Shown here: piece by piece, positions 1 to 64,000 of the stretch
How the letters are laid out: each line of letters starts with the position of its first letter
How positions within the stretch are numbered: the first letter of the stretch is position 1
DNA from: Verrucomicrobiia bacterium
GTDB taxonomy: Bacteria; Verrucomicrobiota; Verrucomicrobiia; Limisphaerales; UBA1319
Assembly (NCBI GenBank): GCA_963664225.1
Contig: OY760937.1
Span: 1,599,236 to 1,663,235 of the forward strand
DNA length: 64,000 bases
Reading direction: 5' to 3'
Made by a program: the position numbers and the translations under genes
Notes under the pieces: generated by a model
Told to the model about the DNA's origin: nothing
The model's database searches: none
The model's input: only the letters and a program-made list of their open reading frames with translations

Positions 1-737
1 AACGGTTCAGGCGCGAAGCCATTTCACCAATCCAGAACAAACTTGGACAATTCCTGTTGAATCCGGTGATCCGCAACATTTTGGGGCAAGTCAGATGCAG
101 TGTGGATATTCCCTTCGTCATGGACAACCAGAGGATGTTCATCGCCAACCTATCGAAAGGTCGGCTGGGCCATGACAAAGCCAACCTCCTTGGATCCTTG
201 CTCACGACTCAATTTCAACTGGGCGCAATGGCCCGAGTGAACCGTCCCGAAGACGAACGCCAGGATTTTTACCTGTTCATCGACGAATTCCAGTCCTTCT
301 CCACCGATGCGTTTGCTTCAATTCTGGCCGAAGCCCGTAAATACCGATTATGCCTCACCCTCTCGCATCAATACATTGACCAGCTTCCGCTTCCCATCCG
401 CCAGGCGGTTTTTGGCAATGTGGGAACCCTGATTGCCTTTCGCATCGGCAATATCGATGCCGAGGTGATGGCCAAGGAGTTTGGAAACACATTTGCACCA
501 AGCACGCTTGCCGACCTTGGCCGATATGAAGCGGTCGTGAAGTTGCTGGAAAATGGAACAAACCGGGAACCATTCCTCGGTAAGATGCTCGCACCACTCA
601 AAAATTGCATTGGCCGGAAGGAAAAGCTCATCGCCCGTTCGCGCGAGCGTTTTGCCGCATCACGCTCGCGAATTGATGAAAAACTGAACCGGTGGATGGC
701 TTCGGCGAAAACTCCATTACCGACTGACGAATCTTGA
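1..737 (+). CDS. FtsK/HerA/T4CP-superfamily ATPase, C-terminal part (5' end lies left of the window)
   Basis: Frame 3 is open from the window edge; the track start at 57 is an internal TTG. It has Walker-B-like YLFIDEFQSF and ARKYRLCLTLSHQYIDQL motifs. By eye it is collinear with the ATPase half of the 1048-aa ORF at 6644..9790 (YWLYIDEFANF / ARKYRIGLTLAHHELHQL). Confidence 0.75.
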   Translation, partial: RFRREAISPIQNKLGQFLLNPVIRNILGQVRCSVDIPFVMDNQRMFIANLSKGRLGHDKANLLGSLLTTQFQLGAMARVNRPEDERQDFYLFIDEFQSFSTDAFASILAEARKYRLCLTLSHQYIDQLPLPIRQAVFGNVGTLIAFRIGNIDAEVMAKEFGNTFAPSTLADLGRYEAVVKLLENGTNREPFLGKMLAPLKNCIGRKEKLIARSRERFAASRSRIDEKLNRWMASAKTPLPTDES

Positions 738-768
738 AACAATCACCACTGGCTGGGTTCGTTCATCC

Positions 769-800
769 AAACTTGCCCGAAAGCGCAAATCCTGTCGTCT
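769..800 (+). promoter_or_regulatory. copy 1 of a 3x repeated ~30-nt intergenic motif (CTTGCCC..GCAAA..CGTCT)
   Basis: Sequence aaaCTTGCCCgaaagcGCAAAtcctgtCGTCT lies 35 nt upstream of the 835 start. It contains a small inverted repeat (TTGC/GCAA). Related copies are at 1741 and 3551. Confidence 0.4.
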
Positions 801-834
801 TCTTCCTTAGTTTGCCACCCGTTACGATGGACGG

Positions 835-1740
835 ATGGATTCCTCCCGTCTTCCCCGCTTCAAACGCTCTTCCGTCGTTGCCCCCATGCAACTGACAGAA
901 CGCGACCGCGAAATCATCCGGCTCGTGGATCGGCATCGTTTTCTCCATTCTTCGCAGATCGTTGCACTCATCGGCGGCAGTTCGCAGCAACTCTTGCGTC
1001 GATTGAAATTACTGTATCATCACGGCTTTTTGGAACGGCCACGCGCCCAGCTTGAATATTACCGCCAGAGCGGTTCTCATCACATCGTTTACGGCCTGGG
1101 AAACAAGGGTGGGACGCTTTTGAAGCAGGAGTTCGGGATTGCGCTTCGTCGAGTCTCTTGGGGTGAGAAGAACCGCGCCGTGGGCCGGATATTCCTTGAA
1201 CATGCGCTTTTGGTTTCAGATGTGATGGTGACGATTGAACTGGCTTGCCGAAAGCGCGGTTTCCAGCTTTTGACCGAAAAGGAGCTTGCACCGCCTGACA
1301 AGAAACAGCCGTTCCGATGGAGGGTGAACATCAACAACCGCTTGCAACTCGGTATCATCCCCGACCGCGTATTCGCCTTGGAGATTCCAGATGCGGACGG
1401 CAAACGTCAGCGCAGGTATTTCTTCCTTGAGGCCGACCGGGGCACCATGCCGGTCAAACGTCGAAACCTTTCCCAAACCTCGTTTTACCGCAAGCTCATT
1501 GCATATGAAGCCACCTGGTCGCAAAACCTGCATCGCACTCGATTTGGTTTCAATCGTTTCCGCGTGATCACCGTCACCACGAGTGCGGGACGACGGAATT
1601 CTCTGGTGGAGGCCTGTTCGGAACTGGAGCGTGGCCGAGGCTTGTTCCTGTTTACCGACCATTCCATTTTGTCCGATGATATATTTTCCTCTGCCTGGTT
1701 GACGGGCAATCCGGGTGGAACTGCCAGTTTGCTCGATTAG
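835..1740 (+). CDS. replication-relaxation family protein
   Basis: The N-terminal winged-helix-like LTERDREIIRLVDRHRFLHSSQIVALIGGSSQQLLRRLKLLYHHGFLERP is typical of the replication-relaxation family of plasmids and integrative elements. An alternative start exists at 886. Confidence 0.75.
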   Translation: MDSSRLPRFKRSSVVAPMQLTERDREIIRLVDRHRFLHSSQIVALIGGSSQQLLRRLKLLYHHGFLERPRAQLEYYRQSGSHHIVYGLGNKGGTLLKQEFGIALRRVSWGEKNRAVGRIFLEHALLVSDVMVTIELACRKRGFQLLTEKELAPPDKKQPFRWRVNINNRLQLGIIPDRVFALEIPDADGKRQRRYFFLEADRGTMPVKRRNLSQTSFYRKLIAYEATWSQNLHRTRFGFNRFRVITVTTSAGRRNSLVEACSELERGRGLFLFTDHSILSDDIFSSAWLTGNPGGTASLLD

Positions 1741-1773
1741 AAATCTTGCCCCAAACGGCAAATCTTGCCGTCT
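1741..1773 (+). promoter_or_regulatory. copy 2 of the repeated intergenic motif
   Basis: Sequence aaatCTTGCCCcaaacgGCAAAtcttgcCGTCT sits directly after the stop at 1740 and 99 nt upstream of the primase ATG. Confidence 0.4.
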
Positions 1774-1871
1774 AGTGAAGTCATCGACAAGGGCGATATG
1801 CTTCTCTTGGAAGCGGTTCGGTTCTTGAGCCGCATTTGTTCTTCACAATTAATCATAACCAAGGAAATACC

Positions 1872-2891
1872 ATGCCAAAATCATCGTTTGTTGACTTCAA
1901 GGCCGTCAAGGAGGCCATCACCATGGAGCAGGTGCTCGGACATTACAACCTGCTCGATCAGTTCAAGCGGAGCGGAGACAGCCTGAGTGGTCCATGTCCG
2001 ATCCACAAAGGCACCAATCCGACACAATTCCGGGTCAGTATCAGCAAAAACATCTGGAACTGTTTCAGCGAATGCAAACACGGGGGCAACACCCTCGACT
2101 TCATCTCCCGGATGGACAATGTGAGCGTCCACGCGGCGGCCTTAAACGCCATCGAATGGTTTCACCTTGATCCCGCAGCCGTGTCGATGGATTCCCCAAA
2201 GGAAGCCGGAGCTGAGCATGAAGACCCGAAGACTCACGATGTTCCCCGACCGACGCCAGTCACAAAGACAGCGCCGGTCCTGGAAAACAGCGCGCCGAAC
2301 AAGCCGTTGAAGTTCCGGTTGGAAAAACTGGAACGCGAAAATCCCTACCTTGTCGAACGCGGTCTCACGCCGGAAACCATTGCAGATTTCGACATAGGGT
2401 ACTGCGCCAAAGGCATGATGGCGGAACGGATCGCCATTCCCATCCGCAACGTGAACGGAGAGGTGGTGGCATATGCGGGACGCTGGCCTGGAATGCCAGC
2501 CGAAGGTAATCCCAAATACAAGTTGCCCCAGGGATTCAGGAAATCACTAGAGCTGTTCAACTTTGACCGAGCCATAAAAGAATCAGGGCCGCTGGTTATT
2601 GTCGAAGGCTTCTTTGGCTGTATGAAACTTCACCAGCTCGGTTGCCGCAAGGTGGCCGCCCTCATGGGCAGCACCCTCTCCACCGCGCAGGAGGAGTTGA
2701 TTCGCACTCACACCGACCACAACAGCCAAGTCATCGTCATGCTCGATGAGGACGAGGCGGGAAGGGCGGGACGTGAGGACATGGCCGTTCGTCTGGCCAA
2801 GTTCGTTTTTGTGAAGGTTCACACCTTCGGCAAGGACGGACAGCAACCGGATGACTTGAGCGCCGAGGAAGTGACAATGTTGTTAACCTGA
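1872..2891 (+). CDS. DNA primase-like protein (CHC2 zinc finger + Toprim domain)
   Basis: CHC2 finger CPIHKGTNPTQFRVSISKNIWNCFSECKHGGNTLDFI. Toprim-like LVIVEGFFGCMKL...VIVMLDEDEAGRAG. The ATG at 1872 is preceded by aaggaaa; the track start at 1836 is a TTG. Confidence 0.85.
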   Translation: MPKSSFVDFKAVKEAITMEQVLGHYNLLDQFKRSGDSLSGPCPIHKGTNPTQFRVSISKNIWNCFSECKHGGNTLDFISRMDNVSVHAAALNAIEWFHLDPAAVSMDSPKEAGAEHEDPKTHDVPRPTPVTKTAPVLENSAPNKPLKFRLEKLERENPYLVERGLTPETIADFDIGYCAKGMMAERIAIPIRNVNGEVVAYAGRWPGMPAEGNPKYKLPQGFRKSLELFNFDRAIKESGPLVIVEGFFGCMKLHQLGCRKVAALMGSTLSTAQEELIRTHTDHNSQVIVMLDEDEAGRAGREDMAVRLAKFVFVKVHTFGKDGQQPDDLSAEEVTMLLT

Positions 2892-2903
2892 AAGGAGACC
2901 ACC

Positions 2904-3233
2904 ATGGATGTTCATTGTTCCACCTGTGGCGAGCCATGGGATACATTTCATCTCTGGCACGAAGCCATATTCGAGACGGGATTGAGTTTTGAGGAAGCCG
3001 AAGCCTGGCGCTTTCTTCCCCGCTCTCTAAAACTAAACGACCGTTACCGGAAGGAATTTCGGGCAGTCGGCTGGGAATTCGGGCAAACGGTGATCAACGT
3101 CATTCATTGCCCGTGTTGTCCCAAGGATGCAAAACCCAACCCTGAGGCTGTAAAAACCAAGGCAGTCCTTGAACAGCTTTTGGGCAACGACCAGGATGGA
3201 TTGGCTGCGACCTTTGAGGATCATCACCTATGA
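2904..3233 (+). CDS. hypothetical Cys-rich (CxxC...CPCC) small protein
   Basis: A strong RBS (gaaaggaga) lies 6 nt upstream. Putative zinc-ribbon cysteines are HCSTCGEPW and IHCPCCPKD. The stop overlaps the next start (ATGA). No family was recognised. Confidence 0.6.
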   Translation: MDVHCSTCGEPWDTFHLWHEAIFETGLSFEEAEAWRFLPRSLKLNDRYRKEFRAVGWEFGQTVINVIHCPCCPKDAKPNPEAVKTKAVLEQLLGNDQDGLAATFEDHHL

Positions 3234-3517
3234 AAGCAGCCACCAATTGCATCGCTAGGTTCCCTCTTGGCCAACTCATGGTAACATCCAATGCCCTCAA
3301 ATACTTGACCCTGAATGAAATCATTTCCGGTGTCATTCGCCATCAATTGGGCGATTGGGGTGAGTTGAACAGTGACGACCGAATGGAGAACGATCTGAAC
3401 ATCGAAAGGGGGTTGATTCTCATATCGGTTTATCACGACAGCAATGACATGGCATTCTTTGTCATTACCGAGGCGGATCGGTCCGTCACAACGGTCTTGA
3501 TGCCGACCGATTATTAA
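3230..3517 (+). CDS. small conserved plasmid/ICE-associated protein (GDWG motif family)
   Basis: RHQLGDWGELNSDD and ITEADRSVTTVLMPTDY resemble, from memory, the small proteins often encoded next to ardC on conjugative elements. It is translationally coupled to the upstream ORF. Confidence 0.65.
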   Translation: MKAATNCIARFPLGQLMVTSNALKYLTLNEIISGVIRHQLGDWGELNSDDRMENDLNIERGLILISVYHDSNDMAFFVITEADRSVTTVLMPTDY

Positions 3518-3522
3518 TCACA

Positions 3523-3551
3523 AGAGCGATTCACGCGAATCGCTCTTTTTC
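3523..3551 (+). terminator. rho-independent terminator
   Basis: Perfect 10-bp stem AGAGCGATTC/GAATCGCTCT with a 4-nt loop, followed by TTTTT. Confidence 0.8.
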
Positions 3552-3579
3552 TTGCCCCATCAGGCAAAGAGAGCCGTCT
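3551..3579 (+). promoter_or_regulatory. copy 3 of the repeated intergenic motif
   Basis: Sequence CTTGCCCcatcagGCAAAgagagcCGTCT lies 81 nt upstream of the ardC ATG. Confidence 0.4.
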
Positions 3580-3659
3580 TTGGCGAAACAGCCGCATGCC
3601 ATACGCTACAGAGTGGGTTCAAATGGTTCTTTTAAAATCAACAACCACAGGAAGATATC

Positions 3660-4511
3660 ATGAATTATCAAGCGTATGAACGGATCACCGAGCGCATCAC
3701 TGCCTTGCTTCTGCAAGGCACGGTGCCCTGGCACAAACCATGGAAGGCAACAACCAGTTGGCCGCGAAATGGCGTTTCCCAAAAACCATATCGCGGCATC
3801 AATGTCTTTTTGCTTTTAACCATGAGTTACGAGTCCCCCATCTGGCTCACTTACCGTCAGGCCTTGCAGCTTGGCGGCTCTGTCCGCAAGGGTGAGAAAT
3901 CCTGTCCCGTTGTCTTTTGGAAACCCCTGAAGATTGCGGACAAGACATCGGGCGAAGAAAGGCAAATCCCTTTGCTACGCCTCTATCACGTCTTCAACGT
4001 CGCCCAATGTGACGGCTTGAAAGACTCACCACCCGTGACAAACGAAATTGTCGCGTCCAAACCGGCGGAGATTGTGGCAGCGATGCCTCAACCGCCCGCC
4101 ATCAAACACGGCATGAACTCCGCCTTCTATTCACCCCAGGAGGATTGCGTTGGAATGCCTTTACGCGAACGGTTCGAGAACGAGAATGGCTATTTTGCCA
4201 CCTTGTTCCATGAGCTCGTTCATTCGACCGGCCACGAAAAGCGGTTGAACCGGGCAACGCTCGCCGAAAACAATGGATTCGGTTCCGATCCATACTGCAA
4301 GGAGGAATTGATTGCGGAAATGGGGGCGGCGTTTCTTTGCGGCCAGGCCGAGATTGTCGAGCGGACGATTGATAGCTCCGCCGCTTATATCCAGAACTGG
4401 CTTCAGCGCCTGAAGCAAGACAAGAGCCTGATTGTGCAGGCTGCAGCGCAGGCACAGAAAGCCGTTGACTTCATTCTTGGCCGGACGGAAAGCGAGGTAT
4501 TCCATGACTGA
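3660..4511 (+). CDS. ardC: ArdC-like antirestriction protein (ssDNA-binding N-domain + zincin metalloprotease)
   Basis: N-terminal GTVPWHKPW...PYRGINVFLL (DUF1738-type) and C-terminal HELVHSTGH metalloprotease motif. Confidence 0.9.
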   Translation: MNYQAYERITERITALLLQGTVPWHKPWKATTSWPRNGVSQKPYRGINVFLLLTMSYESPIWLTYRQALQLGGSVRKGEKSCPVVFWKPLKIADKTSGEERQIPLLRLYHVFNVAQCDGLKDSPPVTNEIVASKPAEIVAAMPQPPAIKHGMNSAFYSPQEDCVGMPLRERFENENGYFATLFHELVHSTGHEKRLNRATLAENNGFGSDPYCKEELIAEMGAAFLCGQAEIVERTIDSSAAYIQNWLQRLKQDKSLIVQAAAQAQKAVDFILGRTESEVFHD

Positions 4512-4737
4512 ATTGGAAAAAGCAGTCAGACGACGCACCCGTCTGCCCTTTGCCCACTATCGCAAACGCATCGTGGTCATCCTTGAACCGGGTGACTGTG
4601 TGACCATGCGATTGGAACGGACGCGCACTGTGTTTCGCGCCCCCATCTCGGCATTGTATCGGCAGATGGTGGAGTGGCACGTTGCCGCGATCCAGCGCGA
4701 GAAACAGCGGGAGCGAAAACAAAGGAGGACCGTATGA
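4504..4737 (+). CDS. hypothetical small basic protein
   Basis: The ATG at 4504 overlaps the ardC stop by 8 nt, and the stop overlaps the radC ATG (ATGA). Placement is operonic. No family was recognised. Confidence 0.5.
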   Translation: MTELEKAVRRRTRLPFAHYRKRIVVILEPGDCVTMRLERTRTVFRAPISALYRQMVEWHVAAIQREKQRERKQRRTV

Positions 4738-5195
4738 AAGACTTCAATCCGAAGGAGTTCAAGCTCGTCGCACTGCGTGAATGTCCGACACCCGAACAGA
4801 TGCAGGTCTGCGATACACCGGAAAAGGCAGTCGAATATTGGACAGCACATATTGGCAATTCGGCCCAATTCAACCAAGAATGTGAAAGTTTCTTCGTGTT
4901 AGTCCTGAACACGCGGAGACGTGTCAGAGGCCATCACTTGGTTTCAACGGGCACGATGGATACCATTCTGGTCCATCCGAGAGAAGTCTTCCGCATTGCC
5001 ATTATCGCCGGAGCATCCGCTGTCGTGCTCATGCACAATCACCCGTCGGGTGAACCGCAGCCGTCCGAGGCGGATATCAAAGTGACTCGCGATTTAATTC
5101 GCGCCGGTGAGTTGGTTAAAATTGAGGTGCTTGATCACGTTATCGTGGGCAATCCAAACCATTGCTCATTACGCGAGCTTGGCTATTTTTACTAG
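4734..5195 (+). CDS. radC: RadC-like JAB/MPN domain protein
   Basis: JAMM motif VVLMHNHPSGEPQPSEADIKVTRDL. RBS aaggagga lies upstream of the ATG at 4734. Confidence 0.9.
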   Translation: MKDFNPKEFKLVALRECPTPEQMQVCDTPEKAVEYWTAHIGNSAQFNQECESFFVLVLNTRRRVRGHHLVSTGTMDTILVHPREVFRIAIIAGASAVVLMHNHPSGEPQPSEADIKVTRDLIRAGELVKIEVLDHVIVGNPNHCSLRELGYFY

Positions 5196-5207
5196 CTAAA
5201 GCCATCC

Positions 5208-5239
5208 AAACCCCGTCCATTTTTAGGCCGGGGTTTTTC
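5208..5239 (+). terminator. rho-independent terminator
   Basis: Stem AAACCCCG (5208-5215) pairs with CGGGGTTT (5229-5236), followed by a T-run. Confidence 0.7.
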
Positions 5240-5425
5240 ATACTCACAGTAACCAATCACTTCGTCTGTGATACGGATTTTATTCCCAATACCACTGAAG
5301 TTCACAAATAAATTGACATTCGGAAATCGTCATGAAATATATCGCTGACATCCGGTAATTCAATGGGTAACCAATCCCAATCTGTGCATGAAGTTTATGC
5401 ACCAAAAAAAAGGAAGGGAAAAACT

Positions 5426-5896
5426 ATGTCTGAGCCCATCGTTCCACCTACTGAACCTGTTCAGGTTCAAAATGAAGTATCATACAACATTCCAACAACC
5501 CAGGCCTCACCAGCCTTGTCTGTGAGCCTTTTGGAGATATTTCTTGCCATAGGCTTGGGCTTTTGCTTTTTCCTGCCTTGGATCAAAATCTTAGGCGTTG
5601 GAGTCTCCGGCTTTCAAATACAAAAGCTGGGCCAAGACGGCCTAATCTTTTGGCTCATTCCCGTTATGAGTAGCATTGCCGTTTTGGCTGGAATGATCGG
5701 AAAGAGCCAGAAAGACGCTGCCATGCTTGCTGGTATCACGCCATTCGGCATTGTCATATATTTCTGCATTCAAGCTGGGAATAATTATCAGCAAATCATT
5801 GATGCATTGGGAGCCGGGGCCTGGGTGGCTTTGGTCATCGGCTTCCTGATGATCGTCCTTTCCTTCAATTTAAAGAATGCAAATGCCAAATCATAG
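5426..5896 (+). CDS. hypothetical multi-pass membrane protein (about 4 TM)
   Basis: The ATG at 5426 follows aaaaggaaggg. Hydrophobic segments include LLEIFLAIGLGFCFFLPWI, LIFWLIPVMSSIAVLAGMI, ITPFGIVIYFCI and AWVALVIGFLMIVLSF. The track start is 5363. Confidence 0.65.
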   Translation: MSEPIVPPTEPVQVQNEVSYNIPTTQASPALSVSLLEIFLAIGLGFCFFLPWIKILGVGVSGFQIQKLGQDGLIFWLIPVMSSIAVLAGMIGKSQKDAAMLAGITPFGIVIYFCIQAGNNYQQIIDALGAGAWVALVIGFLMIVLSFNLKNANAKS

Positions 5897-5914
5897 ATCA
5901 GGGGAAGGACGATT

Positions 5915-6637
5915 ATGTTTTCATTCTTTCGTAAAAAGGCCGATGTATTGAGCCACTGGTACGTTTTGGTGGAAAACTTTAAGCTTTCATCCCAAGACTT
6001 TTATAACGAAATCGAAACTGCATTGAAGGAACGTGAGGTGCCGGGGCTTGGCTTTTCTAAGGTTGAGTTTTCCGAAGGTGGCCTCCTTTCAGCCAATCGC
6101 ATCTATCTTCGCATGGTCCGGGAACGGCTGGTTTTTGATGTCTGCGCCGCTCCCTTTGGCACCGGCTTTTTCTTCTCTTGCCGATTTGCTGAGATTCCCG
6201 CTGTGATTACTGTCTGGCAACTCATTGTCGTATTCGCGGGCCTGTTTTTAGGCGCGATCCTTTCCTTTTTTATTCTAAGCAAACTCTTAGGAGTGTTGGG
6301 TTTAGTGCTCTTCCCATTTGCTTTAATCGTCGGCCTCTTTCTCATGATTTACGTCATGAGAAACGCTGTGTCCATGGGGCTTAGAGATTTGGATGCCTCC
6401 TTAATTAAGTCCCCCGTGCTTGGTCCGATCTACGAAAACTGGTTTCGCAAGGAAACATATTATCGCCACGACACCCGTCTCATGTATTGCGATACGGTGA
6501 ATTCCATTGTGAAGACAAGAGTGGAGGAAACCACGGGCTCGAAAGGAATAAAATTGGTTCGTTTTAACGAATTCAATCCCGTTCTGAGCGACCTTTACAA
6601 ACCGACCATCGTGGCCTTGCCCAAGGAACCCTCCTGA
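5915..6637 (+). CDS. hypothetical membrane protein (soluble N-domain, central TM hairpin, soluble C-domain)
   Basis: Lies 18 nt after the previous stop. TM stretch: VWQLIVVFAGLFLGAILSFFILSKLLGVLGLVLFPFALIVGLFLMIYVM. No family was recognised. Confidence 0.65.
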   Translation: MFSFFRKKADVLSHWYVLVENFKLSSQDFYNEIETALKEREVPGLGFSKVEFSEGGLLSANRIYLRMVRERLVFDVCAAPFGTGFFFSCRFAEIPAVITVWQLIVVFAGLFLGAILSFFILSKLLGVLGLVLFPFALIVGLFLMIYVMRNAVSMGLRDLDASLIKSPVLGPIYENWFRKETYYRHDTRLMYCDTVNSIVKTRVEETTGSKGIKLVRFNEFNPVLSDLYKPTIVALPKEPS

Positions 6638-6643
6638 CGTCAT

Positions 6644-9600
6644 ATGTCCCGGCTCGACGAGCAATTGAGCGAACGGTTCCACCTCTGGGAACTGCGCGGA
6701 CGTGGCTGGCAGGTCTTTCCCGAACCGGTGTATCCCGAGCCGCCTTTTACCCCGTTTCTCGGCCATTATCTCCCCGATACCCCGCCAGTTGATGACGGAG
6801 CCAGGCCAACCTTTTTGAGTTCGCTGGTGCGGAAACTGAGCCGCACGTTAAGCACCGAGACTCCACCGATTGCGGTTGCGCCCGAGCCCGAAATTGAACC
6901 GGAGCCAACGCCCCTCATTCGTGAATCGCTTGTGGAATTGCAGGCATCCCTCCCGGACAAACTCGACATCTCCAAGGATGCTTTTGAACAGTTCCTTTTG
7001 AATCTGTCCCTCTGTCGCGAACCCATTGCCTTTGAACTGCTTGGCACGCACAAAAAAGTCACAACCCAATTCGTCGCCGGTGCAACTGACGCCCCGCTCC
7101 TCCGCCGACAGTTGCAGGCATATTTTCCTGAAGCCGTCTTTGTCTCCCGTGAAGGTGGCTTGGAACAGGCTTTGAATGCAAGCCAGGGCGACGAGGTTTT
7201 AGCGGTGGAGTTTGGCCTTAAAGAAGAATTCATGCTGCCTTTGGCAAGCGGCAAGCTTGATCCATTCATCGGCATCGTGGGTGCCTTGGCTGAGTTGCAG
7301 CCCGGAGAACTCGGACTTTTCCAAGTCCTGTTTCAACCGGTGCAGCATCCCTGGGCGGAAAGCATCCTGTATTCCGTGACTCACGCGGACGGCAAACCGT
7401 ATTTCATCAATTCTCCAGAACTGGCAGGGGCAGCCAATGCCAAGGTTGCCCGTCCCCTTTACGCTGCCGTTGTCCGCATCCTGCTTCGCACCGGGGACTA
7501 TGATCGTTTGCTCCAATTAGCCCGTGATCTGGCCGGATCATTGCGCGTATTCGCGCACCCCAGCGGCAACGAACTCATCCCGCTTCACAATGATGATTAC
7601 CCTTTCGAGGACCACATTGAAGACGTGCTTCGTCGTCAGACGCACAGGACAGGCATGCTACTCAACACCGACGAACTCATCGGCTTTGTCCACCTGCCAT
7701 CAAGCGCCGTCCGTTCACCGGTCTTTGAGCGGCAAGCGGTCAAATCCAAGGCGGCACCGGCCATTACCCGGCAACAAGGGCTATTGCTTGGTCATAACGA
7801 CCATGCCGGCCAGACGGTTGAAGTCAGGTTGTCCGCTGAACAGCGCACCCGGCATACGCATATCATCGGTGCCAGCGGCACAGGCAAGTCCACACTGCTT
7901 TTCAATCTCATCCGGCAGGACATTGAGAACGGTGAAGGCGTGGCCGTCCTTGATCCTCACGGGGACTTGATAGACCGGATTTGTGGCATCATTCCGCCGG
8001 AGCGGATTTGCGACGTGGTGTTGCTTGATCCTTCGGACGAATCAAATTCGGTTGGATTCAATATCCTGTCGGCTCACAGCGATCTTGAGAAAAACCTGCT
8101 GGCCTCTGACTTGGTTGCCGTGTTCCAACGCCTCTCGTCTTCATGGGGCGACCAGATGAACAGCGTGCTCTCAAACGCCATTCTCGCGTTTCTGGAAAGC
8201 GACCGGCGTGGCACCATCGCTGATTTGCGCCGGTTCCTCATTGAAACGCCGTTTCGGAATGAGTTCCTCAAATCAGTGAAGGATTCCGAGATCGTATATT
8301 ACTGGCAGAAAAGTTTTCCGCATCTCTCCGGCAACAAATCCATCGGTTCCATCCTGACCCGCTTGGACACCTTTCTGGCCCAAAAGCCCATCCGGCTCAT
8401 GGTCTCACAGCCAGAGAACCGGCTGGACTTCGCGCATATCATGGACAGCGGGAAAATCTTCCTGGCCAAATTGCCAGAGGGATTGCTTGGCCGGGAAAAT
8501 TCGTATCTGCTTGGCACCCTCCTCGTGTCCAAGTTCCAGCAGATTGCCATGAGTCGCCAGGCCCAACAGATCGCCGCGCGCCGCGACTACTGGCTCTATA
8601 TCGACGAGTTTGCCAATTTCATCACGCCCTCAATGGCGGAGATATTGTCGGGAGCACGCAAGTATAGGATTGGGCTTACGTTGGCCCATCACGAATTACA
8701 CCAGTTACAGAGGAATCCCGAAGTTGCCAGTGCTGTCATGTCGCATCCCTACACCCGCATCGTGTTCCGGGTTGGCGACGACGATGCCAAAAAACTGGCC
8801 GAGGGATTCTCATATTTCGAGGCCAGGGATTTGCGGAACTTGGAGGCCGGGCAGGCCATTGTTCGCGTGGAACGCAGCGATTTTGATTTCAATTTGTCGG
8901 TCCCGCTTCCAGTCGAGCCAGACAGGGACACAGCCATCCTCAGACGACAGGAAATCATTACCGTTTCAAGAAAAACGTACGGCACACCACGCGCCGACGT
9001 TGAGGCGATGTTCGCAAAATCGCATGAGAGTAAGACAACGATTGAACCCTCCATTGAAGCCCCTGCGCCAGCACCGACCAAGCCGGTCGCCAAAACACCG
9101 AAAGCGACCATAATTCCAGAGGCAGCAGCAGCGCCACCGCCCCCTGTTGTGATCCAGCCGCCACCAGTTACGGAAAAACCGAAAGCGATGGCATCGCCAG
9201 TCAAGGTTGAGACCCAACCTCCGGTTGTTAACCGTCCACAGGAAACACGCGATCTGGGCCGGGGCGGAGCGCAGCATCAGGCCATACAGAAACGCATCAA
9301 AGAGGCGGCGGAGAAACTTGGTTTCCGCAGCGTCATTGAAAAACCGATTCTCGGTGGTCAGGGCAGTATCGATTTGTGGCTGGAACGCCCTGGCCAAACC
9401 ATCGCCTGCGAAGTTTCCATTTCCACCACCATTGACCATGAGGTTGGCAATGTCGCGAAAGGTCTGAAGGCTGGAGTCCTCAACGTGGCGGTAATTTGCC
9501 TGGATGAAGAGCGTTTGCGGAAGATCGAGGCGGCGGTTTCCGGCAGTCTTGGCCCTGAACTCGCGGCACAAGTGGTGTATTTCCAGCCCGATTCGTTTAT

Positions 9601-9790
9601 CGCCCATTTGAAATCGTTACCGCTGCCGGTCCCCAAGGATTCCACAACCATTCGTCGGGGGTATAAAATACGACGCTCGGCACCGGCGCTTACCGCCGAG
9701 GAACAAAAGCAACGCGAAGACCTGGCCAATCAAATGATGGCCGAGGCTATGCAGCAGAAGCGCAAGGCTCATTCAAAGAAGATTCAATAA
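6644..9790 (+). CDS. large FtsK/HerA/T4CP-like ATPase with unknown N-domain, Pro-rich linker and C-terminal nuclease-like domain
   Basis: Walker A GASGTGKST, DPHGDL, Walker B YWLYIDEFANF and ARKYRIGLTLAHHELHQL. It has no TM segment. The Pro/Ala-rich linker runs ~9050-9245. The C-terminal GGAQHQAIQKRIKEAAEKLGF..IDLWLERPGQTIACEVSIST resembles a PD-(D/E)xK/CoiA-like core. It starts 6 nt after the previous stop. Confidence 0.85.
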   Translation: MSRLDEQLSERFHLWELRGRGWQVFPEPVYPEPPFTPFLGHYLPDTPPVDDGARPTFLSSLVRKLSRTLSTETPPIAVAPEPEIEPEPTPLIRESLVELQASLPDKLDISKDAFEQFLLNLSLCREPIAFELLGTHKKVTTQFVAGATDAPLLRRQLQAYFPEAVFVSREGGLEQALNASQGDEVLAVEFGLKEEFMLPLASGKLDPFIGIVGALAELQPGELGLFQVLFQPVQHPWAESILYSVTHADGKPYFINSPELAGAANAKVARPLYAAVVRILLRTGDYDRLLQLARDLAGSLRVFAHPSGNELIPLHNDDYPFEDHIEDVLRRQTHRTGMLLNTDELIGFVHLPSSAVRSPVFERQAVKSKAAPAITRQQGLLLGHNDHAGQTVEVRLSAEQRTRHTHIIGASGTGKSTLLFNLIRQDIENGEGVAVLDPHGDLIDRICGIIPPERICDVVLLDPSDESNSVGFNILSAHSDLEKNLLASDLVAVFQRLSSSWGDQMNSVLSNAILAFLESDRRGTIADLRRFLIETPFRNEFLKSVKDSEIVYYWQKSFPHLSGNKSIGSILTRLDTFLAQKPIRLMVSQPENRLDFAHIMDSGKIFLAKLPEGLLGRENSYLLGTLLVSKFQQIAMSRQAQQIAARRDYWLYIDEFANFITPSMAEILSGARKYRIGLTLAHHELHQLQRNPEVASAVMSHPYTRIVFRVGDDDAKKLAEGFSYFEARDLRNLEAGQAIVRVERSDFDFNLSVPLPVEPDRDTAILRRQEIITVSRKTYGTPRADVEAMFAKSHESKTTIEPSIEAPAPAPTKPVAKTPKATIIPEAAAAPPPPVVIQPPPVTEKPKAMASPVKVETQPPVVNRPQETRDLGRGGAQHQAIQKRIKEAAEKLGFRSVIEKPILGGQGSIDLWLERPGQTIACEVSISTTIDHEVGNVAKGLKAGVLNVAVICLDEERLRKIEAAVSGSLGPELAAQVVYFQPDSFIAHLKSLPLPVPKDSTTIRRGYKIRRSAPALTAEEQKQREDLANQMMAEAMQQKRKAHSKKIQ

Positions 9791-10217
9791 AGGCTGCAAA
9801 ATCTTGATTTTGCAGCAGTTTGACTGAGGTCCAAACTGCGTTTGGAATGGGCAGGGAGAAAAACATTTTCACATCCCGTCGCAAGCCGTCCTGTTTGGCC
9901 AGAAGTTCGTCCTGAATGGCTTCATGCACACTGTTTGTGTGGGAAATGACCATGGTGACGAACAACTTTTCCTCTGGCGTGACGGGCTGGCTTTCCAAAT
10001 CCACTGACGGATCGAGTACGCGGGCCAGTTTTGGTTGATGGAGGAATTCTTTCCATACATCACGGTAATTAGCGGTGATGGCCAGGAGATTGGCAATTCG
10101 ACGGGTCTTGGTTTCCGAATGAAGTGAGACAGCCGTAAACAAAAGGCTGCCGACAATGCCGACTGTGCTTAATAGATCGAACCAATTTTGAACAACCCAT
10201 TGTCCCATGTCCCCCAT
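9747..10217 (-). CDS. hypothetical protein with N-terminal TM helix
   Basis: Likely start is MGDMGQWVVQNWFDLLSTVGIVGSLLFTAVSL (ATG at 10217 or 10208). Its 3' end overlaps the convergent ATPase ORF by 44 nt. It may be DUF4760-like (unverified). Confidence 0.5.
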   Translation of the reverse strand: MGDMGQWVVQNWFDLLSTVGIVGSLLFTAVSLHSETKTRRIANLLAITANYRDVWKEFLHQPKLARVLDPSVDLESQPVTPEEKLFVTMVISHTNSVHEAIQDELLAKQDGLRRDVKMFFSLPIPNAVWTSVKLLQNQDFAAFIESSLNEPCASAA

Positions 10218-10242
10218 TTTAGCATATGGGGGCCAGGAAACG

Positions 10243-10488
10243 CTATGGACGGTCGGGGATATCGTGCTTGGCGTTGACCAAGAGATTGCGCGGCAACCGG
10301 ATGATTCGTTCATCGGGACCACAGCCCGCCGTTCGTGGCAATTTGGCGATGGCAGCAGCCGTGATGTCGATACCGATCACTGCGAAATCGCCATTTTCAA
10401 GTTCCCAAATATCTGGGCAACCCCAGCAGCCAACCGTTTGGGCACCGTTGGCATGAGGGTCTGGGCCAATGCGTTTCTTAAAGTTCAT
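10243..10488 (-). CDS. hypothetical small protein (81 aa)
   Basis: The ATG at 10488 has a strong RBS (ggaggt). Sequence MNFKKRIGPDPHANGAQTVGCWGCPDIWELENGDFAVIG... No family name was recalled with confidence. Confidence 0.6.
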   Translation of the reverse strand: MNFKKRIGPDPHANGAQTVGCWGCPDIWELENGDFAVIGIDITAAAIAKLPRTAGCGPDERIIRLPRNLLVNAKHDIPDRP

Positions 10489-10500
10489 ACCTCCACTATA

Positions 10501-10527
10501 CTTGACTATAGTAAAGTAACTGTCAAG
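10501..10527. promoter_or_regulatory. palindromic candidate operator in a divergent promoter region
   Basis: CTTGAC-N15-GTCAAG lies between the divergent starts at 10488 (-) and 10552 (+). Confidence 0.4.
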
Positions 10528-10551
10528 CCGCATTTTGGATAAAGTTCAAAT

Positions 10552-10809
10552 GTGCCAAAAATCGGCCATTACGAAGCCGTCAGTGCGGAGATCATTCGCC
10601 TTTTGCGTGAGGAGCGCGAAACGCGCAAGATCACGAACTATATGGTCGCGCAGAAATCCGGCGTTTCTGAATCCATGTTAAGCCTTGTGGATCGAGGACT
10701 TCGGAATCCTTCCATGGAAATCATTTTACGGATCGCTGATGCCGTCGAAGCAGATCTTCCTGCCTTGATCAAAAAAGCCCATACCACCGTTTCGAGCAAA
10801 GAAAAGTGA
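10552..10809 (+). CDS. XRE-family helix-turn-helix regulator
   Basis: HTH motif ITNYMVAQKSGVSESMLSLVDRGLRNPSMEIILRIADAV. GTG start. Confidence 0.8.
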   Translation: MPKIGHYEAVSAEIIRLLREERETRKITNYMVAQKSGVSESMLSLVDRGLRNPSMEIILRIADAVEADLPALIKKAHTTVSSKEK

Positions 10810-10838
10810 GCTGTTTTCAGATCGAATCGCTCTACGTT

Positions 10839-11063
10839 TCAATTTGGAATAACGGGCCTGACGTTTTGGCATCTGAACATTTCAATGATCTTGATGCGCA
10901 GTTTGGTGAGGCTCAAAAACGGATATTCCTCAGCTTGATGAATGGCGCTCTTGGTAACACCCAGTTGCCGTGCAACTTCTGCTTTAGATATGCGCGCCTG
11001 TATTCGGGCTGCCTTTGCCAAGGATGCCAGTTCATTCTCTTCCAACAATCGTTTTTGCCGCAC
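10839..11063 (-). CDS. small HTH (XRE-like) DNA-binding protein, start uncertain
   Basis: HTH motif LAKAARIQARISKAEVARQLGVTKSAIHQAEE. The ORF is open up to 11201, but that would overlap the recombinase start. A GTG at 11063 gives a typical ~75-aa protein. Confidence 0.55.
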   Translation of the reverse strand: MRQKRLLEENELASLAKAARIQARISKAEVARQLGVTKSAIHQAEEYPFLSLTKLRIKIIEMFRCQNVRPVIPN

Positions 11064-11145
11064 GAACCGATTCAACCACAATGGGTAACGCGAGGAAATG
11101 CTATTCTCTTGAAACGAGATTGGCTTTTCAATATGAAGTAGTGCT

Positions 11146-12648
11146 ATGAAGGACCATAGTGCCTTGAATAAACCGGTGGGCATCTGGATTCGCGTTTCCA
11201 CAGAGGATCAAGCCCAAGGTGAGAGCCCGCAACATCACGAGTCTCGTGCCAGAGAATACGCCAAATTCAACGACTGGTCGGTGAAAGAGGTTTACAATCT
11301 CGCGGGCGTCTCAGGCAAGACGGTCATGGAGCATCCCGAAGCCAAACGAATGCTCGCTGATATAAAGCGAGGCCACATCACCGGCCTCATTTTTTCCAAA
11401 CTCGCCCGTCTGGCAAGAAACACCAGGGAGCTCTTGGATTTCGCTGATTTCTTCCGTGAGCAGCATGCCGATATGATCTCGATCCAAGAAAAGATCGATA
11501 CGAGCACCCCTGCCGGTCGCCTTTTTTACACAATGATCGCCGCTCTCTCTCAGTGGGAACGGGAAGAAATTGCGGATCGGGTCAAAGCATCAATCAAAAC
11601 GCGAGCTAAACTTGGGAAAAGTTTGGGTGGCCCTGCCCCATTTGGTTATATGTGGAAGAATAACAGGCTCATTCCTGATCCTGCCGAAGTGCCAATCCGC
11701 AAACTCATGTATGAACTCTTTGCGGAACAGAAACGTCTTAAAGGCGTCGCTCGCCACTTGAACCAATCTGGTTATAGAACCAGAAAAGGTGCCCACTTCA
11801 CGGATACGACCGTTCTGCGACTCATCCAAGACTCAACCGCCAAAGGAATATATCGGGCAAACCACACTTACAGGGACAACAAGGGTAAACTCCGTACAAA
11901 ACCTGAATCCGATTGGATTCAAACACCTGTAGAACCAATCATTTCAATAGAGCTTTGGGATCAATGCAATGAATTGCTGGAAAAGCGCAAAACCATGCGT
12001 CCCCTTGGCCCTAAACCAGTCCACCTTTTTGCTGGTCTTCTGTATTGTGGCTGCGGTCAGAAAATGTATGTGTTTTCGCGTACGCTAAAATACATCTGCC
12101 ACAAATGCCGCAACAAGATCCCCATGGAAGACATTGAGGCAATTTTCCGGGAGGAGCTTGAAGATTTCTTTGTATCAAAAGAAAAAATCACAGCTCACTT
12201 GGCGAGTGGCAACGTTCACCTTGCCGACAAGAAAGAGCGGCTGATGGTCCATGAACGACAATTGGAAAAGATCAGAGTGGAAATGCGCAAAGTTTACCAA
12301 CTCTACCAAAATGATCAAATTGACCCCGAAGGCTTCGGAAAACTGTATCGCCCATTGGAAGACCAAGAACGATCGCTTGGTATTGAATTAGCGAAATTAC
12401 AGGGCGAGCTGGCAGCCCTCCAAATGCACCAATTGTCTGCCGACGAAGTGATCACCGAAGCCATCGATCTTCACCGACAATGGCCAAAGTTCACTCAAAA
12501 TGAAAAACGCCGAATCATCGAAAGTATCACTGAAAAGATTGTAGTGAGCGGCGACGAAATAAACATAACCCTCTGCTATATGCCATCTTGTGAAGAACTC
12601 ACAAAAAGGCAACGAAACCTCTGGGATTCATCGCCGCAATCAGCATGA
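11146..12648 (+). CDS. large serine recombinase (integrase)
   Basis: Resolvase catalytic domain [12 protein letters not shown]...[13 protein letters not shown]. Also a recombinase domain, a Cys-rich zinc ribbon ([15 protein letters not shown]) and a coiled-coil region. The last 8 codons and the stop lie in comM-derived DNA. Confidence 0.9.
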
Positions 12649-13675
12649 ATTGTGATGGGAATGTCATGGACCCCGCGGCGCGCGAAATGGTGACGCACCC
12701 CTCTTCCAAAGGCTGACGCAAGGTCTCCAGAACGTTGCGTTTGAACTCCGGCAATTCGTCCAAAAAGAGCACGCCATGATGCGCGATGGAAATTTCCCCG
12801 GGCGTCGGATTGATGTTGCCTCCGAGCAATCCGGCATCGCTGACCGTATGATGGGGGGCTCGAAAAGGACGCTTGGTAAGCAACGCCTGTCCCGGCGGAA
12901 GGATGCCCACGATGCTGTGAATCTTGGTCGTCTCCAGGGCTTCCTCCAGCGTCAACGGCGGCAGTATGGACGGCAGCCGCTTGGTCAACATCGATTTGCC
13001 CGTCCCCGGCGGCCCAATGAGAAGCGCGTTATGCCCGCCTGCGGCGGCGATTTCCAGGGCGCGCTTCACCGATTCCTGCCCTTTCACATCCGCAAAATCC
13101 AATTCATCTTCCACCGGTTGGGCGAAGAGCGCGGCGATATCCACACGCGTGGGCGGAATTTGGAGACGCCCCTCGAGAAACTCCGCAGCCTCGCGCAAGT
13201 TGTGAACGCCAATCACACACAACCCCTCCACCACCGCCGCTTCGAGCGCATTTTCAGCGGGCACCAACACCCCGGCCTTGCCTTCAGCCCGCGCGCGCAG
13301 CGCCACTGGCAGAACCCCCTTGACCGCGCGCACGCCACCCGTCAGCGCCAGTTCACCCACAATCGCGAAATTCTCCAACTGGTCCGTCTCGATTTGTTCG
13401 CTCGCGGAAAGCAGGCCCAGGGCAATGGGCAGATCGAAGCTCGGACCCTCCTTCTTCACATCGGCGGGCGCCAGGTTGATCGTGATCCGCCCCATCGGAA
13501 ACGTGAACCCGGAATTGGCCATTGCAGTCGCCACCCGATCCCGCGATTCCTTCACCGCGGCATCAGGCAGCCCTACAATCACCACCAGGGTATCACCAAA
13601 GCCCGCATTGACCTCCACCTCTATGGGATAGGCGTCAATACCGGCCAGCGCCGCCGAACAAACCTTGGCCAACAT
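12599..13675 (-). pseudogene. comM: comM/yifB (Mg-chelatase-like ATPase), 5' ~350 codons only, interrupted by the mobile element
   Basis: [22 protein letters not shown]..., Lon-protease-like N-domain, Walker [20 protein letters not shown] and FMLIAAMNP. The frame then runs into unrelated RGFVAFL* where homologues continue with CPCG. Confidence 0.85.
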
Positions 13676-13731
13676 GGAAAAGATTTATGCGCAAACCCAA
13701 GCCCTTGCGCAATGGAATAATGGCGTAGGCC
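13575..13731 (-). repeat. comM 5'-end repeat, copy A (resident copy: leader + first ~33 codons)
   Basis: 149/157 nt identical to 19104..19260 by manual alignment. Includes the upstream palindrome GCGCAAAccc...TTGCGC. Confidence 0.85.
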
Positions 13732-13892
13732 CGAGCGTAGGACGCATGAATACGGCCTGCCCAGAGAAATTAAGCGCGCGTTCTGTCACTCTCGTCCCGC
13801 GAGGCACGAGCGGGAGAGTGGGATCCGTGGCCGACGACAGAGCAATCAGTATAGGACCTCGGTCCGCTCGATGGTCTGATTAGGCGTTTTCA

Positions 13893-14627
13893 TTATTCGG
13901 CATCCGGGGCGGTCTGTTGGAGGCGCTTTAGGTCCTGAAGTTCCACCGGGTCATTTACATAACCATTATTGAACCAGGAGACTGGCGCCGGTCCTTTCCA
14001 CTTCCAGTATTCCGCATGGTTATCGGCAAAAACCAGCACGCAGCCGTGCTGGTGCCGTCGAGCCGGGAGGTCCATCCATACGTCCATTTTGGAGGCATAC
14101 AGAAGACCGCCATTGTTGATTCCGTTCTCATCCTCATCGAGAAAAGTGAGGGTCTTCGATGGATGTCGTATCTCGCTGAATTTCGCCAGCGGAAAAACCA
14201 TGTAGTTGCTCACGCAGTCGTCTCCCGCCATGTAGATGCTCAACGACACGCTACGCAGCCTGGGTGTGCTGGTATCCTCGACGCACGTATGGTCGGATGG
14301 GCAACGGTAAATTTGGAGCGACTGCGCGTACGGGAAGAGCGTGCCCTTTTTGATCGTTGTCGGATCCGCGTCATGGGTGGCACTGCCGGTGACCCAGCTG
14401 CCGACCGGGCTGCGGTGGACGCCGGTGTCAACGCTGTCCAGGTTGAGCGCCAGCCGGTCGGCGTTGTCTGGGGCATAAAGCGTCCATGCCAGTCCAAGCT
14501 GTCGTTGATTGCTGAGGCATTTGGTTCTGGCGGCTTGTCCTTTTGCCGATGATAACGCGGGCAGCAGCAATGACGCCAGGATGGCTATGATCGCAATGAC
14601 CACAAGCAGTTCAACCAGGGTAAAACC
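13893..14627 (-). other. prepilin-type N-terminal cleavage/methylation motif plus DUF1559-like domain embedded in the 966-aa ORF (could be a separate gene starting at ATG 14723)
   Basis: The G of GFTLVELL is encoded at 14625-14627. An in-frame ATG at 14721-14723 (MVLDSTHSG...) lies 32 codons upstream. No stop separates it from the sigma/TM part. Confidence 0.45.
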
Positions 14628-16793
14628 AGGGTCCGAACGGATGCCGGTGCCACGCGAAAACGTCGGCGGGCGGGTTTGCGACGGTAGCGGCTTCGCGCCA
14701 GAGTGGGTGGAATCGAGTACCATATCGTTCCCGGACCCGGGATGCGTGATGGGGGATTCAGGCCGGTTTTTTACCGCCCAGAAAAACAGGATTCCGGCGC
14801 CAGTCGTTAATGCGAGGATCCACAGCGCAGTGATGGACGCACTTGGTCCCGGGAGACCGTCCGCCTCGGCTACGTAAGTTTGGTAAGTGATGTTCTGGCG
14901 GGTCAACTCTCCCAGGGTGAATTCGTTCGCGGGCGCAATGAAGTCCGGAGTGCGAAGGTCGGAGATCCACAGTTTTCTGGAACCATCCATATACTCGAAC
15001 ACTTCGAATCGGGCGTTTTTGTGCCGGGCGACGATGCCCGGTACGCGATCGGCGGAGATGGTGCGCACCTTCCAGTCCATGGTTACCCCCAGAAAAACGG
15101 CCAGTGCGACCATTCCGCACGCGGCCAATGCGGCAAAAGCTTTATCCACACGATGTTCATTAATCAGGTCCGTGGCGGAGAGCGGTCCGGATTGGCGATC
15201 ATGACTTCCGCGCAACAATGTCACCGCGCCAGCCACGAGGATGAACCAGCAGAATGGAATCAGCAGCCACACGGACCACCACCCTGGACGCGTCATGCTG
15301 AGCAGGGGCGCATCCCGGTTTTCAACCTGCGTCTCATGGCTGATTCCCTTCTCGGCCAGCAAGGCCATCGTGGTGTTCTCTGCCGGAGCGACGAACGGGG
15401 TCACCTTCCTATTCTCCAGCAGATCACCATGGAGCGTGCGGACTCCTCTGGCATTTTGGAGCAGCTTAAAGCGGAATTTCCCCACCTGCGAATCGGCGAT
15501 ACGGCTTTGTATTTCACTGGTGGACATGTAGCGAGGTACCGGAAAGTGCGTGGAAGAAATGCGACTGGACGCCCAGCAGAAAAGGCCCAAATAAAAGAGA
15601 GCCACTGTCATGGCCGTCATCGCCCAGGCAGTGATGAATTTTGGAGATGGTCTGGAGATGGAACCGTCTTTAACCCCTTCAGGAACGGTTCGACATCTTC
15701 GTTGCCAAATCCAGATGCCAAGGGATAGCGGCACCACCCCAAACATAAAGATCGGCAGACAGACGTTCAGCCAAATATTCAACGTTATTAAGCCTCTGGC
15801 CGCGGATAGACCGGTCACTTTGGCGAGCGAGACCGTCCCTAGCGGAAGGAGACAAAAGAAAAAGGACATGCTGATTCCCATATTGCGCCAAAAAGTGGCT
15901 ACAGACCGACGCGCCCGCTCACTATTCCGACTATCCCCTCCCATTTTAAATCCAATGTATCCACCTAAGGACAAAGCCGCGACAACCCAGCCAATCATGC
16001 CCATGACAAAATTGGCAACGGTTTGCAGAAACCCGACGGAGCTCGTTGTCTTGGCGGCCACGCTACCATGTTGCGCCAGCGCCGTGCCGGCCGTCGCCGC
16101 CTTGGCGGTCGTGGCCAGCAGGGGCAGAGCCGCAATCACTCCGAACGTGAAGTCCTTGCCCGGACGGGTTTGCTTCAACGCACCGGCGACAAACGCGAGG
16201 AATTCTTCCTGCAGGAGTTTTCGCCCGCGGGATAGTCGTTGTTTTACCGCATCCTCGCTGAGACCTAAATCCTGCGCCACGGCCCCGATGGATTGTTGTT
16301 CGCGATAGAACAACACCAACGGCTCGCGATAAATTTCCGGGATGCGTTCGAGCGAGCGCCAAAGAATCGCCTTTTCCTCGTCGCTGATGACTTGATCGAA
16401 AGGCAGCGGTTCTGGTGAGACCCATTCGTCCATTGCCTCCAGAGATTCAGCGGCATGATCCGGCTCCCGTCCCTGGCGTCGAAACTCTTTGCTGATAAGC
16501 GAACGCGCAATGCTGCACAGCCAGGGCCGCAACTTGGATGGTTCACGCAATTCTGAAAGCTGCTTCCAGGCCGCCACAAAGGTCTCCTGGGCCAGGTCTT
16601 CGCTCCGGCTCACGTCACCAGTGGCACAGTACGCCAGCGACGAAATCAAGATTTGATAGCGTTCAACAATCAGCCGGAAGTGATCCCGATTCCCGCTCAG
16701 GCTCTCGGCCACTAGCTCGGCGTCGTTGATATCTCCCCTCTGCATCGCTTCGCTCGTCATCATATCACCCTGTAAGAACCCGAAAAGCCTCAT
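13893..16793 (-). CDS. chimeric ORF: ECF sigma-70 domain + multi-TM (anti-sigma-like) region + embedded prepilin-type/DUF1559-like domain
   Basis: Sigma region 2 ([14 protein letters not shown]) and region 4 ([39 protein letters not shown]). These are followed by many hydrophobic helices. The pilin-like motif [25 protein letters not shown] sits 244 aa from the C-terminus. The frame is uninterrupted for 966 codons. Confidence 0.7.
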
Positions 16794-16825
16794 GAGGTGA
16801 CAAACAATCGAAGAATCCGCTCCCT

Positions 16826-17005
16826 GGAAAACGCGAACCCGGAATTGGCCATCGCGGTCGCCACCCGATCCCGCGCTTCCTTCACCGCGGCATCAGGCAG
16901 CCCCACAATCACCACCAGGGTATCTCCAAAGCCCGCATTGACCTCGACTTCAATCGGACAGGCATCGACGCCGTTCACAGCGGCGGAAAAAACCCGGGCT
17001 AACAT
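16826..17005 (-). repeat. comM 5'-end repeat, copy B (diverged; first ~59 codons only)
   Basis: [59 protein letters not shown] matches resident ComM at 51 of 59 residues. Upstream DNA is unrelated to copies A and C. The frame ends in a TGA that overlaps the ATG at 16793. Confidence 0.8.
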
Positions 17006-17326
17006 AGGGGCGATTCTGGGGAAAAGCAGGGATTCGGAAAGGACAAAGTAGCAGGCGGGGGATGGCCACAAAAATGCACAAATGGTGCAAGAAATAAGAG
17101 GAATGCAAAGGAACCCAGAAAAGCGAGGGTTCAGTCGCTGGGAAAAACGCCCGACGCCATGGTCCAACCTTGTTCCCATATCCCACTTGCCTGCTTGTTC
17201 TGGGAGTTCTGAACAACCCTAACTGGTGAACTTTAGCATACATCAAAAACGAGGACACTTGCTTGAATCCGACAAAGGGCTCGGTATTCTTCCGGTTGGT
17301 GCGGCCTTACTAGCCGCCAGAACAAA

Positions 17327-18982
17327 TTGAAATTCATGATGCTGAATAAAATCAAATTAAACGTGCTGGTCGGGAAGAGTGTATTGGCCCGGCTTGCCGG
17401 TATTCTCTTGATGGCCCTCGTCCTCGCCTCCGTCGCGTCTCATCCCCTTGCGGCGGAACAGGCGCATCCTGCCCATAATCCCATTACCTGGGCCGATGTT
17501 CCGGACATCGCAATGATCCGTGTAGGAAAAACCTATTACATGAGCAGCACGACGATGCACATGAGCCCGGGCCTCCCGATCATGAAGTCGGCGGACCTGG
17601 TCAACTGGAGTATGGCCTCCTACGCCTATGAAACCCTCGCCGACAACGAAGCCCTCCGCCTCGAAAACGGCAAAAACGCCTACGGTCAGGGCTCCTGGGC
17701 CAGCAGCCTGCGTTTCCACGACGGCGTATTCTATGCCTCGACTTTCTCCGCCACCAGCGGACGCACTCACATCTACAGCACGCGCGATCCGGAGCGCGGC
17801 CCGTGGAAAGCGACGAGTTTCGAGCCCTTGCTGGGTGACCACAGCCTGTTTTTCGACGACGATGGTCGCGTTTACATGGTTTACGGGGGCGGTCGCATCA
17901 GGCTCACCGAGCTGCAACCCGATCTCTCCGGAATCAAGCCCGGTGGCGTGAACAAGGTCATCGTCGAAAACGTCAACGCCCTCTTCGGCGCCGACCAGGG
18001 TGGGCTCAAGGGCGAGGGCTCGCAGCTTTTCAAGATCAATGGCCGCTACTACCTCTTCAACATCGCCTCGCCCGGGAGCCGCTGGGCGCGCACCGTCATC
18101 GTCCACCGCGCCGACTCAATCAACGGTCCCTACGAGGGTCGCATCGCGCTCGATGATCGCGGTATCGCCCAGGGCGGCCTCATCGACACCCCGGAAGGCA
18201 AATGGTATGCCTATCTTTTCAAGGACAACGACGCCGTCGGTCGCATCCCCTACCTCGTGCCGGTGACTTGGAAGGACGGCTGGCCCGTTCTCGGTGAAAA
18301 CGGCAAGGCGCCCATGACGCTCGACATCCCCGCCGGCGGACAAGGCGTCTCCGGTGTCTCCGGCATCGTCGCCTCTGACGAATTCGACCGCGAGCCCGGC
18401 ACCCTCGACCTGCCCCTCGCCTGGCAATGGAATCACAATCCCGAGTCTCGTTTCTGGTCGCTCGCCAAGCGCCCGGGGTACCTGAGCTTCGTCACCAGCC
18501 GGATCGTTTCCACTCTGCCCGAGGCCCCGAATACTCTCACCCAGCGCACCTTTGGCCCTCGCAGTTCCGCCACCACCAGCATCGACGTGAGCGGCATGAA
18601 GGACGGCGACTACGCCGGCATCGCCGCATTTCAGAAACGCTATGGTTTTGTGGGCGTAAAGATGAGCGACGGCGCCAGATCTCTCGTCATGGTGAGTGCC
18701 GACTCCGACAAACCCGAGGAAATCGCCTCCGTTCCCCTCACTGGCAAAACAGTTCACCTCAAGGTCGAATGCGAATTTCAGCCCGCGCCTGAAGTCGCGC
18801 ACTTCTCCTACAGCCTCGACGGCAAATCCTGGACACCCCTCGGTCGTCCCTCGCGCCTTTCCTACACCGTGCCGCACTTCATGGGTTATCGCTTCGCCCT
18901 CTTCTATTATTCGACCAAGACTCCCGGCGGCCGTGTGGACTTTGACTACTACCGAGTCGGGCAAAGCGGCGACTCACTCTGA
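17327..18982 (+). CDS. glycoside hydrolase family 43-like protein (beta-xylosidase/arabinofuranosidase type) with signal peptide
   Basis: NPITWADVPDIAMIRVGKTYYMSSTTMHMSPGLPIMKSADLVNW, five-bladed-propeller-type repeats, and a C-terminal lectin-like domain. The N-terminus is a hydrophobic signal. Confidence 0.8.
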   Translation: MKFMMLNKIKLNVLVGKSVLARLAGILLMALVLASVASHPLAAEQAHPAHNPITWADVPDIAMIRVGKTYYMSSTTMHMSPGLPIMKSADLVNWSMASYAYETLADNEALRLENGKNAYGQGSWASSLRFHDGVFYASTFSATSGRTHIYSTRDPERGPWKATSFEPLLGDHSLFFDDDGRVYMVYGGGRIRLTELQPDLSGIKPGGVNKVIVENVNALFGADQGGLKGEGSQLFKINGRYYLFNIASPGSRWARTVIVHRADSINGPYEGRIALDDRGIAQGGLIDTPEGKWYAYLFKDNDAVGRIPYLVPVTWKDGWPVLGENGKAPMTLDIPAGGQGVSGVSGIVASDEFDREPGTLDLPLAWQWNHNPESRFWSLAKRPGYLSFVTSRIVSTLPEAPNTLTQRTFGPRSSATTSIDVSGMKDGDYAGIAAFQKRYGFVGVKMSDGARSLVMVSADSDKPEEIASVPLTGKTVHLKVECEFQPAPEVAHFSYSLDGKSWTPLGRPSRLSYTVPHFMGYRFALFYYSTKTPGGRVDFDYYRVGQSGDSL

Positions 18983-19103
18983 CCTTCGCCTTTCCTTTTC
19001 AAGGGTCGTGGAAGGGTCTGGAAGAGTTGGTCCGACAAACGACAATTTGGAATGGATTTGCGGAATGTCGCTGCAGTGAATTTGGTGGGGGTATATCGGC
19101 ACG

Positions 19104-19260
19104 ACAATGACCACCAGGGTATCACCGAAGCCCGCATTGACCTCCACCTCGATGGGATAGGCGTCAATACCGGCCAGCGCCGCCGAACAAACCTTGGCCA
19201 ACATGGAAACGATTTATGCGCAAACCCGCGCCTTTGCGCAATGGAATAATGGCGCAGGCC
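19104..19260 (-). repeat. comM 5'-end repeat, copy C (leader + first ~33 codons, then truncated)
   Basis: ATG at 19204. [34 protein letters not shown] then diverges. Has the same upstream palindrome as copy A. Confidence 0.85.
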
Positions 19261-19370
19261 TTCTCCCATTTCGCGGTTTAAAAATCCGCGTTCCTCTGCA
19301 GTCCGGCAATCATCCCGCTTAATCCTGTCATCCTGTCTCATTTTCTTCGCGGCTTCACGTGCGTCCGTCC

Positions 19371-20096
19371 CTACCCGCCACACCCCAAATCCACCACATG
19401 CGCGCCCGGAACCTTCGCATCAATGATCCACCGCGCTAGATTCGTCCAACGCGAACACCGATCCAGTATCACGCTATCCGAAGTGGCGACGCCATGACTC
19501 GTCTCACACAAAACCTTGTCGGGGCTGAAAACCAATTCCACCTCCCAGTGCCAGCCCATGCGCCCCGCCAAATCTAGGAGAACGCGCTTGAGCCGACCGC
19601 TGTTGGACACCGGGCTGTCCAGCCACCAGCGGCACGTGGCAATTTCCCACGCGGCCAGAGTTTCACCCAGCATACGCAAGGCGGGCATGGTTTCTTCCAC
19701 CGGTCGATATCCGCCGTGCGTGCCAGCCATATCCCGATAACACCCATCGCGCCCCCGCAGGATCACCCCGCCAGCCATCGCGGACTCAAGGATGTTCAGG
19801 ATATTATAGCCATCCAGCCAGAGCTCGCCGTTGCGGATTTGCGCGGGCGCAACCTCATGCTGCTGACGCCGCAGCAACATTGCATCCGAACAGACACAGC
19901 GGCCCACTGCAATCCGCTGCCGACGTATCAGCTCGTAGCGATTGCCCACCAATTCCAGCGAAGAAGCCAGCGCATAACCGTGATTCAGCAGCCAGCATAA
20001 ATCCCCCGCCGCCTGGCGCATGACGCCACAGGCTTCCGGGGCGAATAGCCGGGCATCCTCCGGGTCCGGCCCGCGATGTCGCCGTTTTTCGGGCAT
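19371..20096 (-). CDS. DUF434-like protein with C-terminal NYN/YacP-like putative nuclease domain
   Basis: Likely start is MPEKRRHRGPDPEDARLF. GDLCWLLNHGYALASSLELVGNRYELIRRQR is DUF434-like (from memory). WLDGYNILNILE resembles the (V/L)DGYN motif of NYN/YacP domains. Confidence 0.6.
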   Translation of the reverse strand: MPEKRRHRGPDPEDARLFAPEACGVMRQAAGDLCWLLNHGYALASSLELVGNRYELIRRQRIAVGRCVCSDAMLLRRQQHEVAPAQIRNGELWLDGYNILNILESAMAGGVILRGRDGCYRDMAGTHGGYRPVEETMPALRMLGETLAAWEIATCRWWLDSPVSNSGRLKRVLLDLAGRMGWHWEVELVFSPDKVLCETSHGVATSDSVILDRCSRWTNLARWIIDAKVPGAHVVDLGCGG

Positions 20097-20256
20097 GCCC
20101 CAATCTGCACCCGCCGTGCCTGCGGCGAAAAGAATTTTTCCCGGTCCCGGGCGGGAGCCCACTCGCACGCGACATTCAGGACAATCTCTTTTTCCCTGTT
20201 TGTGCCTCAGTGCCTTTGGGGTCCATTTCTTTCCCGATACTGGGCAACAGCCCGCC

Positions 20257-21480
20257 TCATTCCAAGGTCGCCTTCTGCTCGGTCTGGATGAATTCCTCGT
20301 TGTCCTCGTAGGCGGTCCTTCTGGAACCCGTCGCGCGGATGATATACCCGGACACCAGCCCGCCCGTCAGCGCCAGGACAAGCGTCGTGCCGATTCCAAC
20401 CAGTTGAGCCTTTGCGATGCCTGGAACAACCAGCACCGCCACCAGTCCGCCGAAGAGTCCCGGCATTCCGTGCAGGTTATGCACTCCGCAGGTGTCCACA
20501 ATGCGAAACGTGTTTTTGATTTTGCCCTGCACCACCGCGTAGCCAAAAACACACAGCAGCCCCGCCAGCGCTCCGATCCCCAGAGCCGTGGGGGCGCTGA
20601 CCATGTTGCAGGTGGCGCCAATCGAAACACCGCCCGCCAGCGCCGCATTGGCGATGTCGCCGATCATGACCTTGCCTTTATTAAACACCGCGCTGAAAAC
20701 GCAGGTGGAGATCGTGGCCCCGCACAAGGCGAAAACAGTGTTCACGGCCGTGGCGGCCACTTGTTCCGGCGGAACAACCGCGCAGCAAAAGCTCGGCCAG
20801 AACAACCAGAGCACCATGGAGCCAATCATGGAAAAACGATTCGAGGTGGCGTCGCCGGGTATTTCCTTTTCCAGGTGGTTCGCCTGCGTCAACGCCACGG
20901 CCAGTCCCAGTCCAAAATAGGCCCCAAACGCATGAATGATGATCGATCCGGCGGAATCCACAAAACCCCTGGTGATGCCCAACCCCCCGTCCAGCACCAG
21001 CCACTCGTTGAGCATATAGAACGGCACAAGCAACAACGCCAGCAGCCCGTATTGATGCAGCCGCACCCGTCCCAGCACCGCCCCGGTCGCGATCAACGCC
21101 GAGGCCACGGCAAATTCAGCCAGCAGCAAGCCCTTGATGCTCTGCATCGGCACCACTTCCGCCGTCAGCACCCCCATCGACCTCAGAATAAAATAGACCG
21201 GCAATCCCACCGACGTCACCAGAAACGTGCCCGTCGTGGCGCTGTATCCGTAGTTCCTCACGAACACCATGAGAAAACCGAACCCGACCAGCAGCATGGC
21301 CAGGATGTGAATCGCAAAATTGTATTGCTGCACCTCGCGCAACGCCGTGGCCGCGCTGACCGCCGCCGGGGCCTCAGCCATTCCAAGAACGGGCATCAGC
21401 AGCAGGCCTGTCAGGACGCACTTACTCAGCCTGTTAAAATTGGACCTTCTGGCGGGTTGAGAAGCGGGATTTATGTCCAT
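20257..21480 (-). CDS. ammonium transporter, Rh-like (Amt/MEP/Rh family)
   Basis: About 11-12 TM segments. IHAFGAYFGLGLAVAL and GVHNLHGMPGLFGGL are Rh50-type signatures. The likely start is the ATG at 21480 (MDINPASQ...). Confidence 0.85.
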   Translation of the reverse strand: MDINPASQPARRSNFNRLSKCVLTGLLLMPVLGMAEAPAAVSAATALREVQQYNFAIHILAMLLVGFGFLMVFVRNYGYSATTGTFLVTSVGLPVYFILRSMGVLTAEVVPMQSIKGLLLAEFAVASALIATGAVLGRVRLHQYGLLALLLVPFYMLNEWLVLDGGLGITRGFVDSAGSIIIHAFGAYFGLGLAVALTQANHLEKEIPGDATSNRFSMIGSMVLWLFWPSFCCAVVPPEQVAATAVNTVFALCGATISTCVFSAVFNKGKVMIGDIANAALAGGVSIGATCNMVSAPTALGIGALAGLLCVFGYAVVQGKIKNTFRIVDTCGVHNLHGMPGLFGGLVAVLVVPGIAKAQLVGIGTTLVLALTGGLVSGYIIRATGSRRTAYEDNEEFIQTEQKATLE

Positions 21481-21712
21481 GCAATGGAATGGGGTGGAGC
21501 TGCGCCGAAACACGCCACAGTTCGTGGTGCGGCGATGCAGCCTGGATTTTGTGAATGCGGTAATGAGCTGTGAGTTTTCATATCCACCGCACAAAGTCAA
21601 GCCCAGCCTGCGCTGAATGGAATATCAAAAAGAAGCAATAAGGCAAAAAATAACAAGGACGTTGCTTTTTTTCTTGCATGTAAACGGCATGTTCATCTTA
21701 GATGAAACCATC

Positions 21713-23353
21713 ATGGCTGCAAAGACTCGTTTTGTTAATTTGGACGCAATGATTCCGAGGGCTGACTTTGCCTTAGAACCAAACAACTCCGTAAGCGGCA
21801 ACACAAGTTTCCATTCAATTTCTGTGAAAGATTTGCAGACAGGAGGCCTGATCCGCCCCACTCTTCGCAAACCAGACTTCCAGAGGGAAACAAATCATTG
21901 GTCACCAGAACAGGTAGTTTCCTTGCTCGAGTGCTTTTTCAATGGTGACCTGATTCCATCGGTCATCGTCTGGAAATCGCCAACATATCTTTTTGTCATA
22001 GACGGAGGGCATCGGCTAAGCGCGATCAGGGCATGGATTGAGGATGACTATGGCGACGGACCAGTGTCTCGTTCATTCTTTGGCGACGCAATTTCGAAAG
22101 AGCAAAAAGCCACTGCTGCAAAAACCCGCGATTTAATTGCGAAAGGAATCGGAAAGTGGCAGCACATCCAGTCGAGTATGGAAAATCCTAGTCTGGATGA
22201 TACAGAACGCCGACGGATTTTGCCAGTTGTATCGCGAGCAATCCCAGTCCAATGGGTTGAGGGTAATGCGGAAAAGGCTGAAGCCTCTTTCTTCAAAATT
22301 AACACACAAGGCACTGCACTGGACGATATTGAGGAACTCTTGCTTTCCAACAGAAGGAAACCAATTGCTATAGCGTCTCGAGCCGTGATTCGAGCAGGAA
22401 TGGGACATCGCTACTGGTCACGTTTTTCACATCCCGTCCCTGAACAAATTGAGGAATTGGCGAAGAAAATTCATTCTACACTCTTCCAACCAGAGGCCGA
22501 AACACCGACTAAAACCTTAGACCTTCCGCTTGGTGGCCCAACAGGGGTGCGCGCCGCGCTACAAATACTAATTGAGTGTGCTCTTGCTGCCAACAGGGAC
22601 CAAAGCGGCAATCCGAAGAAACTGAAGGATCAAGCAGACGACGATACCGGTGATGCAACCAAAGAGACCCTTTCTCGCATGCTTGGTTTGGCACATCGGA
22701 TGACTGGCAATGACAAGGGAAGCCTGGGACTTTATCCAGCAATATATTTTTATGGTCCAACAGGACGCCACCTAAGTCCCATGTTTCTAGGCGTTGTTCT
22801 ATTGCTAAGCCGGAAGATGATCAATAACGATAAGGCCTTTTTCTCGAATTTCACAAACGTTCGCGGCAAGCTCGAGAATATTCTGATAGAGCACAAAGAT
22901 CTCATCGCTACAATCCTCCAAAAGACAATCAGCAGCAAGCGAGTCGTCACCTACGCAGATTTGCTAAATACCCTTGTCGAGAAACTAAACGCCGATGCTT
23001 GCGGGGTAATAAAGGAGTCGGATCTTGTTTCTTTTGCGGGGCTAAATGGCAAAATCATTACAGGGACCTCAGAAGACGTCAGCGCAAGATTCTCTGATGA
23101 TATAAAGAGTGCGGTGTTTATCAAAACCGCACTAAAATCAGCAATCAAATGTCCTATTTGCGATGGTTATTTAGACACAACAAAGTCTGTCTCTTACGAT
23201 CACATTACCGAAAAGGCTATAGGTGGTAAGGGAGACGAACAGAATTGTCAGCTGACACACCCGTATTGCAATCAGTCTGTCAAAAATGGAGTCTTTCAGG
23301 CTGCCATCCCATTCCATCTTGAACAGCCCGTGTCCTCGGTGGAAGATGTTTAA
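21713..23353 (+). CDS. DUF262/ParB-like nuclease domain protein with C-terminal HNH motif (GmrSD-like)
   Basis: KPDFQRETNHWSPEQVVSLL...FVIDGGHRLSAIRAWI and FFKINTQGTALDDIE are DUF262/DGQHR-like. The C-terminal CPICDGYL..YDHITEKAIGGKGDEQNCQLTHPYCNQSVK is HNH-like. The ORF is open from 21617, with alternative ATGs at 21689 and 21713. It is visibly AT-richer than the flanks. Confidence 0.75.
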   Translation: MAAKTRFVNLDAMIPRADFALEPNNSVSGNTSFHSISVKDLQTGGLIRPTLRKPDFQRETNHWSPEQVVSLLECFFNGDLIPSVIVWKSPTYLFVIDGGHRLSAIRAWIEDDYGDGPVSRSFFGDAISKEQKATAAKTRDLIAKGIGKWQHIQSSMENPSLDDTERRRILPVVSRAIPVQWVEGNAEKAEASFFKINTQGTALDDIEELLLSNRRKPIAIASRAVIRAGMGHRYWSRFSHPVPEQIEELAKKIHSTLFQPEAETPTKTLDLPLGGPTGVRAALQILIECALAANRDQSGNPKKLKDQADDDTGDATKETLSRMLGLAHRMTGNDKGSLGLYPAIYFYGPTGRHLSPMFLGVVLLLSRKMINNDKAFFSNFTNVRGKLENILIEHKDLIATILQKTISSKRVVTYADLLNTLVEKLNADACGVIKESDLVSFAGLNGKIITGTSEDVSARFSDDIKSAVFIKTALKSAIKCPICDGYLDTTKSVSYDHITEKAIGGKGDEQNCQLTHPYCNQSVKNGVFQAAIPFHLEQPVSSVEDV

Positions 23354-23497
23354 ATGGGTGATGTCGTCTTCTGCATCAAGACAATTTAATTAGCGGTTTA
23401 ACCTTTGCATGCCATGGCGGGCTGATGCTCAATTGCACTGCATACAATTGATAATTTGACAATGGCCCCATCGAATTCGATATTTAGCAAGGATTTT

Positions 23498-24148
23498 ATG
23501 AAAAGGCCATTCCAAACAGCACTCATTCCCGCCGTCTTGTGTCTGATTCTGATCACCGGCTGCCGCAGCACCTATTACGCCGCCTACGAGAAGGTCGGCG
23601 TCTATAAGCGCGATCTGCTCAAGAAGGATGTCCAGAAAGCCCGGGACGACCAGGCCGACGCCCAGCAGCAGTTCAAGGACGCCATGACCCGTCTCAAGGA
23701 AATCACCAAGTTCGATGGCGGCGACCTGGAAAAACGCTACAACGCGCTCAAGGACGACTACAACGGGTGCGTCACCCGTGTCGATAGCGTGCACAAGCGC
23801 GTCAAGGAGGTCGAAACGGTGTCCACCGACCTCTTCGCCGAATGGGAGAAGGAGATTCAGCAAATCGGCACTCCGTCCTTGCGCGACGCCAGTCGTCAGC
23901 AGCTCACCTCCACCCGCCAGAAATACGACGAACTCCACGCCGCCCTCAAGCGCGCGGAAGAGAGCATGGATCCCGTCCTCCGTCAGTTCAACGATTACGT
24001 GCTCTACCTCAAGCACAGCCTGAACGCCGAGGCCATCGCTTCATTGAAGGGCGAAACCGCCAGCATCCAGGCGGAGATTTCCAAGCTGATCGAACAGATG
24101 AACACCTCGATTCAGCACGCGGACGAGTTCGTCAAATCCATGAAGTGA
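23498..24148 (+). CDS. DUF2959-like lipoprotein
   Basis: Lipobox LILITGC. YYAAYEKVGVYKRDLLKKDVQKARDDQADAQQQFKDAM is typical of DUF2959 (from memory). Confidence 0.7.
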   Translation: MKRPFQTALIPAVLCLILITGCRSTYYAAYEKVGVYKRDLLKKDVQKARDDQADAQQQFKDAMTRLKEITKFDGGDLEKRYNALKDDYNGCVTRVDSVHKRVKEVETVSTDLFAEWEKEIQQIGTPSLRDASRQQLTSTRQKYDELHAALKRAEESMDPVLRQFNDYVLYLKHSLNAEAIASLKGETASIQAEISKLIEQMNTSIQHADEFVKSMK

Positions 24149-24159
24149 TCGGCATCCGA

Positions 24160-25545
24160 TCAGCGGATCGGTGCGCCTGGATTCCGCACGTCCAGGCACT
24201 TCATTTGATTCTGGTCGCGCACGATCAATTTTCCATCAGATAGCGCCAGCGGAGCCCAGACGTTGCCGTGCTTCGCCTCCAGCACCTTGGCGCTCCCCAA
24301 CACCTTCGCGCCGGCATCGGAAAGCCCGAGCATATAAAGCACCCCCGTTCTGCCGTGCAGCACGAACGCCAGATCGTCCGCGATCAGATAACCTCCAGAA
24401 TCGAATTGCAGATCCACGCCCGTCTGCCATAGCGGCTGACCGTCCAGGCCCAGACAAACCAGGCCGTTCTGGTTGCCCCCCTGATCCTTGAAGCACGTGA
24501 GATAAATCCGACCCTTATAGAGCACCGGCGACTGCAGCTTCGGCGTCGCCTTCGGATTGTGCGTCAGCAGTTTGACGCCCCATTGCTCCCCTGTGTGCGA
24601 CGCCTGCAAAATGAACGAGCCCATATTGTATCCGCCGGTGATGAACAGCCGGTCCTCTCCAATCTGCACCGGCTGCGGAATCGGAATTTTGTGCGGCTTG
24701 GGACTCTGCGTTTTCCATAGAATCGCGCCCGTGCCCGGATCGACCGAGGTGATATTGGACCGCGGCGCGTCATCCGGCGACTTCTCAGGATCGCTCGGCT
24801 GGGCCAGCATGATCACCTGGTCCACGCCGCACAAAGTCGCCAGGTAGGGACTGACATGGCTGTACCAGTTGCGCCCGATATACTCCGAGCGCCACCGGAT
24901 TTTCCCCGTCGCCTTTTCGTAGGCCACCAGGCCGACCTTCTGCGTCTGCGGAGCAACAATGACGAGATCACGGTAAAGCAGCGGCGCCTGCGTGATGCCC
25001 CACATGGGAACCTGCGTGCGCCGCAGTGTATCCTCCCGGTTCGTCGGCGCCTGGCTGATGTCGATGGCCGGATCCTTGAAATCATTCACCAGATGCCTGC
25101 TCCACACAATCGCATGCGTCTTCCGGTCAATGCACTGAAACTCGCCCAACGGACCCGCCACAAACACAAACTTCTCATCCACCGTCGGAATCGACCTCGA
25201 ACCATTCTCCGCATACTTCCCCGGCGCATCCCAGGCCACCTTCCAAAGCTCCCGCCCGCTCGCCAACTCCAGGCACCGCAGCACATCCTGCGTATCCGGC
25301 ACCCGATCCACCAGATACACCTCCCCGTCCCGGATGGCCGGTCCGGCATAACCCTCGCCCACATCCACCGTCCACAAAACCCGCGGCCCCTCCGCAGCCC
25401 ACGCATGCGCCAGATTCGCCTCCAGCGACGCCCCCGTGCAATTCGGCCCCCCATACCTCGGCCAGTCGGCGGCCTGACACACCGCGGCAGCCCACATGCA
25501 AACGATCACAGCAAATCGGTTTAATTGCTTTTCACGGAAAATCAT
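24160..25545 (-). CDS. PQQ-like beta-propeller repeat protein, secreted
   Basis: A signal peptide is followed by ADWPRYGGPNCTG. Repeated blades (GEVYLVDR, KFVFVAG, DRLFITGG, GRIYLT). Confidence 0.8.
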   Translation of the reverse strand: MIFREKQLNRFAVIVCMWAAAVCQAADWPRYGGPNCTGASLEANLAHAWAAEGPRVLWTVDVGEGYAGPAIRDGEVYLVDRVPDTQDVLRCLELASGRELWKVAWDAPGKYAENGSRSIPTVDEKFVFVAGPLGEFQCIDRKTHAIVWSRHLVNDFKDPAIDISQAPTNREDTLRRTQVPMWGITQAPLLYRDLVIVAPQTQKVGLVAYEKATGKIRWRSEYIGRNWYSHVSPYLATLCGVDQVIMLAQPSDPEKSPDDAPRSNITSVDPGTGAILWKTQSPKPHKIPIPQPVQIGEDRLFITGGYNMGSFILQASHTGEQWGVKLLTHNPKATPKLQSPVLYKGRIYLTCFKDQGGNQNGLVCLGLDGQPLWQTGVDLQFDSGGYLIADDLAFVLHGRTGVLYMLGLSDAGAKVLGSAKVLEAKHGNVWAPLALSDGKLIVRDQNQMKCLDVRNPGAPIR

Positions 25546-25657
25546 CCATGAAGAAAACAGTCTTTTTGAATCGGGGGCAAATGAAATTCAATCCTCCGCT
25601 CCCCATCCTGTCCATCCTGTTAATTCTGTCCACCCATGTAAATTTCCAGTCCCGCCA

Positions 25658-28150
25658 TCACGGCATCGCGATCCTATACCAGCGCATTGGATGCCTCCCC
25701 GCATCGGCATCGATGAGTCTCCCAGCCCCCGCAGAATCGGTCTGGTTGGTGCTCAGATTACTCCAGGCCGCTTCCGCCAGCGCATCCCTGCATTGCAGCA
25801 CGTAAGCCTGCCCCGTGCGCCCGCTGAAACTTATCGTGGCCACCCCCTCCTGATAATCCATCGAACGGATCACGATCGTTTCCGTGCTCGCTGCCGCACC
25901 CGCCTCGACCGCAGTTTGCGTTGCGGTCGGTGTATTCGTCGTGCCTGAGAGATGCGGCACTGGAAACCGCCGATGCGTGTTTAATTCCGCCAATCCGATG
26001 AACCGGTTCTTGAACGTCTCATCCAGCGACCCGTCGGAATTCACCCGGGCCAGATGCTGGCGTGGAACCCCATTCACTCTGTCGAAAAATCCGCAGATGA
26101 CAATCCGTCCATCGTTTTGAATCGCCATGTCCATGACGCGCCCTTCTAACGAACTGGCGGTTTTGCATTTGAAACCGGGGTCCGTCGAGCCATTCTTTTC
26201 GAGCCGGACCACCCCGGACGCGTCTTCCCCATTGATGGTCCCGATCAGCCCCGACACCAGTATCCTTCCGCTCCCATCCGTCTTAAGCGTGATGGAACTT
26301 CGGATATCGGCCTCGTATCGATTCGTGAAACTGAAATCAGGCCGCCAATTCCGGTCAAAACGCATCAGCCGGCCGCGCGCTTTCATGGCGCCATCAACAA
26401 CCTCATCCCGTATCGCCAGAATGGCGCCTCCATCCGGCAAACGCACCGCATACCGGCAAAGCTCAATGGGCACTTCCTCAAAAAGCGCCTGGAACACCAC
26501 CGCCGCATCCACCGCGGACGGAGCTTCCGTCCAGCGCTCAAAAGGAAGATCGACCGCAGGCGCCTTTCCGGGCAGATCGGATGCGGGCGCTCCAGCCTGA
26601 AAGGGAGGTCTCCGCGCCGCGGGCGTGTCGCGCGTCCAGTCAATCGCTTTTCGAGTCCAGAATCCGACAGGCCCCAGTGTAAGAACCAATCCCGAAGGTC
26701 GTGAAAATTCCCCATTCGATGAAATCGCGGGAATTGGCAAAACCGGCGCCCCCGTCGCGTCCAGCCGATGCACCGTCCAGGGATAGGGCGCCCTCGGTCC
26801 ATCGACCGCCGCGCTCATCACCGCCATCGTGCCATCGCTAAGCAGCGCGGCAGGAACAATTCCACCCGGCAGATACGGTCTTCCGGGAACATTCGTCCTC
26901 CCGCGCCAGGGCTCGAATGCCTCATCCACACGCCCATCGGACATTAACATCGCATAGCCCGGTCTCTTCCTTTCATCCACCGCATCGAACAGGCCCGAGG
27001 TGAAAATCCTGCCATCGTCACAAACCGTTGCATGCGCGTTCATGGCGCTGGATCCCGGCAGCGTCACACTGGAGAAAAAGGTGCGATCCAGAGAACCGTC
27101 GGGTTGGAGCCGTAACGCCGCCCGCCTGAAATAGCCAAGCGATCCCGACTCCGGATCCGTGAAGTAACCGAACAGGCTTGCCGCCACCACAATCCTGCCG
27201 TCCGCCTGCAGCGCCAATCCGCCCGGGGGAGAACTCAGGGACATGAACGCGGCCTCTGCTAGTGGTTCGCGCACTTCTGTTCCGTCCGGAGCTTCAGCCA
27301 GACCTGAACCCGACGCCACTACCTGATTCGTGCCAGCAACCTTCTCCGCTGGTGTCCCGGACGGCCCATGGTTGACCATCGCGGTGAAGAGGACGCCTCC
27401 GGTCACCAGTGCGGTCGCCCCCAAACCAATAAGCCATTTGTATTTCGCCCAGGCCATCACATTGGGCACGGTCTTGGCGAGCGCCAAAACGGTTGTGGAA
27501 GCGCCTCCACCATTTAAAGCCATTCCCACAACCCCCGCCGCCATTCCTATTGGCGCGGCCTGCACCGAATGGGCCGTCAGCGCTCCCGCAATGGCCGTGC
27601 CCGTCATGACTACACCGCGCTTGGCAAAATATTTTCGCAATCTCTCCAGTGCGCGCGACACCCGCTTTTGCGCCACCTCAGGACTCACCTTCAGCGCCAT
27701 GGCGATTTCCGCTCCAGTTTTCCTCTCAAAATAGCGCAGCACCAGCGCGGCACGATCCGTTTCTCCCAGCGACGTCATCGCCTCCTCCAGCATAGGGGAT
27801 AGTTGCTGCCACGCGGAATTGGGATCGTCGTTTGGCAGTGCGGATTGCATGTAAGCCTCCTGTTCTCGACGTTGACGTCGGCGCTGGATTTTCAAGGCAT
27901 CCGCCGCCGCGTACAGCGCGGCCCGATACAACCACGCGGATAGGATGGTGTTGGGCCCGAGCGTCCCAGCCTTGCGCGCCAGAATGACGAATACGGCTTG
28001 CGTAACGTCCTGCGCCAGATGCGAGTCGCCCACCTGCCGAAGCGCCGCCGAGTGGACCAGCCCAATGTACCGCTCCACCAGCGCGGCAAAGGCCGACTCG
28101 GATTGGCTGGCGACAAACTCCCGCACCAACGCCATGTCGTCGTTCATCAT
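25658..28150 (-). CDS. single-chain ECF sigma factor fused to TM segments and an extracytoplasmic delta-60-repeat domain
   Basis: Sigma region 2 (LAQDVTQAVFVILARK) and region 4 (DRAALVLRYFERKTGAEIAMALKVSPEVAQKRVSRALERLRKYF). TM helices follow. Then repeated DGSLDRTF / DGRIVV / DGSLDETF motifs (delta-60-like). The C-terminus ends ...MRWYRIAMP. Confidence 0.8.
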   Translation of the reverse strand: MMNDDMALVREFVASQSESAFAALVERYIGLVHSAALRQVGDSHLAQDVTQAVFVILARKAGTLGPNTILSAWLYRAALYAAADALKIQRRRQRREQEAYMQSALPNDDPNSAWQQLSPMLEEAMTSLGETDRAALVLRYFERKTGAEIAMALKVSPEVAQKRVSRALERLRKYFAKRGVVMTGTAIAGALTAHSVQAAPIGMAAGVVGMALNGGGASTTVLALAKTVPNVMAWAKYKWLIGLGATALVTGGVLFTAMVNHGPSGTPAEKVAGTNQVVASGSGLAEAPDGTEVREPLAEAAFMSLSSPPGGLALQADGRIVVAASLFGYFTDPESGSLGYFRRAALRLQPDGSLDRTFFSSVTLPGSSAMNAHATVCDDGRIFTSGLFDAVDERKRPGYAMLMSDGRVDEAFEPWRGRTNVPGRPYLPGGIVPAALLSDGTMAVMSAAVDGPRAPYPWTVHRLDATGAPVLPIPAISSNGEFSRPSGLVLTLGPVGFWTRKAIDWTRDTPAARRPPFQAGAPASDLPGKAPAVDLPFERWTEAPSAVDAAVVFQALFEEVPIELCRYAVRLPDGGAILAIRDEVVDGAMKARGRLMRFDRNWRPDFSFTNRYEADIRSSITLKTDGSGRILVSGLIGTINGEDASGVVRLEKNGSTDPGFKCKTASSLEGRVMDMAIQNDGRIVICGFFDRVNGVPRQHLARVNSDGSLDETFKNRFIGLAELNTHRRFPVPHLSGTTNTPTATQTAVEAGAAASTETIVIRSMDYQEGVATISFSGRTGQAYVLQCRDALAEAAWSNLSTNQTDSAGAGRLIDADAGRHPMRWYRIAMP

Positions 28151-28301
28151 TCACCTATTCATGGACGCAGATCGCCGAATCGGACAATCTTTTTGATGAA
28201 ACGATTTTCGACTTATTTTGAACAAGGTCGTTATTTTGGAGTCTTCTACTTTGTGATACAAAGTTATCAGCTTAACAAAGTTTAGCCTAGGTATAGTCCT
28301 T

Positions 28302-29849
28302 ATGCGCATTCTTTTGCTCAATCCACCGCACAATGCCATCGGCAGCCGGATTCCTCTCGAACATCTCCCTCCCCTCGGCCTTTTATGCCTGGGCGGCCCT
28401 CTCCTTGACGCCGGTCACCAGGTCCATCTCTTCGATGCCGAGTTTGGCCCGGCTTCGATGGACGCGATTCTGGCCCAGGTGCGCCGCCACAAACCGCAGG
28501 CCGTCTTGATTGGCCATTCAGGATCGACCTCCGCGCATCCCGTCGTCGTTGCCATCACCCGCGCCATCCGCAGGGAACATCCCGGCATCTGGATCATCTA
28601 TGGCGGCGTGTTTCCCACCTTTCACTGGCGCGACATCATGGAGCGGGAAACGCAAATCGACATCATCGTGCGGGGCGAAGGCGAGGAAACCATCGTTCGC
28701 TTGATCTCCGCGCTGGAAACCGGGACACCCCTGGGGGAAGTGCCCGGCATCGTCTATCGTGCTGCAAACACGCATCATCCCGACGAACCTGGCACGGCTA
28801 TGGCCACCGTCCCGGCACGAATCGTCGAGAATCTGGATCGCCACAGGGTGGGTTGGGAATTGATCGATCACAAGCGCTACAGCTATTGGGGCAATCGTCG
28901 CGCGGTCGTGGCCCAATTCTCACGCGGCTGTCCGCATCGCTGCAATTACTGCGGCCAGCGTGAATTCTGGAAACGCTGGCGTCACCGGGACCCCGTCACA
29001 TTCGCTGCCGAACTGGCCCGGCTTTACCGCGAACACGGCGTGGAGGTGATTAATTTTGCCGACGAAAATCCTACCGCGTCCCGCCCGGCCTGGCGCGCCT
29101 TTCTCGAGGCGCTCATCGCGGAAAAAGTCCCGCTGATTCTCGTGGCCTCCACCCGCTCGGACGACATCGTCCGCGACGCCGATATTCTGCATCTCTACAA
29201 GAAAGCGGGCGTCGCGCGTTTCCTTCTTGGCATGGAGAGCACGGATGAGCGGACTCTTGAGAAGATTCAAAAGGACAGCCACGCATCCACCGATCGCGAG
29301 GCCATCCGGCTGTTGCGCAAAAACGGCATTCTCTCAATGGTGGCCTATGCCACGGGGTTTCAGGAGGAGACGGATGCGGACTACTTTCGCACCTTGCGCC
29401 AGATTGTTTCCTATGATCCGGACCAGATCCAGGCACTCTATGTCACGCCGCATCGCTGGACACCGCTGGCGCAAATGGAATCGGGGCGTCGCGTGATCCA
29501 GATGGACCTGCGCAAATGGGATTACAAACACCAGGTGCTGGCCTCGAAAAACATGCCACCCTGGCGCATGCTACTCTGGTTGAAGCTCATTGAAGCGGCC
29601 GTTCAGCTCCGGCCCAAGTCGCTCTGGCGCGTTTTGGCCCATCCCGATCCCGGACTGCGCCGGGCCATGCGCTGGTATTACCAAATCGGCCGCCGTGTCT
29701 GGCCCTATGAACTCTGGAATTTTATATTCAACGACCGACGTATCGAAAACGGTCCCACGCTGGGCGAATTCTGGGGACCGGATCGCCGTGCCGAACCAGT
29801 GCGTGGCCCTGTCTCAGCCATCGCGAAACACTTCGAGATTCACGCGTAA
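28302..29849 (+). CDS. B12-binding domain radical SAM protein
   Basis: N-terminal cobalamin-binding-type MRILLLNPP...LGLLCLGG. Radical SAM cluster motif FSRGCPHRCNYCGQ. Size and layout are compatible with BchE/HpnP/HpnR-like methylases, but the subfamily is unresolved. Confidence 0.85.
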   Translation: MRILLLNPPHNAIGSRIPLEHLPPLGLLCLGGPLLDAGHQVHLFDAEFGPASMDAILAQVRRHKPQAVLIGHSGSTSAHPVVVAITRAIRREHPGIWIIYGGVFPTFHWRDIMERETQIDIIVRGEGEETIVRLISALETGTPLGEVPGIVYRAANTHHPDEPGTAMATVPARIVENLDRHRVGWELIDHKRYSYWGNRRAVVAQFSRGCPHRCNYCGQREFWKRWRHRDPVTFAAELARLYREHGVEVINFADENPTASRPAWRAFLEALIAEKVPLILVASTRSDDIVRDADILHLYKKAGVARFLLGMESTDERTLEKIQKDSHASTDREAIRLLRKNGILSMVAYATGFQEETDADYFRTLRQIVSYDPDQIQALYVTPHRWTPLAQMESGRRVIQMDLRKWDYKHQVLASKNMPPWRMLLWLKLIEAAVQLRPKSLWRVLAHPDPGLRRAMRWYYQIGRRVWPYELWNFIFNDRRIENGPTLGEFWGPDRRAEPVRGPVSAIAKHFEIHA

Positions 29850-30173
29850 GGCCGCCAACCGATGGTTCCTGCGGAAACCGTTGCGCTTGCATTAAACAGG
29901 ACGCTTATCCAAGTTGGGATCGCATTAATGCAGGATCGTCCAAAGGGCGCACAGGGCAGTGCTCGTACTGGTCTAATCTTCTTTGCCCGGTCATGGAACG
30001 TCTGGCAACACCGCCAGGGTTCCCTGATGTGGTTTTATTCATCACGTCCGGCGTTTGATTGGTTTGTCCGCGTTCAGCATTGGAAAACAGCCCTGACCTG
30101 AAAAAGTATTTCATAATGTTATTGAGTGGTGAACCGCATGGTTTGAGTCGGCTTTGTTGAAACGATACAACGA

Positions 30174-30281
30174 TTAACGGCGCACGAGTAGAATCAACAC
30201 AATGATGACAAGAAGGAATCCAACCGAGCCTCCGCCGACCCAGATGAGATTGCCAAGAATGGGTGAGAATAAAATATGCAT
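30174..30281 (-). CDS. possible 35-aa membrane peptide (lmo0937/DUF-type small membrane protein-like)
   Basis: Hand-translated as MHILFSPILGNLIWVGGGSVGFLLVIIVLILLVRR*. It is below the ORF-track size cutoff and has no clear RBS. Confidence 0.3.
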   Translation of the reverse strand: MHILFSPILGNLIWVGGGSVGFLLVIIVLILLVRR

Positions 30282-30590
30282 GCTTTGTCTTTCGTTTTCG
30301 ATGGCCGTCATTCGCCACCATTTCCTACATCAACGTTAAGTGATGCTGCAAATGCTGCCATGGGGTGAAACCCTAACGACTGCACGCGGGAGTGGGCTTG
30401 TGAAGAATGCCAAAACGCCTGAATTATTTGAGAAACCGGTTTCGACGCGAAGAAGGGATGTATGCCTCCGGCTCAGTGAAGGACTTTTGGCCGGCAATCA
30501 AAGGTAGGGTTTCACCCCATATCGTTCGAGCAGATTTCAAGCGATCCTATCCTTGCACAAGATTCAGACGTCACGTCCAACTAAATGATA

Positions 30591-30629
30591 GCGTCAGATC
30601 GGACGTTCCTGTTCCGGATTTCGGGTTAA
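30591..30629 (+). repeat. 39-nt dispersed repeat (third copy of the family flanking the group II intron site)
   Basis: gcgtcagatcggacgttcctgttccggatttcgggttaa matches 60262..60300 at 35/39 positions (manual count). Confidence 0.7.
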
Positions 30630-30668
30630 CGACGCCTTGCGCTTTCGCAATGCTGGATAGTCATTTTA

Positions 30669-31319
30669 TTGCGCACGATGAAAACAATTGCAAAGGCACT
30701 CCCTCCGGAACAACTCGAAGGCAGGGCTGACAAGAGTTTTGCAAAAGACTTTCCTGTCGTTTGCGTTGGCGGTTCAGCCGGTGGGCTCGACGCATTTACG
30801 CGGCTACTCCAACATTTGCCGACTGATATGGGGGCGGCCGTCGTCATCGTTAATCATGTGAGAAACGTGGACACCCGGCTGCATGAAATTCTTCCGCGCT
30901 TCACGACGATGCCGGTTGAATTGATCACAGAACGATTGGATATCCGGCCCAACCATGTATTCATCATCCCCACGCAGCGCGACTTGCATGTCCTCAATGG
31001 AGAGTTTCGCTTGAAGCCCATATCCAAACCGCGGGGATGGCCCGACGTGATCACGGTGTTTCTGCGATCCCTCACCCATCACTGGGATGGGAAACTGATC
31101 GCGGTCATTGTCTCGGGCTACGATGGCGATGGGGCCGCCGGGCTGTGCGGGATCAAGGAAGTGGGCGGCATTACCATCGCACAGAAGCTCGACACAGCCA
31201 TTCAGCCCGATATGCCGGAGAGCGCCATCGCAAGCGGGTGCATCGATTTTGTTCTTTCACCCGAGGATATCGCTGTAAAAATTGGCCAGATTGCAAAAGC
31301 CACTCCAAAGGCTGGGTGA
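30669..31319 (+). CDS. CheB-type methylesterase domain protein (stand-alone, no receiver domain)
   Basis: FPVVCVGGSAGGLDAF...VIVNH...IIPTQRDL...VIVSGYDGDGAAG..IKEVGGITIAQ matches the CheB catalytic domain layout. Confidence 0.8.
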   Translation: MRTMKTIAKALPPEQLEGRADKSFAKDFPVVCVGGSAGGLDAFTRLLQHLPTDMGAAVVIVNHVRNVDTRLHEILPRFTTMPVELITERLDIRPNHVFIIPTQRDLHVLNGEFRLKPISKPRGWPDVITVFLRSLTHHWDGKLIAVIVSGYDGDGAAGLCGIKEVGGITIAQKLDTAIQPDMPESAIASGCIDFVLSPEDIAVKIGQIAKATPKAG

Positions 31320-31323
31320 AACC

Positions 31324-31348
31324 GGGTCCTGCTTGTGATTCAGGACCC
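31324..31348. terminator. hairpin between convergent genes (possible bidirectional terminator)
   Basis: GGGTCCTG-N9-CAGGACCC lies between the cheB-like stop (31319) and the bfr stop (31393). The T-run is weak. Confidence 0.4.
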
Positions 31349-31392
31349 GATCCCTTTCTTGCACTCAAACGTCTTGCCAGACGTAACGACGT

Positions 31393-31863
31393 CTATTCGC
31401 CGGCCTGAATCGCGAGAAAATTCTGAATACCCATCTGCTTGATTTGATCCAGTTTCTCCTCGATCTCATTCACATGCCTGTCTTCATCCTTTAGATTTCC
31501 CTCCAGAATTTCCTTCGTGGCATTGTCGCCCAGATCGGTGGCCAATTTGACCGCCTTATTGTAATTCCCCACCGCCGTCATTTCGGAGGCCAGGTCGTTG
31601 GCGCACTGCTGCGGAACATCGGCGCCAATATGGACCTTGTTCAGCACTCCGACGACCGGCGTGCCTTCCAGAAACAAAATCCGCTCGATCAGCTTTTCGG
31701 CATGCTTCATTTCCGTGATGGCGCGCGCGCCTACGGATTTCTTCAGCTTGCGGTAGCCCCAATTCTCGGCCATTTCCCCATGCACGACATACTGATTGAT
31801 CGCGGTCAATTCATCGGCCAGCAATTCGTTGAGTGCGTGCAGCAGTTTCTCATTGCCCTTCAT
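31393..31863 (-). CDS. bfr: bacterioferritin
   Basis: MKGNEKLLHALNELLADELTAINQYVVHGEM...ITEMKHAEKLIERILFLEG. The ATG at 31863 has an aggagga RBS. Confidence 0.9.
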   Translation of the reverse strand: MKGNEKLLHALNELLADELTAINQYVVHGEMAENWGYRKLKKSVGARAITEMKHAEKLIERILFLEGTPVVGVLNKVHIGADVPQQCANDLASEMTAVGNYNKAVKLATDLGDNATKEILEGNLKDEDRHVNEIEEKLDQIKQMGIQNFLAIQAGE

Positions 31864-31904
31864 TTCGGTATCCTCCTGTTTTGCGCCCTTGCGGAGGCGC
31901 GGGT

Positions 31905-32537
31905 TTATTTCAGTTGCGATGCGGCAAACTCCCAGTTCGCCAGATGTTCCAGGAAGGCTTCCACGAAATCCTTCCGTCGGTTCTGGTAGTCCAGATAATA
32001 GGCGTGCTCCCACACATCGCAGGCCAGGATCGCGGTTTGTCCGTGAGCCGCCGGGGTATCCGCGTTGGAGGTCTTCATGATCTTCAACACCTCGCCCTCT
32101 TGAACCAGCCAGGCCCAGCCGCTGCCAAACTGCGCCAGGGCTGCTGTCGCGAAGGCCTTTTTGAATTCGTCGAAACTCTGGAAGGACTTGTCAACCATCT
32201 TCAATAGTCGTCCCGTCGGCTTGCCGTTGCCGCCGCCTTTCATGCTTTTCCAGAAAAAGGTGTGGTTCCAGACCTGGGCCGCGTTGTTGAAAATGGCCGC
32301 CTTGTCGGTGGCACCCGCGGTTTCCGTGATGATCTTATCCAGCGGCTGCCCCACCCATGACGTGCCCGCTGCCAGCTTGTTCAGGTTATCGACGTATGCC
32401 TGGTGGTGCTTGCCGTAATGGAAACTCATGGTCTTGGCGGAAATGGAAGGCTCCAGCGCGTCCTGGGCGTAAGGCAACGGCGGCAGTTCAAACTCCGTCG
32501 TGGCGATAATGGGATGTTTCGATTCAGGTTTATTCAT
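31905..32537 (-). CDS. Fe/Mn superoxide dismutase
   Basis: FELPPLPYAQDALEPSISAKTMSFHYGKHHQAYV and DVWEHAYYLDYQNRR. Confidence 0.92.
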   Translation of the reverse strand: MNKPESKHPIIATTEFELPPLPYAQDALEPSISAKTMSFHYGKHHQAYVDNLNKLAAGTSWVGQPLDKIITETAGATDKAAIFNNAAQVWNHTFFWKSMKGGGNGKPTGRLLKMVDKSFQSFDEFKKAFATAALAQFGSGWAWLVQEGEVLKIMKTSNADTPAAHGQTAILACDVWEHAYYLDYQNRRKDFVEAFLEHLANWEFAASQLK

Positions 32538-32718
32538 AAAAGCTCCTTGGGACTGAAAACATCGTTAAAATGTCTAAAGATAATCAACCCCGCCATGGGG
32601 TGTATTCCCCATGGACAACTCTCTTTTTTAGAACCAGGTGAACAGCGCGTGCCATGAGTGGAATTCCCCTGGCCCATCAAAAGTGCGCGACCGGCCATAC
32701 AGTGCCGCAACAAAAACC

Positions 32719-33540
32719 TCAGACCTGAAGGAATGCCAGAAGGTCGGCATTGAGTTGGTCTTTGTGGGTGTCGGCAAGACCGTGCGAGCCACCCGGATAG
32801 ATCTTCAGCGTCGCGTATTTGACAAGCTTGGATGAGGCGTGAGCCGAGGGGCCGATTGGCACGATCTGGTCGTCGTCACCATGTATGATCAGCGTTGGCC
32901 TGTCGAACTTCTTGAGATCCTCTGTGAAATCCGTTTCGGAAAACGCCTTGATGCAGTCGAACTGGTTTTTGAGTCCGCCTTGCATTGCGCGAAACCAAAA
33001 CGCATCGCGCACGCCCTGGCTGACCCTGGCGCCCGGCCTGTTGGCGCCGAAGAATGGAGTCGTGAGATCCTTGAAGAACTGGGACCGGTCGGCGGTAACT
33101 CCGGCACGGATGTCGTCGAACGCCTTCATTGGCAGACCGCCGGTATTGCCATGCGTCTGGAGCATCAACGGTGGGACCGCGCTCAACAGCACGGCCTTGG
33201 CGACACGTTTGGTGCCGTGCCGCCCGATGTAGCGGGCGACCTCCCCGCCGCCGGCAGAGTGACCGACCAGGGTAACGTCGTCGAGGTTGAGCGTTTCGAT
33301 GAGTTCCGACAGGTCGTCGCCATACTGGTCCATCGTGTTGCCGTTCCAGGGTTGGCTCGAACGACCGTGGCCGCGACGATCATGCGCAATGCAGCGATAA
33401 CCGTTGGCGGCCAGAAATGTCATCTGGCTTTCCCACGCATCGCCGCTGAGAGGCCAGCCATGACTGAATACAACCGGTTTTCCAGTGCCCCAGTCCTTGT
33501 AATAAATCCGCGTGGAGTCTTTCGTCGTAAATGTGCTCAT
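32719..33540 (-). CDS. alpha/beta hydrolase (non-heme haloperoxidase/arylesterase type)
   Basis: [73 protein letters not shown] at 33540. Confidence 0.88.
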
Positions 33541-33704
33541 GGTTTTATCCTTATTATTGATCGATGGAAATGAACCTGCGGTCATTCAAATCACTACAAA
33601 CAGTCCTCAACGGCCTGAGCCACTCTTCCAGCCAGAAACCGGTCTTCTCTCCGGTGTCGCCATGCTGGTCATGTGAAAGAGAACCAAACGCATCGCGCGC
33701 GGTG

Positions 33705-34322
33705 TCAGGGTTCACGTTTCAGGATGAGTGGTGAGGATTGTCCCCACTTTCCAGTAAACACGAACTTGCCCAACGGCTTTCGTTGCCTGGGCGTCGAGTC
33801 GCGTTCCTTCAAGGCCTCTGGGAGTTTGGCCGGATCCGCCTTGTATCCGATGGCGAGGGCCGTCCACGCCTCAAAATGTTCCGGAATCTGGTAAAGTTCC
33901 CGCGCCTTGTCGGGGAGGATGCCAATCATCTGATGGACAGACAGGCCGCGTGCGGTTGCCTCCACCAGAAGATTCCCGGCGGCCAGACCCAGATCATGAA
34001 CAGCGGCCCGATTGTCCTTTTTGTTCTTTGCGAATTGCAGACTCACCACGCCCAGAACTAGCACTGGCGCGGCCTTCGCCCATGCCTGGTTTGCCTCCAC
34101 AAGACAGCCAAGCATTCGCGCGAACTCCACAGGGTCCTCCCTGGTGGCAACCAGATAATTCCATGGCTGTTCGTTGTAAGAGGACGCCGCCCACCGGGCG
34201 GCTTCGAACAACGATCGAAGGTCCCCCTCCGGAACGGAACGATCGTCGAAACCGTAGGGGCTCCACCGCTCCGAGAGAAGCTTGAGGATGGGATGGTCTG
34301 TCACTGCATTCTTGATGTTCAT
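33705..34322 (-). CDS. nitroreductase family protein
   Basis: LLSERWSPYGFDDRSVPEGDLRSLFEAARWAASSYNEQPWNYLV. ATG at 34322. Confidence 0.85.
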   Translation of the reverse strand: MNIKNAVTDHPILKLLSERWSPYGFDDRSVPEGDLRSLFEAARWAASSYNEQPWNYLVATREDPVEFARMLGCLVEANQAWAKAAPVLVLGVVSLQFAKNKKDNRAAVHDLGLAAGNLLVEATARGLSVHQMIGILPDKARELYQIPEHFEAWTALAIGYKADPAKLPEALKERDSTPRQRKPLGKFVFTGKWGQSSPLILKREP

Positions 34323-34392
34323 ATTCTCGATTTTGATTTCACTGAGGCCACCATCGGAATGCTTTTGGAATGGGATGCACGCCAATCATGGC

Positions 34393-34629
34393 CTAAGCCT
34401 GATTTGTCTTCCGCCCGGAACCGCTCTTTTTGCCGCCGCCGCTGAGTTTGTTGACGGTGGCCCATGCACGAGCTTCCGCGGTTTTCGTGTTGAGACCTTT
34501 TTTCTCGTAACCAGCTTCAATATGCGCGGCCTGGCGCTTCTGTTTATCGGTGTAACTGGATTTATCGCCTTGAGGCATTGGTGGTCCTTTCTCTTGGACG
34601 GAATAAGACGCCGTATTCTTTTCTTTCAA
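34393..34629 (-). CDS. small basic stress-type protein (GDKSSYTDKQKRQA...RAWATVNK family)
   Basis: GDKSSYTDKQKRQAAHIEAGYEKKGLNTKTAEARAWATVNKLSGGGKKSGSG resembles the small proteins often annotated as plasmid stabilization protein. An alternative start exists at 34578. Confidence 0.65.
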   Translation of the reverse strand: MKEKNTASYSVQEKGPPMPQGDKSSYTDKQKRQAAHIEAGYEKKGLNTKTAEARAWATVNKLSGGGKKSGSGRKTNQA

Positions 34630-34663
34630 ACGCTGCCGTTTAACAATTCATGAGTGGCACTCT

Positions 34664-34783
34664 TCATTGACAGGTGGCCGACCGGACGGCACGCCCATGA
34701 CCATCCTGCAACTGGTTTGGCGTCTGAATGGTTCCAGAACGTCCTCCCTTGGAAATCGCTTCCGTTGCGAACAGAATTTTCAT
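34664..34783 (-). pseudogene. possible 5' remnant of an ohr/osmC-family peroxiredoxin gene
   Basis: MKILFATEAISKGGRSGTIQTPNQL resembles the Ohr N-terminus (..LYTA.A.A.GGR.G...S.DG.L). The frame stops after ~40 codons and there is no room for the remainder. Confidence 0.35.
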
Positions 34784-35007
34784 CTTGGTCCAGCCAATAC
34801 CTTGCGCCTTGGAATGGTCTTTCTCCATGGGGTGTAACCCTACCTCTTCCAACGATCGGCCAACGATACTTCCTCCCGCGAATGAAGGTTTTATTACATC
34901 CCATCCAACCGCAGAACCTGTGATTTATCGGTTGGCGTTGCTTGACAGCCCGTTGGATGGGTCAGTCCCGAATGGCGCTTGGGCAGGCAATATACTGGTG
35001 ACCTCTG

Positions 35008-36429
35008 TTACCTGAGTTGGGTTAAAATCACATTACTCTCGATATCCCGCCAAACTTTCTTCCCTCCCACAACCTCCGTTTTGGCGAGGTGCTTGAGATA
35101 ATAGAGCGTTGGCTCCGCAATGTGCTGGTTATTGAGAAAAGGCTCGGTGTATTGGATGGCGGCATACTTGGCCTGAGCGATGTGGTGCTGTTGGCCCACG
35201 TGATCGTTCCAATCCACGCCCTCTGTCAGAAAACCGTGGAGGCCGTAATGGTGTTTTGCAATGGCGCGCAGGATGACCAGACCATTCATCTCGTAGCTCT
35301 GGCTTGCTTTCAGATCCCGCGAACGTGTGTCGGCGGCCGCCTCGAAATAGGCCAGCGCGGCCTCGGCATTTTCCCAGAGATAGGCGGTATCCCACGATTT
35401 TTCCATGTAGAGCAGGCCCTTGGTGGCCACTCCATTGCGATCATCGGTCATCTTGAACTCATCCAGGGCTTTCAGGCATTTATCATAAGCAAAAGTTCGG
35501 ATTGCTTCGTCATTCAGCACCTTGGAAACCGCCAACAGGGTTCGAAATGCAACCGAAAGGGCCACGTTCTCGCGCGGATCGTAGGTGTCGTGATTGATGC
35601 TGCCGAATATCCCGCCGGCCTTCATGAACACCGCCGTCTTCTCCCGCAGATTCGTTTTGTAATCCGCCAGACCCTGGGCCGTCAAAGCCGCTTGTAGTTG
35701 GAGAATAAAAAGCCCGTCCGCGGACGTTTGCCAGAACGGATCGTTGCCGCCGTCCGGGGATTTGAGCCAGAGTTTTCCTTCCGGCGTCACGCGGCGGGGA
35801 AACCAGCCATTGGTAACCGGTTCCACATGCCTATCGATCCAGCGCGAACATCGCAGGGCCGCCTGGCGCATGCGTTCGGCCCGTGAATCCGCGCCCAGGT
35901 CTCCCGCGAAACTGAGCAGTTGAAATCCGACCTTCGCCATCGACCCCGGGCAAAACCAATCCGAGTTATGCTTGTAGTTCAGGCACATTTTGCCCGTGGT
36001 GGTCTCGCGATACGCCCGAATCAGCCCGCTTTCCTCAATGAATCCCCCATCCAGCACATGGTCCAGAATCCCAAGGGCATTCGTTTGCCAGTCCTTCTTA
36101 TCCAGATACGCGCCCAGAGAAAATATTTCCCACGCGCCCCCTGCCGCATTGGCCGCCCAACCTGGACCTTCGAGATTCCCAAAATCATGCCAGCCCATGA
36201 CCTTGCCCTCGGGATTCACAAAACTCGAAATGGAAACCAGGTGTCCGTTGGTGTCGCGTTGAAGTGTCTTCGTCAGCGTGAATCGGATGGAATCGTTGAC
36301 CGAATCGCTGATCGTGTAACGCGGATTTTCGGGAACGTAAAATGCCTGCCTGGCCCACTCGGTATCAGCAGCCCCTGCGCCGATCCCGCACAAACAAGCC
36401 CAGGCCCAGATAATCGATGCGTGCTTCAT
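35008..36429 (-). CDS. hypothetical secreted protein (helix-rich, possibly alpha/alpha-toroid glycoside-hydrolase/epimerase-like)
   Basis: Signal peptide MKHASIIWAWACLCGIGAGAA. The long ORF has normal composition. No diagnostic motif was recognised. Confidence 0.75.
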   Translation of the reverse strand: MKHASIIWAWACLCGIGAGAADTEWARQAFYVPENPRYTISDSVNDSIRFTLTKTLQRDTNGHLVSISSFVNPEGKVMGWHDFGNLEGPGWAANAAGGAWEIFSLGAYLDKKDWQTNALGILDHVLDGGFIEESGLIRAYRETTTGKMCLNYKHNSDWFCPGSMAKVGFQLLSFAGDLGADSRAERMRQAALRCSRWIDRHVEPVTNGWFPRRVTPEGKLWLKSPDGGNDPFWQTSADGLFILQLQAALTAQGLADYKTNLREKTAVFMKAGGIFGSINHDTYDPRENVALSVAFRTLLAVSKVLNDEAIRTFAYDKCLKALDEFKMTDDRNGVATKGLLYMEKSWDTAYLWENAEAALAYFEAAADTRSRDLKASQSYEMNGLVILRAIAKHHYGLHGFLTEGVDWNDHVGQQHHIAQAKYAAIQYTEPFLNNQHIAEPTLYYLKHLAKTEVVGGKKVWRDIESNVILTQLR

Positions 36430-36478
36430 AGACTTTCCGACTTTCTCATTCGAATTATTTTGAGGATGGGCGCCGCGT

Positions 36479-37294
36479 TCATTTCAGGATTCCCGCCGCC
36501 AGCAGGGCCTTGCCCCAGATGACGTAGCCGGCCTCGGTGGGGTGAACTCCATCGGACATGATATCCCGGGATAACATGGCGTCCTTTGCGACGATCTGTT
36601 CCGAGATGTCCAGAAAACCAATCAGCGGTTTGCCGGTCAGTTGAGTTGCCAGAATCCTGTTCAAGGCGGTGATGTTCGTGCGGTAATAATCATCGGGTTT
36701 GAAGCCGCGCGGCAACACCCCCATGACAAGGATCCGGCTCTGCGGCGACTTTTTGTGAACGCGATCGCAGATGGCGCCGATCGCTTCGGCAATTTCCGCG
36801 GGCGAGTTGGCTCGCGCGTTGCCGGTGCCCGTTAAATTATTGCTTCCAATATTCAGGACGACCACCTTCGGATGCGTGCCGTCCATTTCGCCATGATCCA
36901 GCCGCCAAAGGACGTTTTGCGTCCGATCCCAACCAAATCCCATGTTCAAAACGCGATGCTCGCCGAAGGTCTCGGCCCAGGCCTTGGGACCGTTCTGCTG
37001 TCGGGAAATCGGCGGGCCGCCCCAGAAATGGGTGATCGAATCACCGATCATGACGATCTCGGGATCGATGGTCTTCTGCTCCGCGAGTACCTGCGTGTGG
37101 CGTTCATCCCAGTTGTAAGAATCCTTTTCCAACCACGTAACGGGCACAAGGGCGCTGTTGGTGCCGGTCTGAACGGAAGATGGCGTGGCGGCTGGAGCCA
37201 CATCCGCGCCCATCAAATGCCGACCTGACGCCACGGTCAGCAATCCGATCGCGAGAATCCATTTAAACCGGCCCACTTTGAAGTGCTTTTTCAT
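36479..37294 (-). CDS. SGNH/GDSL hydrolase (acetylesterase-like), secreted
   Basis: Block I IVMIGDSITHFWG, block III VVVLNIGSNNL and block V DGVHPTEAGY. The likely start is MKKHFKVGRFKWILAIGLL at 37294 (or 37309). The longer track ORF upstream is probably not translated. Confidence 0.82.
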   Translation of the reverse strand: MKKHFKVGRFKWILAIGLLTVASGRHLMGADVAPAATPSSVQTGTNSALVPVTWLEKDSYNWDERHTQVLAEQKTIDPEIVMIGDSITHFWGGPPISRQQNGPKAWAETFGEHRVLNMGFGWDRTQNVLWRLDHGEMDGTHPKVVVLNIGSNNLTGTGNARANSPAEIAEAIGAICDRVHKKSPQSRILVMGVLPRGFKPDDYYRTNITALNRILATQLTGKPLIGFLDISEQIVAKDAMLSRDIMSDGVHPTEAGYVIWGKALLAAGILK

Positions 37295-37517
37295 ATTTGG
37301 ATTTTCCATCAATCTGGCTCTTAAACGTTGAGATCGCATTTCCCCGGCAACACCCCTCCTGCCCAGGCAAGCCAAAGTGTGTTTCATTGTCCACTCCGAT
37401 TTGCTAACTTGCAAACACAATACTGGCGGCACCCATTTAGTTTTAATAACAGGAATATTTTGTAGTTGGCAAAGCAGGCCAGCTCCCTTCTTGTCCCTCG
37501 AAATGCGGAAGACCGAC

Positions 37518-38732
37518 CTACCCCGAACGGCCACGTTTCCCGGAGATCCCCACCAACACCGCGCCGCAGGCGAACAGGATGCCGCAATAAACCATGGCGG
37601 CGTTGATTCCATAGGCCGACCACAGCAGGCCCACGACCACGCTCGACAGAAAATCACCCACGCCGTTGACCGTGGCCAGCATCCCGAACGCCATGCCATG
37701 CTGATTTTCGTCGGTCAATTCGGCGCATAAGGAATCCTCGAGCGTTTCCTCCACCGCCACGTAAATGCCAGCCAGAGAGAAAATAACGGCCAAAGCCCAT
37801 GGATTTCCCGGCAGAACGATCACCAATACCGCCATCACGAAGGCCAGCGCGTATCCCGCCGCAAGGAGCAGCCGTTTGTTCCATTGATCCGCCAGCCAGC
37901 CGCTCAGGTAGGAGCAACCGGCATAGAGCATGTTGTGCAGCACATACAATCCCACGGCCACGCTGGCCGCTTTTCCGGCACCCATGGAAGGGGTGAGCGT
38001 TTGCGCGGCCAGAAGGATCAACATGGAATGCGCAAAATCACCCGCGCCAAACAGGCCAACGGCCACCAGAAACTTTTTATAAGGGCCGGGCAGGCCGCGC
38101 AGGCTGTCGCCAAATGAAATATGCGGCACGGGTTTGCGTTCCTTTTCCCGGACCGCAAACGCAATCAACCCCGCCGCCGCGAGTCCCGGAATCAGTGTCA
38201 GGGCAAAGAGGGTCTGATAATTGTGGTTCAAGGCCCCGAGCAAAAAGAAGGCGGATATCGGTCCCACAATCGCCCCGCAGGTGTCCATCATCCGCTCGAA
38301 TCCAAAGGCGCGACCGTAGGACTCGCGCGTGACCGCCGCCGCGAGCAGGGCCTTGCGAACAGGGGTGCGCACGCCACGCCCCAACCACGCGACCGCGCGT
38401 GAGGCAAGAACATGCCAGGCGCTTGTGGCCAGACCGAAGGAAGCCGTGCCCAACGCGGTGACGATGTAACCCAGGACCGCGATGGGTTTGCGCCGTGCCA
38501 GACGGTCGGTATAAAAACCCGACGCCATCTTCGCAACGCTCGACAATCCATCCGACACCCCCTCGATCAATCCGAGCCATGCCGCCGACACCCCCAGCAT
38601 GGCCAGATACGCGGGCAGCACGGACGTCGCAATTTCATGAGCCCAGTCGCTGAAAAGAGAGGCCAGCCCAATGCCCAGCACTGTGCGGTTGAGCCAGCGT
38701 TTGCCCGGTGGTTTTTCCCCTGCCCCATCCAT
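37518..38732 (-). CDS. MFS transporter
   Basis: Twelve hydrophobic segments. Loop motif DRLARRKP between TM2 and TM3. Confidence 0.85.
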   Translation of the reverse strand: MDGAGEKPPGKRWLNRTVLGIGLASLFSDWAHEIATSVLPAYLAMLGVSAAWLGLIEGVSDGLSSVAKMASGFYTDRLARRKPIAVLGYIVTALGTASFGLATSAWHVLASRAVAWLGRGVRTPVRKALLAAAVTRESYGRAFGFERMMDTCGAIVGPISAFFLLGALNHNYQTLFALTLIPGLAAAGLIAFAVREKERKPVPHISFGDSLRGLPGPYKKFLVAVGLFGAGDFAHSMLILLAAQTLTPSMGAGKAASVAVGLYVLHNMLYAGCSYLSGWLADQWNKRLLLAAGYALAFVMAVLVIVLPGNPWALAVIFSLAGIYVAVEETLEDSLCAELTDENQHGMAFGMLATVNGVGDFLSSVVVGLLWSAYGINAAMVYCGILFACGAVLVGISGKRGRSG

Positions 38733-38915
38733 ATCAATTGACGGCTCAATATAGCAGCATGGTCAAGATGCGCCTTAAAATACGGTCAAAAACCATCAAA
38801 ACCACGGTTGAATTGTTTCCGCGATCGGGCCATAATGACGCTCACTTCCAGACGAAGTTCGGTCCACATGGACCGAAGTTGCGGGGAAGACCAAAATTCG
38901 CAAAAAAGGGATCGC

Positions 38916-39467
38916 ATGATTGGTTTAACCATAGGCACGATTGCGGTAATGGCCGCGATATCCATCGTCAACGCCACTGCCGATGTTTCCTGGCGCACGA
39001 AACTCGAACAGGAACTTCCGCTGCTGGGCCATCGCAATTGGATCGTCATCGCCGATTCCGCCTATCCCTGGCAGACCGCCCCGGGCATCGAAACCGTGTG
39101 GACCGGCGCATCGCAAACCGAGGTGGTCCGTGCCGTGCTGGATACCCTGGACAAGTCCGCCCATGTCAGGCCCATCATTTATACCGATGCGGAATTGAAG
39201 GCCGTTCCCGAAGCCGCAGCCAAAGGGGTGCAGGCCTACCGGGATGAGTTGGCCAAAATCCTTGCGGGCCGCGAGGTGTCAGTCGTGCCCCATGAACAGA
39301 TTATTTCCAAACTCGACGAAGCGGGCAAAACGTTTCATGTCCTTCTCTTGAAAACCAAAATGACCATTCCCTATACCTCGGTCTTTCTGCAACTCGATTG
39401 CAATTATTGGAGCGCGGAGGCCGAACGTGCTTTGCGTGAATCGCTCAAGGGAAACGCGAAACCCTGA
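38916..39467 (+). CDS. RbsD/FucU-fold-like protein with N-terminal signal/TM
   Basis: LPLLGHRNWIVIADSAYP parallels the GHGD.I.I.DA.FP motif of RbsD/FucU mutarotases. ATG at 38916. Confidence 0.55.
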   Translation: MIGLTIGTIAVMAAISIVNATADVSWRTKLEQELPLLGHRNWIVIADSAYPWQTAPGIETVWTGASQTEVVRAVLDTLDKSAHVRPIIYTDAELKAVPEAAAKGVQAYRDELAKILAGREVSVVPHEQIISKLDEAGKTFHVLLLKTKMTIPYTSVFLQLDCNYWSAEAERALRESLKGNAKP

Positions 39468-39560
39468 TTTTGCATGGCACCAGGCGCGAATCATGTCGGA
39501 CAACTTTGTGAATCATAGAGCACCCTGAAAACCGTGCGCAGCATTTAACAAGGAATTGCC

Positions 39561-40931
39561 ATGGATATACTGATGTTATCACGCATCCAGTTCGCCTTCA
39601 CCATCGGCTTCCATTATATTTTCCCGCCGTTGAGCATCGGCCTGGGCGTGCTGCTGGTCTTGATCGAGGCCATGTGGCTGATCACGGGCAAACCCATTTT
39701 CCACCAGATGGGCCGATTCTGGACGAAGGTCTTCTCGCTCACATTCGCCATGGGCGTGGCCACGGGCATCGTGATGGAGTTCGAGTTTGGGACCAATTGG
39801 GCCACTTACTCGCGCTATGTGGGGGACGTTTTCGGCAGCGCACTGGCCGCTGAAGGCATTTTCGCCTTTTTCCTGGAATCCGGCTTCCTCGCGATCCTTC
39901 TGTTTGGGTGGGACAGGGTCCGACCCGGCGTGCATTTCTTTGCCACCTGCATGGTGTGCCTGGGCGCGCACTTCAGCGCCATCTGGATTGTGGTGGCCAA
40001 TTCCTGGCAGCAAACACCGGCGGGTTATCACATCGTGGGCGAAGGATTATCCGCGCGCGCAGAAATCACCGATTTCTGGGCCATGGTGTTCAACCCCTCC
40101 TCCATGGATCGCCTGTTCCACACCGTCTGTGGCGCGTGGCAGGCCGGGGCGTTCCTCATGGTCAGCGTCAGCGCATTTTATTTGCTCAAACGCCGCCATA
40201 TCGAGTTTGCGCAAACGTCGCTGAAAACCGGTCTTGCCGTCGGCCTGGCTGCCTCTCTGCTCCAATTGGTCTCCGGCCACGACTCCGCCGTGGGTGTCGC
40301 CAATAACCAACCCGCCAAACTGGCCGCCTTCGAAGGACAATACATCACGCAATCGAATGCGCCGCTTTCCTTGTTCGGCTGGGTGGATGAGAAGAATCAG
40401 CAGGTGCGTAATGGCGTCTCCATTCCCGGAATGCTCAGTTATCTGATTTATTTCGACACCACAAAAACAGTCGCGGGTCTGGACCAGACCAAGCCCGAAA
40501 ACCGCCCGCCGGTCAACGCGGTCTTCCAATTCTACCATATCATGGTGGGCGTGGGCATGACCATGATCGCCCTGACGCTGTTCGGCGCTTTCCTGTGGGC
40601 GCGTGGACAACTGTTCAAACACCGCTGGTATCTCATCCTGCTCGTGTTCTCGGTGCTCGGCCCTCAAATTGCCAACCAGGCGGGGTGGTTCGCCGCCGAG
40701 GTCGGACGCCAACCCTGGATTGTCTATGGCCTCTTGCGCACGTCGGACGCCCTGTCGGTTGTTGTAAAAGCGAATGAAATTGTCGCCTCGCTGATCCTGT
40801 TTGCCGTGATCTATGCCCTTTTATTTGCGGCGTTCATTTACCTGTTGGACGACAAAATCAAACACGGCCCGGACGATGCGGACCTGATTCCATCGGGCAA
40901 ACTTGCCCTACCCTTAAGAGGTGACCATTGA
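39561..40931 (+). CDS. cydA: cytochrome bd ubiquinol oxidase subunit I
   Basis: [23 protein letters not shown] and [20 protein letters not shown]. Confidence 0.95.
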
Positions 40932-41953
40932 ATGCCCTGGATCTGAATACCATCTGGTTTGTCCTCATCGGCGTACTCTTTGGCGGATACGCCATTTTGG
41001 ACGGTTTTGACCTTGGGGTCGGCGCCATTCATCTTTTCACGAAAACGGATGAGGAACGGCGCATCATGATCAATTCCATCGGGCCGGTGTGGGATGGCAA
41101 CGAAGTCTGGCTGGTCACGGGCGGCGGCGCCCTCTTTGCAGCGTTTCCCATGGCCTATGCCACGGTCTTCAGCGGTTTCTATCTCGCATTCGTTTTGCTG
41201 CTCTTTGCCCTGATCTTCCGCGCGGTGGCGATTGAATTTCGCAGCAAACAGCCGCATCGCTGGTGGCGGCAGATGTGGGACATCAGCTTTGCATGCGGCA
41301 GCATCCTCTCGAGTTTTCTGATCGGCGTGGCCATGGGCAACATTGCCTGGGGCATCCCCCTGGATTCGCACCATGAATTTGCGGGCACTTTTCTGGGACT
41401 GCTGCATCCCTACGCCGTCCTGTTGGGAATCACCACAGTGGCCTTGTTCATGATGCACGGCGCGATTTATACCGTGTTAAAAACCGAAGGCGCGCTCCAC
41501 GACAAAGTCCGAGGATGGGTTAACAACTGCATCATTTTCTTCATCATCTGCTACGCCATCACGACCATGGCCACCCTGCTCTATCTGCCCCACATGACGA
41601 CGCAGGTGCGTAGCCATCCCGTCCTTTTTCTGATTCCGCTGGCGACGATGCTGGCCATTGCCAACATCCCGCGCGCATTCCATCACGGATGGGACTTCCA
41701 GGCGTTCCTCTCCTCCTCAGCCGCCATGGCTGGCTTGATGATGCTTTTCGGTGTGGAGATGTTTCCCAACCTGGTTTTCAGCAACCCGACCGTCGGCAAC
41801 AGCCTCACCGTTTACAATGCCGCTTCCTCCCACAAAACGCTCTCCATCATGCTGACCATCGCCATGATCGGCATCCCGATCGTCCTCGCCTACACCATGA
41901 GCATCTATTGGATTTTCAGGGGCAAGGTCAAACTCGACCGAATGAGTTACTGA
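40928..41953 (+). CDS. cydB: cytochrome bd ubiquinol oxidase subunit II
   Basis: [27 protein letters not shown] and [11 protein letters not shown]. The TTG start overlaps the cydA stop. Confidence 0.93.
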
Positions 41954-43854
41954 GCAAACCAGGCTGCGACAGGGCTGCCGGGCGCCAGTCGATAATCGTG
42001 ATTTGCGGCGTCGATGAATTTGGGATCTGCCACCACGGCGTGGGCCTCCAATCCCCTGGTTTGCATGAAGGCCTTGAATTCGCTCTCCCCAATATTTTTC
42101 TCGCCCCACAACACGTAAGGTTTCTCCTCCGGTAGGGCGAGGCTCCCGCCGAGCCGTTCCGGTTTATCGCTCCTCAGCACGCAGGGTTTTCCCTCCTGAT
42201 GCCAGCAGTTCTCGTCCAGTGTCAGCGCGGCGGTCCAATCCCGCCCATGCAGGCGCATCAGTGAATCCACGGAATTGGCGAAAATGTTGTGGCGGATGAC
42301 GACATTGGTGGTGGCCGCAGTATTGTCGTAAAACATCAAATGGCGGCCATTGGGATCAGGACGCTGGCGATGTCCCCAGCCGTAACCGGCATCCACACAA
42401 ATGTTGTTTTCGAACACAATGTTGCGGGTCACGCTGGCGGCGCCGCGATTCCAATATTCGAAGGAATACTCACTGTTCCAGATCACGTTGCGCCGGTAGA
42501 TGATGTTTTCCTCGACATTGGTGCCACTGCCCTGGTTGGTGAGGGCGGCATCATAAATCTCCCAAATGCGGCAACCTTCCACCAGCGAATCGCTCGCGGC
42601 CGCCCAAAATTCAATGCCATTGCCGTAACGCACAGGCGCGCCATCTGAGCCGGCATTTTGATGCCCGCCCCCGATGTACGAAATATCGCAATTGCGGACC
42701 GTGATGTGTCGGGTGCTCCCGCCGCCGATCCCATGTGCCGCACCGTAGCGGAGGTCCAGATTCTCGTAGGCCACGAAACCGCAGTTGCCCTGGTCGATGA
42801 TGTGGCGGCACAAGGCCAGCTCGATGCTTTGATGCAGCGTGGCGGGATTCGCGTCGCTGCGCAGTGTGACCTGCCAGGTCCGCGCGTCATAATGGAAATC
42901 GCCGGGCTCGCGCAAATCCGCCTCCCGCCACTTCTTCACACCGGTGAGCGCGCCATGGTCGAAGATGATGTTGCCGACATCCGCATCGAGCGGTCTTTCC
43001 TGGGAGCATTGCACTTTTTCAAGCCGCATCGAACGGAGCAAGAGTGTGCAGTCCCCGGGAAGCGCTCCGCCCAGAAACAGAGTAAGGCGGGCGTCGGACG
43101 CGGACTCGCTCCCGTGAAAACGGACGGTGCGCCCGGTCCAATTGGTTCCGATGGTTGTATTGGTGGCGTAAGTGCTGGCGTAGGCCGTCCAGGGAGAGCC
43201 GTTTTTCATCAGTGAAAAGGAAGCCGGAGCGAACGGACGCGTGGCACGGGCTTCAAAGCGGAGAAGGTAGTAATCGCCCGCTTTGACCGACAAGCCCCCA
43301 ATCGAAAGTTGAATGTGATTGGCGCTCGAACCCGGCTTGCGCCCCTCCAACCGCAGAATCCTCCCCTGATCTTGCGAGGAATCCCCGACCGCCAAAGTGC
43401 AATCCGCGCCACCCTCATGATACACCCCCCATCGATCCGCGGGCAGTTCCACCGTTTCACCCGTCGAATCAAACCTCAGGGGCGTTGTGATCCAGAGCCC
43501 CGGGCCCGCTGGCTGCCAATCGCCTGTATGATCCATCGCAGCCGAACCCAGAAAGACGGGTTTGGGGCCGGAACCAAAGGCGCCGTAGGTGATGACGCCG
43601 TTCGTCGATCCACTATGCGGCCGAAGCTGTCCACGCCAGGTCTGGCCGCGACGGAACAGCACCTGATCGGCGGGGGCCAGCGTGGCGCGATTCACCTGGG
43701 CCAGGGATTGCCAGGCATTGTCTTCGCTCAATCCATTGCGGTCGTCGTGACCGCGAGTGGCATCGACAAAAAACGTCCGCGCGGGTGCCGTCGATGCGGC
43801 AGTGAAGAACAAACCGGCTCCAAGGAGCGAAGCCCAAATCAAACGAATGGTCAT
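41947..43854 (-). CDS. right-handed parallel beta-helix repeat protein (pectate-lyase fold), secreted
   Basis: A signal peptide is followed by RTFFVDATRGHDDRNGLSEDNAWQSLAQVN. Repeated NxxxxNN / IxxNxF turns. Confidence 0.8.
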   Translation of the reverse strand: MTIRLIWASLLGAGLFFTAASTAPARTFFVDATRGHDDRNGLSEDNAWQSLAQVNRATLAPADQVLFRRGQTWRGQLRPHSGSTNGVITYGAFGSGPKPVFLGSAAMDHTGDWQPAGPGLWITTPLRFDSTGETVELPADRWGVYHEGGADCTLAVGDSSQDQGRILRLEGRKPGSSANHIQLSIGGLSVKAGDYYLLRFEARATRPFAPASFSLMKNGSPWTAYASTYATNTTIGTNWTGRTVRFHGSESASDARLTLFLGGALPGDCTLLLRSMRLEKVQCSQERPLDADVGNIIFDHGALTGVKKWREADLREPGDFHYDARTWQVTLRSDANPATLHQSIELALCRHIIDQGNCGFVAYENLDLRYGAAHGIGGGSTRHITVRNCDISYIGGGHQNAGSDGAPVRYGNGIEFWAAASDSLVEGCRIWEIYDAALTNQGSGTNVEENIIYRRNVIWNSEYSFEYWNRGAASVTRNIVFENNICVDAGYGWGHRQRPDPNGRHLMFYDNTAATTNVVIRHNIFANSVDSLMRLHGRDWTAALTLDENCWHQEGKPCVLRSDKPERLGGSLALPEEKPYVLWGEKNIGESEFKAFMQTRGLEAHAVVADPKFIDAANHDYRLAPGSPVAAWFAQ

Positions 43855-43916
43855 GGCTCCAAGATCTGCCCTGGAGCCTCATCGAATCAATGCTGAATAT
43901 TAGAAGGATAACAGAA

Positions 43917-44771
43917 TCACCGGCCTGTGGTGATCCGCGCCAGCAATGTCGCGGCGTCGCGGTAATCCGGCACCACCACGTCCGCGCCCACGCCCAGCAA
44001 CCGTTTGCGCTTCCACTCGTCCATGCGGCCCGATCCGTTATTCGCCTCGTCACTCGCCACCGCCACGGCCAGGCCTCCAGCCTCCTTCGTATTCTCAATC
44101 TCCACGTAACCGTCCCCGAATGAGAGCAGACGCTCGCCGGGAATGCGATTATCCTTGAGCAATTTTTCGATCACCATCTTTTTGGAAAAACTCCGGTAAT
44201 CGTCTTTCGCTCCGTAAATGTGCGGGCCGAAATAACGGGCCACATCCAGCAGCGCTGCCTCCTGCTTCACGTATTCCTCGTCGGTGCCGCTGGCCAGATA
44301 CAGGGTAAATCCCCGCGCGCGCAACAGTTCAAGCAAGGCCCGCGCCCCATGCACCAGCCAGTCATCGGTCCTGGCCCGGCCCTGACGCAATCCCTCGATC
44401 CGGTCCGCGATCCGCGCGTCCAATCGTGCCAGATATTCCCGTTTGTACCACAGCGGATCCTGGGGTGTGCCTCCGCGCTCGCGCACCCGCTCGGCAAACT
44501 TGATCATTTGGTAGATCGTCTGCTTGCCGTTGAGGCTCATGATGTCGTCATCCAGCATCTGCCGCAGCGCGGGCTCGGATTCACCTGCCTTGCGCGGCAG
44601 CATCTCAAGGAACATCGGCAACATCACCTCGGGCCATCCCTGCCGCAGCAGTGATAGCGTGCCGTCAAAATCAAACAGAACGTGGCTCGCCAGCGGCCTC
44701 GGCTTGAATCCCGCGCTGAATTCCACCAGCCCCGTGAATGGCATCGGTTCAATCATGATTTTGTGTCCCAA
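43917..44771 (-). CDS. HAD-superfamily hydrolase
   Basis: Motif I VLFDFDGTLS, plus downstream SGT and GDG(Y)VE motifs. Confidence 0.8.
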   Translation of the reverse strand: MGHKIMIEPMPFTGLVEFSAGFKPRPLASHVLFDFDGTLSLLRQGWPEVMLPMFLEMLPRKAGESEPALRQMLDDDIMSLNGKQTIYQMIKFAERVRERGGTPQDPLWYKREYLARLDARIADRIEGLRQGRARTDDWLVHGARALLELLRARGFTLYLASGTDEEYVKQEAALLDVARYFGPHIYGAKDDYRSFSKKMVIEKLLKDNRIPGERLLSFGDGYVEIENTKEAGGLAVAVASDEANNGSGRMDEWKRKRLLGVGADVVVPDYRDAATLLARITTGR

Positions 44772-44892
44772 TTAATGAATCGTCCAAATTTCAATGCCGG
44801 GAACCATCATGGCCCCCGCGTCTAAAAAAAAACGGACACCGGCTACTCAGTAACCAGTGCCCGTGAAGAAACCAAACCTGTATCGCAGGCGC

Positions 44893-45897
44893 TTAATGCA
44901 CCAGCAACTCGGCGATCTGGACCGCGTTCAGCGCCGCGCCCTTCAAAAGCTGGTCGCCGGAAACCCAGAAGCAGAGCCCGTTATCCATCGCGCAATCCAT
45001 GCGCATGCGTCCCACGGCGCAATTGTATTTCCCGGCCTGATAAAGCGGCAGCGGATACTCGTTCCTGGACGGATCGTCGATCAGGTCCAGACCCGGGGCC
45101 TTTTTGAGCACTTCACGCGCCGCCGCCACACTCACCGGCTTTTCAAATTCCGCCGTCACCGCGATCGAATGCGCCCGATACACCGGCACGCGCACGCAGG
45201 TCACGCTGGCGCGGAATTGAGGATGGTGCATGATCTTGCGCCCCTCATTCTCCATCTTCATTTCTTCCTTCGTATAGCCCGTGGGCAGGAAGGAATCCAC
45301 ATGCGGTATCACATTGAACGCGATCTGATGCGGATACACCTCGTGGGTGGCCGTTTCGCCCTTGACCGTCTGGGCCACCTGTCGGCGCAGTTCCTCGATG
45401 GCCTTTGCGCCCGTGCCCGAAACCGCCTGATAACTCGAGGCAAAAATCCGCTTCACCCCAAACGCCTGATGCAACGGATACAACGCCATCAAGGTGATGG
45501 CCGTCGTGCAATTCGGATTGGCAATGATGCCCTTGTGCCCCTTGATGTCCGCGCCATTGACCTCCGGCACCACCAATGGAACGGTGGGGTCCATGCGAAA
45601 CGCGCTGGAGTTATCGATCACCACGCAGCCCGCCTTTGCGGCCAGAGGCGCGAATTCCTTGCTGATGCTTCCACCCGCGCTGAACAACGCGATGTCTATC
45701 CCCGCAAAGGACGTGTGCGTGAGTTCCTTGACCGTGATCGTCTGCCCCTTGAACTTCAACGTTTTGCCCACGCTGCGAGCGGAGGCGAGCAACGTTAACT
45801 GACCTACTGGAAAATTGCGCTTTTCCAGGGTCTCGATCATTTCCAAGCCGACAGCGCCCGTGGCGCCGACAACGGCTACATGCGGTTGAGAACTCAT
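44893..45897 (-). CDS. asd: aspartate-semialdehyde dehydrogenase
   Basis: VAVVGATGAVGLEMI, IANPNCTTAITLMAL (active-site Cys) and RVPVYRAHS. ATG at 45897. Confidence 0.93.
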   Translation of the reverse strand: MSSQPHVAVVGATGAVGLEMIETLEKRNFPVGQLTLLASARSVGKTLKFKGQTITVKELTHTSFAGIDIALFSAGGSISKEFAPLAAKAGCVVIDNSSAFRMDPTVPLVVPEVNGADIKGHKGIIANPNCTTAITLMALYPLHQAFGVKRIFASSYQAVSGTGAKAIEELRRQVAQTVKGETATHEVYPHQIAFNVIPHVDSFLPTGYTKEEMKMENEGRKIMHHPQFRASVTCVRVPVYRAHSIAVTAEFEKPVSVAAAREVLKKAPGLDLIDDPSRNEYPLPLYQAGKYNCAVGRMRMDCAMDNGLCFWVSGDQLLKGAALNAVQIAELLVH

Positions 45898-45998
45898 ATT
45901 TTGTCCCATAAAACTGGGCGAATATACCCGGCAGGTCAAGGGTGTCAAACCTGTCATCGCGTGCATGGCAAGCCAATCCCGGAACCAGCCCGCCACTT

Positions 45999-46736
45999 CT
46001 ACGCCGTTTTCGGCTTTCTCCGCGCGGTCAAAAACATCTCTTTCCCGACGCGCCGACATTCCACAAATTCAAACAGCCGGGCCTGCGCCAGTGTCTCCAC
46101 GCCGCGTCCATCGGCAATGGTTGGTGCCTGCGCGCCACCGAAGACAATCGGACACACCGTCACATGCACCTCATCCACCAGGTCTGCCGCGAACAACGCC
46201 CCGTTCAATTCGCCCCCACCCTCGCACAGCAAACGTTCCACGTTCCATTCCCGGCGCAACCAGCGCAGTGCGGCGCGAAAATCGATGTCGTCCTCGCCAA
46301 ACGCCTCCACTGCATCCGCCACTTGGCGCAGAGCCTTGACCTTCGCCTGCGGTGCATTGCCCTTGGTCAGTACAATAATGGGTGAAAAACGATGGCGAAA
46401 AATCTCGGCCTCGGGGGAAATGGACGCGCTGCCGCTGACAACCACGCGCAGGTTGTATTCCGCCAATCCGGCCCGCAGACGCGCCTCGCGGTATTTTTTG
46501 CCACCCGGCCCCAGAGTGATGGGCTCCGTTGCCAGCGTGCCCGCCCCCGCCATCACGGCATCGGCCTGGGAACGCAATTCCAGCAAATGTTGCTGATCCC
46601 GTTTGCTGCCAAAAGAGACCACGGAACGATTGGCCGTGGTGATCTTGCCGTCGGCGCTCATGGCCATGTTGATGAAGACAAACGGAAGTTCTCCCGACTC
46701 TGCCAAATCCTCCGGTGACTTTTTCTTCCGACTCAT
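45999..46736 (-). CDS. RibD C-terminal domain reductase (diaminohydroxyphosphoribosylaminopyrimidine reductase-like)
   Basis: FVFINMAMSADGKITT...GSKRDQQHLLELRSQADAVMAGAGTL and LLCEGGGELNGALF. Confidence 0.82.
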   Translation of the reverse strand: MSRKKKSPEDLAESGELPFVFINMAMSADGKITTANRSVVSFGSKRDQQHLLELRSQADAVMAGAGTLATEPITLGPGGKKYREARLRAGLAEYNLRVVVSGSASISPEAEIFRHRFSPIIVLTKGNAPQAKVKALRQVADAVEAFGEDDIDFRAALRWLRREWNVERLLCEGGGELNGALFAADLVDEVHVTVCPIVFGGAQAPTIADGRGVETLAQARLFEFVECRRVGKEMFLTARRKPKTA

Positions 46737-46760
46737 GCAACAGCACCTCCTGGTACCGCC

Positions 46761-47378
46761 TTAAATCCGGGATGCCGTGCCATCGTCCAGCGCTTTCGGA
46801 GGTCCGAATATGAGCGAAGCCACAAACGCCCGCCGCAAATCCTCCCGACCGTGAAAGTCCTTGCGAATGGCGCTGACCGGCCGTGCCGATGCCACCGCCA
46901 GGGGCGCGTGCGTGACCGCTCCGCGCAATTCGCCCGCCTTGTGAATGCGTTCCAGCACCGTTTCCTGCAAATGCCGGGCCGCGCGAACGGTATCCGCCGC
47001 ATGTTCCAGCGCGCCGGTCTGATGCTCCACGACGGGCGCGGGTTCCGAAATAATAATGGGTGCGGGCCGGGGTGTCGGCCGAACAACGACCAGCGGTGGG
47101 GGCGGGACCACAGGCGGCGCCGGTTGTGACGGCGGCATGTCGAGCATCCGACGCAACTCCTCCTCCCAATCCACCGGAACATTTTGCTGAGGGCGCCGGA
47201 CCGGTGGGGGTGTCTGTTCCTCCCAATCCGTGGGCATCTCCTGCTCGGGACGCCGTGTCGGCGCGCCCACCGGAGGCCGACCTTGATTGCGCTCCTCCTC
47301 CGCCTGGGCTCTCTTCTTCAACCAACTCGAAATGCCCGAGACGATCAGCAGCGCTACAACTATAAGCAGTTGATCCAT
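46761..47378 (-). CDS. hypothetical Pro-rich protein with N-terminal TM anchor
   Basis: MDQLLIVVALLIVSGISSWL is followed by a Pro-rich region with an internal repeat (MPTDWEEQ / VPVDWEEE). It lies directly downstream of floA. Confidence 0.6.
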   Translation of the reverse strand: MDQLLIVVALLIVSGISSWLKKRAQAEEERNQGRPPVGAPTRRPEQEMPTDWEEQTPPPVRRPQQNVPVDWEEELRRMLDMPPSQPAPPVVPPPPLVVVRPTPRPAPIIISEPAPVVEHQTGALEHAADTVRAARHLQETVLERIHKAGELRGAVTHAPLAVASARPVSAIRKDFHGREDLRRAFVASLIFGPPKALDDGTASRI

Positions 47379-47397
47379 GTGAACCGCCAGGTTTACA

Positions 47398-48462
47398 TCA
47401 TGGCTGGCCTGATTTGCCCTTCATCTCAGGAGGATTTCCGGAACCGGCCAGGCTGTCGCGCATCGATGTATCCGCCTGAATATTCTTCATGCGGTAATAA
47501 TCCATGATGCCCATGTTTCCTTTGCGGAACGCCTCGGCCATCGCCAGCGGCACCTGCGCCTCGGCCTCGACCACCCGCGCGCGCATCTCTTGAACACGCG
47601 CCACCATTTCCTGCTCCACCGCCACAGCGGCGGTGCGGCGCACTTCCGCCTGGGCCTGAGCGATCAATTTGTTGGCCTCGGCCTGCTCGGCCTGCAACTT
47701 CGCGCCCACGTTTTCGCCAACGCCGACTTCCGCGATATCGATGGAAAGAATTTCAAACGCCGTATTGCTATCGAGTCCCTTTTCCAAAACCGTTTTCGAA
47801 ATGCGATCCGGCTTTTCCAAAACCTCTTTGTACGATGCCGCCGAACCAATCGTGGAGACAATGCCTTCACCCACGCGGGCGATGATCGTTTCCTCCGTGG
47901 CGCCGCCGACAAATCGGTCCAGGTTCGTGCGCACCGTCACCCTGGCGCGGGCCTTGATCACAATGCCGTCCTTGGCCACGGCGTCGATCACCGATTTGCC
48001 CGCCGCAGGGTTGGGGCAATCGATGACTTTGGGATTCACGGAAGTTTTCACGGCCTCGAGCACGGTCTTGCCGGTGCCCTTGGTCGCCAGGTCGATGGCG
48101 CAGGCGCGGTCGAACACCAGGTGAATCGCCGCCTTCTGCGCGGCGATGAGTGCCTGCACGACCATGGTGACATTGCCGCCCGCCAGGTAATGCGTCGAGA
48201 GATCGTCGATGGAAATCTTCAGCCCCGATTTCACGGCCGTGATCCGGTTATCCACCACCATGCCGACAGGCACGCTGCGCAGACGCAGGGCAATCAACTC
48301 CGTGAATTTCACGGGCGCGCCGGAAAACAAGGCCCGTATCCAGATACTGAAGAAGCTGATCACGAGAATCACGATGACCAGCGCGATCAACAAGGCAAAT
48401 GCCAGGAGAATCAGTGTTCCCGTGTTGCCGCCAATATTTATTTCACCCATGAGCATGTTCAT
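47398..48462 (-). CDS. floA: flotillin-like protein FloA (SPFH domain)
   Basis: [29 protein letters not shown]...[11 protein letters not shown] is typical of FloA/YqfA. Confidence 0.88.
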
Positions 48463-48466
48463 AAAA

Positions 48467-49057
48467 TTATTCCTTCCTGTCTTCCACTGTCACCGCCGCC
48501 TTTACCTCCACCGCGCGCACCACCACCCGCGAGCCTTCCACCGCGATCACCCGCACAGCCTCCCCTTTTTCGATCAGCGCCCCCTCCGCCACCACGTCCA
48601 CCCGGTGTCCGGCGATCATCGCCACGCCCGAGGGCCGCAACTGCGTTAGAGCCGTTCCCGTCTGATTGAGAAGCTGTCCGCGCTCCACCCCCAGATCCCC
48701 CACCGTTTGATCGGAAACGAAAAGTCGCGCCGCCCGGCTCGTCGGAAAATAACGCAAATAAAGCGCGGCTCCAGTCACTAATCCCACCACCACTATTAGC
48801 AGCACCCCGTTTCCTGTGTGCGTGCCAAATCGCATGTACGCCACGGTCACGCCCCACACCAGGCAAACGAAACCCACCATGCCTGCAATCAATCCGGGTA
48901 AAACGGTCTCGAGCAGCAATAATACCGCGCCCACTACGATGAGAGTAACCACCAATGCCATTACAACAATAATAGGTTCGAACCCAAAAACAAACAAGGC
49001 GAATATCAATTTCTGGATAACGGCTGGAGAAAATTTGAAAACCGGGGTAACCGCCAA
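48467..49057 (-). CDS. NfeD-family membrane protein
   Basis: Membrane helices plus a C-terminal OB-like [41 protein letters not shown]. It lies 4 nt upstream of floA. Confidence 0.82.
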
Positions 49058-49180
49058 TGGCCACTGATGAGCAGGTATGGAGTCCCGGCTTTAGCCGGTG
49101 GAGCCATTGTAAAACCGGGCCGCTCGAATCGGTGGAAAACAACCCCGCATCCCGCGCCCCTCCAGCCTCGTCCACTCTCC

Positions 49181-50152
49181 TCAGCCTGCGGTGAGCCACT
49201 CGAGGACGGCGCACATCTGCTTGAGCCGGGGCATCGGAATTCCCCCGCTTTGCGCCCGCCGCAAAGGTTCCTTAAACAGGCTCTCCAATTCCAGCGGCAA
49301 CCCCTTCTCAAAGTCCAGCAGCGTGCTGGCCCGATAGGATCCCATCACCCGGGTGCGCTCGATATTCTCGTCCGCCAGGCGCATCTCCAGCGGATGACCT
49401 TGGGCGCGCGCCGCCGTTATGACCTCCACCATCAGTTCCCGCAACAAGGCGGTCCATCGCGCATCCGCCAGGAGCACATCCGTAGGCCATGTGGACCGCT
49501 TGGAATTGGGACGCGCGTCCGGCATGGGCGCGCCGGGAACAAGCGCTTCGTAACCCGCCGCCGCCGCCACGCCGAGTCCATTGAATGGAATATTCCACAC
49601 GAGCTTCTCCCAATGCGCGCTGGCCATGTCATCGGTCAACCGGCAGGGAATGCGCGCCGCTTTAAAACTCTCCACCAACCGATGGGTGCGTTCCCCGGCG
49701 GCCCGACCGAATTCCCCGAGCACCACCAATCCATGCGCGGTGTGATGAATCACCCCGGGTGAAACTCGATTCAGGCACACAAAGCATAGCCCGCACAAAA
49801 TATTCTCCGGGCCAAACACCTCCGCCAGCTTCTCCTCGTTCCCCAATCCATTTTGCAGCGTCACGATCAGCGTTTCCGGCCCGACCAATGGCGACATCAA
49901 TTTCCGCAACTGATCGTTGGCCGTGGTTTTCAGGCCGATCAACACCAGGTCGGCCACACCGATTTGCTCCGGCGCGTTGGCGCAAAGGGGCTGCACCTCG
50001 AAATTCCCATCCACGCTCTTGATCCGCACGCCATGCCGCCGCACCGCATCGTAATCGCTGCGCAGCAGAAAATGCGTCTCATGGCCGCCCTGACAAAGCC
50101 GCGCGCCATAGAAACTCCCGATTGCTCCACATCCAACGACCGCAATTTTCAT
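49181..50152 (-). CDS. panE: 2-dehydropantoate 2-reductase
   Basis: MKIAVVGCGAIGSFYGARL Rossmann motif and the ApbA/PanE C-terminal domain layout. Confidence 0.82.
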   Translation of the reverse strand: MKIAVVGCGAIGSFYGARLCQGGHETHFLLRSDYDAVRRHGVRIKSVDGNFEVQPLCANAPEQIGVADLVLIGLKTTANDQLRKLMSPLVGPETLIVTLQNGLGNEEKLAEVFGPENILCGLCFVCLNRVSPGVIHHTAHGLVVLGEFGRAAGERTHRLVESFKAARIPCRLTDDMASAHWEKLVWNIPFNGLGVAAAAGYEALVPGAPMPDARPNSKRSTWPTDVLLADARWTALLRELMVEVITAARAQGHPLEMRLADENIERTRVMGSYRASTLLDFEKGLPLELESLFKEPLRRAQSGGIPMPRLKQMCAVLEWLTAG

Positions 50153-50305
50153 TTGAAACCTCTCAGAACGGCGCCGATCCCCGGGCCCGCTTCTGTTCCT
50201 GCGATTCTACACCCGGCCGGTTGGCGCTTCACCAATAAAAAAACCGGACGCCGCAAAGCATCCGGTTTTGAAATGGGATTCAGGGTGATTGCCCCGAACC
50301 GGCGA

Positions 50306-51589
<1,284 letters not shown>

Positions 51590-52015
51590 CTAAAGGTTCA
51601 CCAAATGCGCCGCGAATCGTAAACGCCACCACGCCCCAGTCAAGGATGAAGCCATGCGCAAGTTTGCTCGGAATGCACACCAGAATTCCTCAGAAAGCCG
51701 AAAAAGGCTTTAAAACGACATGGAAGTGCGTCCGATGCTTTGTCCTTGCAGGCCGGGTGCCCTCACCCGGCGTCCGGAGAACGGCCCCACTCAACCGAAT
51801 AATCTATCGCGCGATTCTTCTCTCTCGCCCCAAAACCTGAACTGGCACGAGTGGGAAGCGAGTTGGAGAGAGTTTCATTTATAGACCTGTTTTCTTACCG
51901 AATAATTTTGTCCTGCGCCCTAAATCGGGCATCAAGGCCATTTTGCGTTTACATTCTCGCGCCACAATGCGTTCATCATTATTTCCTTGCCTTTTAACTA
52001 CAATCTGCAATAAAT

Positions 52016-55000
52016 GTGCCTATTATGAACAGAATTCCCATATTTGTTCGGCAGATTCTCACTCGGCCTGGCTCCTTGTCTATTATTCGACGTCCCTCAA
52101 TTGCGCGCTGGAGCCTCATCCCCATTCTCCTTTGTTTTCTTGGCGCGTTGTCCGCTCCAAGGGCTGCCACGTTCGGCGATTTCAACTACTTAAGCAATGA
52201 TACATCCGTCATGATCACCCAATACATTGGCCCGGGTGGCAACGTGATCATTCCAGACACCATCGAGGGCAAACCAATCGCCGTCATCGGCAATGTTGCA
52301 TTCTCGGGTTGCACCAACCTGACAGGCATCACGATCCCCAATGGCGTTAACGAAATTGGGATCAAGGCGTTCTTTGGATGCAAAGCCCTGACGGAACTCA
52401 CAATCCCCAACAGTGTCGCCATTATTGGGAGTTCATCGTTCATTAACTGCAGCAGTCTCACCAATATCACGCTTCCCAATACGCTGACCAGCATCAGCGC
52501 CCTGTCGTTTTCTGGTTGCTTGAAACTGCCCTTTATCGCGATTCCAGACAGTGTCACCAACATTGGGGACAATGCGTTCAGTGGCTGCGCCAGTTTAACA
52601 AGTGTCACAATACCCGCCGGCGTCTCAAAGATTGGTTATCAGGCATTCTTAGGATGCAATAACCTGGTGGCATTCACTGTGAATCCTCTGAATGTGGCTT
52701 ATACAAGTGTTGATGGGGTGCTCTTCGATAAAAACCAGACTTCCCTGATTCAATGCCCGACGGTTAAGACCGGAGACTATACGCCTCCCAACAGCGTGAC
52801 GAGCGTTGGAGATTATGCATTCGCTGACTGTATTGGCCTGACGAATATTGCGCTCCCCAGCGCGGTCACAAACATTGGCAATTTTGCGTTCGCTCGCTGC
52901 GCCAATTTAACGAGCGCACCCATCACGGCTGGCCTCACCGTCATTGGGGCTGGCACATTCTCCGATTGCGTCAGGTTTTCCAACATCGAACTTCCCGCCA
53001 AAATCCTGAAAATCCTGGACGGGGCGTTCTCTGGATGTGCGGCAGTGACGAATATCACAATCGGCGCTGGCACCACCAGGATCGGGGCTATGGCATTCTT
53101 TGGTTGCAACAACCTGATGGCGTTTACAGTGGACCCCCTGAATAAGGCCTTTTGTAGCCTGGATGGGGCATTATTCAGTAAAAACGAGAATTTGCTCATT
53201 CAATGTCCGGCCACAAGGATTGGAAACTACATGATCCCAAACAGCGTCAAAATCATCCAGGATACCGCATTTTTTGGCTGCTCTCGCCTGACAGCCATTA
53301 CGGTGGACGACCTCAACACCGCCTTTTACAGCAGAGATGGCGTATTGTTTGACAAAGGGCTAAAAAGTCTCGTTGCATGCCCTGCTGGCAAGACTGGAAC
53401 TTACTCGATTGACAACAGTATATACAGAATATCCAGTTTTGCATTCTCTGGCTGCAGTCGCCTGACGAATATCATTTTTCCAAGTCGCATTTCGACGGTC
53501 TTCAGCAATGCGTTTATTGATTGCACCGGCCTGACAAGCATCAACCTCCCATACAATTGCAGTGCCGTCACCCCTTATATGTTCTCAGGTTGCACTGGGT
53601 TGGAGAGCGTCATCATCCCCAGTCATGTTGGTGGTGTTTTCGCTACGGCATTCAACAACTGCACGAACTTGTCGGATCTCTATTTTCAGGGCAACAAACC
53701 AACATTCGTAACCGAAGGAACAAATAACACTCTATTTGATGGCGCCTTGCATGCCACCGTATATTACCGCGCTGGAACCACAGGTTGGGACACTAGCTTC
53801 GGCGGCTGGCCTGCCGCGATATGGCTGGATCCGCAAGCGTCCGATTTTGGCTGGAATCAAACAGGGCCGGCTGTCACCATAACTAATTACAGCGGTTCGG
53901 GCGGGAACGCAGCCATCCCGGCCACAATCTTTGGCTATGCTGTCACCAGCATCGGGGATTCTGCGTTCGCTGGCCAAACCAACCTGGCGAGCCTCACAAT
54001 TCCCAACGGCGTGACCAATATTGGGGCCTCATCGTTCGCTGGCTGCACAAGCCTGACGAATGTTATCGTCCCAGGCAGCATGACAACCATCAGTGTCACC
54101 GCATTCGATGGTTGCAACGGCCTGACAAGTGTCTCTTTTGATGGCAATGCGCCGACAGTCACCGGTAATGGCGATCTATTCGCCAATTCCCCCAATGCGA
54201 CAGTGTATTACACCACAGGATCAACAGGCTGGAGTGATACTTTTGGAGGAAGACCAACGGCGCCATTGAGTTACCCCGATACTCACTATTTTATCTACGC
54301 CAGTAATCATTCCGGTCTGACCATAACCGGTTACAACGGTTCCGGCGGGAACGTCATCATTCCAAGTGCAATTTCCGGTTATTCTGTTACCGGCATCGGG
54401 GATTATGCGTTCGCTGGCCAAACCAACCTGGCGAGCATCACGATTCCAAACGGGGTGACCACCATCGGGGATTATGCGTTCAAAGGATGCGTCGGTTTAA
54501 CGTCAGTCGCGATTCCCGACAGTATCACAAGCATGGGAGGCGGTGTTTTTTCAGGCTGCTATGGACTGACATCCGCCCTTCTGCCCGGCAAACTTGGCAA
54601 CATCGGATTTGAAACCTTCTTCAACTGTACAAATTTGACGAACGCCAGAATTGACCCCGGCGTTACCAATATCGGGAACTCCGCCTTCTTTTATTGCGCC
54701 AATCTGACAAACATCACCATCCCCTCCAGTGTGACAACGATTGGGTCCTATGCGTTCAGTGGATGCGCGGCGCTACCCAGTGTGACCTTGTTCAACGGTG
54801 TCACAAACATTGGGAATTGGGTTTTTAGCGGGGACATCGGATTAACGAACATCACGATTCCCGAAAGCGTCACGGACATCGGCCTGTACGCATTCCAGGG
54901 CTGCACTAATCTGGCAGGCGTTGCAATCCCTGCCGGTGTCTCCATACTGCGCGAAGGCGCATTCACTGGTTGCGCTGGCTTGACGAATATTGCGATTCCA

Positions 55001-56998
55001 GACCAAGTCACCAGCATCGAACGCAAAACGTTCCTTGGCTGCAGCAACCTGACCGATGTGGCATTTGGCAAAGGCGTCACCAACATCGATGAACGGGCGT
55101 TTTACGGCTGTGCCAACCTCAAGAGTATCATTGTGCCAGCCAGTGTCGCCGGTATTGGAATCGACGCTTTCAGCGGCTGTAACGCTCTGACGAGCATGTA
55201 CTTTGAAGGCAATGCCCCGGGCAATACAGCCACCCTTTTTCAAAATTCCAACAATGTTAGATTGTATTACCGCTTTGGCACGACGGGCTGGGGTGAATAT
55301 TTCGCTGATCGGCCAACAGCACTTTGGAGTGATCCTGCCGCTCCCGATTTTGTATGTCAGCAACATGGCACAACGATTCATATAATCGGCTACACAGGTT
55401 CCGCCGGGCTCGTCATCATTCCTGACACAATCTATGGCTTGGATGTCACCGATATTGAGAACGGTATTTTCTCAGGGCATGGCAACCTCACCCATGTCAC
55501 CATCCCCGGCAGCATCACGAACATTGGGTACCACGTCTTCATGGATTGCATCGGCCTGACGAATATTACCATACCTGCGAATGTCGCCGCCTTGGGTGAT
55601 TCAGTGTTCTCGGGTTGCACTGGTCTGACGAATATTACCCTACCTGCGAATGTCGCCACCTTGGGTGATTCAGCGTTCTCGGGCTGCACTGGTCTGACGA
55701 ATATTACCCTACCTGCGAATGTCGCCGCCTTGGGTGATTCAGTGTTCTCGGGTTGCACTGGTCTGGCGAATATTACCATACCTGCTAATGTCGCCGCCTT
55801 GGGTGATTCAGCGTTCTCAGGTTGCACTGGTCTGACGAATATTACCCTACCTGCGAATGTCGCCACCTTGGGTGATTCAGCGTTCTCGGGTTGCACTGGT
55901 CTGGCGAATATTACCATACCTGCGAATGTCGCCACCTTGGGTGATTCAGTGTTCTCGGGTTGTACAAGTCTGACGAACGTTGACATCCCCAATCACCTTG
56001 TCGGCTTGGGGTCCTCAGTTTTCGCTGGCTGCACCAAACTTGCCAGCATCACGATTCCAGACGGCGTGACCGGCATTGGCAGCGCGGCCTTCGCTGATTG
56101 CACCAGCCTGGGATCTGTTGTCATACCCGACAGCGTCACCTATATTGGAAACGCAGCCTTCACTCGCTGCATCGGTTTGACGAATGTCACGCTTTCCGTG
56201 TCCGTTACTCTAATTGAAGACGATACGTTTTCAGATTGCGCAAACTTGTCTCACATCCGCATCCCCCAGGGAGTCACGAGTATCGGGAATATGGCGTTTT
56301 CAGGCTGCAGCAGTCTGACGAGCGTAATCGTCCCAAACACCGTCCTTGGCATCGGCAACTACGCCTTCAGGTACTGTGCCGGTTTGACCAACATCGCCAT
56401 CTCCGAAAACTTGATCAGCATGGGTTGGGAAGCCTTGGCTTGGGACAACAGTTTGACCAGCGCGCTTTTTAAGGGAAATGCGACATCCATTTACCCTGCC
56501 GATCAGTTTAAGAATTCCCCCAACGTCACCATCTATTACCGCGCGGGCACTACAGGCTGGGGCTCCACCTTTGCCGGTCGCCCGACCGCCCTGTGGATCG
56601 AGCAACCCACTTATCAGGAGTGGGCCACGACGACCGGTTTGACGGCCAAATTCCCCGACGCCAGCGCGGAAACCGATGACGCCGACCGCGACGGCATGTC
56701 CAACCTGGCCGAAATGCACGCGGGCACAGACCCCATCGATCCGAATTCGAAACTGGCCTTTGAAAGTGTTCCCCGCCCCAACGACCTGGAGGAGGCCGAC
56801 AAAACCGCCCTCGCTCCGGACCAACAGGCCCTGTTCTTCCAGACCGTCCCGGGCAAACAATACATAGTCCAGAGCGTAAACACTTTCGGAGGAACCTGGC
56901 AGACCCAAACCAATTTGACGGCCTCAACCTCCCAAAAACGGGTTTTGCTTAATAAACCGGTCGATCAGGCGTACTATCGCGTAGTTCTGGCACCATAG
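52016..56998 (+). CDS. giant BspA-type leucine-rich-repeat surface protein (1660 aa)
   Basis: Dozens of ~23-aa units (IPxxVTxIGxxAFxGCxxLTx). Recurrent interrepeat modules (YYRAGTTGW..FGGRPTA). A Ca-binding-like DADRDGMSNLAEMHAGTDPIDPNS. The C-terminus ends YYRVVLAP. A signal-like N-terminus is present. An alternative start exists at 52025. Confidence 0.88.
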   Translation: MPIMNRIPIFVRQILTRPGSLSIIRRPSIARWSLIPILLCFLGALSAPRAATFGDFNYLSNDTSVMITQYIGPGGNVIIPDTIEGKPIAVIGNVAFSGCTNLTGITIPNGVNEIGIKAFFGCKALTELTIPNSVAIIGSSSFINCSSLTNITLPNTLTSISALSFSGCLKLPFIAIPDSVTNIGDNAFSGCASLTSVTIPAGVSKIGYQAFLGCNNLVAFTVNPLNVAYTSVDGVLFDKNQTSLIQCPTVKTGDYTPPNSVTSVGDYAFADCIGLTNIALPSAVTNIGNFAFARCANLTSAPITAGLTVIGAGTFSDCVRFSNIELPAKILKILDGAFSGCAAVTNITIGAGTTRIGAMAFFGCNNLMAFTVDPLNKAFCSLDGALFSKNENLLIQCPATRIGNYMIPNSVKIIQDTAFFGCSRLTAITVDDLNTAFYSRDGVLFDKGLKSLVACPAGKTGTYSIDNSIYRISSFAFSGCSRLTNIIFPSRISTVFSNAFIDCTGLTSINLPYNCSAVTPYMFSGCTGLESVIIPSHVGGVFATAFNNCTNLSDLYFQGNKPTFVTEGTNNTLFDGALHATVYYRAGTTGWDTSFGGWPAAIWLDPQASDFGWNQTGPAVTITNYSGSGGNAAIPATIFGYAVTSIGDSAFAGQTNLASLTIPNGVTNIGASSFAGCTSLTNVIVPGSMTTISVTAFDGCNGLTSVSFDGNAPTVTGNGDLFANSPNATVYYTTGSTGWSDTFGGRPTAPLSYPDTHYFIYASNHSGLTITGYNGSGGNVIIPSAISGYSVTGIGDYAFAGQTNLASITIPNGVTTIGDYAFKGCVGLTSVAIPDSITSMGGGVFSGCYGLTSALLPGKLGNIGFETFFNCTNLTNARIDPGVTNIGNSAFFYCANLTNITIPSSVTTIGSYAFSGCAALPSVTLFNGVTNIGNWVFSGDIGLTNITIPESVTDIGLYAFQGCTNLAGVAIPAGVSILREGAFTGCAGLTNIAIPDQVTSIERKTFLGCSNLTDVAFGKGVTNIDERAFYGCANLKSIIVPASVAGIGIDAFSGCNALTSMYFEGNAPGNTATLFQNSNNVRLYYRFGTTGWGEYFADRPTALWSDPAAPDFVCQQHGTTIHIIGYTGSAGLVIIPDTIYGLDVTDIENGIFSGHGNLTHVTIPGSITNIGYHVFMDCIGLTNITIPANVAALGDSVFSGCTGLTNITLPANVATLGDSAFSGCTGLTNITLPANVAALGDSVFSGCTGLANITIPANVAALGDSAFSGCTGLTNITLPANVATLGDSAFSGCTGLANITIPANVATLGDSVFSGCTSLTNVDIPNHLVGLGSSVFAGCTKLASITIPDGVTGIGSAAFADCTSLGSVVIPDSVTYIGNAAFTRCIGLTNVTLSVSVTLIEDDTFSDCANLSHIRIPQGVTSIGNMAFSGCSSLTSVIVPNTVLGIGNYAFRYCAGLTNIAISENLISMGWEALAWDNSLTSALFKGNATSIYPADQFKNSPNVTIYYRAGTTGWGSTFAGRPTALWIEQPTYQEWATTTGLTAKFPDASAETDDADRDGMSNLAEMHAGTDPIDPNSKLAFESVPRPNDLEEADKTALAPDQQALFFQTVPGKQYIVQSVNTFGGTWQTQTNLTASTSQKRVLLNKPVDQAYYRVVLAP
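55561..55974 (+). repeat. six tandem 69-bp (23-codon) near-identical LRR units inside the LRR gene
   Basis: Units start at 55561, 55630, 55699, 55768, 55837 and 55906. They differ at only a few positions. Confidence 0.95.
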
Positions 56999-57008
56999 CG
57001 GGAAAACC

Positions 57009-58058
57009 ATGGAACAAGCGGCTTTTTGCAAAAAGCGGACACGTCATGGATGGCAAAAAGCCGGGTGTTTCGGCATGCCTTGCGCCCCAAACAAAAACAT
57101 TGCAACCCGGTATGGAAGGCGTATATTTAGGCCAACTCCTACGGTTATGTGCTTGTCAGTGTCCAAAACGGCTTTAGAAGAGGCTTGTGACCTCAATGGA
57201 CGAACTGTAGGCGCTCGCTTCGAACCTCTGGATCGCCTGATCTCTGCAAAAACGACCCCATATTCAGACGTTCGTTCACCGCAAATTATTCAGCGACTGG
57301 GTTTTACATTGATCGAAATGCTGGTCGTCATTGCCATCATCTCCATCCTGGCAACCTTGCTCCTTCCGACTTTGAGCCGCGCCAGGGACGGTGCACACAT
57401 CGTCCATTGCAAAAATAACCAACGTCAGTTGGTCATGGCCATGTTCATGTATTCGGAAGATAACGACGATTGGCTTCCGTTGCCCGGCTATTGCCACAAT
57501 CATCCGGCCAATTGGGTCTATCGCGAACTCGATGCCAACAGAAACGTCCTGACCAATGGCAGACCGCTTCATGCCGAGTCCGGCTCGATATTCTCCTATG
57601 TCACCAGCCAGAAGCGCGTCCTGCCGTTCGATCGCAATAACAAATCGAGCTATCCCATTTACCGCTGCCCGGATACAGGCACCTACGGAGAAGCCACCCG
57701 TGTGACGTATAGCATGAATGTTTTCATTCAAAGCGATACCGCCAAACACGATCCCGATGCGGAACCCGCCAGCACCGCCCGCAGTGCCGTCGCCAACCCG
57801 GATCAGAAGGTTCTGCTCGTGGACGACGATCCCAAGGGAGTGGTTCTTGGAACCTTCATTGCCGTCAATTTCAAGCCGGCCATCCAGGGAAAACTCGATA
57901 CCTATCACGACCGTCCATTTGAATTCCCCCATAACGATCGCGGCAATATCTCATTCATGGATGGCCATATCGCCACCATTAAAATCGACAACTTTCAGCA
58001 AATGGTCGGACCGTGGAATATCAGGGTCAAAACCTACTTCGACCCCCCGTTTCGTTGA
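57009..58058 (+). CDS. prepilin-type N-terminal cleavage/methylation domain protein (DUF1559-like); true start uncertain
   Basis: GFTLIEMLVVIAIISILATLLLPTLSRAR sits ~98 codons into the ORF, and the C-terminus has HNDRGNISFMDGH. The nearest upstream in-frame ATG is 57147. No ATG/GTG/TTG lies close to the motif. Confidence 0.75.
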   Translation: MEQAAFCKKRTRHGWQKAGCFGMPCAPNKNIATRYGRRIFRPTPTVMCLSVSKTALEEACDLNGRTVGARFEPLDRLISAKTTPYSDVRSPQIIQRLGFTLIEMLVVIAIISILATLLLPTLSRARDGAHIVHCKNNQRQLVMAMFMYSEDNDDWLPLPGYCHNHPANWVYRELDANRNVLTNGRPLHAESGSIFSYVTSQKRVLPFDRNNKSSYPIYRCPDTGTYGEATRVTYSMNVFIQSDTAKHDPDAEPASTARSAVANPDQKVLLVDDDPKGVVLGTFIAVNFKPAIQGKLDTYHDRPFEFPHNDRGNISFMDGHIATIKIDNFQQMVGPWNIRVKTYFDPPFR

Positions 58059-58115
58059 AACTTGCCTCGGTCCACGCGACCGGGCGGCTTGATCCGCGCT
58101 TTAAAAATTCAACGT

Positions 58116-58148
58116 AAGGGAATGACGTTCAAAGCATTCCCTTTTTTT
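58116..58148 (+). terminator. rho-independent terminator
   Basis: Stem AAGGGAATG/CATTCCCTT with a 10-nt loop, followed by TTTTT. Confidence 0.75.
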
Positions 58149-58224
58149 CTGCGGTTAAGTAGAGTAGGCGAAATGGACGGATTGAATGGCCGTGGCCAAT
58201 GACCGTCGCATTTCGCCCCTCATC

Positions 58225-58257
58225 GAACCGGACAGGCGGTTTTCCCGCATCCGGCTC
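58225..58257 (-). ncRNA. group II intron domain V
   Basis: GAGCCGGAUGCGGGAAAACCGCCUGUCCGGUUC has the AGC triad, a 2-nt bulge and a terminal loop. It lies ~30 nt after the RT stop. Confidence 0.85.
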
Positions 58258-58288
58258 TCCGGGGATCATACGTTGCATCGCTTCGACG

Positions 58289-59617
58289 TCATCGTTTCCA
58301 TGCCGCATATTCCGGCATTTGGTATAAACCATAACGCTCATAGAGATCCTCCTTGGGGTATGTGGACCATTGCGCCCGACTACATCCGTGTTTGCGCCAC
58401 AACCATCGTTGTAACTTGCTGCTGACGTATTCGTTCATCTGGCCCATCACCTTGGTGCTGTTCCCGTAGTGAAAGTAACCCTTCCAACCTTTGAGTTTCT
58501 TGTTGAGCTCGGGAATCACCTCTCCGATATCACGCCATAGCGTGCTTCGGTTGAGTTTCTCCCGAATCCCGTCTCGAAACTTCTTCTGGCTCTTGGGATG
58601 GGGTTCCACATGCGGATATTTCCATTTCCCCTTCCCCTGTCGCATTGTTAGCGCGAATCCCAAGAATTTGATGCCATCCTGGCGGAGGTCCACCAAGCGG
58701 GTCTTCTTCTCGTTGAGCACTAACTCGCGTTGCTTCAGCCATCGTTCCAGTCGTTCCATCAGTTCCCGTCCCTGCCCCGGCTGTCCGAGTATCACGAAAT
58801 CATCCGCGTATCTCACCATCACGGGTTTGAGTTCGCAGCGTTCGTTGACTTCCCAATCCAACTGGTTGAGGTATGCATTGGCTAAAATCGGCGATACAAC
58901 CCCGCCTTGCGGAGTCCCCCGTCGATTCTGACCTTGCCCCCCCTTTGTCCCGCCTTTCCCTGTGTCGCTTTGCGGTTCATTCACGGGCGCGCGCAGCCAT
59001 CCTGCGATCAGCTTGAGAATTGTTCCATCGCTGACCCGCTTGGCCACTATGCGCAACAAACGCCTGTGGGGAATGCTGTCAAAATACCCGCTTAAGTCCG
59101 CGTCTATAACTTCGACGCGTCCTGTCAGCGTAGCCTTCTTGATCGCCTCCATTGCTTGGTGGGCATTGCGTTTGGGATGATAGGCGTAACTGTTCGGATG
59201 ACTATCGGCTTCCAGAATCGGCAGCAATACAATCACCACCGCTGTCTGCACCACCCGGTCTTTCACTGTCGGGATGCCCAGGGGTCGCAGCTTCCCGTCT
59301 CCTTTTGGTATATACACACGCTTCACCGGGCTTGGCCGATACTTCTTCGTGCGTAACTCCTCCAGCAGTTGGTTCCGCCATTGGTCCCAGGCTTCGTCGC
59401 TGGCAAGATAGACGTCGCATGTCTGCCCGTCGATCCCAGCCGCGCCATTGTTGTGCGCCACGGAGGCCATTGCCGTTTCCAGCACGTCCTTCCGCAGCAG
59501 TTCTCCGTAGAGGCTGTAAAACCGATACTTCGGCTCAGCCTTGGCTTTGCAATATAGCGCTCGCTGCAGCTTTTGAACTTTTATCGGGGTTGTTATCCGT
59601 TGAAAAAGTGTTTCCAC
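58289..59617 (-). CDS. group II intron reverse transcriptase/maturase (no obvious HNH endonuclease domain)
   Basis: NNGAAGIDGQT, LRPLGIPTVKDRVVQTAV, SYAYHPKRNAHQA, GTPQGGVVSPILAN and RYADDFVILG, plus the maturase region. The track ORF is open to 59974, but those codons overlap intron domains I-III. A GTG at 59617 is a plausible start. Confidence 0.85.
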   Translation of the reverse strand: METLFQRITTPIKVQKLQRALYCKAKAEPKYRFYSLYGELLRKDVLETAMASVAHNNGAAGIDGQTCDVYLASDEAWDQWRNQLLEELRTKKYRPSPVKRVYIPKGDGKLRPLGIPTVKDRVVQTAVVIVLLPILEADSHPNSYAYHPKRNAHQAMEAIKKATLTGRVEVIDADLSGYFDSIPHRRLLRIVAKRVSDGTILKLIAGWLRAPVNEPQSDTGKGGTKGGQGQNRRGTPQGGVVSPILANAYLNQLDWEVNERCELKPVMVRYADDFVILGQPGQGRELMERLERWLKQRELVLNEKKTRLVDLRQDGIKFLGFALTMRQGKGKWKYPHVEPHPKSQKKFRDGIREKLNRSTLWRDIGEVIPELNKKLKGWKGYFHYGNSTKVMGQMNEYVSSKLQRWLWRKHGCSRAQWSTYPKEDLYERYGLYQMPEYAAWKR

Positions 59618-60133
59618 TCCCTCAAGGCCATCTCCCTGTCCCTCGCTGTTTTGATTCGCTTCGATCCAAGTGCCTTCCCTTGGCTCCGCCGGGGTTTTGG
59701 TCGCCCCAGCTTCTTCGCTACTATGGAAGACTCCGACTTCTCTGGCTGCCCGTGCGGCCTCGGAGGGTGTTCCTCCTTGCACCGGCGGTTGAGGCTTTAT
59801 CGCCCCGCCTCCAGAGATCTCCCAGCTTACCTTGGTTTCCCTTCCTGTCGTGTCGCCCTCGCTGACTCCGCCGGAATCAACAGCGCCCATTTGACGATTT
59901 GATGACGCCGCGTTTCTGCCTTCGCCGTTCGGGTAGCGGCTCGGCTTACCGGTTATTTCGGTTTCGGAGCTCATTTGATGAGGTTTACTTTCGTTACGAC
60001 CCGACAGTTCTTTCAGCGTCCCGCTTGTGGTTCGGCCTCACGGCCTCGTCCCGGACGCTGCATTTCGGTCGTGAACCGTCTAATTCGACCGGCGGGACTT
60101 TCACCCACGAGGCTACCAATTTCACTGGCGCAC

Positions 60134-60297
60134 ACCCGAAATCCGAAATAAGAATGGTCAAGATGATACAATGCTTTGAGACAGCCATGATTTGCAATCG
60201 GCGAAGGTGTATTAAATCAATACTCCACAGCCGGTTTTAAACCATGGATGGCCAAATGATTGCGTCAGATGGGCCGTTCCTATTTCGGATTTCGGGT
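60134..60297. repeat. 164-bp element bounded by 24-bp imperfect inverted repeats (MITE-like or long hairpin), abutting the intron 5' end
   Basis: The left arm acccgaaatccgaaataagaatgg (60134-60157) is the reverse complement of the right arm ccgttcctatttcggatttcgggt (60274-60297) at 22/24 positions. Confidence 0.7.
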
Positions 60298-60339
60298 TAA
60301 ATCCAATCCAATTAGTGATCAGCGGTTTTGTTCCTTCAT

Positions 60340-60790
60340 TCGCAAAACCCACGCGGTGGCCACCTCCCAAACCATCCAATCGCTCCAGAACCGTCCAATA
60401 CTCCTCCCTCTCCATCGCCAGATGGAGAAGGGCGGGACGAGAATTCCCCGAACCGAAAAGATCGCGCATTGAACCCCTGAACCAGGTATTTATGCATGTT
60501 GCTTGTAATGGAAGACATCGCACTTTTGGGTTCATGGGTAGGGCGTGCGTCAATAAGTTTTCCATTTCGCATATTTCGTGGTTAATTTCCTTTTTTCTTT
60601 TCTTGTCAATCATCCATTCTCCACTCGCCAACCCCACGCGGCGGCACCTCCAAACCACCCACTTGGTCATATGTCAATTGTCCCCTCGCCAACACGGTGC
60701 GGCCGTATCCTCCAAACCGTGCAAAAAAACCAGGACTCGCAATACTCCTCCCTCTCCGCTTTGGGGAGAGGGACGGGGTGAGGTGGCTTT
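60340..60790. repeat. cluster of short dispersed/REP-like repeats and GC hairpins
   Basis: Three copies of ..ccacgcggYggc(c)acctcc(c)aaacc.. at ~60348, ~60632 and ~60690. Two copies of caatactcctccctctcc + hairpin (ctctccatcgccagatggagaag at ~60410; cctctccgctttggggagagg at ~60745). Confidence 0.6.
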
Positions 60791-60905
60791 TCGTATCCCA
60801 TCATTCGCATCCAGGGTGTTCGTTTTTTCGATGCCTCAATTGTCCATTTTCTCCCTCATCCGTGCCATCCGTGATAACAGTGGTTAAAAATCCTGCTCAT
60901 CCTGC

Positions 60906-61223
60906 TTATCCATGTTGATATTTCTTCACCCACTTCTTTCCATGTAACTTGTAATGAAAGACATCCCACTTTGGGTTCATGGGGAGGGCGGTCGTCCTTT
61001 CGTATCTGACTTTTGCCAGACCCTCAATCGGCGCCCGGCCATTCCCGAAACTCTTGCTATCTTTGTTTCGTATATACTCACATGCCTGTTTTAAGGACTT
61101 TTTCGCTTGCCGAAGGTTTTTGTCATGCACCCAAAATGTCCTTCGCCTCGGAATATTGATTGCCAGTTTCGCCAAATCGTTCCAACCTTGCTGAATGCGA
61201 ACAGTGACTTCGACGTCGGCCAT
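60906..61223 (-). CDS. hypothetical protein (weak call)
   Basis: MADVEVTVRIQQGWNDL...PMNPKWDVFHYKLHGKKWVKKYQHG. The ATG at 61223 is divergent from panC. A ~45-nt piece of its 3' end is repeated at ~60500, so it may be a repeat-derived or decaying ORF. Confidence 0.3.
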   Translation of the reverse strand: MADVEVTVRIQQGWNDLAKLAINIPRRRTFWVHDKNLRQAKKSLKQACEYIRNKDSKSFGNGRAPIEGLAKVRYERTTALPMNPKWDVFHYKLHGKKWVKKYQHG

Positions 61224-62064
61224 GCAAAAACTGGCCTTGGGTTGGAAACGCGCGGGACGCCGCATCGGCTTTGTGCCGACCATGGGTTATTTGCACGCCG
61301 GTCACATCAGCCTCGTGGAAAAAGCCCGCCAGAAGGTGGGCCCGGATGGGATCGTCGTCGTAAGCATTTACGTCAATCCCACCCAATTCTCCCCGCAGGA
61401 GGACCTGGCCAAGTACCCCCGGGACCTGGCGCGCGACCAAAAACTCTGCCGTGCCGCCGGAACGGACCTCATTTTCGCTCCCGCCAATGACCAGATGTAT
61501 CCACCGGTTGGTCGGGTGCCCTACAGCACCTATGTGGCCGAGGAATTCTTATCCCAGGTCATGGAAGGCAAGGCCCGTCCGGTGCATTTCCGGGGAGTAA
61601 CCACGGTCGTGGCCAAACTATTCAACATCGTCCTGCCGGATGTGGCCGTCTTTGGGGCCAAGGATTATCAACAGGCGGCCATTATTACGAAAATGGTCCG
61701 CGACCTGAATTTCCCCATCCAGATCATCGTCGCCCCCACCTTGCGGGAACCCGACGGTCTGGCCATGAGTTCGCGCAATAAATACCTGTCCCCGTCCGAA
61801 AGATCCCAGGCCCTTTCCCTGTCCCAGGCCTTGCAACAGGCCCGCGCCGCAGTCCTTAAATCCCCGGCTGGCATTCCTGTGGAGCGCCTTCGAAAGCATC
61901 TGCTTGCCGATTTCGCCAGACACCCCGCCGCCCGCGTCGATTACATCGAATTCTTCGATCCCGAAACCCTGCAACCCGCCCGCAGCATCCGAAAAGGTGT
62001 TCACATGGCCATGGCGGTGTATATTGGCAAAACGCGCCTGATCGACAACGGCACACTCGCCTGA
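61195..62064 (+). CDS. panC: pantoate--beta-alanine ligase
   Basis: IGFVPTMGYLHAGHISLV, FGAKDYQQ and the SSRN motif (LAMSSRNKYL). Confidence 0.93.
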   Translation: MRTVTSTSAMQKLALGWKRAGRRIGFVPTMGYLHAGHISLVEKARQKVGPDGIVVVSIYVNPTQFSPQEDLAKYPRDLARDQKLCRAAGTDLIFAPANDQMYPPVGRVPYSTYVAEEFLSQVMEGKARPVHFRGVTTVVAKLFNIVLPDVAVFGAKDYQQAAIITKMVRDLNFPIQIIVAPTLREPDGLAMSSRNKYLSPSERSQALSLSQALQQARAAVLKSPAGIPVERLRKHLLADFARHPAARVDYIEFFDPETLQPARSIRKGVHMAMAVYIGKTRLIDNGTLA

Positions 62065-62076
62065 CAAAGCAACATT

Positions 62077-63693
62077 ATGGAAAACAACACAAAGAAATAT
62101 GATTTTGTGGTCGTTGGCAGCGGTATTGCCGGGTTGATCTACGCCATCAATGTCTCCAGCCATGGCCGGGTGGCCATCGTCACCAAAAAGCAAAAGGCCG
62201 AATCCAACACCAACTACGCCCAGGGCGGCATCGCCTCCGTCACCGCCAGCGACGACTCCTTCGAAATGCACGTCCGTGACACGCTCACGGCTGGCGCGGG
62301 TCTCTGCAAGGAGGCAACCGTTCGCACCATTGTCGAGGAAGGCCCGGCGCGCATCGCCGAACTCATCGAATTGGGCATGAAGTTCACGGAGCGCGAAGTC
62401 GCCAGCAACGGCGTTACGGAACTGGACCTGGGCCGCGAAGGCGGCCATTCCCGCCGCCGCATCCTCCACGCCAGGGACATGACCGGCCGCGCCGTGGAAA
62501 CCGCCCTTCTCGCCGCCGCCGCCGCCCGCCCGAGCATCGAGATTTTCGAGGAACATTGCGCCATCGACCTGATCACCTCCCAAAAACTGGGCCACTTCGG
62601 TCCGAACCGGTGCCTGGGACTTTACGTTCTCGACGTGAACAACAACAAGGTGGAAACCTTTTCCACGCCCGTCGTGGTTCTGGCCACCGGCGGTTGTGGC
62701 AAAGTCTATCTCTACACCACAAACCCCGACATCGCCGCCGGGGATGGCGTGGCCATGGCCTACCGCGCGGGCGCGCCCGTGGCAAACATGGAATTCATCC
62801 AATTCCATCCCACCTGCCTCTACCATCCGCGGGCCAAGTCCTTTCTCATCAGCGAGGCCGTCCGCGGCGAAGGCGCCATTCTCAAGACTTTTTCCGGTCA
62901 GGAATTCATGGACGCCGTTCACCCGTTAAAATCCCTGGCCCCGCGCGATATCGTGGCCCGGGCCATCGACACGGAAATGAAGCGCAGCGGCTCAGACCAT
63001 GTCTATCTCGACATCACGCACAAGCCCGCCCGGTTCATCATGGATCGCTTCCCGAATATCTATGAGACCTGCATGAAATACGGCATCGACATGACCAAGG
63101 AAATGATCCCGGTCGTGCCCGCCGCCCATTACCAGTCCGGCGGCGTCGTCACCAACGTCGATGGGGAAACCGATATCGTCGGCCTTTACGCCGTGGGCGA
63201 AGTCGCCTGCACCGGCCTCCATGGGGCCAATCGTCTCGCCAGCAACTCCCTGCTCGAGGCCCTCGTTTGCGCGCATCGCGCCTCGGTAAAAGCCGTCGCG
63301 GCCGCCTTGCCGCCCGTGGATGTCGCCCTGCCCCCGTGGCAGTCCGGCAGCGCCCACAACCCGGATGAACTCGTCGTGGTATCCCATAACTGGGACGAAA
63401 TCCGCCGCCTTATGTGGGACTACGTCGGCATCGTTCGCACCAACAAACGGCTGCAGCGGGCCCACAAACGCATCGAAAACATCCTCGCGGAAATCCAGGA
63501 ATACTACTGGGACTTCACCGTCACCCGCGATCTGCTCGAATTGCGCAACATCGCCACCGTGGCCGACCTCATCATCACCTCCGCCTCCATGCGCCCGGAA
63601 AGCCGCGGCCTGCATTACAACCTCGACTATCCCAACCAGAATCCCGAATGGGCCCAACGCGACACAATCATCCGCAAGCCCCCGCCGCGCTGA
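62077..63693 (+). CDS. nadB: L-aspartate oxidase
   Basis: YDFVVVGSGIAGL, NTNYAQGGIA, FHPT and GLYAVGEVACTGLHGANRLASNSLLE. Confidence 0.93.
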   Translation: MENNTKKYDFVVVGSGIAGLIYAINVSSHGRVAIVTKKQKAESNTNYAQGGIASVTASDDSFEMHVRDTLTAGAGLCKEATVRTIVEEGPARIAELIELGMKFTEREVASNGVTELDLGREGGHSRRRILHARDMTGRAVETALLAAAAARPSIEIFEEHCAIDLITSQKLGHFGPNRCLGLYVLDVNNNKVETFSTPVVVLATGGCGKVYLYTTNPDIAAGDGVAMAYRAGAPVANMEFIQFHPTCLYHPRAKSFLISEAVRGEGAILKTFSGQEFMDAVHPLKSLAPRDIVARAIDTEMKRSGSDHVYLDITHKPARFIMDRFPNIYETCMKYGIDMTKEMIPVVPAAHYQSGGVVTNVDGETDIVGLYAVGEVACTGLHGANRLASNSLLEALVCAHRASVKAVAAALPPVDVALPPWQSGSAHNPDELVVVSHNWDEIRRLMWDYVGIVRTNKRLQRAHKRIENILAEIQEYYWDFTVTRDLLELRNIATVADLIITSASMRPESRGLHYNLDYPNQNPEWAQRDTIIRKPPPR

Positions 63694-63800
63694 GCCATCC
63701 CATGGACGCATGCTGAAGCTCAGACCTTGGTTCAACTCTGAATCCATTGACTATGAATGACTGCCTGAACCAAACCGATCACACAGTTTTCTTTACAAAA

Positions 63801-63932
63801 CCTGTTTCGGTAATCCTGTCATCCTGCCATCCTGTCAAAAAATCATCCTTACCGCACATGCTCCGCCCTGTTTCGGTCATCCTGCCATCCTGTCATCCTG
63901 TCAAAAAATCATCCTTGCCGCACTTCCTCCGC
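63801..63932 (+). repeat. two tandem 66-bp units rich in the CATCCTG(T/C)C heptamer
   Basis: cctgtttcggtaatcctgtcatcctgccatcctgtcaaaaaatcatccttaccgcacatgctccgc is repeated starting at 63867 with a few substitutions. Confidence 0.85.
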
Positions 63933-63941
63933 ACCGTGTCG

Positions 63942-64000
63942 ATGCTGTTCGTTTTGCTGTTGGCGCTCTCAATGCCGGGTTGCAAAAGCAGCCAGGGTCT
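63942..64000 (+). CDS. N-terminus of a probable lipoprotein (continues beyond window)
   Basis: MLFVLLLALSMPGCKSSQG has a lipobox-like LSMPGC. Truncated by the window edge. Confidence 0.4.
   Translation, partial: MLFVLLLALSMPGCKSSQG

Follow-up and report, generated by a model that had tools for sequence, protein, structure and literature searches.

A large serine recombinase gene that runs into host comM DNA and is apparently split by the integration of its own element in Verrucomicrobiia

Two reading frames meeting at a comM junction

The window (the whole stretch of 64,000 nucleotides that was analysed) carries an ORF of 500 codons on the plus strand, at 11146..12648, which reads towards a 358-codon ORF on the minus strand, at 12599..13675; both had been placed at these positions by the first-pass annotation. 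The minus-strand ORF is a comM 5' fragment. It gives a ChlI match and a match to positions 1-158 of the 207 positions of the Mg_chelatase profile (Pfam), and covers the N-terminal two thirds of ComM/YifB. When the closest intact ComM protein was compared with the window (tblastn), its residues 1-351 aligned to 13675..12623 with 96.6% identity, and the homology ended at 12623. The named nearest homologues come from Limisphaerales, Pedosphaera and Verrucomicrobiia, and the two closest intact ComM proteins (P0002, 508 aa, 97% identical; P0003, 94%) both read AAMNP-TPDGKMP at this place. The insertion-free relatives have a full comM of 508 codons, with which the window sequence stops agreeing exactly at the junction, the insertion point being the codon after Pro351. 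In species-representative genomes of the clade, 32 intact comM genes were read, and 31 of them specify Thr (ACN) at this codon. The CPCG motif, which had been proposed as the landmark following AAMNP, does not hold as such, since it occurs at that position of ComM in distant phyla only. Beyond the junction, the last seven residues of the fragment (RGFVAFL) and its stop codon are the antisense of the codons that specify TKRQRNL in the facing ORF.

This facing ORF matches the Resolvase family PF00239 (4e-33, residues 13-158) and the Recombinase family PF07508 (1.3e-19). Its match to the zinc ribbon PF13408 is sub-threshold (21.8 bits for a cut-off of 25.3), and the sequence shows the four zinc-ribbon cysteines (CGCG...CHKC) as well as the catalytic motif. 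Relatives in the PDB are TP901-1 Int (catalytic domain) and depositions named Resolvase homolog YokA / site-specific recombinase, and Integrase. With a catalytic serine domain, a Recombinase domain and a zinc ribbon, the ORF is assigned on sequence grounds to the large serine recombinases (LSRs).

The end of the LSR ORF lies in comM DNA, as the first-pass annotation had noticed. Residues 1-492 are element-encoded and are predicted to make a complete LSR core, the codon of Leu492 occupying 12619-12621. Residues Trp493 to Ala500 (WDSSPQSA, 12622-12645) and the stop codon (12646-12648) lie antisense to the comM codons specifying FMLIAAMNP, the TGA stop deriving from the Phe-Met codons TTCATG. The att comparison resolves this region into a P arm (CTCACAAAAAGGCAACGAAACCT, 12598..12620, plus strand) that codes for LTKRQRN(L) of the LSR, an inferred crossover dinucleotide CT at 12621..12622 (AG in comM sense), and a B' arm of comM DNA at 12623..12648, which is the source of the LSR tail codons and of the TGA. 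The dinucleotide is the sole overlap of both junctions where the family has GT, and it narrows an earlier estimate of the junction at about 12620-12625 to two positions.

To the left of the LSR gene, positions 1..11145 belong to the right-hand part of the integrated element, which continues past the start of the window. Pfam gene calls in this part comprise a coupling-protein-like fragment (57..737), a Replic_Relax relaxase (835..1740, 6.5e-24), a primase (1836..2891), ArdC (3660..4511), RadC (4674..5195), a coupling protein (6644..9790, TrwB_AAD_bind, 1.7e-13) and two HTH genes on opposite strands (10552..10809, plus; 10839..11201, minus). The same gene order is found in L001, L171 and L176. 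A relaxase and a coupling protein inside the att boundaries are what characterizes integrative conjugative or mobilizable elements (ICEs or IMEs). Genes for mating-pair formation (type IV secretion) were not found in the approximately 27.5 kb of element sequence read (window 1-12620, L001 1-4894 and L083 1-10014), which represent the two ends of the element. By its gene content and boundaries, the element appears to be integrative, and it is probably conjugative or mobilizable.

The other end of the element and the att sites

Motif scans revealed no comM 3' part in window positions 1-12600, nor in the 4.9 kb to the left of the window (L001). A scan of the genome contigs with the ComM C-terminus returned only intact comM genes of at most 73% identity, as full-coverage matches ranked above split ones. 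The missing part was found with the C-terminal 157 aa of P0002: it is P0121 (162 aa, MATSRSPDGKMP...), whose gene lies at 10001..10489 of contig L083, adjoining the other end of the element. The ComM domain set (ChlI, AAA+ Mg_chelatase and Mg_chelatase_C) is accordingly not united in one polypeptide here, the C-terminal 157 aa being on P0121. The ComM fragment of the window (P0001) and P0121 each lie on a 5,783,426-bp contig, and the ENA assembly has two separate contigs. On the 3' side of P0121 are genes for a CHRD protein, an epimerase and an ABC transporter, as after the intact comM of a relative (L085), together with a group II intron. Because both fragments are on a contig of this size and the downstream genes match those of L085, the two junctions are attributed to one genome. 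The suggestion that a serine-recombinase element splits comM is thereby borne out by the junction sequences and by the presence of the 3' part in the same genome, and comM is probably not functional as long as the element occupies it.

One observation could have undermined this conclusion, namely ComM proteins of relatives that end natively like the fragment in the window. Among the best 120 ComM matches, about 35 are indeed 358-aa fragments ending in NPTGFVAFL or a close variant, and these are themselves products of insertion. Many comM 3' fragments start with (K/M)ATSRT-PDGKM.

In comM sense, the three sites read ATGAATCCG-AC-GCCCGATGG (attB of a relative), ATGAATCCC-AG-AGGTTTCGTTGCC (5' junction) and GCAACGTCGCGC-AG-TCCGGATGG (3' junction). 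The core copy of attR lies at window positions 12621-12622 and that of attL at L083 10016-10017 (AG on the plus strand of L083), within a shared triplet CAG at 10015-10017, so that attL and attR have only 2-3 bp in common. Recombining the two ends in silico yields an attP of ...CTCACAAAAAGGCAACGAAACCT-CT-GCGCGACGTTGCCATCTTGTGACC... and an attB of ...GGCATTTTTCCATCCGGA-CT-GGGATTCATCGCCGCAAT.... Around its 2-bp core, this attP forms an imperfect inverted repeat (CACAAAAAGGCAAC-N16-GTTGCC...), the P and P' arms of which share CACAA.A.GGCAAC, an organization typical of LSRs, which use short dyad att sites with a 2-bp core. The core is CT at both junctions here, versus GT in 68 of 70 relatives. The P arm CTCACAAAAAGGCAACGAAACCT is identical or nearly so in the intact attP of L087, L090 and L161, as well as in the attR of L171 and L176; in L087, for example, the intact site reads CTCACAAAAAGGCAACGAAACCT-GT-TGGCGACGTTGCC. 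The closest element (P0241, tail NLW...) was considered as a second carrier of the CT core and was discarded, as its DNA reads GT; the first core base is the wobble position of Leu492, and the protein tail is for this reason uninformative on it. Taken together, the window very probably carries attR, that is, the right end of an element inserted into comM by the LSR.

A longer recombinase frame across attP

When the window sequence up to 12623 was joined to the reverse complement of L083 up to 10014, the LSR frame stayed open for 183 further codons, giving a predicted protein of 675 aa for the excised state, versus 500 aa in the integrated state. It had been proposed that excision completes the 3' end of the recombinase gene with DNA from the other end of the element, and the rebuilt attP, along with the homologues described below, points the same way. 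A change of tail on excision had also been foreseen, and the C-terminus does differ between the two predicted states; what had been expected was a small swap, while the actual gain amounts to 183 aa with two domains. These are XRE-type HTH domains, as the extension matches HTH_3 in two stretches (5.8e-10) and HTH_31 (1.7e-9). Its matches to solved XRE/Cro/C2-type repressors are weak (best E = 1.2e-4; 0.027 for the Xre regulator of ICEBs1).

A search with the 675-aa reconstruction provided naturally contiguous homologues: P0242 (676 aa, 61% identity, 96% coverage), P0301 (683 aa, 98% coverage, seen on 5 contigs) and P0287 (596 aa). With L161, a fourth attP-state contig carrying the LSR-HTH junction, contiguous homologues of 596-683 aa with an intact attP are found on four independent contigs. 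One attP-state copy, P0301, lies on a 247-kb contig and is consequently not plainly a free circle. The alignment is ungapped across the junction, where the reconstruction reads TKRQRNL-CATLPSCD and the homologues read TKWQRNL-LATLPFD, TKRQRNL-LATLPCC and TKRQQNL-CAMLPFCD, for a homologue consensus of ...TKRQRNL-(L/C)A(T/M)LP... over the intact attP. None of these proteins ends in WDSSPQSA, a finding that would have spoken for a native tail; instead, their reading continues into the HTH domains. Similarly, a second integrated element could be rebuilt from a 1.05-Mb contig, in which the LSR gene lies at 710062-711558 and comM is represented by a 5' part at 711524-712600 and a 3' part at 642858-643340. 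This element spans approximately 68 kb and has GT at both junctions; its reconstruction stays in frame and predicts a 703-aa protein that has both HTH domains as well.

Because contiguous homologues occur on four contigs and the second element was rebuilt in frame, we regard long ORFs of the 675-aa type as real genes, with attP in the stretch of an LSR-HTH gene that codes for the linker. The AlphaFold model of P0242 (mean pLDDT 71.7) has long helices at residues 336-470, the last LSR strands at 471-485, a linker at 486-530, HTH1 at 536-587 and HTH2 at 619-675. Residues 470-530, which include those coded by attP, have a pLDDT below 50, and the model suggests that the cut leaves the LSR core complete and falls in a segment coding for a disordered linker. 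Overall, the structure shows the form of the recombinase to be tied to the integration state, as had been suspected, with predicted C-termini after 500 residues at attR and after 675 residues across the rebuilt attP; its activity may be tied to that state as well. We consider the anatomy of a split LSR-HTH gene to be well founded on these comparisons.

In the integrated state, the HTH part is a 180-aa ORF on the minus strand of L083 (9465..10007), which is absent from the source gene annotation and whose sole start codon before the first HTH is a TTG located eight bases away from the core. When metagenomes were scanned with the HTH module, 80 loci were obtained. Of 78 instances, 75 have an uninterrupted HTH ORF; among 70 distinct junctions, 42-44 show it directly bordering an antisense comM 3' part, with the boundary at the identical codon. 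About 25 of the 70 distinct HTH ORFs are in other contexts, with no LSR upstream and with stops just 5'. A conserved palindrome resembling attP lies 300 bp inside the HTH-coding region. Long matches to the HTH extension in the representative library were examined as possible LSR fusions and set aside, since those checked are poly-XRE-HTH repeat proteins, and no count of fused forms was drawn from them.

The recombinase side tells a similar story at the family level. About 100 of the 120 closest LSR clusters terminate 8 residues past ...RNL, with at least 40 distinct tails dictated by the host. In a few the tail is shorter (0-6 residues), in four or five it extends through comM antisense for 40-104 aa, and three clusters proceed into the HTH module; none of the 120 has an element-encoded stop at the end of the LSR core. 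More than 100 integrated LSR clusters, with 70-80% identity, are full length. Judging from these surveys, the LSR family is widespread in Verrucomicrobiota and sits nearly always at the same comM codon.

Interpretation and comparison with known systems

The explanation that we favour, with a probability of roughly 0.8, is that the window contains the attR of an LSR element whose recombinase gene is split by integration and rejoined by excision. The attP lies within a single LSR-linker-(HTH)2 frame, which consists of a core (about 485 aa), a linker and two XRE-type HTH domains. Integration cuts this gene, and what the integrated element can still make is the LSR core, with a short tail set by the host (8 aa here). 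Left stranded at attL, probably tens of kb away and without its upstream gene, the HTH part of 180 aa has a TTG (in most relatives an ATG) as a possible start. Excision would restore the single ORF, of 675 aa here, and the two recombinase isoforms would report whether the element is integrated or circular. The core alone would presumably be the enzyme available for excision, and the HTH module may be a DNA-binding domain of repressor type whose action is confined to the circle, or differs there; it might regulate genes of the element or aid recombination at attP.

A rival account holds that two genes merely abut attP, with a core of about 490 aa working in both states, an HTH protein translated separately as a regulator, and the read-through tolerated as a by-product of fitting att arms into coding sequence. 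A separate translation of the HTH protein is possible, since an ATG follows two codons past the junction in most relatives and a TTG at codon +3 in all of them; the free-standing HTH ORFs with stops just upstream (about 25 loci) and the annotation of the HTH part as a 153-aa gene in the second genome lean in the same direction. Nevertheless, the ATG and TTG belong to the GTTGCC arm, in which a constraint at the DNA level keeps synonymous positions frozen, and their conservation is hence no guide to start use. A promoter scan found no sigma-70-like promoter upstream of the attL ORF, although this is a weak negative. The core lacks an element-encoded stop family-wide, termination being left to host DNA, and the frame is held in every reconstruction and in the four natural attP contigs, which makes the arrangement of two independent genes improbable.

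The position of attP within a recombinase ORF also recalls the SSV-family integrases (PMC7253208), and with them a suicidal integration in which the mobility function is destroyed and the element, trapped in comM, decays. Several aberrant read-on tails (P0245 and P0260, for example) would be expected of such decay. We nonetheless give this scenario very little credit, as the cut comes after all canonical LSR domains, the more than 100 integrated clusters have kept their full length, the detached HTH ORF is hardly ever broken, and the occupation of the same site in many different hosts argues for continuing mobility. Finally, all the data come from metagenome-derived assemblies, and chimeric contigs could in principle create ORFs of 676-683 aa as well as a misassembled comM split. 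Such an artefact is hardly credible: the 2-3 bp common to attL and attR are too short to have led an assembler astray, dozens of independent samples and assemblers gave the same junctions, and P0301 was recovered repeatedly, on separate contigs.

Under the split-gene reading that we prefer, a regulatory role for the isoform switch is a tentative proposal. A more specific version of it, which we regard as rather doubtful, is a built-in switch of both directionality and state: the LSR-(HTH)2 form, made only by the circle, would bind element DNA, drive or license integration and reset the expression of element genes, and the core without its HTH part would excise. The attP and the palindrome resembling it in the HTH-coding region would then be the candidate HTH binding sites.

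Expression that depends on circularization is familiar from Tn916-like conjugative transposons and from IS circle-junction promoters. As in the case described here, the joined ends create an expression unit that is missing when the element is integrated; there, however, a promoter or a transcript is assembled across the joint, rather than the coding frame of a recombinase.

The insertion of LSR elements into comM/yifB is already established. The gene yifB has been listed among those over whose integrity integrative elements exert control (PMC7192596), and a gene family annotated as 'ATP-dependent protease', which we infer to be ComM, is the target of 12.4% of site-specific LSRs (bioRxiv 10.1101/2021.11.05.467528). 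The present element resembles those known ones in its enzyme class, its simple inverted-repeat att sites, its 2-bp core and a target that is interrupted rather than restored. It differs from them in that their attP has been described as lying beside the recombinase gene, while here it is inside an extended LSR-HTH frame.

In the integration-dependent immunity of actinobacteriophages, as outlined in PMC8092301 (citing Broussard et al. 2013), attP lies in the repressor gene. According to that outline, the two systems share an attP in a coding sequence of the element, C-termini specific to each state, a stop codon supplied by host DNA and the involvement of an XRE-type protein. In the phages as outlined, however, the enzyme is a tyrosine integrase and the repressor is what is cut, with the removal of 20-35 residues that often include an ssrA-like tag; here it is the serine recombinase gene itself that is cut, and the 183 residues concerned form two folded domains. 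The HTH part is thus separated from the enzyme, and not trimmed at its C-terminus. In the SSV-type integrases of archaeal viruses and plasmids, too, the recombination site is internal to the integrase ORF, and the gene is divided when integration takes place. Those are archaeal tyrosine recombinases whose catalytic protein is broken, whereas the present cut removes an accessory module and leaves all core domains upstream. Another parallel is offered by engineered phiC31 integrase-RDF fusions, in which the fused directionality factor drives excision (PMC5737554). They too have an extra C-terminal domain, next to the region of an LSR, with its zinc ribbon and coiled coil, that sets directionality, but they are synthetic and use a known RDF, in contrast with an HTH-type module that is joined in the excised state only. 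A full-text literature search, with most subscription journals outside its scope, returned no report of an LSR ORF spanning attP or of an LSR with a detachable HTH module. For tyrosine recombinases there are two known settings with an attP inside a coding sequence, and we found no description of an LSR version, which is apparently new.

Serine integrases are prized because short attP and attB sites plus a single protein suffice, direction being provided by a separate factor; no candidate for such a factor (RDF) was recognized for the present element. An att site inside the integrase gene itself would be a new regulatory layout for them, in which an HTH module is stripped at integration and restored at excision. 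Should the switch prove true, this would be a natural recombinase reprogrammed by its own recombination event, and an LSR that uses an accessory site. For the mining of LSRs, the layout implies that annotated members of 500 aa are truncated proteins with host tails, whose native form can be recovered only by rebuilding attP. The LSR family is also a major disruptor of comM in Verrucomicrobiota, and its layout makes the sensing of integration state by mobile elements directly accessible to experiment.

Crossover dinucleotide and sequences around attP

The window's element carries a CT crossover dinucleotide at both of its junctions: at positions 12621-12622 of the window, and at 10016-10017 of L083, the locus that holds the other junction (attL). 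GT occupies this position in 68 of 70 related junctions, and also in the closest element, L176, whose large serine recombinase (LSR) is 96% identical. A CT versus a GT core leaves the LSR protein unchanged (Leu, CTC versus CTG). On the host side, the CT core implies that comM, before the insertion, had a Ser codon (AGT) in place of Thr; no Ser AGT codon was found at the insertion site in the 32 intact comM genes of the clade.

The reconstructed attP is flanked on either side by a direct repeat of 12 nt, GCCATCTTGTGA, located at 12583-12594 in the window and at 9995-10006 (reverse complement) in L083. In the LSR the repeat is translated as MPSCE, and in the extension as LPSCD; its occurrence around attP may be due to chance.

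Ten or eleven HTH ORFs (L102, L131, L143, L147, L148, L149, L152, L153, L156, and L157, and possibly L129) retain the P' arm as far as the GT core, with neither comM nor the LSR upstream. Upstream of the core, they share a different conserved block of ~45 nt, ATCACAAGTTCATGCAACTGACC...AAAGTCG, which carries a CACAA...GCAAC motif at a distance from the core that is ~10 bp greater than in the P arm. Past this block, sequences differ among loci.

A second palindrome within the HTH ORF

An attP-like second palindrome lies exactly 300 nt into the HTH ORF of the window's own element (L083, 9693-9716), in the stretch coding for the linker between HTH1 and HTH2. Its consensus, derived from loci L091-L170, is AAAGGCAAC-N12-GTTGCCTTT, with a spacer of N12 versus N16 for attP. 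Among 67 distinct sequences, synonymous positions are 98-100% fixed in the codons of the arms, and mostly 29-92% fixed in other conserved codons. The palindrome is not present in the divergent attP-state contigs L087 and L090. The recombinase may use it as an accessory site or as an operator.

comM copies and the host flanks

Six related elements (L141, L142, L150, L154, L158, and L159) carry a full-length comM copy (amino acids 1-507, ~75% identity) just within their left end, directly after the HTH ORF and in the orientation of the split host comM. Such copies could be element-borne replacements of comM. The window's element has no comM copy at the corresponding left-end position.

In the window, the 5' end of comM is present as three direct copies: the real comM start (13485-13675), an 85% copy (16815-17005) that is fused into the ORF 16790..17179, of 129 aa, and a third copy (19014-19204) whose first 34 codons exactly match the closest intact ComM, P0002. 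An ORF of 966 aa (sigma-70/N_methyl) and a GH43 gene lie between the copies, an arrangement which suggests that the start of comM was rearranged or took up insertions in the past.

Further into this host flank, an ORF with GmrSD_N and HNH nuclease domains (21617-23353) likely encodes a type IV restriction enzyme. On the other side, a group II intron reverse transcriptase (RVT_1, GIIM; L083, 10877-12562) is located immediately 3' of the comM 3' part, and is not found in the syntenic region of L085, a close relative with an intact comM.

Relatives of the HTH module and element cargo

Among the relatives of the HTH module are database proteins (P0363, P0365, P0371, P0380, and P0394) that are 600-1050 aa long and consist of 6-12 XRE-type HTH repeats in tandem.

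Cas1 (6.6e-89) and Cas2 genes are located ~8-9 kb inward of the element's left end (L084, 2-1366), and are separated from attL by a stretch that encodes a protein with an MBL fold and another of 1098 aa. Given this location inside the left end, the element may carry a CRISPR adaptation module.

Follow-up and report, generated by a model that had tools for sequence, protein, structure and literature searches.

The 5' end of the competence gene comM occurs three times in direct orientation, always on the minus strand, in the window (the whole stretch of DNA analysed here, 64 kb), and each of the two segments between the copies carries one large ORF as cargo. We tentatively favour a reading in which the array was built by two serial imports, each made up of one cargo module and a leader-bearing comM start from another lineage, which may have been joined to the resident gene by a trans-encoded enzyme. 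The unusual aspect of the array is the consistent lack of recombinase and mobile-element genes in the inserts. Such a recombinase-free pattern near the same codon in distant Verrucomicrobia suggests a hitherto undescribed insertion route.

Three copies of the comM start

The copies and the leader of the central one are as follows.

13499..13731, minus strand: copy A (13575-13731) with its extension; imported 56-nt leader and comM nt 1-177, the present start of the resident gene
16815..17005, minus strand: copy B, second stranded comM start, with its ATG at 17005; foreign allele over nt 1-63, resident-like over nt 64-177
17006..17277, minus strand: leader of copy B, foreign; unrelated to the A/C leader by alignment
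19104..19260, minus strand: copy C, oldest stranded comM start; 56-nt leader, ATG at 19204 and codons 1-33

Three direct minus-strand copies had been reported in an earlier note on this DNA, and alignment and tblastn confirmed them. Copies A and C are identical at 149 of 157 nt (94.9%), exactly as had been counted by hand, over a common stretch formed by 56 nt of leader and codons 1-33 of comM. Their homology runs from GGCCT[A/G]CGCC to ...GGTGGTSATTGT, the latter at about nt 100-108 of comM. The upstream side of copy C runs on into chromosomal DNA, and its leader holds a palindrome, TGCGCAAA..TTTGCGCA, that scores terminator-like. Copy C matches residues 1-34 of ComM at 100% of amino acids, and in codons 1-33 it differs from A by synonymous changes only.

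Copy B had been described as more diverged and preceded by unrelated DNA, and so it proved: its identity to A is 85% across 191 nt, it matches residues 1-64 of ComM at 78% (tblastn), and its leader (17006..17277) has no homologue among 177 comM loci. Its last ~15 nt (16815 to 16828) are degenerate, with four of the five differing codons non-synonymous, which places the true break near nt 177, after ...ANSGFAF. Compared with A, copy B is a mosaic, 70% identical over nt 1-63 and 95% over nt 64-177, while relatives reach only 62-90% identity to A in these stretches. Copy A with its extension is ~95% identical both to C (-56..+100) and to B (nt 64-177), a uniform ~5% divergence from the displaced resident sequence that is expected if the first 177 nt of A came from a single ~5% diverged donor.

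Synonymous and non-synonymous differences stand at 3:0 between A and C, at 10:6 between A and B over nt 1-63 and at 4:2 over nt 64-177 (codons 22-59). In two loci of other genomes, L138 and L128, the ratios are 9:1 and 20:2. Pooled over four comparisons (A/C, A/B codons 22-59, L138 and L128), 36 synonymous differences face 5 non-synonymous ones. This bias indicates that the copies evolved as functional alleles prior to joining. Together with the mosaic B, it also shows that each block came with its own leader and comM start, and the imported starts are thus of foreign origin. This part of the earlier proposal stands. The blocks may also have brought a promoter, as was further proposed, although a simple consensus scan called no sigma-70 promoter in the A/C leader.

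Direct repeats round an insertion can mimic a target-site duplication, and repeats can also be produced in situ or by assembly. It is extremely improbable that the array arose by duplication in situ, as a long target-site duplication or through an error of assembly. Copy B has an unrelated leader and a 30% diverged start, and the pooled ratio misfits the neutral decay of a duplicate; in-situ duplication of the comM start is rejected by the mostly synonymous differences and the mosaic B. An artefact, which the earlier note had named as a danger, is contradicted by separate assemblies that reproduce the structure: a 175-kb ENA contig is identical across 22.9 kb of the array region, and a separate Logan assembly contig covers, at 100% identity, the window from position 19181 (within C) to 13651 (within A).

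Cargo segments and spacers

Between and beside the copies the following features were assigned.

13732..13891, minus strand: spacer of 160 nt with a hairpin, between the stop codon of the module and the imported leader
13892..16809, minus strand: sigma/anti-sigma and prepilin-like two-gene module (Pfam Sigma70_r2, Sigma70_r4_2, N_methyl); cargo of the second insertion
17278..19001, plus strand: GH43 beta-xylosidase-like gene block (ORF 17327-18982; Pfam GH43 and GH43_C2)
19002..19103, no strand assigned: 102 nt between the break of copy C and the GH43 block
19371..20168, minus strand: DUF434/DUF5616 gene (Pfam); chromosomal flank upstream of the array

The GH43 block looks recently transferred and is tightly bounded. 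It is 94.4% identical in nucleotides to metagenome contigs (L089-L092) in which the gene does not lie beside comM, compared with only 84-86% for comM itself and its closest relatives; a further match (L088, 93% nt identity) is located in a cluster of glycoside-hydrolase genes. The sigma/pilin module is fused in the window to one 966-aa ECF-sigma/N_methyl ORF (13893-16793, minus strand). The same 2.9-kb block, its sharp ends unchanged, recurs at L093 (7955-10877) and L097 (4297-7210), two further genomic contexts; these share 82% identity with the window and 90.5% with each other. The DUF434/DUF5616 gene is syntenic with that of the closest relative, L001 (76% aa and 77% nt match).

The earlier note had seen one large cargo ORF per segment and a recombinase in neither, and both observations were borne out: the remaining non-ORF DNA lies in pieces of at most 321 nt, so that there is no room for a recombinase gene in either segment. 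Unassigned DNA in the two segments amounts to pieces of 5, 102, 160 and 272 nt, a smallness that argues against the decay of a large element. The 102-nt piece (19002..19103) had no significant match in the fetched loci or the rest of the window, where the only hit was of 16 nt (E = 0.024), and no homologue of the 160-nt spacer (13732..13891) was found.

Truncation of comM at codon 351

The resident gene is interrupted by an adjoining element.

11146..12648, plus strand: large serine recombinase (Pfam Resolvase, Recombinase, Zn_ribbon_recom) of an ICE-like element that cuts comM at codon 351
12599..13675, minus strand: comM' ORF of 358 aa (Pfam ChlI, Mg_chelatase); ComM residues 1-351 followed by 7 residues from the serine recombinase element

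Over residues 1-351 the comM' product shares 96.6% of its amino acids with the intact ComM of L001, and the 3' end of comM is absent from the 64-kb window. The element, which also carries TrwB-like, ArdC, RadC and primase genes, shares its codon-351 junction sequence with L036, L108, L122, L124, L148 and L156. The nearby serine recombinase does use a different, internal comM site, as had been noted; the codon-351 split is a separate, conventional event and not the agent of the 5' array.

Unloaded sites and recurrence in other genomes

The earlier note had set integration against an identical arrangement in all relatives, and both unloaded and differently loaded loci were found. In the closest relatives, L001 (97% aa) and L003 (94% aa), comM is intact and free of fragments. 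Among 107 other Verrucomicrobial comM loci whose upstream sequence exceeded 2 kb, six (L102, L104, L128, L138, L172 and L176) have an orphan comM 5' fragment 1.8-6.2 kb upstream of an intact comM; the comM genes of these hosts are only 63-82% identical in nucleotides. The fragments end at about nt 78-100 in five of the six, and leader homology begins at -45 to -56 in five cases. Breaks within nt 98-103 are found in three instances (window copy C, L138 and L102), from lineages whose comM is only 72-76% nt identical. The codon-33 joint is a recurrent hotspot across Verrucomicrobiota, and its recurrence in independent lineages favours a site-specific process. To this extent the site-specific integration first supposed is strengthened; a site-specific integrase as the maker of the joints is not, and the codon-59 joint had no counterpart in the other genomes surveyed. 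A comparison between loci revealed no conserved motif just inside the joints, where one recombinase family working on sites borne by the cassettes might have left such a motif. Neither an excised circle nor an identical cassette at two sites was seen, and no recombinase acting at the comM 5' site was identified within the 64 kb read.

The eight inserts that separate an orphan fragment from its intact comM (two in the window and six elsewhere) carry ordinary cargo genes only; recombinase, integrase, transfer, phage or other mobile-element genes and recognisable pseudogenes were not found in any of them. Taken with the codon-33 hotspot, this suggests non-autonomous, cassette-like units. Another origin for such inserts would be the decay of conventional islands that restored the comM start in tandem and were reduced, as CIME-like remnants, to a cargo gene between att flanks. 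Accretion in tandem, with decay to att-flanked remnants that lack an integrase, is well documented (PMC5704250), islands that restore a 5' end are known for dusA and prfC (PMC8409611), and the survey, built on best N-terminal matches with at most 10 kb of flank, would miss large integrase-bearing elements at the site, islands above 10 kb being invisible to it. Random deletion should, however, leave fragments, and in all eight inserts there is no integrase, transfer or phage gene and no recognisable pseudogene; the cargo genes are unbroken, and those of the window lie within 5-272 nt of the repeats. Moreover, about 170 comM loci and the viral contigs searched yielded no integrase-bearing example at the comM 5' site. 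Decay of islands is accordingly judged improbable.

A proposed history of the array

The order of the events is given by the anatomy of the array, with the GH43 insertion preceding that of the sigma/pilin module. The first event (X) would have delivered the GH43 block along with a leader and comM nt 1-63, both foreign, with a crossover inside the stretch shared with the resident gene, nt 64-100 of comM. The foreign start would thereby have been fused to the resident gene body, and the resident leader with codons 1-33 stranded upstream as copy C. In the second event (Y), the sigma/pilin module would have arrived together with a leader (56 nt) and nt 1-177 of comM, derived from a ~5% diverged genome, and a joint near nt 177 would have stranded the hybrid start as copy B. 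comM would have been whole after both X and Y, and cut only later at codon 351 by the unrelated serine recombinase element. The inserts would thus be non-autonomous cassette-like units joined by recombination within the comM leader and 5' segment. The enzyme responsible would be encoded elsewhere and would most likely be a site-specific recombinase with its site of action at about nt 64-108, comparable to those of elements that target dusA or prfC. The imported leaders may serve as promoters and the units may be mobile as discrete elements.

The same products could be obtained by RecA alone. Circular or transforming DNA holding comM [-56..+100 or +177] and cargo would enter by a single Campbell-type crossover, the shared segment being duplicated, and circles would be reformed by recombination between the flanking repeats, all without a dedicated recombinase. 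The geometry is exactly that of a suicide plasmid integrated through a 5' gene fragment, with a truncated upstream copy in full chromosomal context and an intact downstream copy with a short leader only. A recombinase is absent from all inserts, the identity between imported and resident starts, usually 88-95%, falls in the range that homologous recombination tolerates, and the switch of B from foreign to resident-like falls in the best-conserved local block. Nevertheless, this mechanism leaves unexplained the origin of the first joint between comM segment and cargo, the joint at nt 98-103 in three lineages and the constant leader start at -45 to -56, and the foreign B allele, only 70% identical over nt 1-63, would be a poor RecA substrate. 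We regard it as unlikely.

Rescue after a mobile-element hit would require a site-specific element, for instance one with a serine recombinase, to interrupt comM at codon 33 and, on a later occasion, at codon 59, and the gene to be repaired by one-sided homologous recombination with DNA of a related strain (homology-facilitated illegitimate recombination), so that donor upstream flank, leader and comM start overwrite the element and the old start remains as a scar. Recombinational repair of interrupted comM has already been proposed (PMC11472951), and the imported starts resemble ordinary orthologous alleles. Many relatives have comM interrupted by serine recombinase elements, at codons 118-123 and 351-352, and orphans ending at codon 220 (L025, L106, L128, L174) break at the position of a serine recombinase prophage junction in L180. 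Downstream of an intact comM, L063, L051 and L040 carry comM 3' fragments, of which that in L063 begins at residue 343, close to the 351 site. But no element splitting codon 33 or 59 was seen, and the illegitimate joint would have to fall within ~100 nt (X) and ~20 nt (Y) of the old junction. Loss of every element gene from eight of eight inserts is unlikely for random joints in elements of 10-100 kb, and the presence of resident-like nt 64-100 in both C and B is not predicted by a simple split followed by rescue. The GH43 gene, a recent transfer found elsewhere away from comM, is no native comM neighbour. Rescue is for these reasons a doubtful account of the array.

Relation to known systems

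The earlier statement that the array belongs to no standard feature class was too strong. Elements targeting dusA and prfC provide a new promoter together with a new N-terminus, and a dusA element swaps in an N-terminus that shares 61% identity with its native counterpart across the first 35 residues (PMC8409611). Like the array, the dusA elements (e.g. IMEVchUSA3) and the SXT/R391 ICEs at prfC enter a conserved housekeeping gene in roughly its first 35 codons, bring a new diverged N-terminal coding sequence and promoter that keep the gene functional, and leave the displaced native start at the far junction (PMC8409611, PMC2791158). In contrast, they measure 20-100 kb and carry their own tyrosine integrase, directionality factor and transfer or mobilisation genes, whereas the comM inserts of Verrucomicrobiota measure 2-6 kb and hold ordinary cargo only, with a recombinase in none of eight. 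CIMEs, also described as tandem arrays beside a target gene, share with the array integrase-less segments flanked by repeated copies of a gene end (PMC5704250). They differ in arising by decay from ICEs or IMEs and in being mobilised by a cognate ICE that occupies the same att site; the array is devoid of decay remnants, and its sole neighbouring element, with a serine recombinase, occupies another site (codon 351).

Phage 21 and e14 carry a substitute gene end that leaves icd intact, with a near-identical displaced fragment beyond the element; there a prophage with its own integrase replaces the 3' end, whereas the comM array concerns the 5' end. The pdif modules and IMEX elements are small, recombinase-less modules, each of one gene or a few, between repeated 28-bp dif-like sites, moved by XerCD encoded elsewhere. 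In the comM array the repeat unit is a gene leader and start of 150-250 nt. Finally, large serine recombinase elements act on comM itself, with recurrent breaks at codons 118-123, 220 and 351-352. These elements leave the gene split, neither duplicated nor restored, and encode the recombinase beside the junction, whereas in the codon-33 and codon-59 events the start was duplicated and comM kept whole.

Structure of the comM 5′ array

The three direct comM starts on the minus strand that the earlier note had read from the sequence were confirmed by ORF listing, repeat finding and alignment, and so was the match of copy A to copy C at 149/157 positions (94.9% identity). Copy A belongs to the resident comM gene, while copies B and C are stranded starts.

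Features of the array (window coordinates, strand, feature)
11146-12648, plus: large serine recombinase gene, of an element that splits comM with a junction near 12623
12599-13675, minus: resident comM ORF, which stops at codon 351, where the serine recombinase element starts
13575-13731, minus: copy A, from the alignment to C
13893-16793, minus: 966-aa ORF with ECF-sigma and prepilin N-methyl domains (Pfam)
16815-17005, minus: copy B, a match to ComM residues 1-64
17327-18982, plus: GH43 gene (Pfam)
19104-19260, minus: copy C, from the alignment to A

Copies A and C have in common a 56-nt leader, the ATG and codons 1-33, and their homology runs from GGCCT[A/G]CGCC to ...GGTGGTSATTGT, ending at about nt 100-108 of comM (numbered from the ATG, with leader positions negative). 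The DNA 5′ of copy B is unrelated to that leader by alignment and, as the final ~15 nt of this copy are degenerate, its actual break is near nt 177, after ...ANSGFAF. The gene is broken at codon 33 in copy C and at codon 59 in copy B, in keeping with elements of the dusA/SXT type, which insert in roughly the first 35 codons of a conserved chromosomal gene. The 3′ end of comM is absent from the window.

Neither cargo ORF has a recombinase match in Pfam, and the leftover DNA between the copies consists of pieces of at most 321 nt, which leaves no room for a hidden recombinase gene. Both segments lack a transposase and a pair of inverted repeats at their ends, and the annotated ORFs flanking the array (6.6-23.4 kb) include no recombinase but the serine recombinase. 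An assembly artefact was ruled out, since an ENA contig of 175 kb matches the window without a difference along 22.9 kb of the array region; a separately assembled Logan contig, which starts within C, ends within A and is 100% identical, also speaks against it. The available assemblies show the integrated form only.

A palindrome, TGCGCAA-N-TTGCGCA, followed by a T-rich run, lies in the leaders at 13688-13711 and 19217-19240. It was scored as terminator-like by the scan, and an operator that binds a dimeric regulator would be an equally good reading. The leader layout TTGCGC-N17-CATAAAT is common to the relatives and a consensus promoter scan makes no call there; judged from sequence, the imported leader may act as a promoter. 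A reading of the leader as a dif/Xer site was dropped, the resemblance being absent from the leaders of other lineages.

Origin of the copies and order of import

The source is a Verrucomicrobium, with hits of Limisphaerales type, and in its closest relatives with intact ComM (L001 and L003, with 97% and 94% amino acid identity) the DNA is only 84-86% identical, so that A and C, at 95%, are far closer than any relative. Copy B is a mosaic: its nt 1-63 are 70% identical to A, a distance like that between genera, and its nt 64-177 are 95% identical to A, with the relatives at 62-90%. The 37-nt block at nt 64-100 is 90-95% identical among the three copies and is compatible with an att core and, equally well, with a homologous crossover; nucleotide conservation along the first 285 nt of comM has no peak at this block.

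The ratio of synonymous to non-synonymous differences is 3:0 between A and C (codons 1-33), 4:2 between A and B in codons 22-59 and 10:6 in codons 1-21, where the replacements are conservative. Because the differences are mostly synonymous, the copies diverged as working alleles in separate lineages before being joined, and are not local duplications that later decayed. In-situ duplication was rejected on the mosaic structure of copy B and the synonymous bias, and target-site duplication by transposition on the 36 synonymous versus 5 non-synonymous codon differences and the foreign leader of B.

Two serial imports fit the pattern. The first would have brought in 19103..16943, in which 102 nt of unassigned DNA are followed by the GH43 block and then by a foreign leader with foreign comM nt 1-63; its joint would lie inside the shared block at nt 64-100 of the resident gene, and copy C would have been left stranded. 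The second would have imported 16809..13499, comprising the sigma/pilin module, a 160-nt spacer, the 56-nt leader and comM nt 1-177, and its joint near nt 177 would have stranded copy B. The displaced resident sequence would then be C (-56 to +100) together with nt 64-177 of B; the imported part of A is about 95% identical to both, as expected from one donor about 5% diverged. Serial import, each time with a comM start from another lineage, is established. From the earlier reading of the array as successive site-specific integrations without a recombinase, the serial imports, the imported starts and the lack of a recombinase stood, while the joining enzyme is something that we infer.

Cargo modules

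Apart from 5, 102, 160 and 272 nt of unassigned DNA, the segments each consist essentially of a single gene module with tight bounds and a comM start. For the spacers (19002-19103, 17006-17326 and 13732-13892), neither the fetched loci nor the rest of the window gave a significant match.

Homology of the GH43 module is limited to 17278-19001. Its DNA is 94.4% identical to metagenome contigs L089-L092, where it does not adjoin comM, and a further homologue (L088, 93% nucleotide identity) is set in a glycoside-hydrolase gene cluster. The module is far closer to these homologues than the host comM is to any relative, which indicates a recent cross-lineage transfer. A role of GH43 as native comM neighbour elsewhere was not supported, as the homologues looked up were not beside comM. 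The product is ~80-87% identical to Betaproteobacterial proteins (Pelomonas/Roseateles). Exact-protein look-up gave no record of the GH43 protein, and for the 966-aa ORF and ComM′ it gave the same arrangement only.

The sigma/pilin region usually consists of two genes, for products of ~680 aa (sigma/anti-sigma-like) and 257 aa (prepilin-like), which are fused to one ORF in the window (966 aa) and in a few other genomes. A 2.9-kb block (window 13892-16809) recurs with identical sharp ends in L093 (7955-10877) and L097 (4297-7210), both 82% identical to the window and 90.5% to each other, with no flanking repeats in either context. The same sharp ends in three unrelated contexts suggest that the module moves as a unit by some means; the unrelated contexts in L093 and L097 do not support it as a native neighbour of comM. 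Being downstream of the leader of B and in the same orientation, it could be transcribed from that leader. At 16790-16795 the stop of the stranded B fragment ORF and the ATG of the 966-aa ORF overlap as ATGA; this ATG is CTG or TTG in L093 and L097, which makes the ATGATG some 30 nt further on the probable true start.

Recurrence of orphan comM starts

The comM loci surveyed, with flanks of up to 10 kb per side, were 80 taken from species-representative genomes and 80 taken from metagenomes; orphan fragments were detected by tblastn and by searching every locus with the comM start found in it. Among the 107 loci in which the upstream sequence exceeds 2 kb, 6 have an orphan 5′ fragment upstream of an intact comM, in a sample that kept the best full-length N-terminal matches and hence under-samples unrestored comM splits at codon 33.

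Orphan comM 5′ fragments in other Verrucomicrobial loci (locus: extent; identity to own comM; insert; insert content where assigned)
L138: -45..+98; 91%; 1.8 kb; protein with a weak SGL (beta-propeller-type) match
L102: -1..+88, in-frame fusion to a 1218-aa ORF; 89%; 3.7 kb; CarboxypepD_reg-repeat protein
L104: -1..+78; 84%; 6.2 kb; DJ-1, CheB, CheB/CheR-PAS and histidine-kinase genes
L172: -50..+97; about 80%; 4 kb; GntR-aminotransferase
L176: -53..+83; 73%; 2.7 kb; TPR/cyclase protein
L128: -46 to codon 220, with an internal deletion; 88%; 1.8 kb

No recombinase, transposase, phage or transfer gene was found in the inserts of these six loci. The host comM genes are mutually only 63-82% identical. 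For most fragments the comM of the same locus is a closer match than the hosts are to one another; the exceptions are L172 and L176, the most decayed. This closeness, together with the differing cargo, points to independent events. The earlier note would have given up its reading had related genomes shown no empty or variant sites; such sites were looked for and are present in other genomes, an outcome that favours the finding. Synonymous differences again prevail over non-synonymous ones, at 9:1 in L138 and 20:2 in L128. At the nucleotide level the breaks in copy C, L138 and L102 all lie within nt 98-103. The recurrence of a joint near codon 33 and the absence of recombinases are established. 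An insertion-duplication of the Campbell type by RecA alone would have the observed geometry; the recurrent fragment ends do not fit it, and we consider it improbable.

An exact DNA pattern scan of metagenome contigs gave 0 matches to comM starts of the A, C, L001 or L003 type, which leaves no conspecific variants to compare. Over 57 loci, neighbour genes form 44 clusters on one side of comM and 50 on the other, an equally high variability that is uninformative on an upstream-specific hotspot. Variation also affects the interval from the DUF2959 gene to the DUF434 gene, where the window (20257-23353) has a GmrSD/HNH restriction-type gene and an ammonium transporter and L001 (2140-6903) has GntR and ABC-transporter genes.

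Serine recombinase elements in comM

In several phyla, mobile elements preferentially target the comM gene (PMC11472951). The element at codon 351 of the window carries TrwB-like, ArdC, RadC and primase genes besides its recombinase, and the site at codon 351-352 is also occupied by serine recombinase elements in many other Verrucomicrobial lineages, among them L036, L108, L109, L120, L122, L124, L148 and L156. The element-side junction is conserved (ACAGGTTTCGTTGCCTTTTTGTGAGTTCTTCA...), and dozens of metagenome proteins are ComM ORFs of exactly 358 aa arising from it. The codon-351 event cuts the gene in two halves and places the recombinase beside the junction; at codons 33 and 59, by contrast, comM was restored and its start is present in duplicate. 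Splits at codons 118-123 (L031, 10001-11822; L125, 148-1978) go with serine recombinases ~51% identical to the window enzyme, and the family appears to have shifted its target site within comM. No close relatives of the window enzyme were found in viral contigs. Two serine recombinase genes stand directly upstream of comM in L178 and L182, with no second comM fragment within 19.5 kb. A comM start alone beside an integrase was not seen among phage records, where 24/24 matches were long or full comM flanking proviruses; the four viral-contig matches, as far as examined, were likewise long or full comM stretches flanking proviruses.

Four Verrucomicrobial loci contain comM 5′ fragments that break at codon 220, just before the Walker A motif, with GTTRT followed by unrelated DNA (L025 ~994, L106 ~2054, L128 ~735 and L174 ~10290), and in L180, from a distant lineage, a serine recombinase prophage is joined at the codon-220 position (~3346). 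Fragments of the comM 3′ end lie 0.6-3 kb downstream of intact comM in L063 (14528-14979), L051 (12609-12989) and L040 (12185-12339), an arrangement that mirrors the 5′ arrays. The ORFs tested in the inserts of L063 and L051 include no recombinase, and the L040 insert measures 0.65 kb. The codon-220 fragments and the 3′-fragment data support insertion of an element followed by recombinational rescue of comM. Against such a rescue, no element remnant is left in any of the 8 inserts (two in the window and six in the other loci) and nt 64-100 are present in both C and B; we hold it to be unlikely. Were the arrays scars of rescue, the conflict that has been proposed between transformation and mobile elements would be directly documented in genomes.

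Likeness to known systems and mode of joining

The array resembles the 5′-restoring integration of dusA-specific integrative elements and SXT/R391. The mosaic and the synonymous bias show that its 5′ coding sequence was imported, and the leader brought along would be a putative source of expression signals. However, those elements carry their own tyrosine integrase (and directionality factor) beside att, and the window array has none, nor have the six other loci. The repeats A, B and C flanking recombinase-free segments are also reminiscent of CIMEs and tandem accretion. Decay remnants would be expected there, but neither genes nor pseudogenes of this kind occur in 8/8 inserts, and in the window the cargo stands 5-272 nt from the repeats; a cognate integrase at the same att would also be expected, whereas the sole adjacent element of the window is the serine recombinase element at codon 351. 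Conventional islands decayed to CIME-like remnants (PMC5704250) are a very unlikely source, the cargo being clean and intact, even if large islands could extend beyond the reach of 10-kb flanks. Integron cassettes rely on attC and IntI/attI, while the repeated unit here aligns to the comM leader and coding start and to no attC-type site. The array thus behaves like a 5′-restoring integration, but lacks both the element integrase and the decay remnants of CIMEs.

The reading that we favour is one of non-autonomous, cassette-like units. An enzyme that they do not encode, most likely a site-specific recombinase with its site of action at about nt 64-108, would join them by recombination within the comM leader and 5′ segment. 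This reading is favoured because the break recurs within a few nucleotides across distant lineages, because the leader segment consistently starts at -45 to -56, and because the nt 64-100 block is similar even where the imported start is otherwise foreign. The comM product is a helicase that aids integration of heterologous DNA in natural transformation. Somewhat doubtful, though conceivable, is a broader proposal of an undescribed Verrucomicrobiota system of cassette capture, dependent on a host or trans-acting enzyme or on the transformation/RecA machinery. Its unit would be the comM leader with the first ~33 codons (about -50 to +100), which would act both as self-repair module and as the site of attachment or homology. 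A host or trans-acting recombinase that the cassette does not carry, or the transformation/RecA machinery that includes ComM, would successively add cargo genes upstream of comM and so build an integron-like stack of ordinary genes, with orphan comM starts as its marks.

The arrays represent a second mode of comM use, in which incoming DNA has a fixed entry point near codon 33, carries no recombinase and mends the gene on entry, independently in lineages with comM only 63-82% identical. If a trans-acting or host enzyme is responsible, a phylum that has been little studied would have a new route of single-gene acquisition; in that case the process would also parallel the dusA and prfC elements in non-autonomous form and might serve as a tool for inserting DNA at a specific site. 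Whether by such an enzyme or by rescue, orphan gene starts can be used to date and order gene acquisitions.

Other repeats in the window

A 66-nt tandem repeat at 63801-63932 includes the motif ATCCTGTCATCCTG, and a 16-nt exact match to it is found at 19320-19335, just 5′ of copy C, in the interval that separates the DUF434 gene from the C leader. The 1660-aa ORF at 52016-56998 contains an array of 69-nt (23-aa) tandem repeats (55408-56166), together with more dispersed internal repeats.

Follow-up and report, generated by a model that had tools for sequence, protein, structure and literature searches.

A predicted fusion between a sigma factor gene of the ECF group and its prepilin-like neighbour in a Limisphaerales genome

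The window analysed here, a 64,000-nucleotide stretch of a Verrucomicrobiia (Limisphaerales) genome, carries on its reverse strand an open reading frame (ORF) in which an ECF sigma domain is followed by eight transmembrane (TM) helices with two periplasmic modules, and then by an internal prepilin-type signal (Table 1). The first-pass annotation had described this as a single uninterrupted frame of 966 codons, and that description was borne out; its accounts of an ECF sigma domain with regions 2 and 4, of many TM helices with two similar soluble modules and of a prepilin-type cleavage motif held up equally well.

Table 1. Features of the fusion ORF and its upstream region, in order of transcription (aa, residue numbers from the ATG at 16793).
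Feature	Position in window	Strand	Details
comM (YifB) 5' fragment, copy B	16790..17005	-	71-codon remnant ORF; comM homology 16815-17005
Conserved 5' element	16764..16802	-	TGTCACCTcatgaggCTTTTCGGGTtCTTAcAGGGTGAT; homology with unrelated loci begins here
Whole ORF	13893..16793	-	966 codons plus TAA stop (13893-13895)
Likely true start	16761..16763	-	M11, MMTSEAM; CDS would then be 13893-16763, 956 codons
Sigma-70 region 2	16467..16670	-	aa 42-109; PF04542 (Sigma70_r2), 51.4 bits
Sigma-70 region 4	16212..16367	-	aa 143-194; PF08281 (Sigma70_r4_2), 40.5 bits
TM helices 1-5	15582..16151	-	aa 215-404; hydropathy, K/R distribution, AlphaFold2 helices
Periplasmic module 1	15273..15581	-	aa 405-507; small alpha/beta domain, pLDDT ~90
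TM6, cytoplasmic loop, TM7	15084..15272	-	aa 508-570; hydropathy, AlphaFold2
Periplasmic module 2	14829..15065	-	aa 577-655; paralogue of module 1
TM8	14772..14828	-	aa 656-674; last helix of the ancestral sigma-8TM protein
Linker	14625..14771	-	aa 675-723; K/R-rich, predicted cytoplasmic, ends in G723
Fusion lesion	14751..14755	-	run of 5 C; 4 C in 10 distinct relatives
ATG of M691	14721..14723	-	in frame; ancestral stop-overlapping pilin-like start, possible internal start
Ancestral sigma-8TM TGA position	14720..14722	-	now TGG; ATATGAG in relatives, ATATGGT here
Class III (prepilin-type) signal core	14556..14624	-	F724-TLV-E728 plus hydrophobic helix
Pilin-like periplasmic domain	13896..14555	-	aa 747-966; H-X9-DN at aa 914-925 (14019-14054)

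Pfam models of sigma-70 regions 2 and 4 were both matched above their curated cut-offs and neither region 3 nor region 1 was, the composition of a group 4 (ECF) sigma-70 factor. TIGR02937 (sigma70-ECF) scored 76.9 bits against a cut-off of 42.9, and the best Foldseek matches of the domain were SigW, AlgU and sigma-E. No curated ECF subgroup was found: among the NCBIfam-type models, no equivalog or subfamily model reached its cut-off for the sigma domain, including TIGR02989 (Rhodopirellula/Verrucomicrobium family; 71 bits, cut-off 124.55).

One reading offered by the first-pass annotation was a lost stop codon between an anti-sigma gene and a pilin-like gene. That a pilin-like gene has fused with its upstream neighbour was upheld, as set out below, but the upstream partner is not an anti-sigma gene. 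No anti-sigma family was matched between aa 205 and 680 in Pfam or NCBIfam, and the stretch from the end of the region 4 part (near aa 197) to the start of TM1 (aa 215) leaves no space for an anti-sigma domain. A separate anti-sigma gene was rejected as fusion partner, the sigma domain and the polytopic membrane region forming a single gene in all relatives. The membrane region itself is rare: an exhaustive search of 1.84 billion proteins returned only 144 cluster representatives, and the match nearly always begins near residue 195 of the target, directly behind its sigma domain.

Hydropathy predicts eight TM helices between aa 215 and 674 and a further, pilin-type helix at aa 726-744, and the helices of the AlphaFold2 model match those TM helices; the first-pass annotation had called for such a topology prediction. 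Loops rich in K/R lie at aa 281-304, 363-385, 527-551 and 675-725, and both the N and the C terminus of the sigma-8TM protein are predicted to be cytoplasmic. TM1 hardly varies across the family and has a high content of Ala, Gly and Pro. The two periplasmic modules are related to each other (27% identity over 55 aa, E=1e-5 by BLASTP), with an identical predicted order of helices and strands at pLDDT ~90. Neither the TM region nor the modules matched a known family in Pfam or NCBIfam, or a PDB structure in Foldseek at E<=1e-3. The modules did show weak Foldseek similarity to FtsHi (8xqw_C, E=8e-3) and to the FtsH periplasmic domain of T. maritima (4q0f_C, probability 0.75, TM-score 0.46). Peptidase M50 (site-2 protease) was considered for the TM region and rejected, the match being sub-threshold (E=0.055) and without HExxH.

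The internal signal reads RSDPG723/F724TLVE728LLVV, where the slash marks the predicted cleavage site, and is matched by the N_methyl model PF07963 at aa 722-743 (29.5 bits, cut-off 21.2) and by TIGR02532 (32.3 bits, cut-off 16.3). Gly at -1 (G723), Phe at +1 (F724), Glu at +5 (E728) and about 21 hydrophobic residues (the helix running to ~aa 746) are all present. The motif had been placed 244 aa from the C terminus; the location is right and the count is off by one, 243 residues following Gly723. Cleavage of class III signal peptides takes place at the cytoplasmic face, and their known leaders are 6-26 aa long (PMC4471445), whereas here 723 residues, including eight TM helices, precede the site. 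A literature search on long prepilin leaders met only this 6-26 aa range in the same source, and was not aimed at internal signals. If translation began at M691 the leader would be 33 aa, and 31 of the 105 standalone homologues are indeed called with a leader of 32-33 aa from the equivalent Met, which is itself unusually long beside the known range. The linker of the fusion protein consists mostly of what was this long leader peptide, and is disordered in the AlphaFold2 model (pLDDT <50).

Beyond the signal, the pilin-like part is 76-78% identical to standalone proteins of 275 aa, and about 75% identical to standalone proteins that carry the H-X9-DG/DUF1559 name. Its description as DUF1559-like stands on weaker ground. 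PF07596 (DUF1559) fell below its cut-off (E=0.044; ~14 bits, 14.2, against 23.3), and TIGR04294 (H-X9-DG protein) was absent among the matches at E<=1. Near the C terminus, however, lies an H-X9-D motif (H914-X9-D924-N925, that is DN rather than DG), whose His and Asp are invariant in 18 homologues; the homologue P0150 has H-X9-DG, and some relatives either match PF07596 or carry the source name 'H-X9-DG protein'. The AlphaFold2 model of the globular pilin part is poor (pLDDT 40-55). No peptidase A24 match was found among the minority of window ORFs scanned with Pfam.

The origin of the ORF was read from its relatives. In 22 of the 79 surveyed loci, mostly from peat metagenomes and in one case from a Limisphaerales metagenome-assembled genome, the two parts are separate genes, a sigma-8TM gene of ~680 aa, whose product terminates ~18 aa past TM8, followed by a pilin-like gene of ~275 aa; four loci are fused. 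The TGA of the sigma-8TM gene overlaps the ATG of the pilin-like gene (as ATATGA) in 20 of the 22 unfused loci, and relative to the sigma-8TM gene the pilin gene is read in the -1 frame. Three differences set the window apart from these loci. An additional C (C4 to C5) brings the sigma reading frame into that of the pilin gene, 12 codons ahead of the ancestral stop, the stop itself has become TGG, and a proximal Met, which some relatives keep (it is the called start of P0146 and P0147), has become Thr. As far as the sequence can tell, the ORF is thus a fusion of two adjacent genes by a one-base insertion. Both the extra C and the lost stop fall in the interval, 14630-14760, where the first-pass annotation had advised a check for frameshift or stop loss, and the in-frame ATG noted there was confirmed as M691, the ancestral start codon of the pilin-like gene. 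Programmed frameshifting was also considered and rejected, since no slippery site is present at the junction of the unfused relatives, and the ORF in the window reads through without any shift.

An indel within a homopolymer is at the kind of site most prone to error, and the fifth C could be a sequencing or assembly artefact hiding two real genes as in most relatives. With 22 separate loci against four fused ones, and with the source genome absent from the searched protein collection, so that it offered no independent copy for comparison, this is the chief caveat. Taking out the extra C, however, does not restore the ancestral stop, because the TGA is a TGG here; the sigma-8TM frame of a four-C sequence would continue for another 47 codons inside the pilin gene. 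The proximal Met is gone as well, and a prior merger of the frames would account more easily for both changes. Other assemblies contain fused forms too, and one of them (P0001) was found on three contigs, which come from two or more sequencing runs. We therefore regard an error as improbable.

At least three further lineages carry fusions joined at other points, and the fused proteins are scattered in a neighbour-joining tree without support values. Taken from the sequences, the same join is one that arose several times in related peat-bog Verrucomicrobia, and such recurrent joining suggests that the two proteins work together. The fused forms P0002 and P0006 have one common linker and junction and are only 68% identical over 772 aa; a junction common to proteins so far apart indicates that fused forms persist. 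All fused forms retain the cleavage signature (Gly or Ala at -1, Phe at +1, Glu at +5). Comparison of orthologous loci for an intervening stop codon, as the first-pass annotation had advised, accordingly gave a mixed outcome, in that most loci are split into two genes, yet there are several independent fused forms and one that is long-lived. Where relatives have a pilin neighbour, the two genes have mostly stayed separate, so the fusion is not needed for function, and more distant family members have no adjacent pilin gene, making the partnership clade-specific.

The locus is island-like, with flanking comM fragments, beside a serine-recombinase element inserted in comM. Over 191 nt the DNA of copy B of these fragments matches the 5' end of the resident comM at 85% identity. 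Copy B also matches PF13541 (ChlI-like N-terminal domain of YifB) with 37.7 bits; it is a fragment only, of about 58 of the roughly 500 comM codons. It had been noted that its stop overlaps the ATG at 16793 as ATGA, which we confirmed, and proposed that the sigma gene might be coupled to this captured leader, which was not supported. All homologues begin with MMTxEAM or MITTEAM, an alternative start that had also been named and is better supported, and an SD-like AGGGTGAT lies directly 5' of the ATG at 16763. This ATG is preceded by a conserved element with the layout TGTCACCT-N8-CTTTTCGGGTGCTTA-N-AGGGTGAT-ATG, which is kept in unrelated genomic contexts and has one match in the window where none is expected by chance. 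The tail of the copy B ORF extends into this element, and the ATG at 16793 and TGA at 16790 fall in its variable 8-nt spacer, where relatives have TTG or TTA. Judging from these alignments the true start is most likely the ATG at 16763, and the ATGA overlap with the comM fragment consequently looks incidental. A predicted hairpin pairs TGTCACCT with AGGGTGAT, with no covariation; Rfam gave no match on 13400-19500, so the element is not a described RNA, and scans for sigma-70 promoters and terminators gave no excess over shuffled sequence.

Such a setting, together with the clustering of three lesions at the junction, would also fit a decaying passenger, a pair picked up between comM 5' repeats beside an integrated conjugative element, with the frameshift as the first step of pseudogenisation. 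We consider this very unlikely. Over its 2.9 kb the ORF is free of internal stops and of any second frameshift, neither the conserved 5' element nor any motif is damaged, and dN/dS on the branch leading to the window is 0.10 for the sigma, 0.33 for the TM and 0.29 for the pilin part, like that of unfused, functional relatives.

Taken as a whole, the explanation that we favour, and consider probable, is a genuine fusion of adjacent coupled genes with a tolerated topology, the two forming a signalling pair, and with an incidental comM overlap. The ancestral pair were neighbouring genes of Limisphaerales-type Verrucomicrobiota, as a rule coupled in translation, the first encoding an ECF sigma factor with eight TM helices and two small periplasmic alpha/beta modules but no anti-sigma domain between, and the second a prepilin-type (G/FTLxE) H-X9-D(G/N) protein with its ATG overlapping the stop of the first. 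In this genome one extra C merged the frames, the old stop and the proximal Met having been lost since, and the former 33-aa leader is the present linker. Since the linker is predicted to be cytoplasmic, the pilin segment should insert normally, N-in/C-out, with the G/F site on the cytoplasmic face, and the fusion would be tolerated. On the modelled topology a prepilin peptidase could cleave at the boundary of linker and pilin-like part. The product may thus be cut into two near-native proteins, or stay uncut, with nine TM helices and the pilin-like domain as one more module in the periplasm.

That the internal class III signal is functional and is cut at G723/F724, a 723-residue sigma factor with eight TM helices serving as the 'leader peptide', is a tentative proposal that we would not put above the uncut alternative. 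In the latter the pilin part would be a ninth TM helix and third periplasmic domain, an ordinary regulatory C-terminal extension. Distant family members do carry a third periplasmic module or other TM-anchored C-terminal extensions (that of P0251 with a sub-threshold GNVR match), C-terminal extensions by sequestration of downstream genes are documented in sigma factors of the PVC group (PMC7671368), and the fused state has lasted from the common ancestor of P0002 and P0006. This alternative is also somewhat doubtful, however, as the full cleavage signature is found in every fused form, though these are perhaps too young for its loss, and the site would be exposed on the correct face if a prepilin peptidase exists. 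Two products might also arise with no proteolysis, if the ATG at 14723 initiates as well and supplies a free prepilin with a 33-aa leader beside the fusion protein, which would fit the favoured explanation too. This ATG and the preceding GGGAACGAT stretch are kept from the ancestral start region, and many standalone homologues are annotated from the equivalent Met; on the other hand, the ancestral start probably used termination-reinitiation at the ATGA, which is now impossible, and the start region lies inside a translated ORF, so that we hold dual initiation to be possible rather than probable.

Under the favoured explanation the pair would be a signalling module, with the sigma factor held at the membrane and the pilin-like protein as its partner or cue. 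From the near-invariant, Ala-, Gly- and Pro-rich TM1 we infer that release activates the sigma factor, most likely by way of regulated intramembrane proteolysis in this helix. There is precedent for parts of such a scheme. The IutY sigma/anti-sigma hybrid of Pseudomonas putida (ECF243) is freed by regulated proteolysis involving Prc/RseP (PMC8999054), and in IutY and the ECF48/52/53 proteins, e.g., SCO4117, the sigma domain is likewise tethered to the membrane with extracytoplasmic sensing parts (PMC8999054). IutY-type hybrids, however, have a recognisable anti-sigma domain (ZAS or FecR-type) and one or two TM helices, whereas the fusion protein lacks such a domain and has eight TM helices and a duplicated periplasmic module, and its proteolytic release is only proposed. 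PilS detects PilA within the inner membrane (cited in PMC6058289), and in P. aeruginosa PAO579 a truncated PilA activates the ECF sigma factor AlgU and mucoid conversion (PMC3684759). In both cases an inner-membrane pilin cues transcriptional control, which would make them functional analogies only, the sequences being unrelated.

Gene sequestration by PVC sigma factors is already known, and the fusion described here varies that theme. Planctomycetes ECF sigma factors have acquired C-terminal extensions from sequestered downstream sequence (Pinto and da Fonseca 2020, PMC7671368); these too are PVC proteins in which an ECF core was joined to a downstream gene by loss of stop or frame, with multiple origins. 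They differ in that the protein undergoing fusion here was already a sigma factor with eight TM helices, not a bare duplicated sigma2-sigma4 core, and in that its partner is its own conserved, translationally coupled neighbour, fused repeatedly, rather than a fortuitous insertion site. With type IV pilins, pseudopilins and H-X9-DG/DUF1559 proteins the fusion protein shares the G/FTLxE signal, the hydrophobic helix of ~21 residues and the C-terminal H-X9-D; it differs from them in the internal position of the signal, 723 residues from the annotated start, and in its sub-threshold DUF1559 score.

In Planctomycetes and Verrucomicrobia the prepilin-like H-X9-DG/DUF1559 proteins rank among the most expanded protein families, and a literature search on DUF1559 met them in only four papers. 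ECF sigma factors that bear very large extensions are just as frequent in these bacteria and just as little explained. The locus and its relatives offer a concrete link between the two groups, as a small sigma-8TM family coupled to one pilin-like gene and repeatedly fused to it is a classic sign of physical or functional partnership. If the protein is indeed cut at G723/F724, an H-X9-DG/DUF1559-type pseudopilin would be made and matured in 1:1 linkage with an ECF sigma factor tethered to the membrane, and the recurrent fusions would be Rosetta-stone evidence that this large, uncharacterised PVC pilin-like family signals through dedicated sigma factors. The locus is also a natural test of whether internal class III signals are open to processing by a prepilin peptidase. 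The copy in the window is probably one recent instance of fusion, and the pattern at the level of the family carries more value.

The minus-strand ORF runs through 966 codons (13893..16793) without interruption, and its main parts agree with the first-pass annotation, which had described an ECF sigma domain, many transmembrane (TM) helices, two similar soluble modules and an internal prepilin-type cleavage motif. Sigma70_r2 (aa 42-109) and Sigma70_r4_2 (aa 143-194) exceed the curated Pfam cut-offs, as does the prepilin N-methylation motif (aa 722-743), and the protein also passes the general ECF model TIGR02937, with 76.9 bits where 42.9 are required. A 19-residue hydropathy scan placed eight TM helices within aa 215-674 and the pilin helix at aa 726-744, and the AlphaFold2 helices are consistent with these. 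The two modules are paralogous (BLASTP E=1e-5), with an identical predicted order of helices and strands (AlphaFold2, pLDDT around 90). The cleavage motif reads RSDPG723/F724TLVE728LL (slash at the cleavage site), with 243 residues C-terminal to the Gly. The further label “DUF1559-like” was upheld only in part: PF07596 matched below threshold (E=0.044), but both an H-X9-D(N) motif at aa 914-925 and the way in which relatives are annotated point towards the H-X9-DG group.

Most relatives with a pilin-like neighbour keep the two halves apart. The whole-protein search brought up over 100 proteins, each about 680 aa long, that cover the sigma and membrane parts only (here sigma-8TM), the closest with 76-80% identity and, where named, from Verrucomicrobiota or Verrucomicrobia. 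Searching with the pilin part recovered many standalone proteins of 275-276 aa (76-78% identity over the full query) whose alignments take in the 33 residues M691-G723; a leader of 32-33 aa was called in 31 of 105 pilin-part homologues. At the unfused locus L001, a 680-aa gene precedes a same-strand gene for an N_methyl protein, the first gene's stop overlapping an ATG of the second (ATATGA), and the second gene lying in the -1 frame. Our survey covered 79 loci, of which a metagenome scan, mostly of peat and bog samples, supplied 68; the rest had already been collected. The stop codon between the genes that had been suspected of being lost here was found in some of them: the genes are separate at 22 loci, 20 of which show an ATATGA or GTATGA overlap, and fused at four. 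At 34 of the 79 there is no pilin-like gene within 600 nt, which confines the partnership to a single subclade; family members at greater distance stand alone.

Comparison of the three frames revealed how the window copy became fused. It keeps the sigma-8TM frame to ...FWAVKNRP and then enters the pilin frame of the unfused loci L001 and L007 (...FPIMHPKPGNDMRFLS...). The only difference in DNA length is a C-run at 14751-14755, AATCCCCCATCA in the window versus TTTCCCCATCA in ten distinct relatives. In addition, the ancestral stop is now TGG (ATATGGT versus ATATGAG), and the proximal Met of some relatives (LMSSRV) is Thr. The site is a homopolymer and the fifth C might be an artefact, which we consider unlikely: without the extra C, the sigma-8TM frame would overrun the old stop and extend into the pilin gene by another 47 codons. 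Given the TGG and the Met to Thr replacement, removing the C would not restore the ancestral layout, and it is chiefly on this ground that we take the fusion to be biological and not a very recent event. Three-taxon Nei-Gojobori estimates of dN/dS on the window branch (0.10 for the sigma, 0.33 for the membrane and 0.29 for the pilin part) lie in the range of the L001 and L007 branches.

Four proteins from the whole-protein search (P0001, P0002, P0003 and P0006) are fused like that of the window, at junctions that differ from it. P0001, found on three contigs that derive from two or more sequencing runs, continues in frame into a different linker, rich in G+C; P0002 and P0006 have a common short linker, RAGP...SKHA/FTL; and P0003 has yet another, resembling the layout of loci L070 and L071. 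At these two loci, the sigma-8TM and pilin-like ORFs share a frame with a single TGA between them, one mutation short of fusion. From the distinct junctions alone, we argue for at least three fusion events. A neighbour-joining tree built from the membrane part, which carries no support values, intersperses fused with unfused proteins, and only unfused ones lie closest to the window copy. P0002 and P0006 retain their common junction at 68% identity over 772 residues, so in at least one lineage the fused form has been maintained over a long divergence, and both its halves have stayed conserved. The 385-aa P0157, from a partial contig, is a deletion variant without module 2 and TM7-8, in which AVTLLRG just after TM6 joins the pilin leader FISTDPGAK... 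directly; this join would leave the leader on the same cytoplasmic side, although P0157 could be an assembly chimera.

Topology may explain why such fusions are tolerated. The predicted cytoplasmic loops 281-304, 363-385, 527-551 and 675-725 contain 6, 6, 4 and 6 Lys+Arg, respectively, while both modules and short loops with one Lys/Arg each are predicted to lie outside. A cytoplasmic sigma domain followed by eight helices, together with the loop charges, thus indicates a cytoplasmic C terminus for the ancestral protein. The leader of a class III signal stays cytoplasmic at insertion, and cleavage after Gly-1 takes place on that side (PMC4471445); the fused pilin-like part would thus be natively oriented, with its G/F site facing the right way. 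[GA]-1, F+1 and E+5 are retained in every fused form. It is comparably likely that the product would be cleaved into two near-native proteins or would stay one 9-TM protein. Ribosomes that start internally at the ancestral pilin-like ATG 14723 could supply additional free prepilin.

All homologues begin MMTxEAM, which in the window is ATG 16763, the start that the first-pass annotation had offered as its alternative. Directly upstream, every locus carries TGTCACCT-N8-CTTTTCGGGTGCTTA-N-AGGGTGAT-ATG, kept even at 46% protein identity (one locus) and in unrelated genomic contexts, and found once in the window versus 0 occurrences expected by chance. Homology between the window and other loci starts at this element and stops at the stop codon. 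The proposed ATGA overlap with the upstream comM-fragment ORF is real but appears incidental: ATG 16793 and the TGA fall within the 8-nt spacer, which is variable and carries TTG or TTA in relatives. RNAalifold pairs TGTCACCT (with a 16S-tail-like TCACCT) with the SD-like AGGGTGAT (AGGGTGA); the paired bases are nearly invariant, with no covariation or compensatory change, and an Rfam search gave no match. The element might act in translation, as an operator, or as an ECF-type promoter. At locus L022, a second TGTCACC element lies immediately 3' of the sigma-8TM stop, pointing to tandem paralogues or cassette-like units, and similar QAVT(F/L)D tails occur in L023 and L020.

The resident comM (YifB) starts at 13675 and is interrupted after codon 358 by a mobile element. 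Copies A and C of its 5' end flank a 5.5-kb segment holding a GH43 gene, copy B and the fused ORF, with no recombinase in it. Also in the window are a group II intron reverse transcriptase/maturase (58289-59974, -; RVT_1 and GIIM) and a GmrSD-like restriction endonuclease (21617-23353, +; GmrSD_N and HNH) adjoining an ammonium transporter (20257-21600, -).

Coordinates of the mobile element, comM copies and conserved 5' element (window positions unless a locus is named)
Feature	Position	Strand	Remark
Integrated conjugative or mobilisable element	1-12648		interrupts comM
Replic_Relax (relaxase-like protein)	835-1740		in comM-interrupting element
DnaG-like primase	1836-2891		in comM-interrupting element
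ArdC + metallopeptidase	3660-4511		in comM-interrupting element
TrwB-like coupling protein	6644-9790		in comM-interrupting element
Large serine recombinase	11146-12648		in comM-interrupting element
comM 5' end copy A	13485-13725	-	resident
5' element	16764-16802	-	about 40 nt
comM 5' copy B	16815-17005	-	85% identical to resident 5' end
GH43 gene	17327-18982	+	
comM 5' copy C	19014-19204, or to 19255	-	nearly identical to copy A, about -50 to +105
5' element, L001	5962-5991		
5' element, L006/L007/L010/L011	3962-3991		
5' element, L005	5944-5973		

The membrane region is rare: a search of 1.84 billion proteins gave 144 cluster representatives with E<=1e-3, and nearly all full-length matches begin near residue 195, right after a sigma domain. 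TM1 is almost invariant across the family. No anti-sigma domain was matched in Pfam or NCBIfam, and there is no room left for one. The modules weakly resemble the FtsH periplasmic domain, and a PDB structure search with them gave no match at E<=1e-3. Two distant members (P0244 and P0255) have three modules and four others (P0251, P0266, P0278 and P0279) a C-terminal extension of another kind, TM-anchored and in one case with a GNVR match below threshold; the family therefore readily gains periplasmic parts at its cytoplasmic C terminus. On gene coupling and recurrent fusion alone, we hypothesise that the sigma factor would be held inactive at the membrane, with the pilin-like protein as its partner or cue. 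The closest working models are IutY-type sigma/anti-sigma hybrids, which are membrane-tethered and freed by regulated proteolysis (PMC8999054), while pilin-sensing regulators offer a second, purely functional analogy (PMC6058289, PMC3684759).

[quoted passage not shown] Three points are new: the fusion partner is of prepilin type, and its class III signal has become internal; the same coupled neighbour has been fused several times; and in the sigma-8TM family, Pfam and NCBIfam models recognise nothing but the sigma domain. Elsewhere in the window, a second ECF sigma factor (25658-28150, -; 830 aa), whose C-terminal extension is very large, combines Sigma70_r2/r4 with DUF5122 beta-propeller repeats. 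A second prepilin-type gene (57009-58058, +), with the canonical H-X9-DG motif HNDRGNISFMDG, directly follows a 1660-aa BspA-type LRR protein (52016-56998); its open frame reaches 97 codons upstream of the G/F site, and its start is possibly the Val codon in ..SDVRSPQ.., if this is GTG.

Follow-up and report, generated by a model that had tools for sequence, protein, structure and literature searches.

Our analysis indicates, with a probability of roughly 80%, that the group II intron described here reached its site in two steps: a MITE of the IS1380 family would have inserted behind a pilin-like gene, and an intron whose protein has no endonuclease (En) domain would then have homed to that element through base pairing by its EBS1. 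The target would thus have been found by RNA pairing with the transposon end, and not by the shape of a hairpin. The window, that is, the whole stretch of DNA analysed, measures 64 kb, and its features are collected in Table 1; related contigs carry L numbers.

Table 1 Features of the intron, its flanks and its target sites, in window coordinates.
Feature	Position	Strand	Basis or detail
Complete group II intron, 1,975 nt	58159..60133	-	5' GUGCGCC ... CUCUAC 3'; Rfam RF02005 and RF00029
Ribozyme domains I-III and 5' part of DIV	59618..60133	-	RF02005 match; no third-position bias
EBS1, ACCCGAA	59928..59934	-	9-nt loop of GCCG-CUACCCGAA-CGGC; terminal loop in the Rfam structure line
Candidate EBS2 region	59953..59968	-	complementarity seen directly
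RT/maturase ORF, GTG start, 442 aa and stop (predicted)	58289..59617	-	RVT_1 and GIIM, TIGR04416, codon-position bias
Domain V, AGC triad and 5-nt GAAAA loop	58225..58257	-	RF00029 alignment
Domain VI, bulged branch-point A at 58165, 3' terminal AC	58159..58219	-	RF00029 alignment
Terminator-like hairpin, 9-bp stem then T7	58116..58148	+	behind pilin-like gene; direct reading
162-bp MITE of IS1380-family IS (predicted)	60135..60296	.	ends CCCGAAAUCCGAAAU... and ...AUUUCGGAUUUCGGG; long hairpin, homology of termini
Target-site duplication copy TTTAA (intron sense)	60297..60301	.	direct reading
Unoccupied perfect target at other MITE end, TTCGGATTTCGGGT followed by T	60284..60298	+	opposite strand to intron
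Solo end of same MITE/IS family, unoccupied target TCCGGATTTCGGGT followed by T	30580..30627	+	aligned with MITE end

The intron is complete and encodes an RT/maturase

The original prediction, made by reading the letters of the DNA, had placed a complete group II intron at 58159-60133. This holds: the intron is complete and full-length. Rfam covariance models recovered the domain I-IV fold at 60101-59856 (RF02005, group-II-D1D4-6; 54.9 bits against a gathering threshold of 49, over the full model length, 1-225) and DV/DVI at 58259-58159 (RF00029; 49.3 bits against 40), both above gathering. The predicted intron boundaries are consistent with full-length alignments to 15 related copies of 70-95% nucleotide identity. 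All hallmarks of a group II intron were present, namely the GUGCG 5' end (GUGCGCC at 60133, read on the minus strand), a domain V with AGC triad and bulge at exactly the predicted position (58257-58225), a bulged A in DVI and a terminal AC. The DV hairpin reads GCGG-GAAAA-CCGC, with a 5-nt loop in place of a tetraloop. Only the DVI helix had to be shortened: 58159 is correct as the intron boundary, but not as the end of the helix, whose 3' strand, CAUUUCGCCUAC, stops at 58164, five bases before the final ...CUCUAC ends. Without its ORF, the ribozyme is 646 nt long. A 95%-identical copy occupies an unrelated site in another metagenome (L009); this argues for recent mobility, and the intron is probably still mobile.

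The ORF within the intron is intact and matched Pfam RVT_1 (1.8e-34) and GIIM (1e-13) as well as TIGR04416 (357 bits, cutoff 300), and its translation contains the motifs noted by the first reading, GAAGIDG, RPLGIPTVKDRVVQ and YADDFVILG (YADD at 58810-58799, minus strand). It stops soon after the X domain, and the Pfam/TIGR profile search found no D/En/HNH endonuclease domain in it, in agreement with that reading. Homologues of the RT number in the thousands, with 68-96% identity among the best 120.

The gene call for this protein is 561 aa long, and its first ~118 codons are not coding. Variable columns by codon position were 0.44/0.43/0.42 in this N-terminal extension versus 0.39/0.28/0.81 in the RT part, which bears out the earlier view that the first ~119 codons are an open-frame read of domains I-III. 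The extension is kept in relatives as gene calls of 558-576 aa; despite these calls we rejected it as a real coding region, as it has no third-position bias. Translation probably begins with the GTG at 59617, and the annotated gene is ~118 codons too long.

The ribozyme appears to be IIB-like and of class E/F type

Like class C (IIC) introns, the window intron lacks an En domain, lies in an intergenic site and adjoins a stem, and the original prediction had read it as a class C-type intron that targets terminator- or attC-like stem-loops. This assignment did not survive. IIC introns have a shortened EBS1 and no EBS2, and the IIC ribozyme of O. iheyensis measures ~412 nt (PMC3753933). A ribozyme of ~400 nt, the reduced EBS1 without EBS2, a stem read as structure and an IBS1 downstream of that stem and outside it are all foreign to the window intron, which has 646 nt, a covarying EBS1 of 7 nt and its pairing inside the arm. 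Its 5-nt DV loop is a hallmark of IIE/IIF (PMC3753933). This loop is also found in Ni.ha.I1.

Comparisons of the RT may point the same way. Scores were 278 bits with the class F/g3 intron Ni.ha.I1 (39.5% identity) and 323 bits with a Bradyrhizobium plasmid intron (tblastn), versus 166-183 bits with IIC RTs and 160 bits with CL (phmmer); these are pairwise scores from different programs and only roughly comparable. The best sequence match in the PDB is a IIC RT (7uim, 183 bits), which speaks for class C; PDB RTs separated the intron classes poorly.

With classes E and F the intron shares the 5-nt DV loop, a ribozyme within the range of 450-700 nt and an RT-X protein without D/En, and with class F (IIF), whose ribozymes are IIB-like, also the 5' GUGCG, the 3' AC and the use of non-coding sites. 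It differs from class F subgroup g3 (Ni.ha.I1, D.a.I1, Bradyrhizobium) in the type of domain I, which matches RF02003 (94-102 bits) in Ni.ha.I1 and in the Bradyrhizobium intron (L019), but RF02005 in the window intron and its relative L114. Its RT is 39-43% identical to those of these two g3 members, and only ~40% identical to that of any named intron found. Literature searches returned no class labels for the Rfam D1D4 families. Judged by its sequence, the ribozyme is IIB-like and of class E/F type, and the intron may belong to E, F or a new lineage.

A further class F intron, Ge.ur.I1 of Geobacter uraniireducens, has a long ORF call of 522 aa, and in its 5' exon the IBS1 motif is repeated at distances of 9 and 19 nt upstream (PMC3753933; Table S2 of PMC3552965). 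These motifs resemble the 9-nt periodic arms, (ATCCGTGnn)n, into which relatives L012, L114 and L147-L156 home.

The stem beside the intron is a putative IS1380-family MITE

The intron lies in an intergenic site, as predicted. Direct reading confirmed that the 3' exon starts 10 nt past the T-run of a terminator-like hairpin (58116-58148), which stands behind a pilin-like gene (57009-58058) with a prepilin N-terminal methylation motif. A simple terminator scan missed this hairpin because its loop is 10 nt long.

On the other side, the intron directly borders the end of a long inverted repeat, in which 60134-60157 pairs with 60274-60297. The 24-bp stem claimed at the outset is real, with 22 Watson-Crick pairs and one G·T, and the whole 164 nt folds into a single long hairpin (-69.5 kcal/mol as RNA, z = -7.0; -35.1 kcal/mol as DNA, z = -5.75); 0 of 200 shuffles folded as well. 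The second copy of the TTTAA duplication is made up of 60134 and 58155-58158, and the intron splits it after the first T. With the intron removed, the repeat reads TTTAA-CCCG...CGGG-TTTAA, so that the intron sits one base past the end of the CC...GG element, within the target-site duplication.

Elements of the IS1380 family make target duplications of 4-5 bp and have ends beginning with CC. The terminal ~45 nt of the window MITE are homologous to elements in L103, L105, L132 and L141, and closely similar termini (for example ACCCGAACUCCGAAGU in L101) flank IS copies with IS1380 transposases in L101, L128 and L106. In L101, a 1,531-bp element with the same ends encodes a transposase of 473 aa (NF033539, 228 bits, cutoff 180), and the intron adjoins the element end upstream of tnp. 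The transposase in L128 is 93% identical to that in L101; here its C-terminus lies next to the repeat and intron, at the tnp-distal end, and so the other IS end is used too. L106 is a decayed IS1380 copy with a ACCTTAAAACGG-type end, and CCCGAAATCCGAAAT is one of the types of IS1380/MITE termini.

The window element shares with IS1380-family ISs and MITEs the CC-starting ends, the 5-bp AT-rich duplication and ends like those of transposase-encoding copies, and differs from the ISs in having no transposase; profile searches gave no family match for ORFs overlapping its 162 bp. By its sequence, we identify the hairpin element as a MITE of an IS1380-family insertion sequence, and the repeat should be labelled as such in annotation. 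The 64 kb contain one full copy of this family and one solo end. A sigma-70 promoter scan of the MITE found none able to drive the intron.

The idea that a dispersed MITE-like repeat supplies the stem and offers multiple homing sites was borne out by two further matching target sites in the window, both empty, at 60284-60297(+) and 30613-30626(+). A weak motif match at 26297-26312, in ordinary sequence, we attribute to chance. GC skew of the plus strand stays negative throughout the 64 kb; the intron reads along the minus strand, and the two empty sites lie on the plus strand. Occupation of the G-rich strand with two empty sites on the opposite one would fit the lagging-strand-template bias known for introns without endonuclease, at one locus and in one GC-skew profile. 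Exact look-ups with the 561-aa ORF and with panC returned no hit; nadB led to the source contig (ENA ERZ21878371 contig_9) but to no intron-free allele of the site.

Base pairing with the transposon end probably selects the target

EBS1 pairs over 7 bp with positions -7 to -1 of the 5' exon (UUCGGGU), so that IBS1 comprises six bases of the element and one T, and the MITE end on the intron side provides both IBS1 and the candidate IBS2. This pairing covaries among relatives. Over 29 distinct junctions, 88% of cells were paired, with 52 double-sided changes; the covariation score was 0.67 versus 0.18 in shuffled data (0 of 500 as high), and did not exceed 0.20 when the pairing was slid. At least 12 EBS1 variants occur in the clade, and every one of them is complementary to the exon end at its own site.

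For EBS2 there are two candidates: UCCGAAA (59968-59962), which can pair with exon positions -15 to -9 (7 bp), and CCGAAAUAA (59961-59953), which can pair with -19 to -11 (9 bp). Across the clade, EBS2 pairing gave no signal over controls (mean 5.2 with own exons versus 5.0 with foreign ones). Where the 3' exon could be read, its first base is T in most junctions, with A in L014 and C in L120 as exceptions. In many metagenome contigs the 5' and 3' flanks come from different intron copies, so duplications can be read reliably only in the window, and its TTTAA is relied on in preference to any TA or TTAA across those contigs.

Hairpins are common where these introns insert. An inverted-repeat score of at least 9 was reached at 26% of 38 junctions versus 1.7% of 360 control positions, a ~15-fold enrichment, and relatives repeatedly show MITEs of 61-200 nt whose arm end directly borders the intron. 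Given this strong enrichment, the hairpin structure may have a helper role. In one such reading, pairing would set the exact site, while the MITE hairpin, once extruded from single-stranded or supercoiled DNA, would ease access or be bound by the protein; MITEs would then be favoured over full IS ends. Many occupied sites are indeed short MITEs and not full IS copies, and placement is exact at the base of the stem. However, MITEs may simply outnumber full IS copies, contig breaks at repeats bias what is seen, and IBS1 and IBS2 would be inaccessible once the stem had formed. We regard such dual recognition as unlikely.

Still less probable, indeed very unlikely, is that a class C-like intron recognises the DNA stem-loop, in the manner of IIC introns at terminators or attC sites, and lands directly behind it, with the MITE as no more than the source of the stem. 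The enrichment of hairpins would favour this, as would the flush position of the intron at the stem's 3' end, both in the window and, among relatives, at hairpins whose sequences are unrelated (L012, L114, L014, L099, L129, L137). Against it, beyond the differences in EBS1, ribozyme length and DV loop and the roughly comparable RT scores given above, IBS1 and candidate IBS2 lie within the 3' arm and not after the stem, which would occlude them. Relatives use the same target sequences at the ends of IS1380 elements of 1.5 kb, with 1.5 kb between target and partner arm, the window has such a target in a solo end, and about half of the 38 junctions lack a partner arm in the nearest 300 nt. Stem-loop targeting, as first predicted, is thus not upheld. 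Since the same intron clade occupies one end or the other of IS1380 copies, full and decayed alike, and about half of the sites have no partner arm, the stem is a by-product of terminal inverted repeats, which give two target sites per element.

That MITE and intron moved as one unit by means of an IS1380 transposase (IStron-like, or one-ended as for ISEcp1) is hardly credible: the intron does lie just outside an intact element end, with the IS undisrupted, and ISEcp1 of the IS1380 family does carry adjacent DNA, but the intron stands next to many different 5' elements, at one IS end or the other, or with no element at all (L009, L010, L013), MITE ends are found without it, there is no second element end in the flank beyond it, and EBS1 covariation shows that it picks the site itself.

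A model for homing to IS1380 ends

Our preferred reading, insertion of the MITE followed by EBS1-guided homing, can be set out as follows. The 162-bp MITE would have landed 10 bp past the terminator that follows the pilin-like gene, creating the TTTAA duplication. Later, a full-length IIB-like (class E/F-type) intron without endonuclease would have retrohomed to the outer tip of the MITE. The site would be chosen by RNA-DNA pairing of EBS1 with the final 7 nt of the 5' exon, with candidate EBS2 pairing deeper within the terminal inverted repeat and a T as first base of the 3' exon. The hairpin would not be a recognition signal, and would be present only because the transposon has inverted ends; these ends yield two targets per element, one per strand.

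The mobility mechanism we infer from domain content and one GC-skew profile. As the protein has no En domain, we hypothesize that the RNP uses DNA left single-stranded for a short time at the replication fork as the substrate for reverse splicing, and that the nascent strand primes cDNA synthesis. Such fork-based homing would explain why only the G-rich, leading-like-strand site is occupied. The intron would be one member of a large environmental clade in which EBS1 followed the divergence of IS1380-type ends.

Discussion

The closest precedent for the window intron is RmInt2, which uses both inverted repeats of ISRm17 as targets with a lagging-strand bias (PMC4615759). In both cases the intron has no endonuclease domain, its target lies in IS terminal inverted repeats with two opposite-strand sites per element, and recognition is by EBS/IBS pairing with a relaxed EBS2. 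Both IS ends serve as targets in the present clade too (tnp-proximal in L101, tnp-distal in L128), head-to-tail tandem copies occur with RmInt2 and in L109, and the occupied-strand pattern, at one locus, is compatible with the lagging-strand bias of RmInt2. There are also differences. The window intron is of another class, with a 5-nt DV loop and a distantly related RT; the IS family is IS1380 and its targets include MITEs; the site lies at, or one base beyond, the outermost base of the element, so that the IS stays intact; and the habit is common to a large clade with many EBS1 variants, in contrast to one intron in one strain. In literature searches we found no description of a group II intron associated with IS1380 or a MITE. 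This is a known type of case, one mobile element homing into another.

One extension of this reading is speculative, and we hold it to be improbable: the abundant environmental clade could be a dedicated hyperparasite of IS1380 elements, homing to the junction of tip and flank, keeping the IS functional and tracking its ends with EBS1, and it may exploit extrusion of MITE hairpins or one-ended IS1380 transposition. Were this true, a structure-assisted mode of homing would have evolved independently of class C.

A group II intron that directly borders a hairpin need not read structure in the way of IIC introns; the stem here consists of the two ends of a transposon relic. The scale goes beyond RmInt2, a single rhizobial intron, to ~50 junctions and at least 12 EBS1 variants, from a clade whose homologues number in the thousands in metagenomes of soil, peat and freshwater. 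The natural pairs of EBS1 and target could help in retargeting En-less introns. Finally, these findings suggest that En-less introns can specialise on transposon termini, which offer safe, repeated sites on both strands.

Anatomy of the intron and its ORF

The intron begins with GUGCGCC and carries two Rfam signatures: RF02005 (group-II-D1D4-6) matched at full length at 60101-59856 (54.9 bits; gathering 49) and RF00029 (DV/DVI) at 58259-58159 (49.3 bits; gathering 40). Over the 64 kb, Rfam matched no other RNA family. In the ORF, both RVT_1 and GIIM of Pfam are matched, and a score of 357 bits clears the cutoff of 300 set for the group II RT/maturase equivalog of NCBIfam; the protein family search found no endonuclease (En) domain. 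The first 118 codons of the 561-aa call vary evenly by codon position (0.44/0.43/0.42) in an alignment of 8 relatives, whereas the RT part shows a coding pattern (0.39/0.28/0.81). Thus, the gene call is too long, as anticipated when its first codons were read as an open frame through domains I-III. The true start is most likely the GTG at 59617, which leaves a ribozyme of 646 nt. Relatives are mostly called as 557-576-aa proteins in the match list, and the non-coding open frame is therefore inherited clade-wide; the resulting spurious N-terminus of ~115 aa inflates protein databases. The originally predicted coordinates were all correct, save for a 5-nt slip at the strand end of the DVI helix.

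Features of the intron and of the empty target sites
Feature	Position	Strand	Basis or remark
Group II intron, 1,975 nt	60133→58159	minus	Rfam matches and sequence reading
EBS1 loop	59940-59924	minus	CUACCCGAA, closed by GCCG/CGGC; at terminal loop of Rfam structure
DV	58257-58225	minus	GAGCCGGAUGCGGGAAAACCGCCUGUCCGGUUC
DVI	bulged A at 58165; intron end ...CUCUAC at 58159	minus	RF00029 and sequence
Empty perfect-IBS1 site	60284-60297	plus	other MITE end
Empty perfect-IBS1 site	30613-30626	plus	solo end

The adjoining hairpin is an IS1380-family MITE

The segment 60134-60297 forms a single long hairpin, both as RNA (-69.5 kcal/mol, z = -7.0) and as DNA (-35.1 kcal/mol, z = -5.75), and its end is flush with the intron. 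This fold and the Rfam matches confirm the original observation of a complete group II intron abutting a long inverted repeat. Read directly without the intron, the locus is GGA-TTTAA-CCCGAAATCC...GGATTTCGGG-TTTAA-CCGCAG, in which a 162-bp element bounded by CC...GG is flanked by a direct duplication of 5 bp. Past it, at a distance of 10 bases, the convergent pilin-like gene has its terminator-like hairpin.

Contigs carrying related introns reveal the origin of this element. In L101, the same end sequence as the target, ACCCGAACUCCGAAGU..., borders a 1,531-bp element with a 473-aa ORF for a transposase of the IS1380 family (NF033539 at 228 bits, with a cutoff of 180; Pfam DDE_Tnp_1_4), and the intron begins at the first base past the element, on the end upstream of the transposase gene. 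In L128, a 93% identical transposase terminates beside the repeat and intron, so the second IS end also serves as a target. In L106, a decayed IS1380 transposase adjoins a ACCTTAAAACGG-type end and intron. Elements in L103, L105, L132 and L141 match the 164-nt element of the window in size (161-165 nt), and the terminal ~45 nt can be aligned among all five. From the shared ends and the same-size relatives, we therefore identify the hairpin as an IS1380-family MITE, a short transposase-less relative of the insertion sequence (IS). Both IS1380 ends and their MITEs are used by the intron clade.

Elsewhere in the clade, introns of other lineages adjoin short palindromes composed of 9-nt repeats, CCACGGAUnA... 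/ ...AUCCGUGG (L012, L114, L147-L156), at their ends, which likewise begin CC. Around the 75-nt CCACGGAT hairpin of L148-L153, the flanks too are conserved from copy to copy (upstream CACTACAGCGACACTTCC...GAATTCAA; downstream TGTCACTTCAGC.TGGTTAAGCGGCGGGATACCC), and the hairpin may be part of a larger repeat. The stretch 60858-60895 of the window (CATCCGTGCCATCCGTGATAACAGTGGTTAAAAATCC) resembles one arm of these palindromes (CCACGGATnACACGGAT); it is unoccupied, and the window intron's EBS1 would mismatch there. A second MITE-like inverted repeat of ~164 nt, with different ends (ATGGGGTGAAACCCTAAC ... TAGGGTTTCACCCCAT), lies at 30360-30523 (DNA fold -31.4 kcal/mol, z = -2.9), intergenic before a CheB-like gene and directly upstream of a solo IS1380-type end (30580-30626).

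The surroundings are themselves repetitive. Between the MITE and panC lies 1 kb of degenerate direct repeats (60300-61000), with the pairs 60334-60385 and 60619-60668, and 60510-60550 and 60955-60995. Two small minus-strand ORFs, at 60212-60670 and 60906-61283, have an 'ALPMNPK' segment in common and match no family, and at 61031 an assembly of this organism from short reads is interrupted. Directly upstream of the pilin-like gene, a 1,660-aa ORF (52016-56998) is built nearly throughout from leucine-rich-type repeats of ~23 residues (…NAFSGCTGLTNITIP…).

EBS1 pairing selects the insertion site

Within the EBS1 loop, ACCCGAA (59934-59928) is complementary to the final seven 5' exon bases, UUCGGGU. 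Relatives were collected from a protein search (thousands of homologues, the best 120 being 68-96% identical), contigs encoding particular homologues, a scan of species-representative genomes and a metagenome scan using invariant bases of the intron 5' end, yielding about 50 distinct 5' junctions. Most of the best 120 homologues come from contigs of ~2 kb, which is what a repeat present in many copies would be expected to give. In L001-L008, which encode P0092, one intron sequence is joined across assemblies to two 5' and three 3' contexts; therefore, either different intron copies have been fused into chimeric metagenome contigs or recombination occurs between the copies, and flank pairs from such contigs are untrustworthy.

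EBS1 varies by lineage (ACCCGAA, ACCUUAA, ACCUGAA, UCCUGAA, CCACGGAU, GCAUCCA, GCGUCAA, GUCUAAC, ACGACUC, GCCGGAA, ACGAAAA and AUCCGAA), and in every case it complements the exon end of the same junction. Over 29 distinct junction rows, 88% of cells are paired and 7 of 8 pairs show double-sided changes. Covariation scores 0.67; shuffling gives 0.18 (0/500 as high), and sliding the partner columns gives at most 0.20. We conclude that EBS1 pairing selects the insertion site. Candidate EBS2 sequences in the window intron are UCCGAAA, which could pair with exon positions -15..-9, and CCGAAAUAA, with -19..-11; EBS2 covariation sought across the clade gave no signal. Among junctions with a 3' exon that could be read, most have T as its first base (A in L014, C in L120).

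The original prediction had instead proposed class C-type targeting, in which introns insert after stem-loops. Hairpins are clearly enriched at the junctions: an inverted repeat scoring >=9 ends <=6 nt from 26% of 38 distinct junctions (300-nt flank), compared with 1.7% of 360 positions taken as controls. Three observations speak against the stem being required: the partner arm is missing within 300 nt at about half of the 38 junctions, it lies 1.5 kb off at full-length IS ends, and the EBS1-paired exon bases sit within the hairpin arm, where the stem, if formed, would hide them. This arrangement is the opposite of that of class C, and sequence-defined homing sites are the rule in all other classes (PMC4424553). 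The idea that the MITE gives the intron several sites stands, but stem-loop targeting gives way to EBS1 pairing and the armless junctions.

Intron class

Class IIE/IIF introns have a 5-nt DV loop, a 450-700-nt ribozyme and an RT-X protein without En (PMC3753933); the window intron has a 5-nt DV loop, its 646-nt ribozyme and an RT-X protein without En. Its best plasmid-borne relatives, ~40% identical, include Ni.ha.I1, a class F/g3 intron (Table S2 of PMC3552965) that has GUGCGCC, the 5-nt DV loop and CUCUAC in common with it, although its domain I matches RF02003 rather than RF02005. Class C RTs of known structure (PDB) score lower, at 166-183 bits, in a different search program from that used for the plasmid relatives. 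Ge.ur.I1 (class F) also has a long ORF call, and its IBS1 motifs, repeated 9 and 19 nt upstream of the splice site, resemble the clade's 9-nt periodic targets, in a comparison by description only. On these grounds we assign the intron to the IIB-like group at the level of E/F type, and not to class C.

Mobility and comparison with known systems

The ORF and ribozyme core are intact, and a 95%-identical copy occupies an unrelated site in L009, from another sample. We infer that the RNP, lacking an endonuclease, would insert by reverse splicing where DNA is single-stranded at replication forks, and that a nascent strand would prime cDNA, by analogy with RmInt1 and RmInt2, for which both steps have been demonstrated (PMC4615759). 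Plus-strand GC skew is negative throughout the 64 kb, and the minus strand, which is G-rich, is the intron's sense strand; this skew and the strands of the occupied and empty sites are consistent with fork-based homing.

In L109 (Ga0315281_10646140), an intron copy begins right after another's 3' end (...CCGCCTACTCTAC), similar to the head-to-tail tandem reported for RmInt2. In L111, L117 and L140, the copies fall short by ~290-340 nt and have DV at 1522-1577 rather than ~1864; presumably they arose by deletion in the ORF. Two of them, L111 and L117, carry an additional ~60-nt hairpin next to the EBS1 stem.

The nearest known behaviour is that of RmInt2 in ISRm17 inverted repeats, which involves a different intron class and IS family. 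Unlike there, insertion here is at the very tip, so that the element is kept intact, MITEs are also targeted, and a whole clade has co-varying EBS1. We found no description in the literature linking group II introns to IS1380 or MITE ends, which is not proof of novelty. The point is a modest one at the level of the clade: these are introns specialised on transposon termini.
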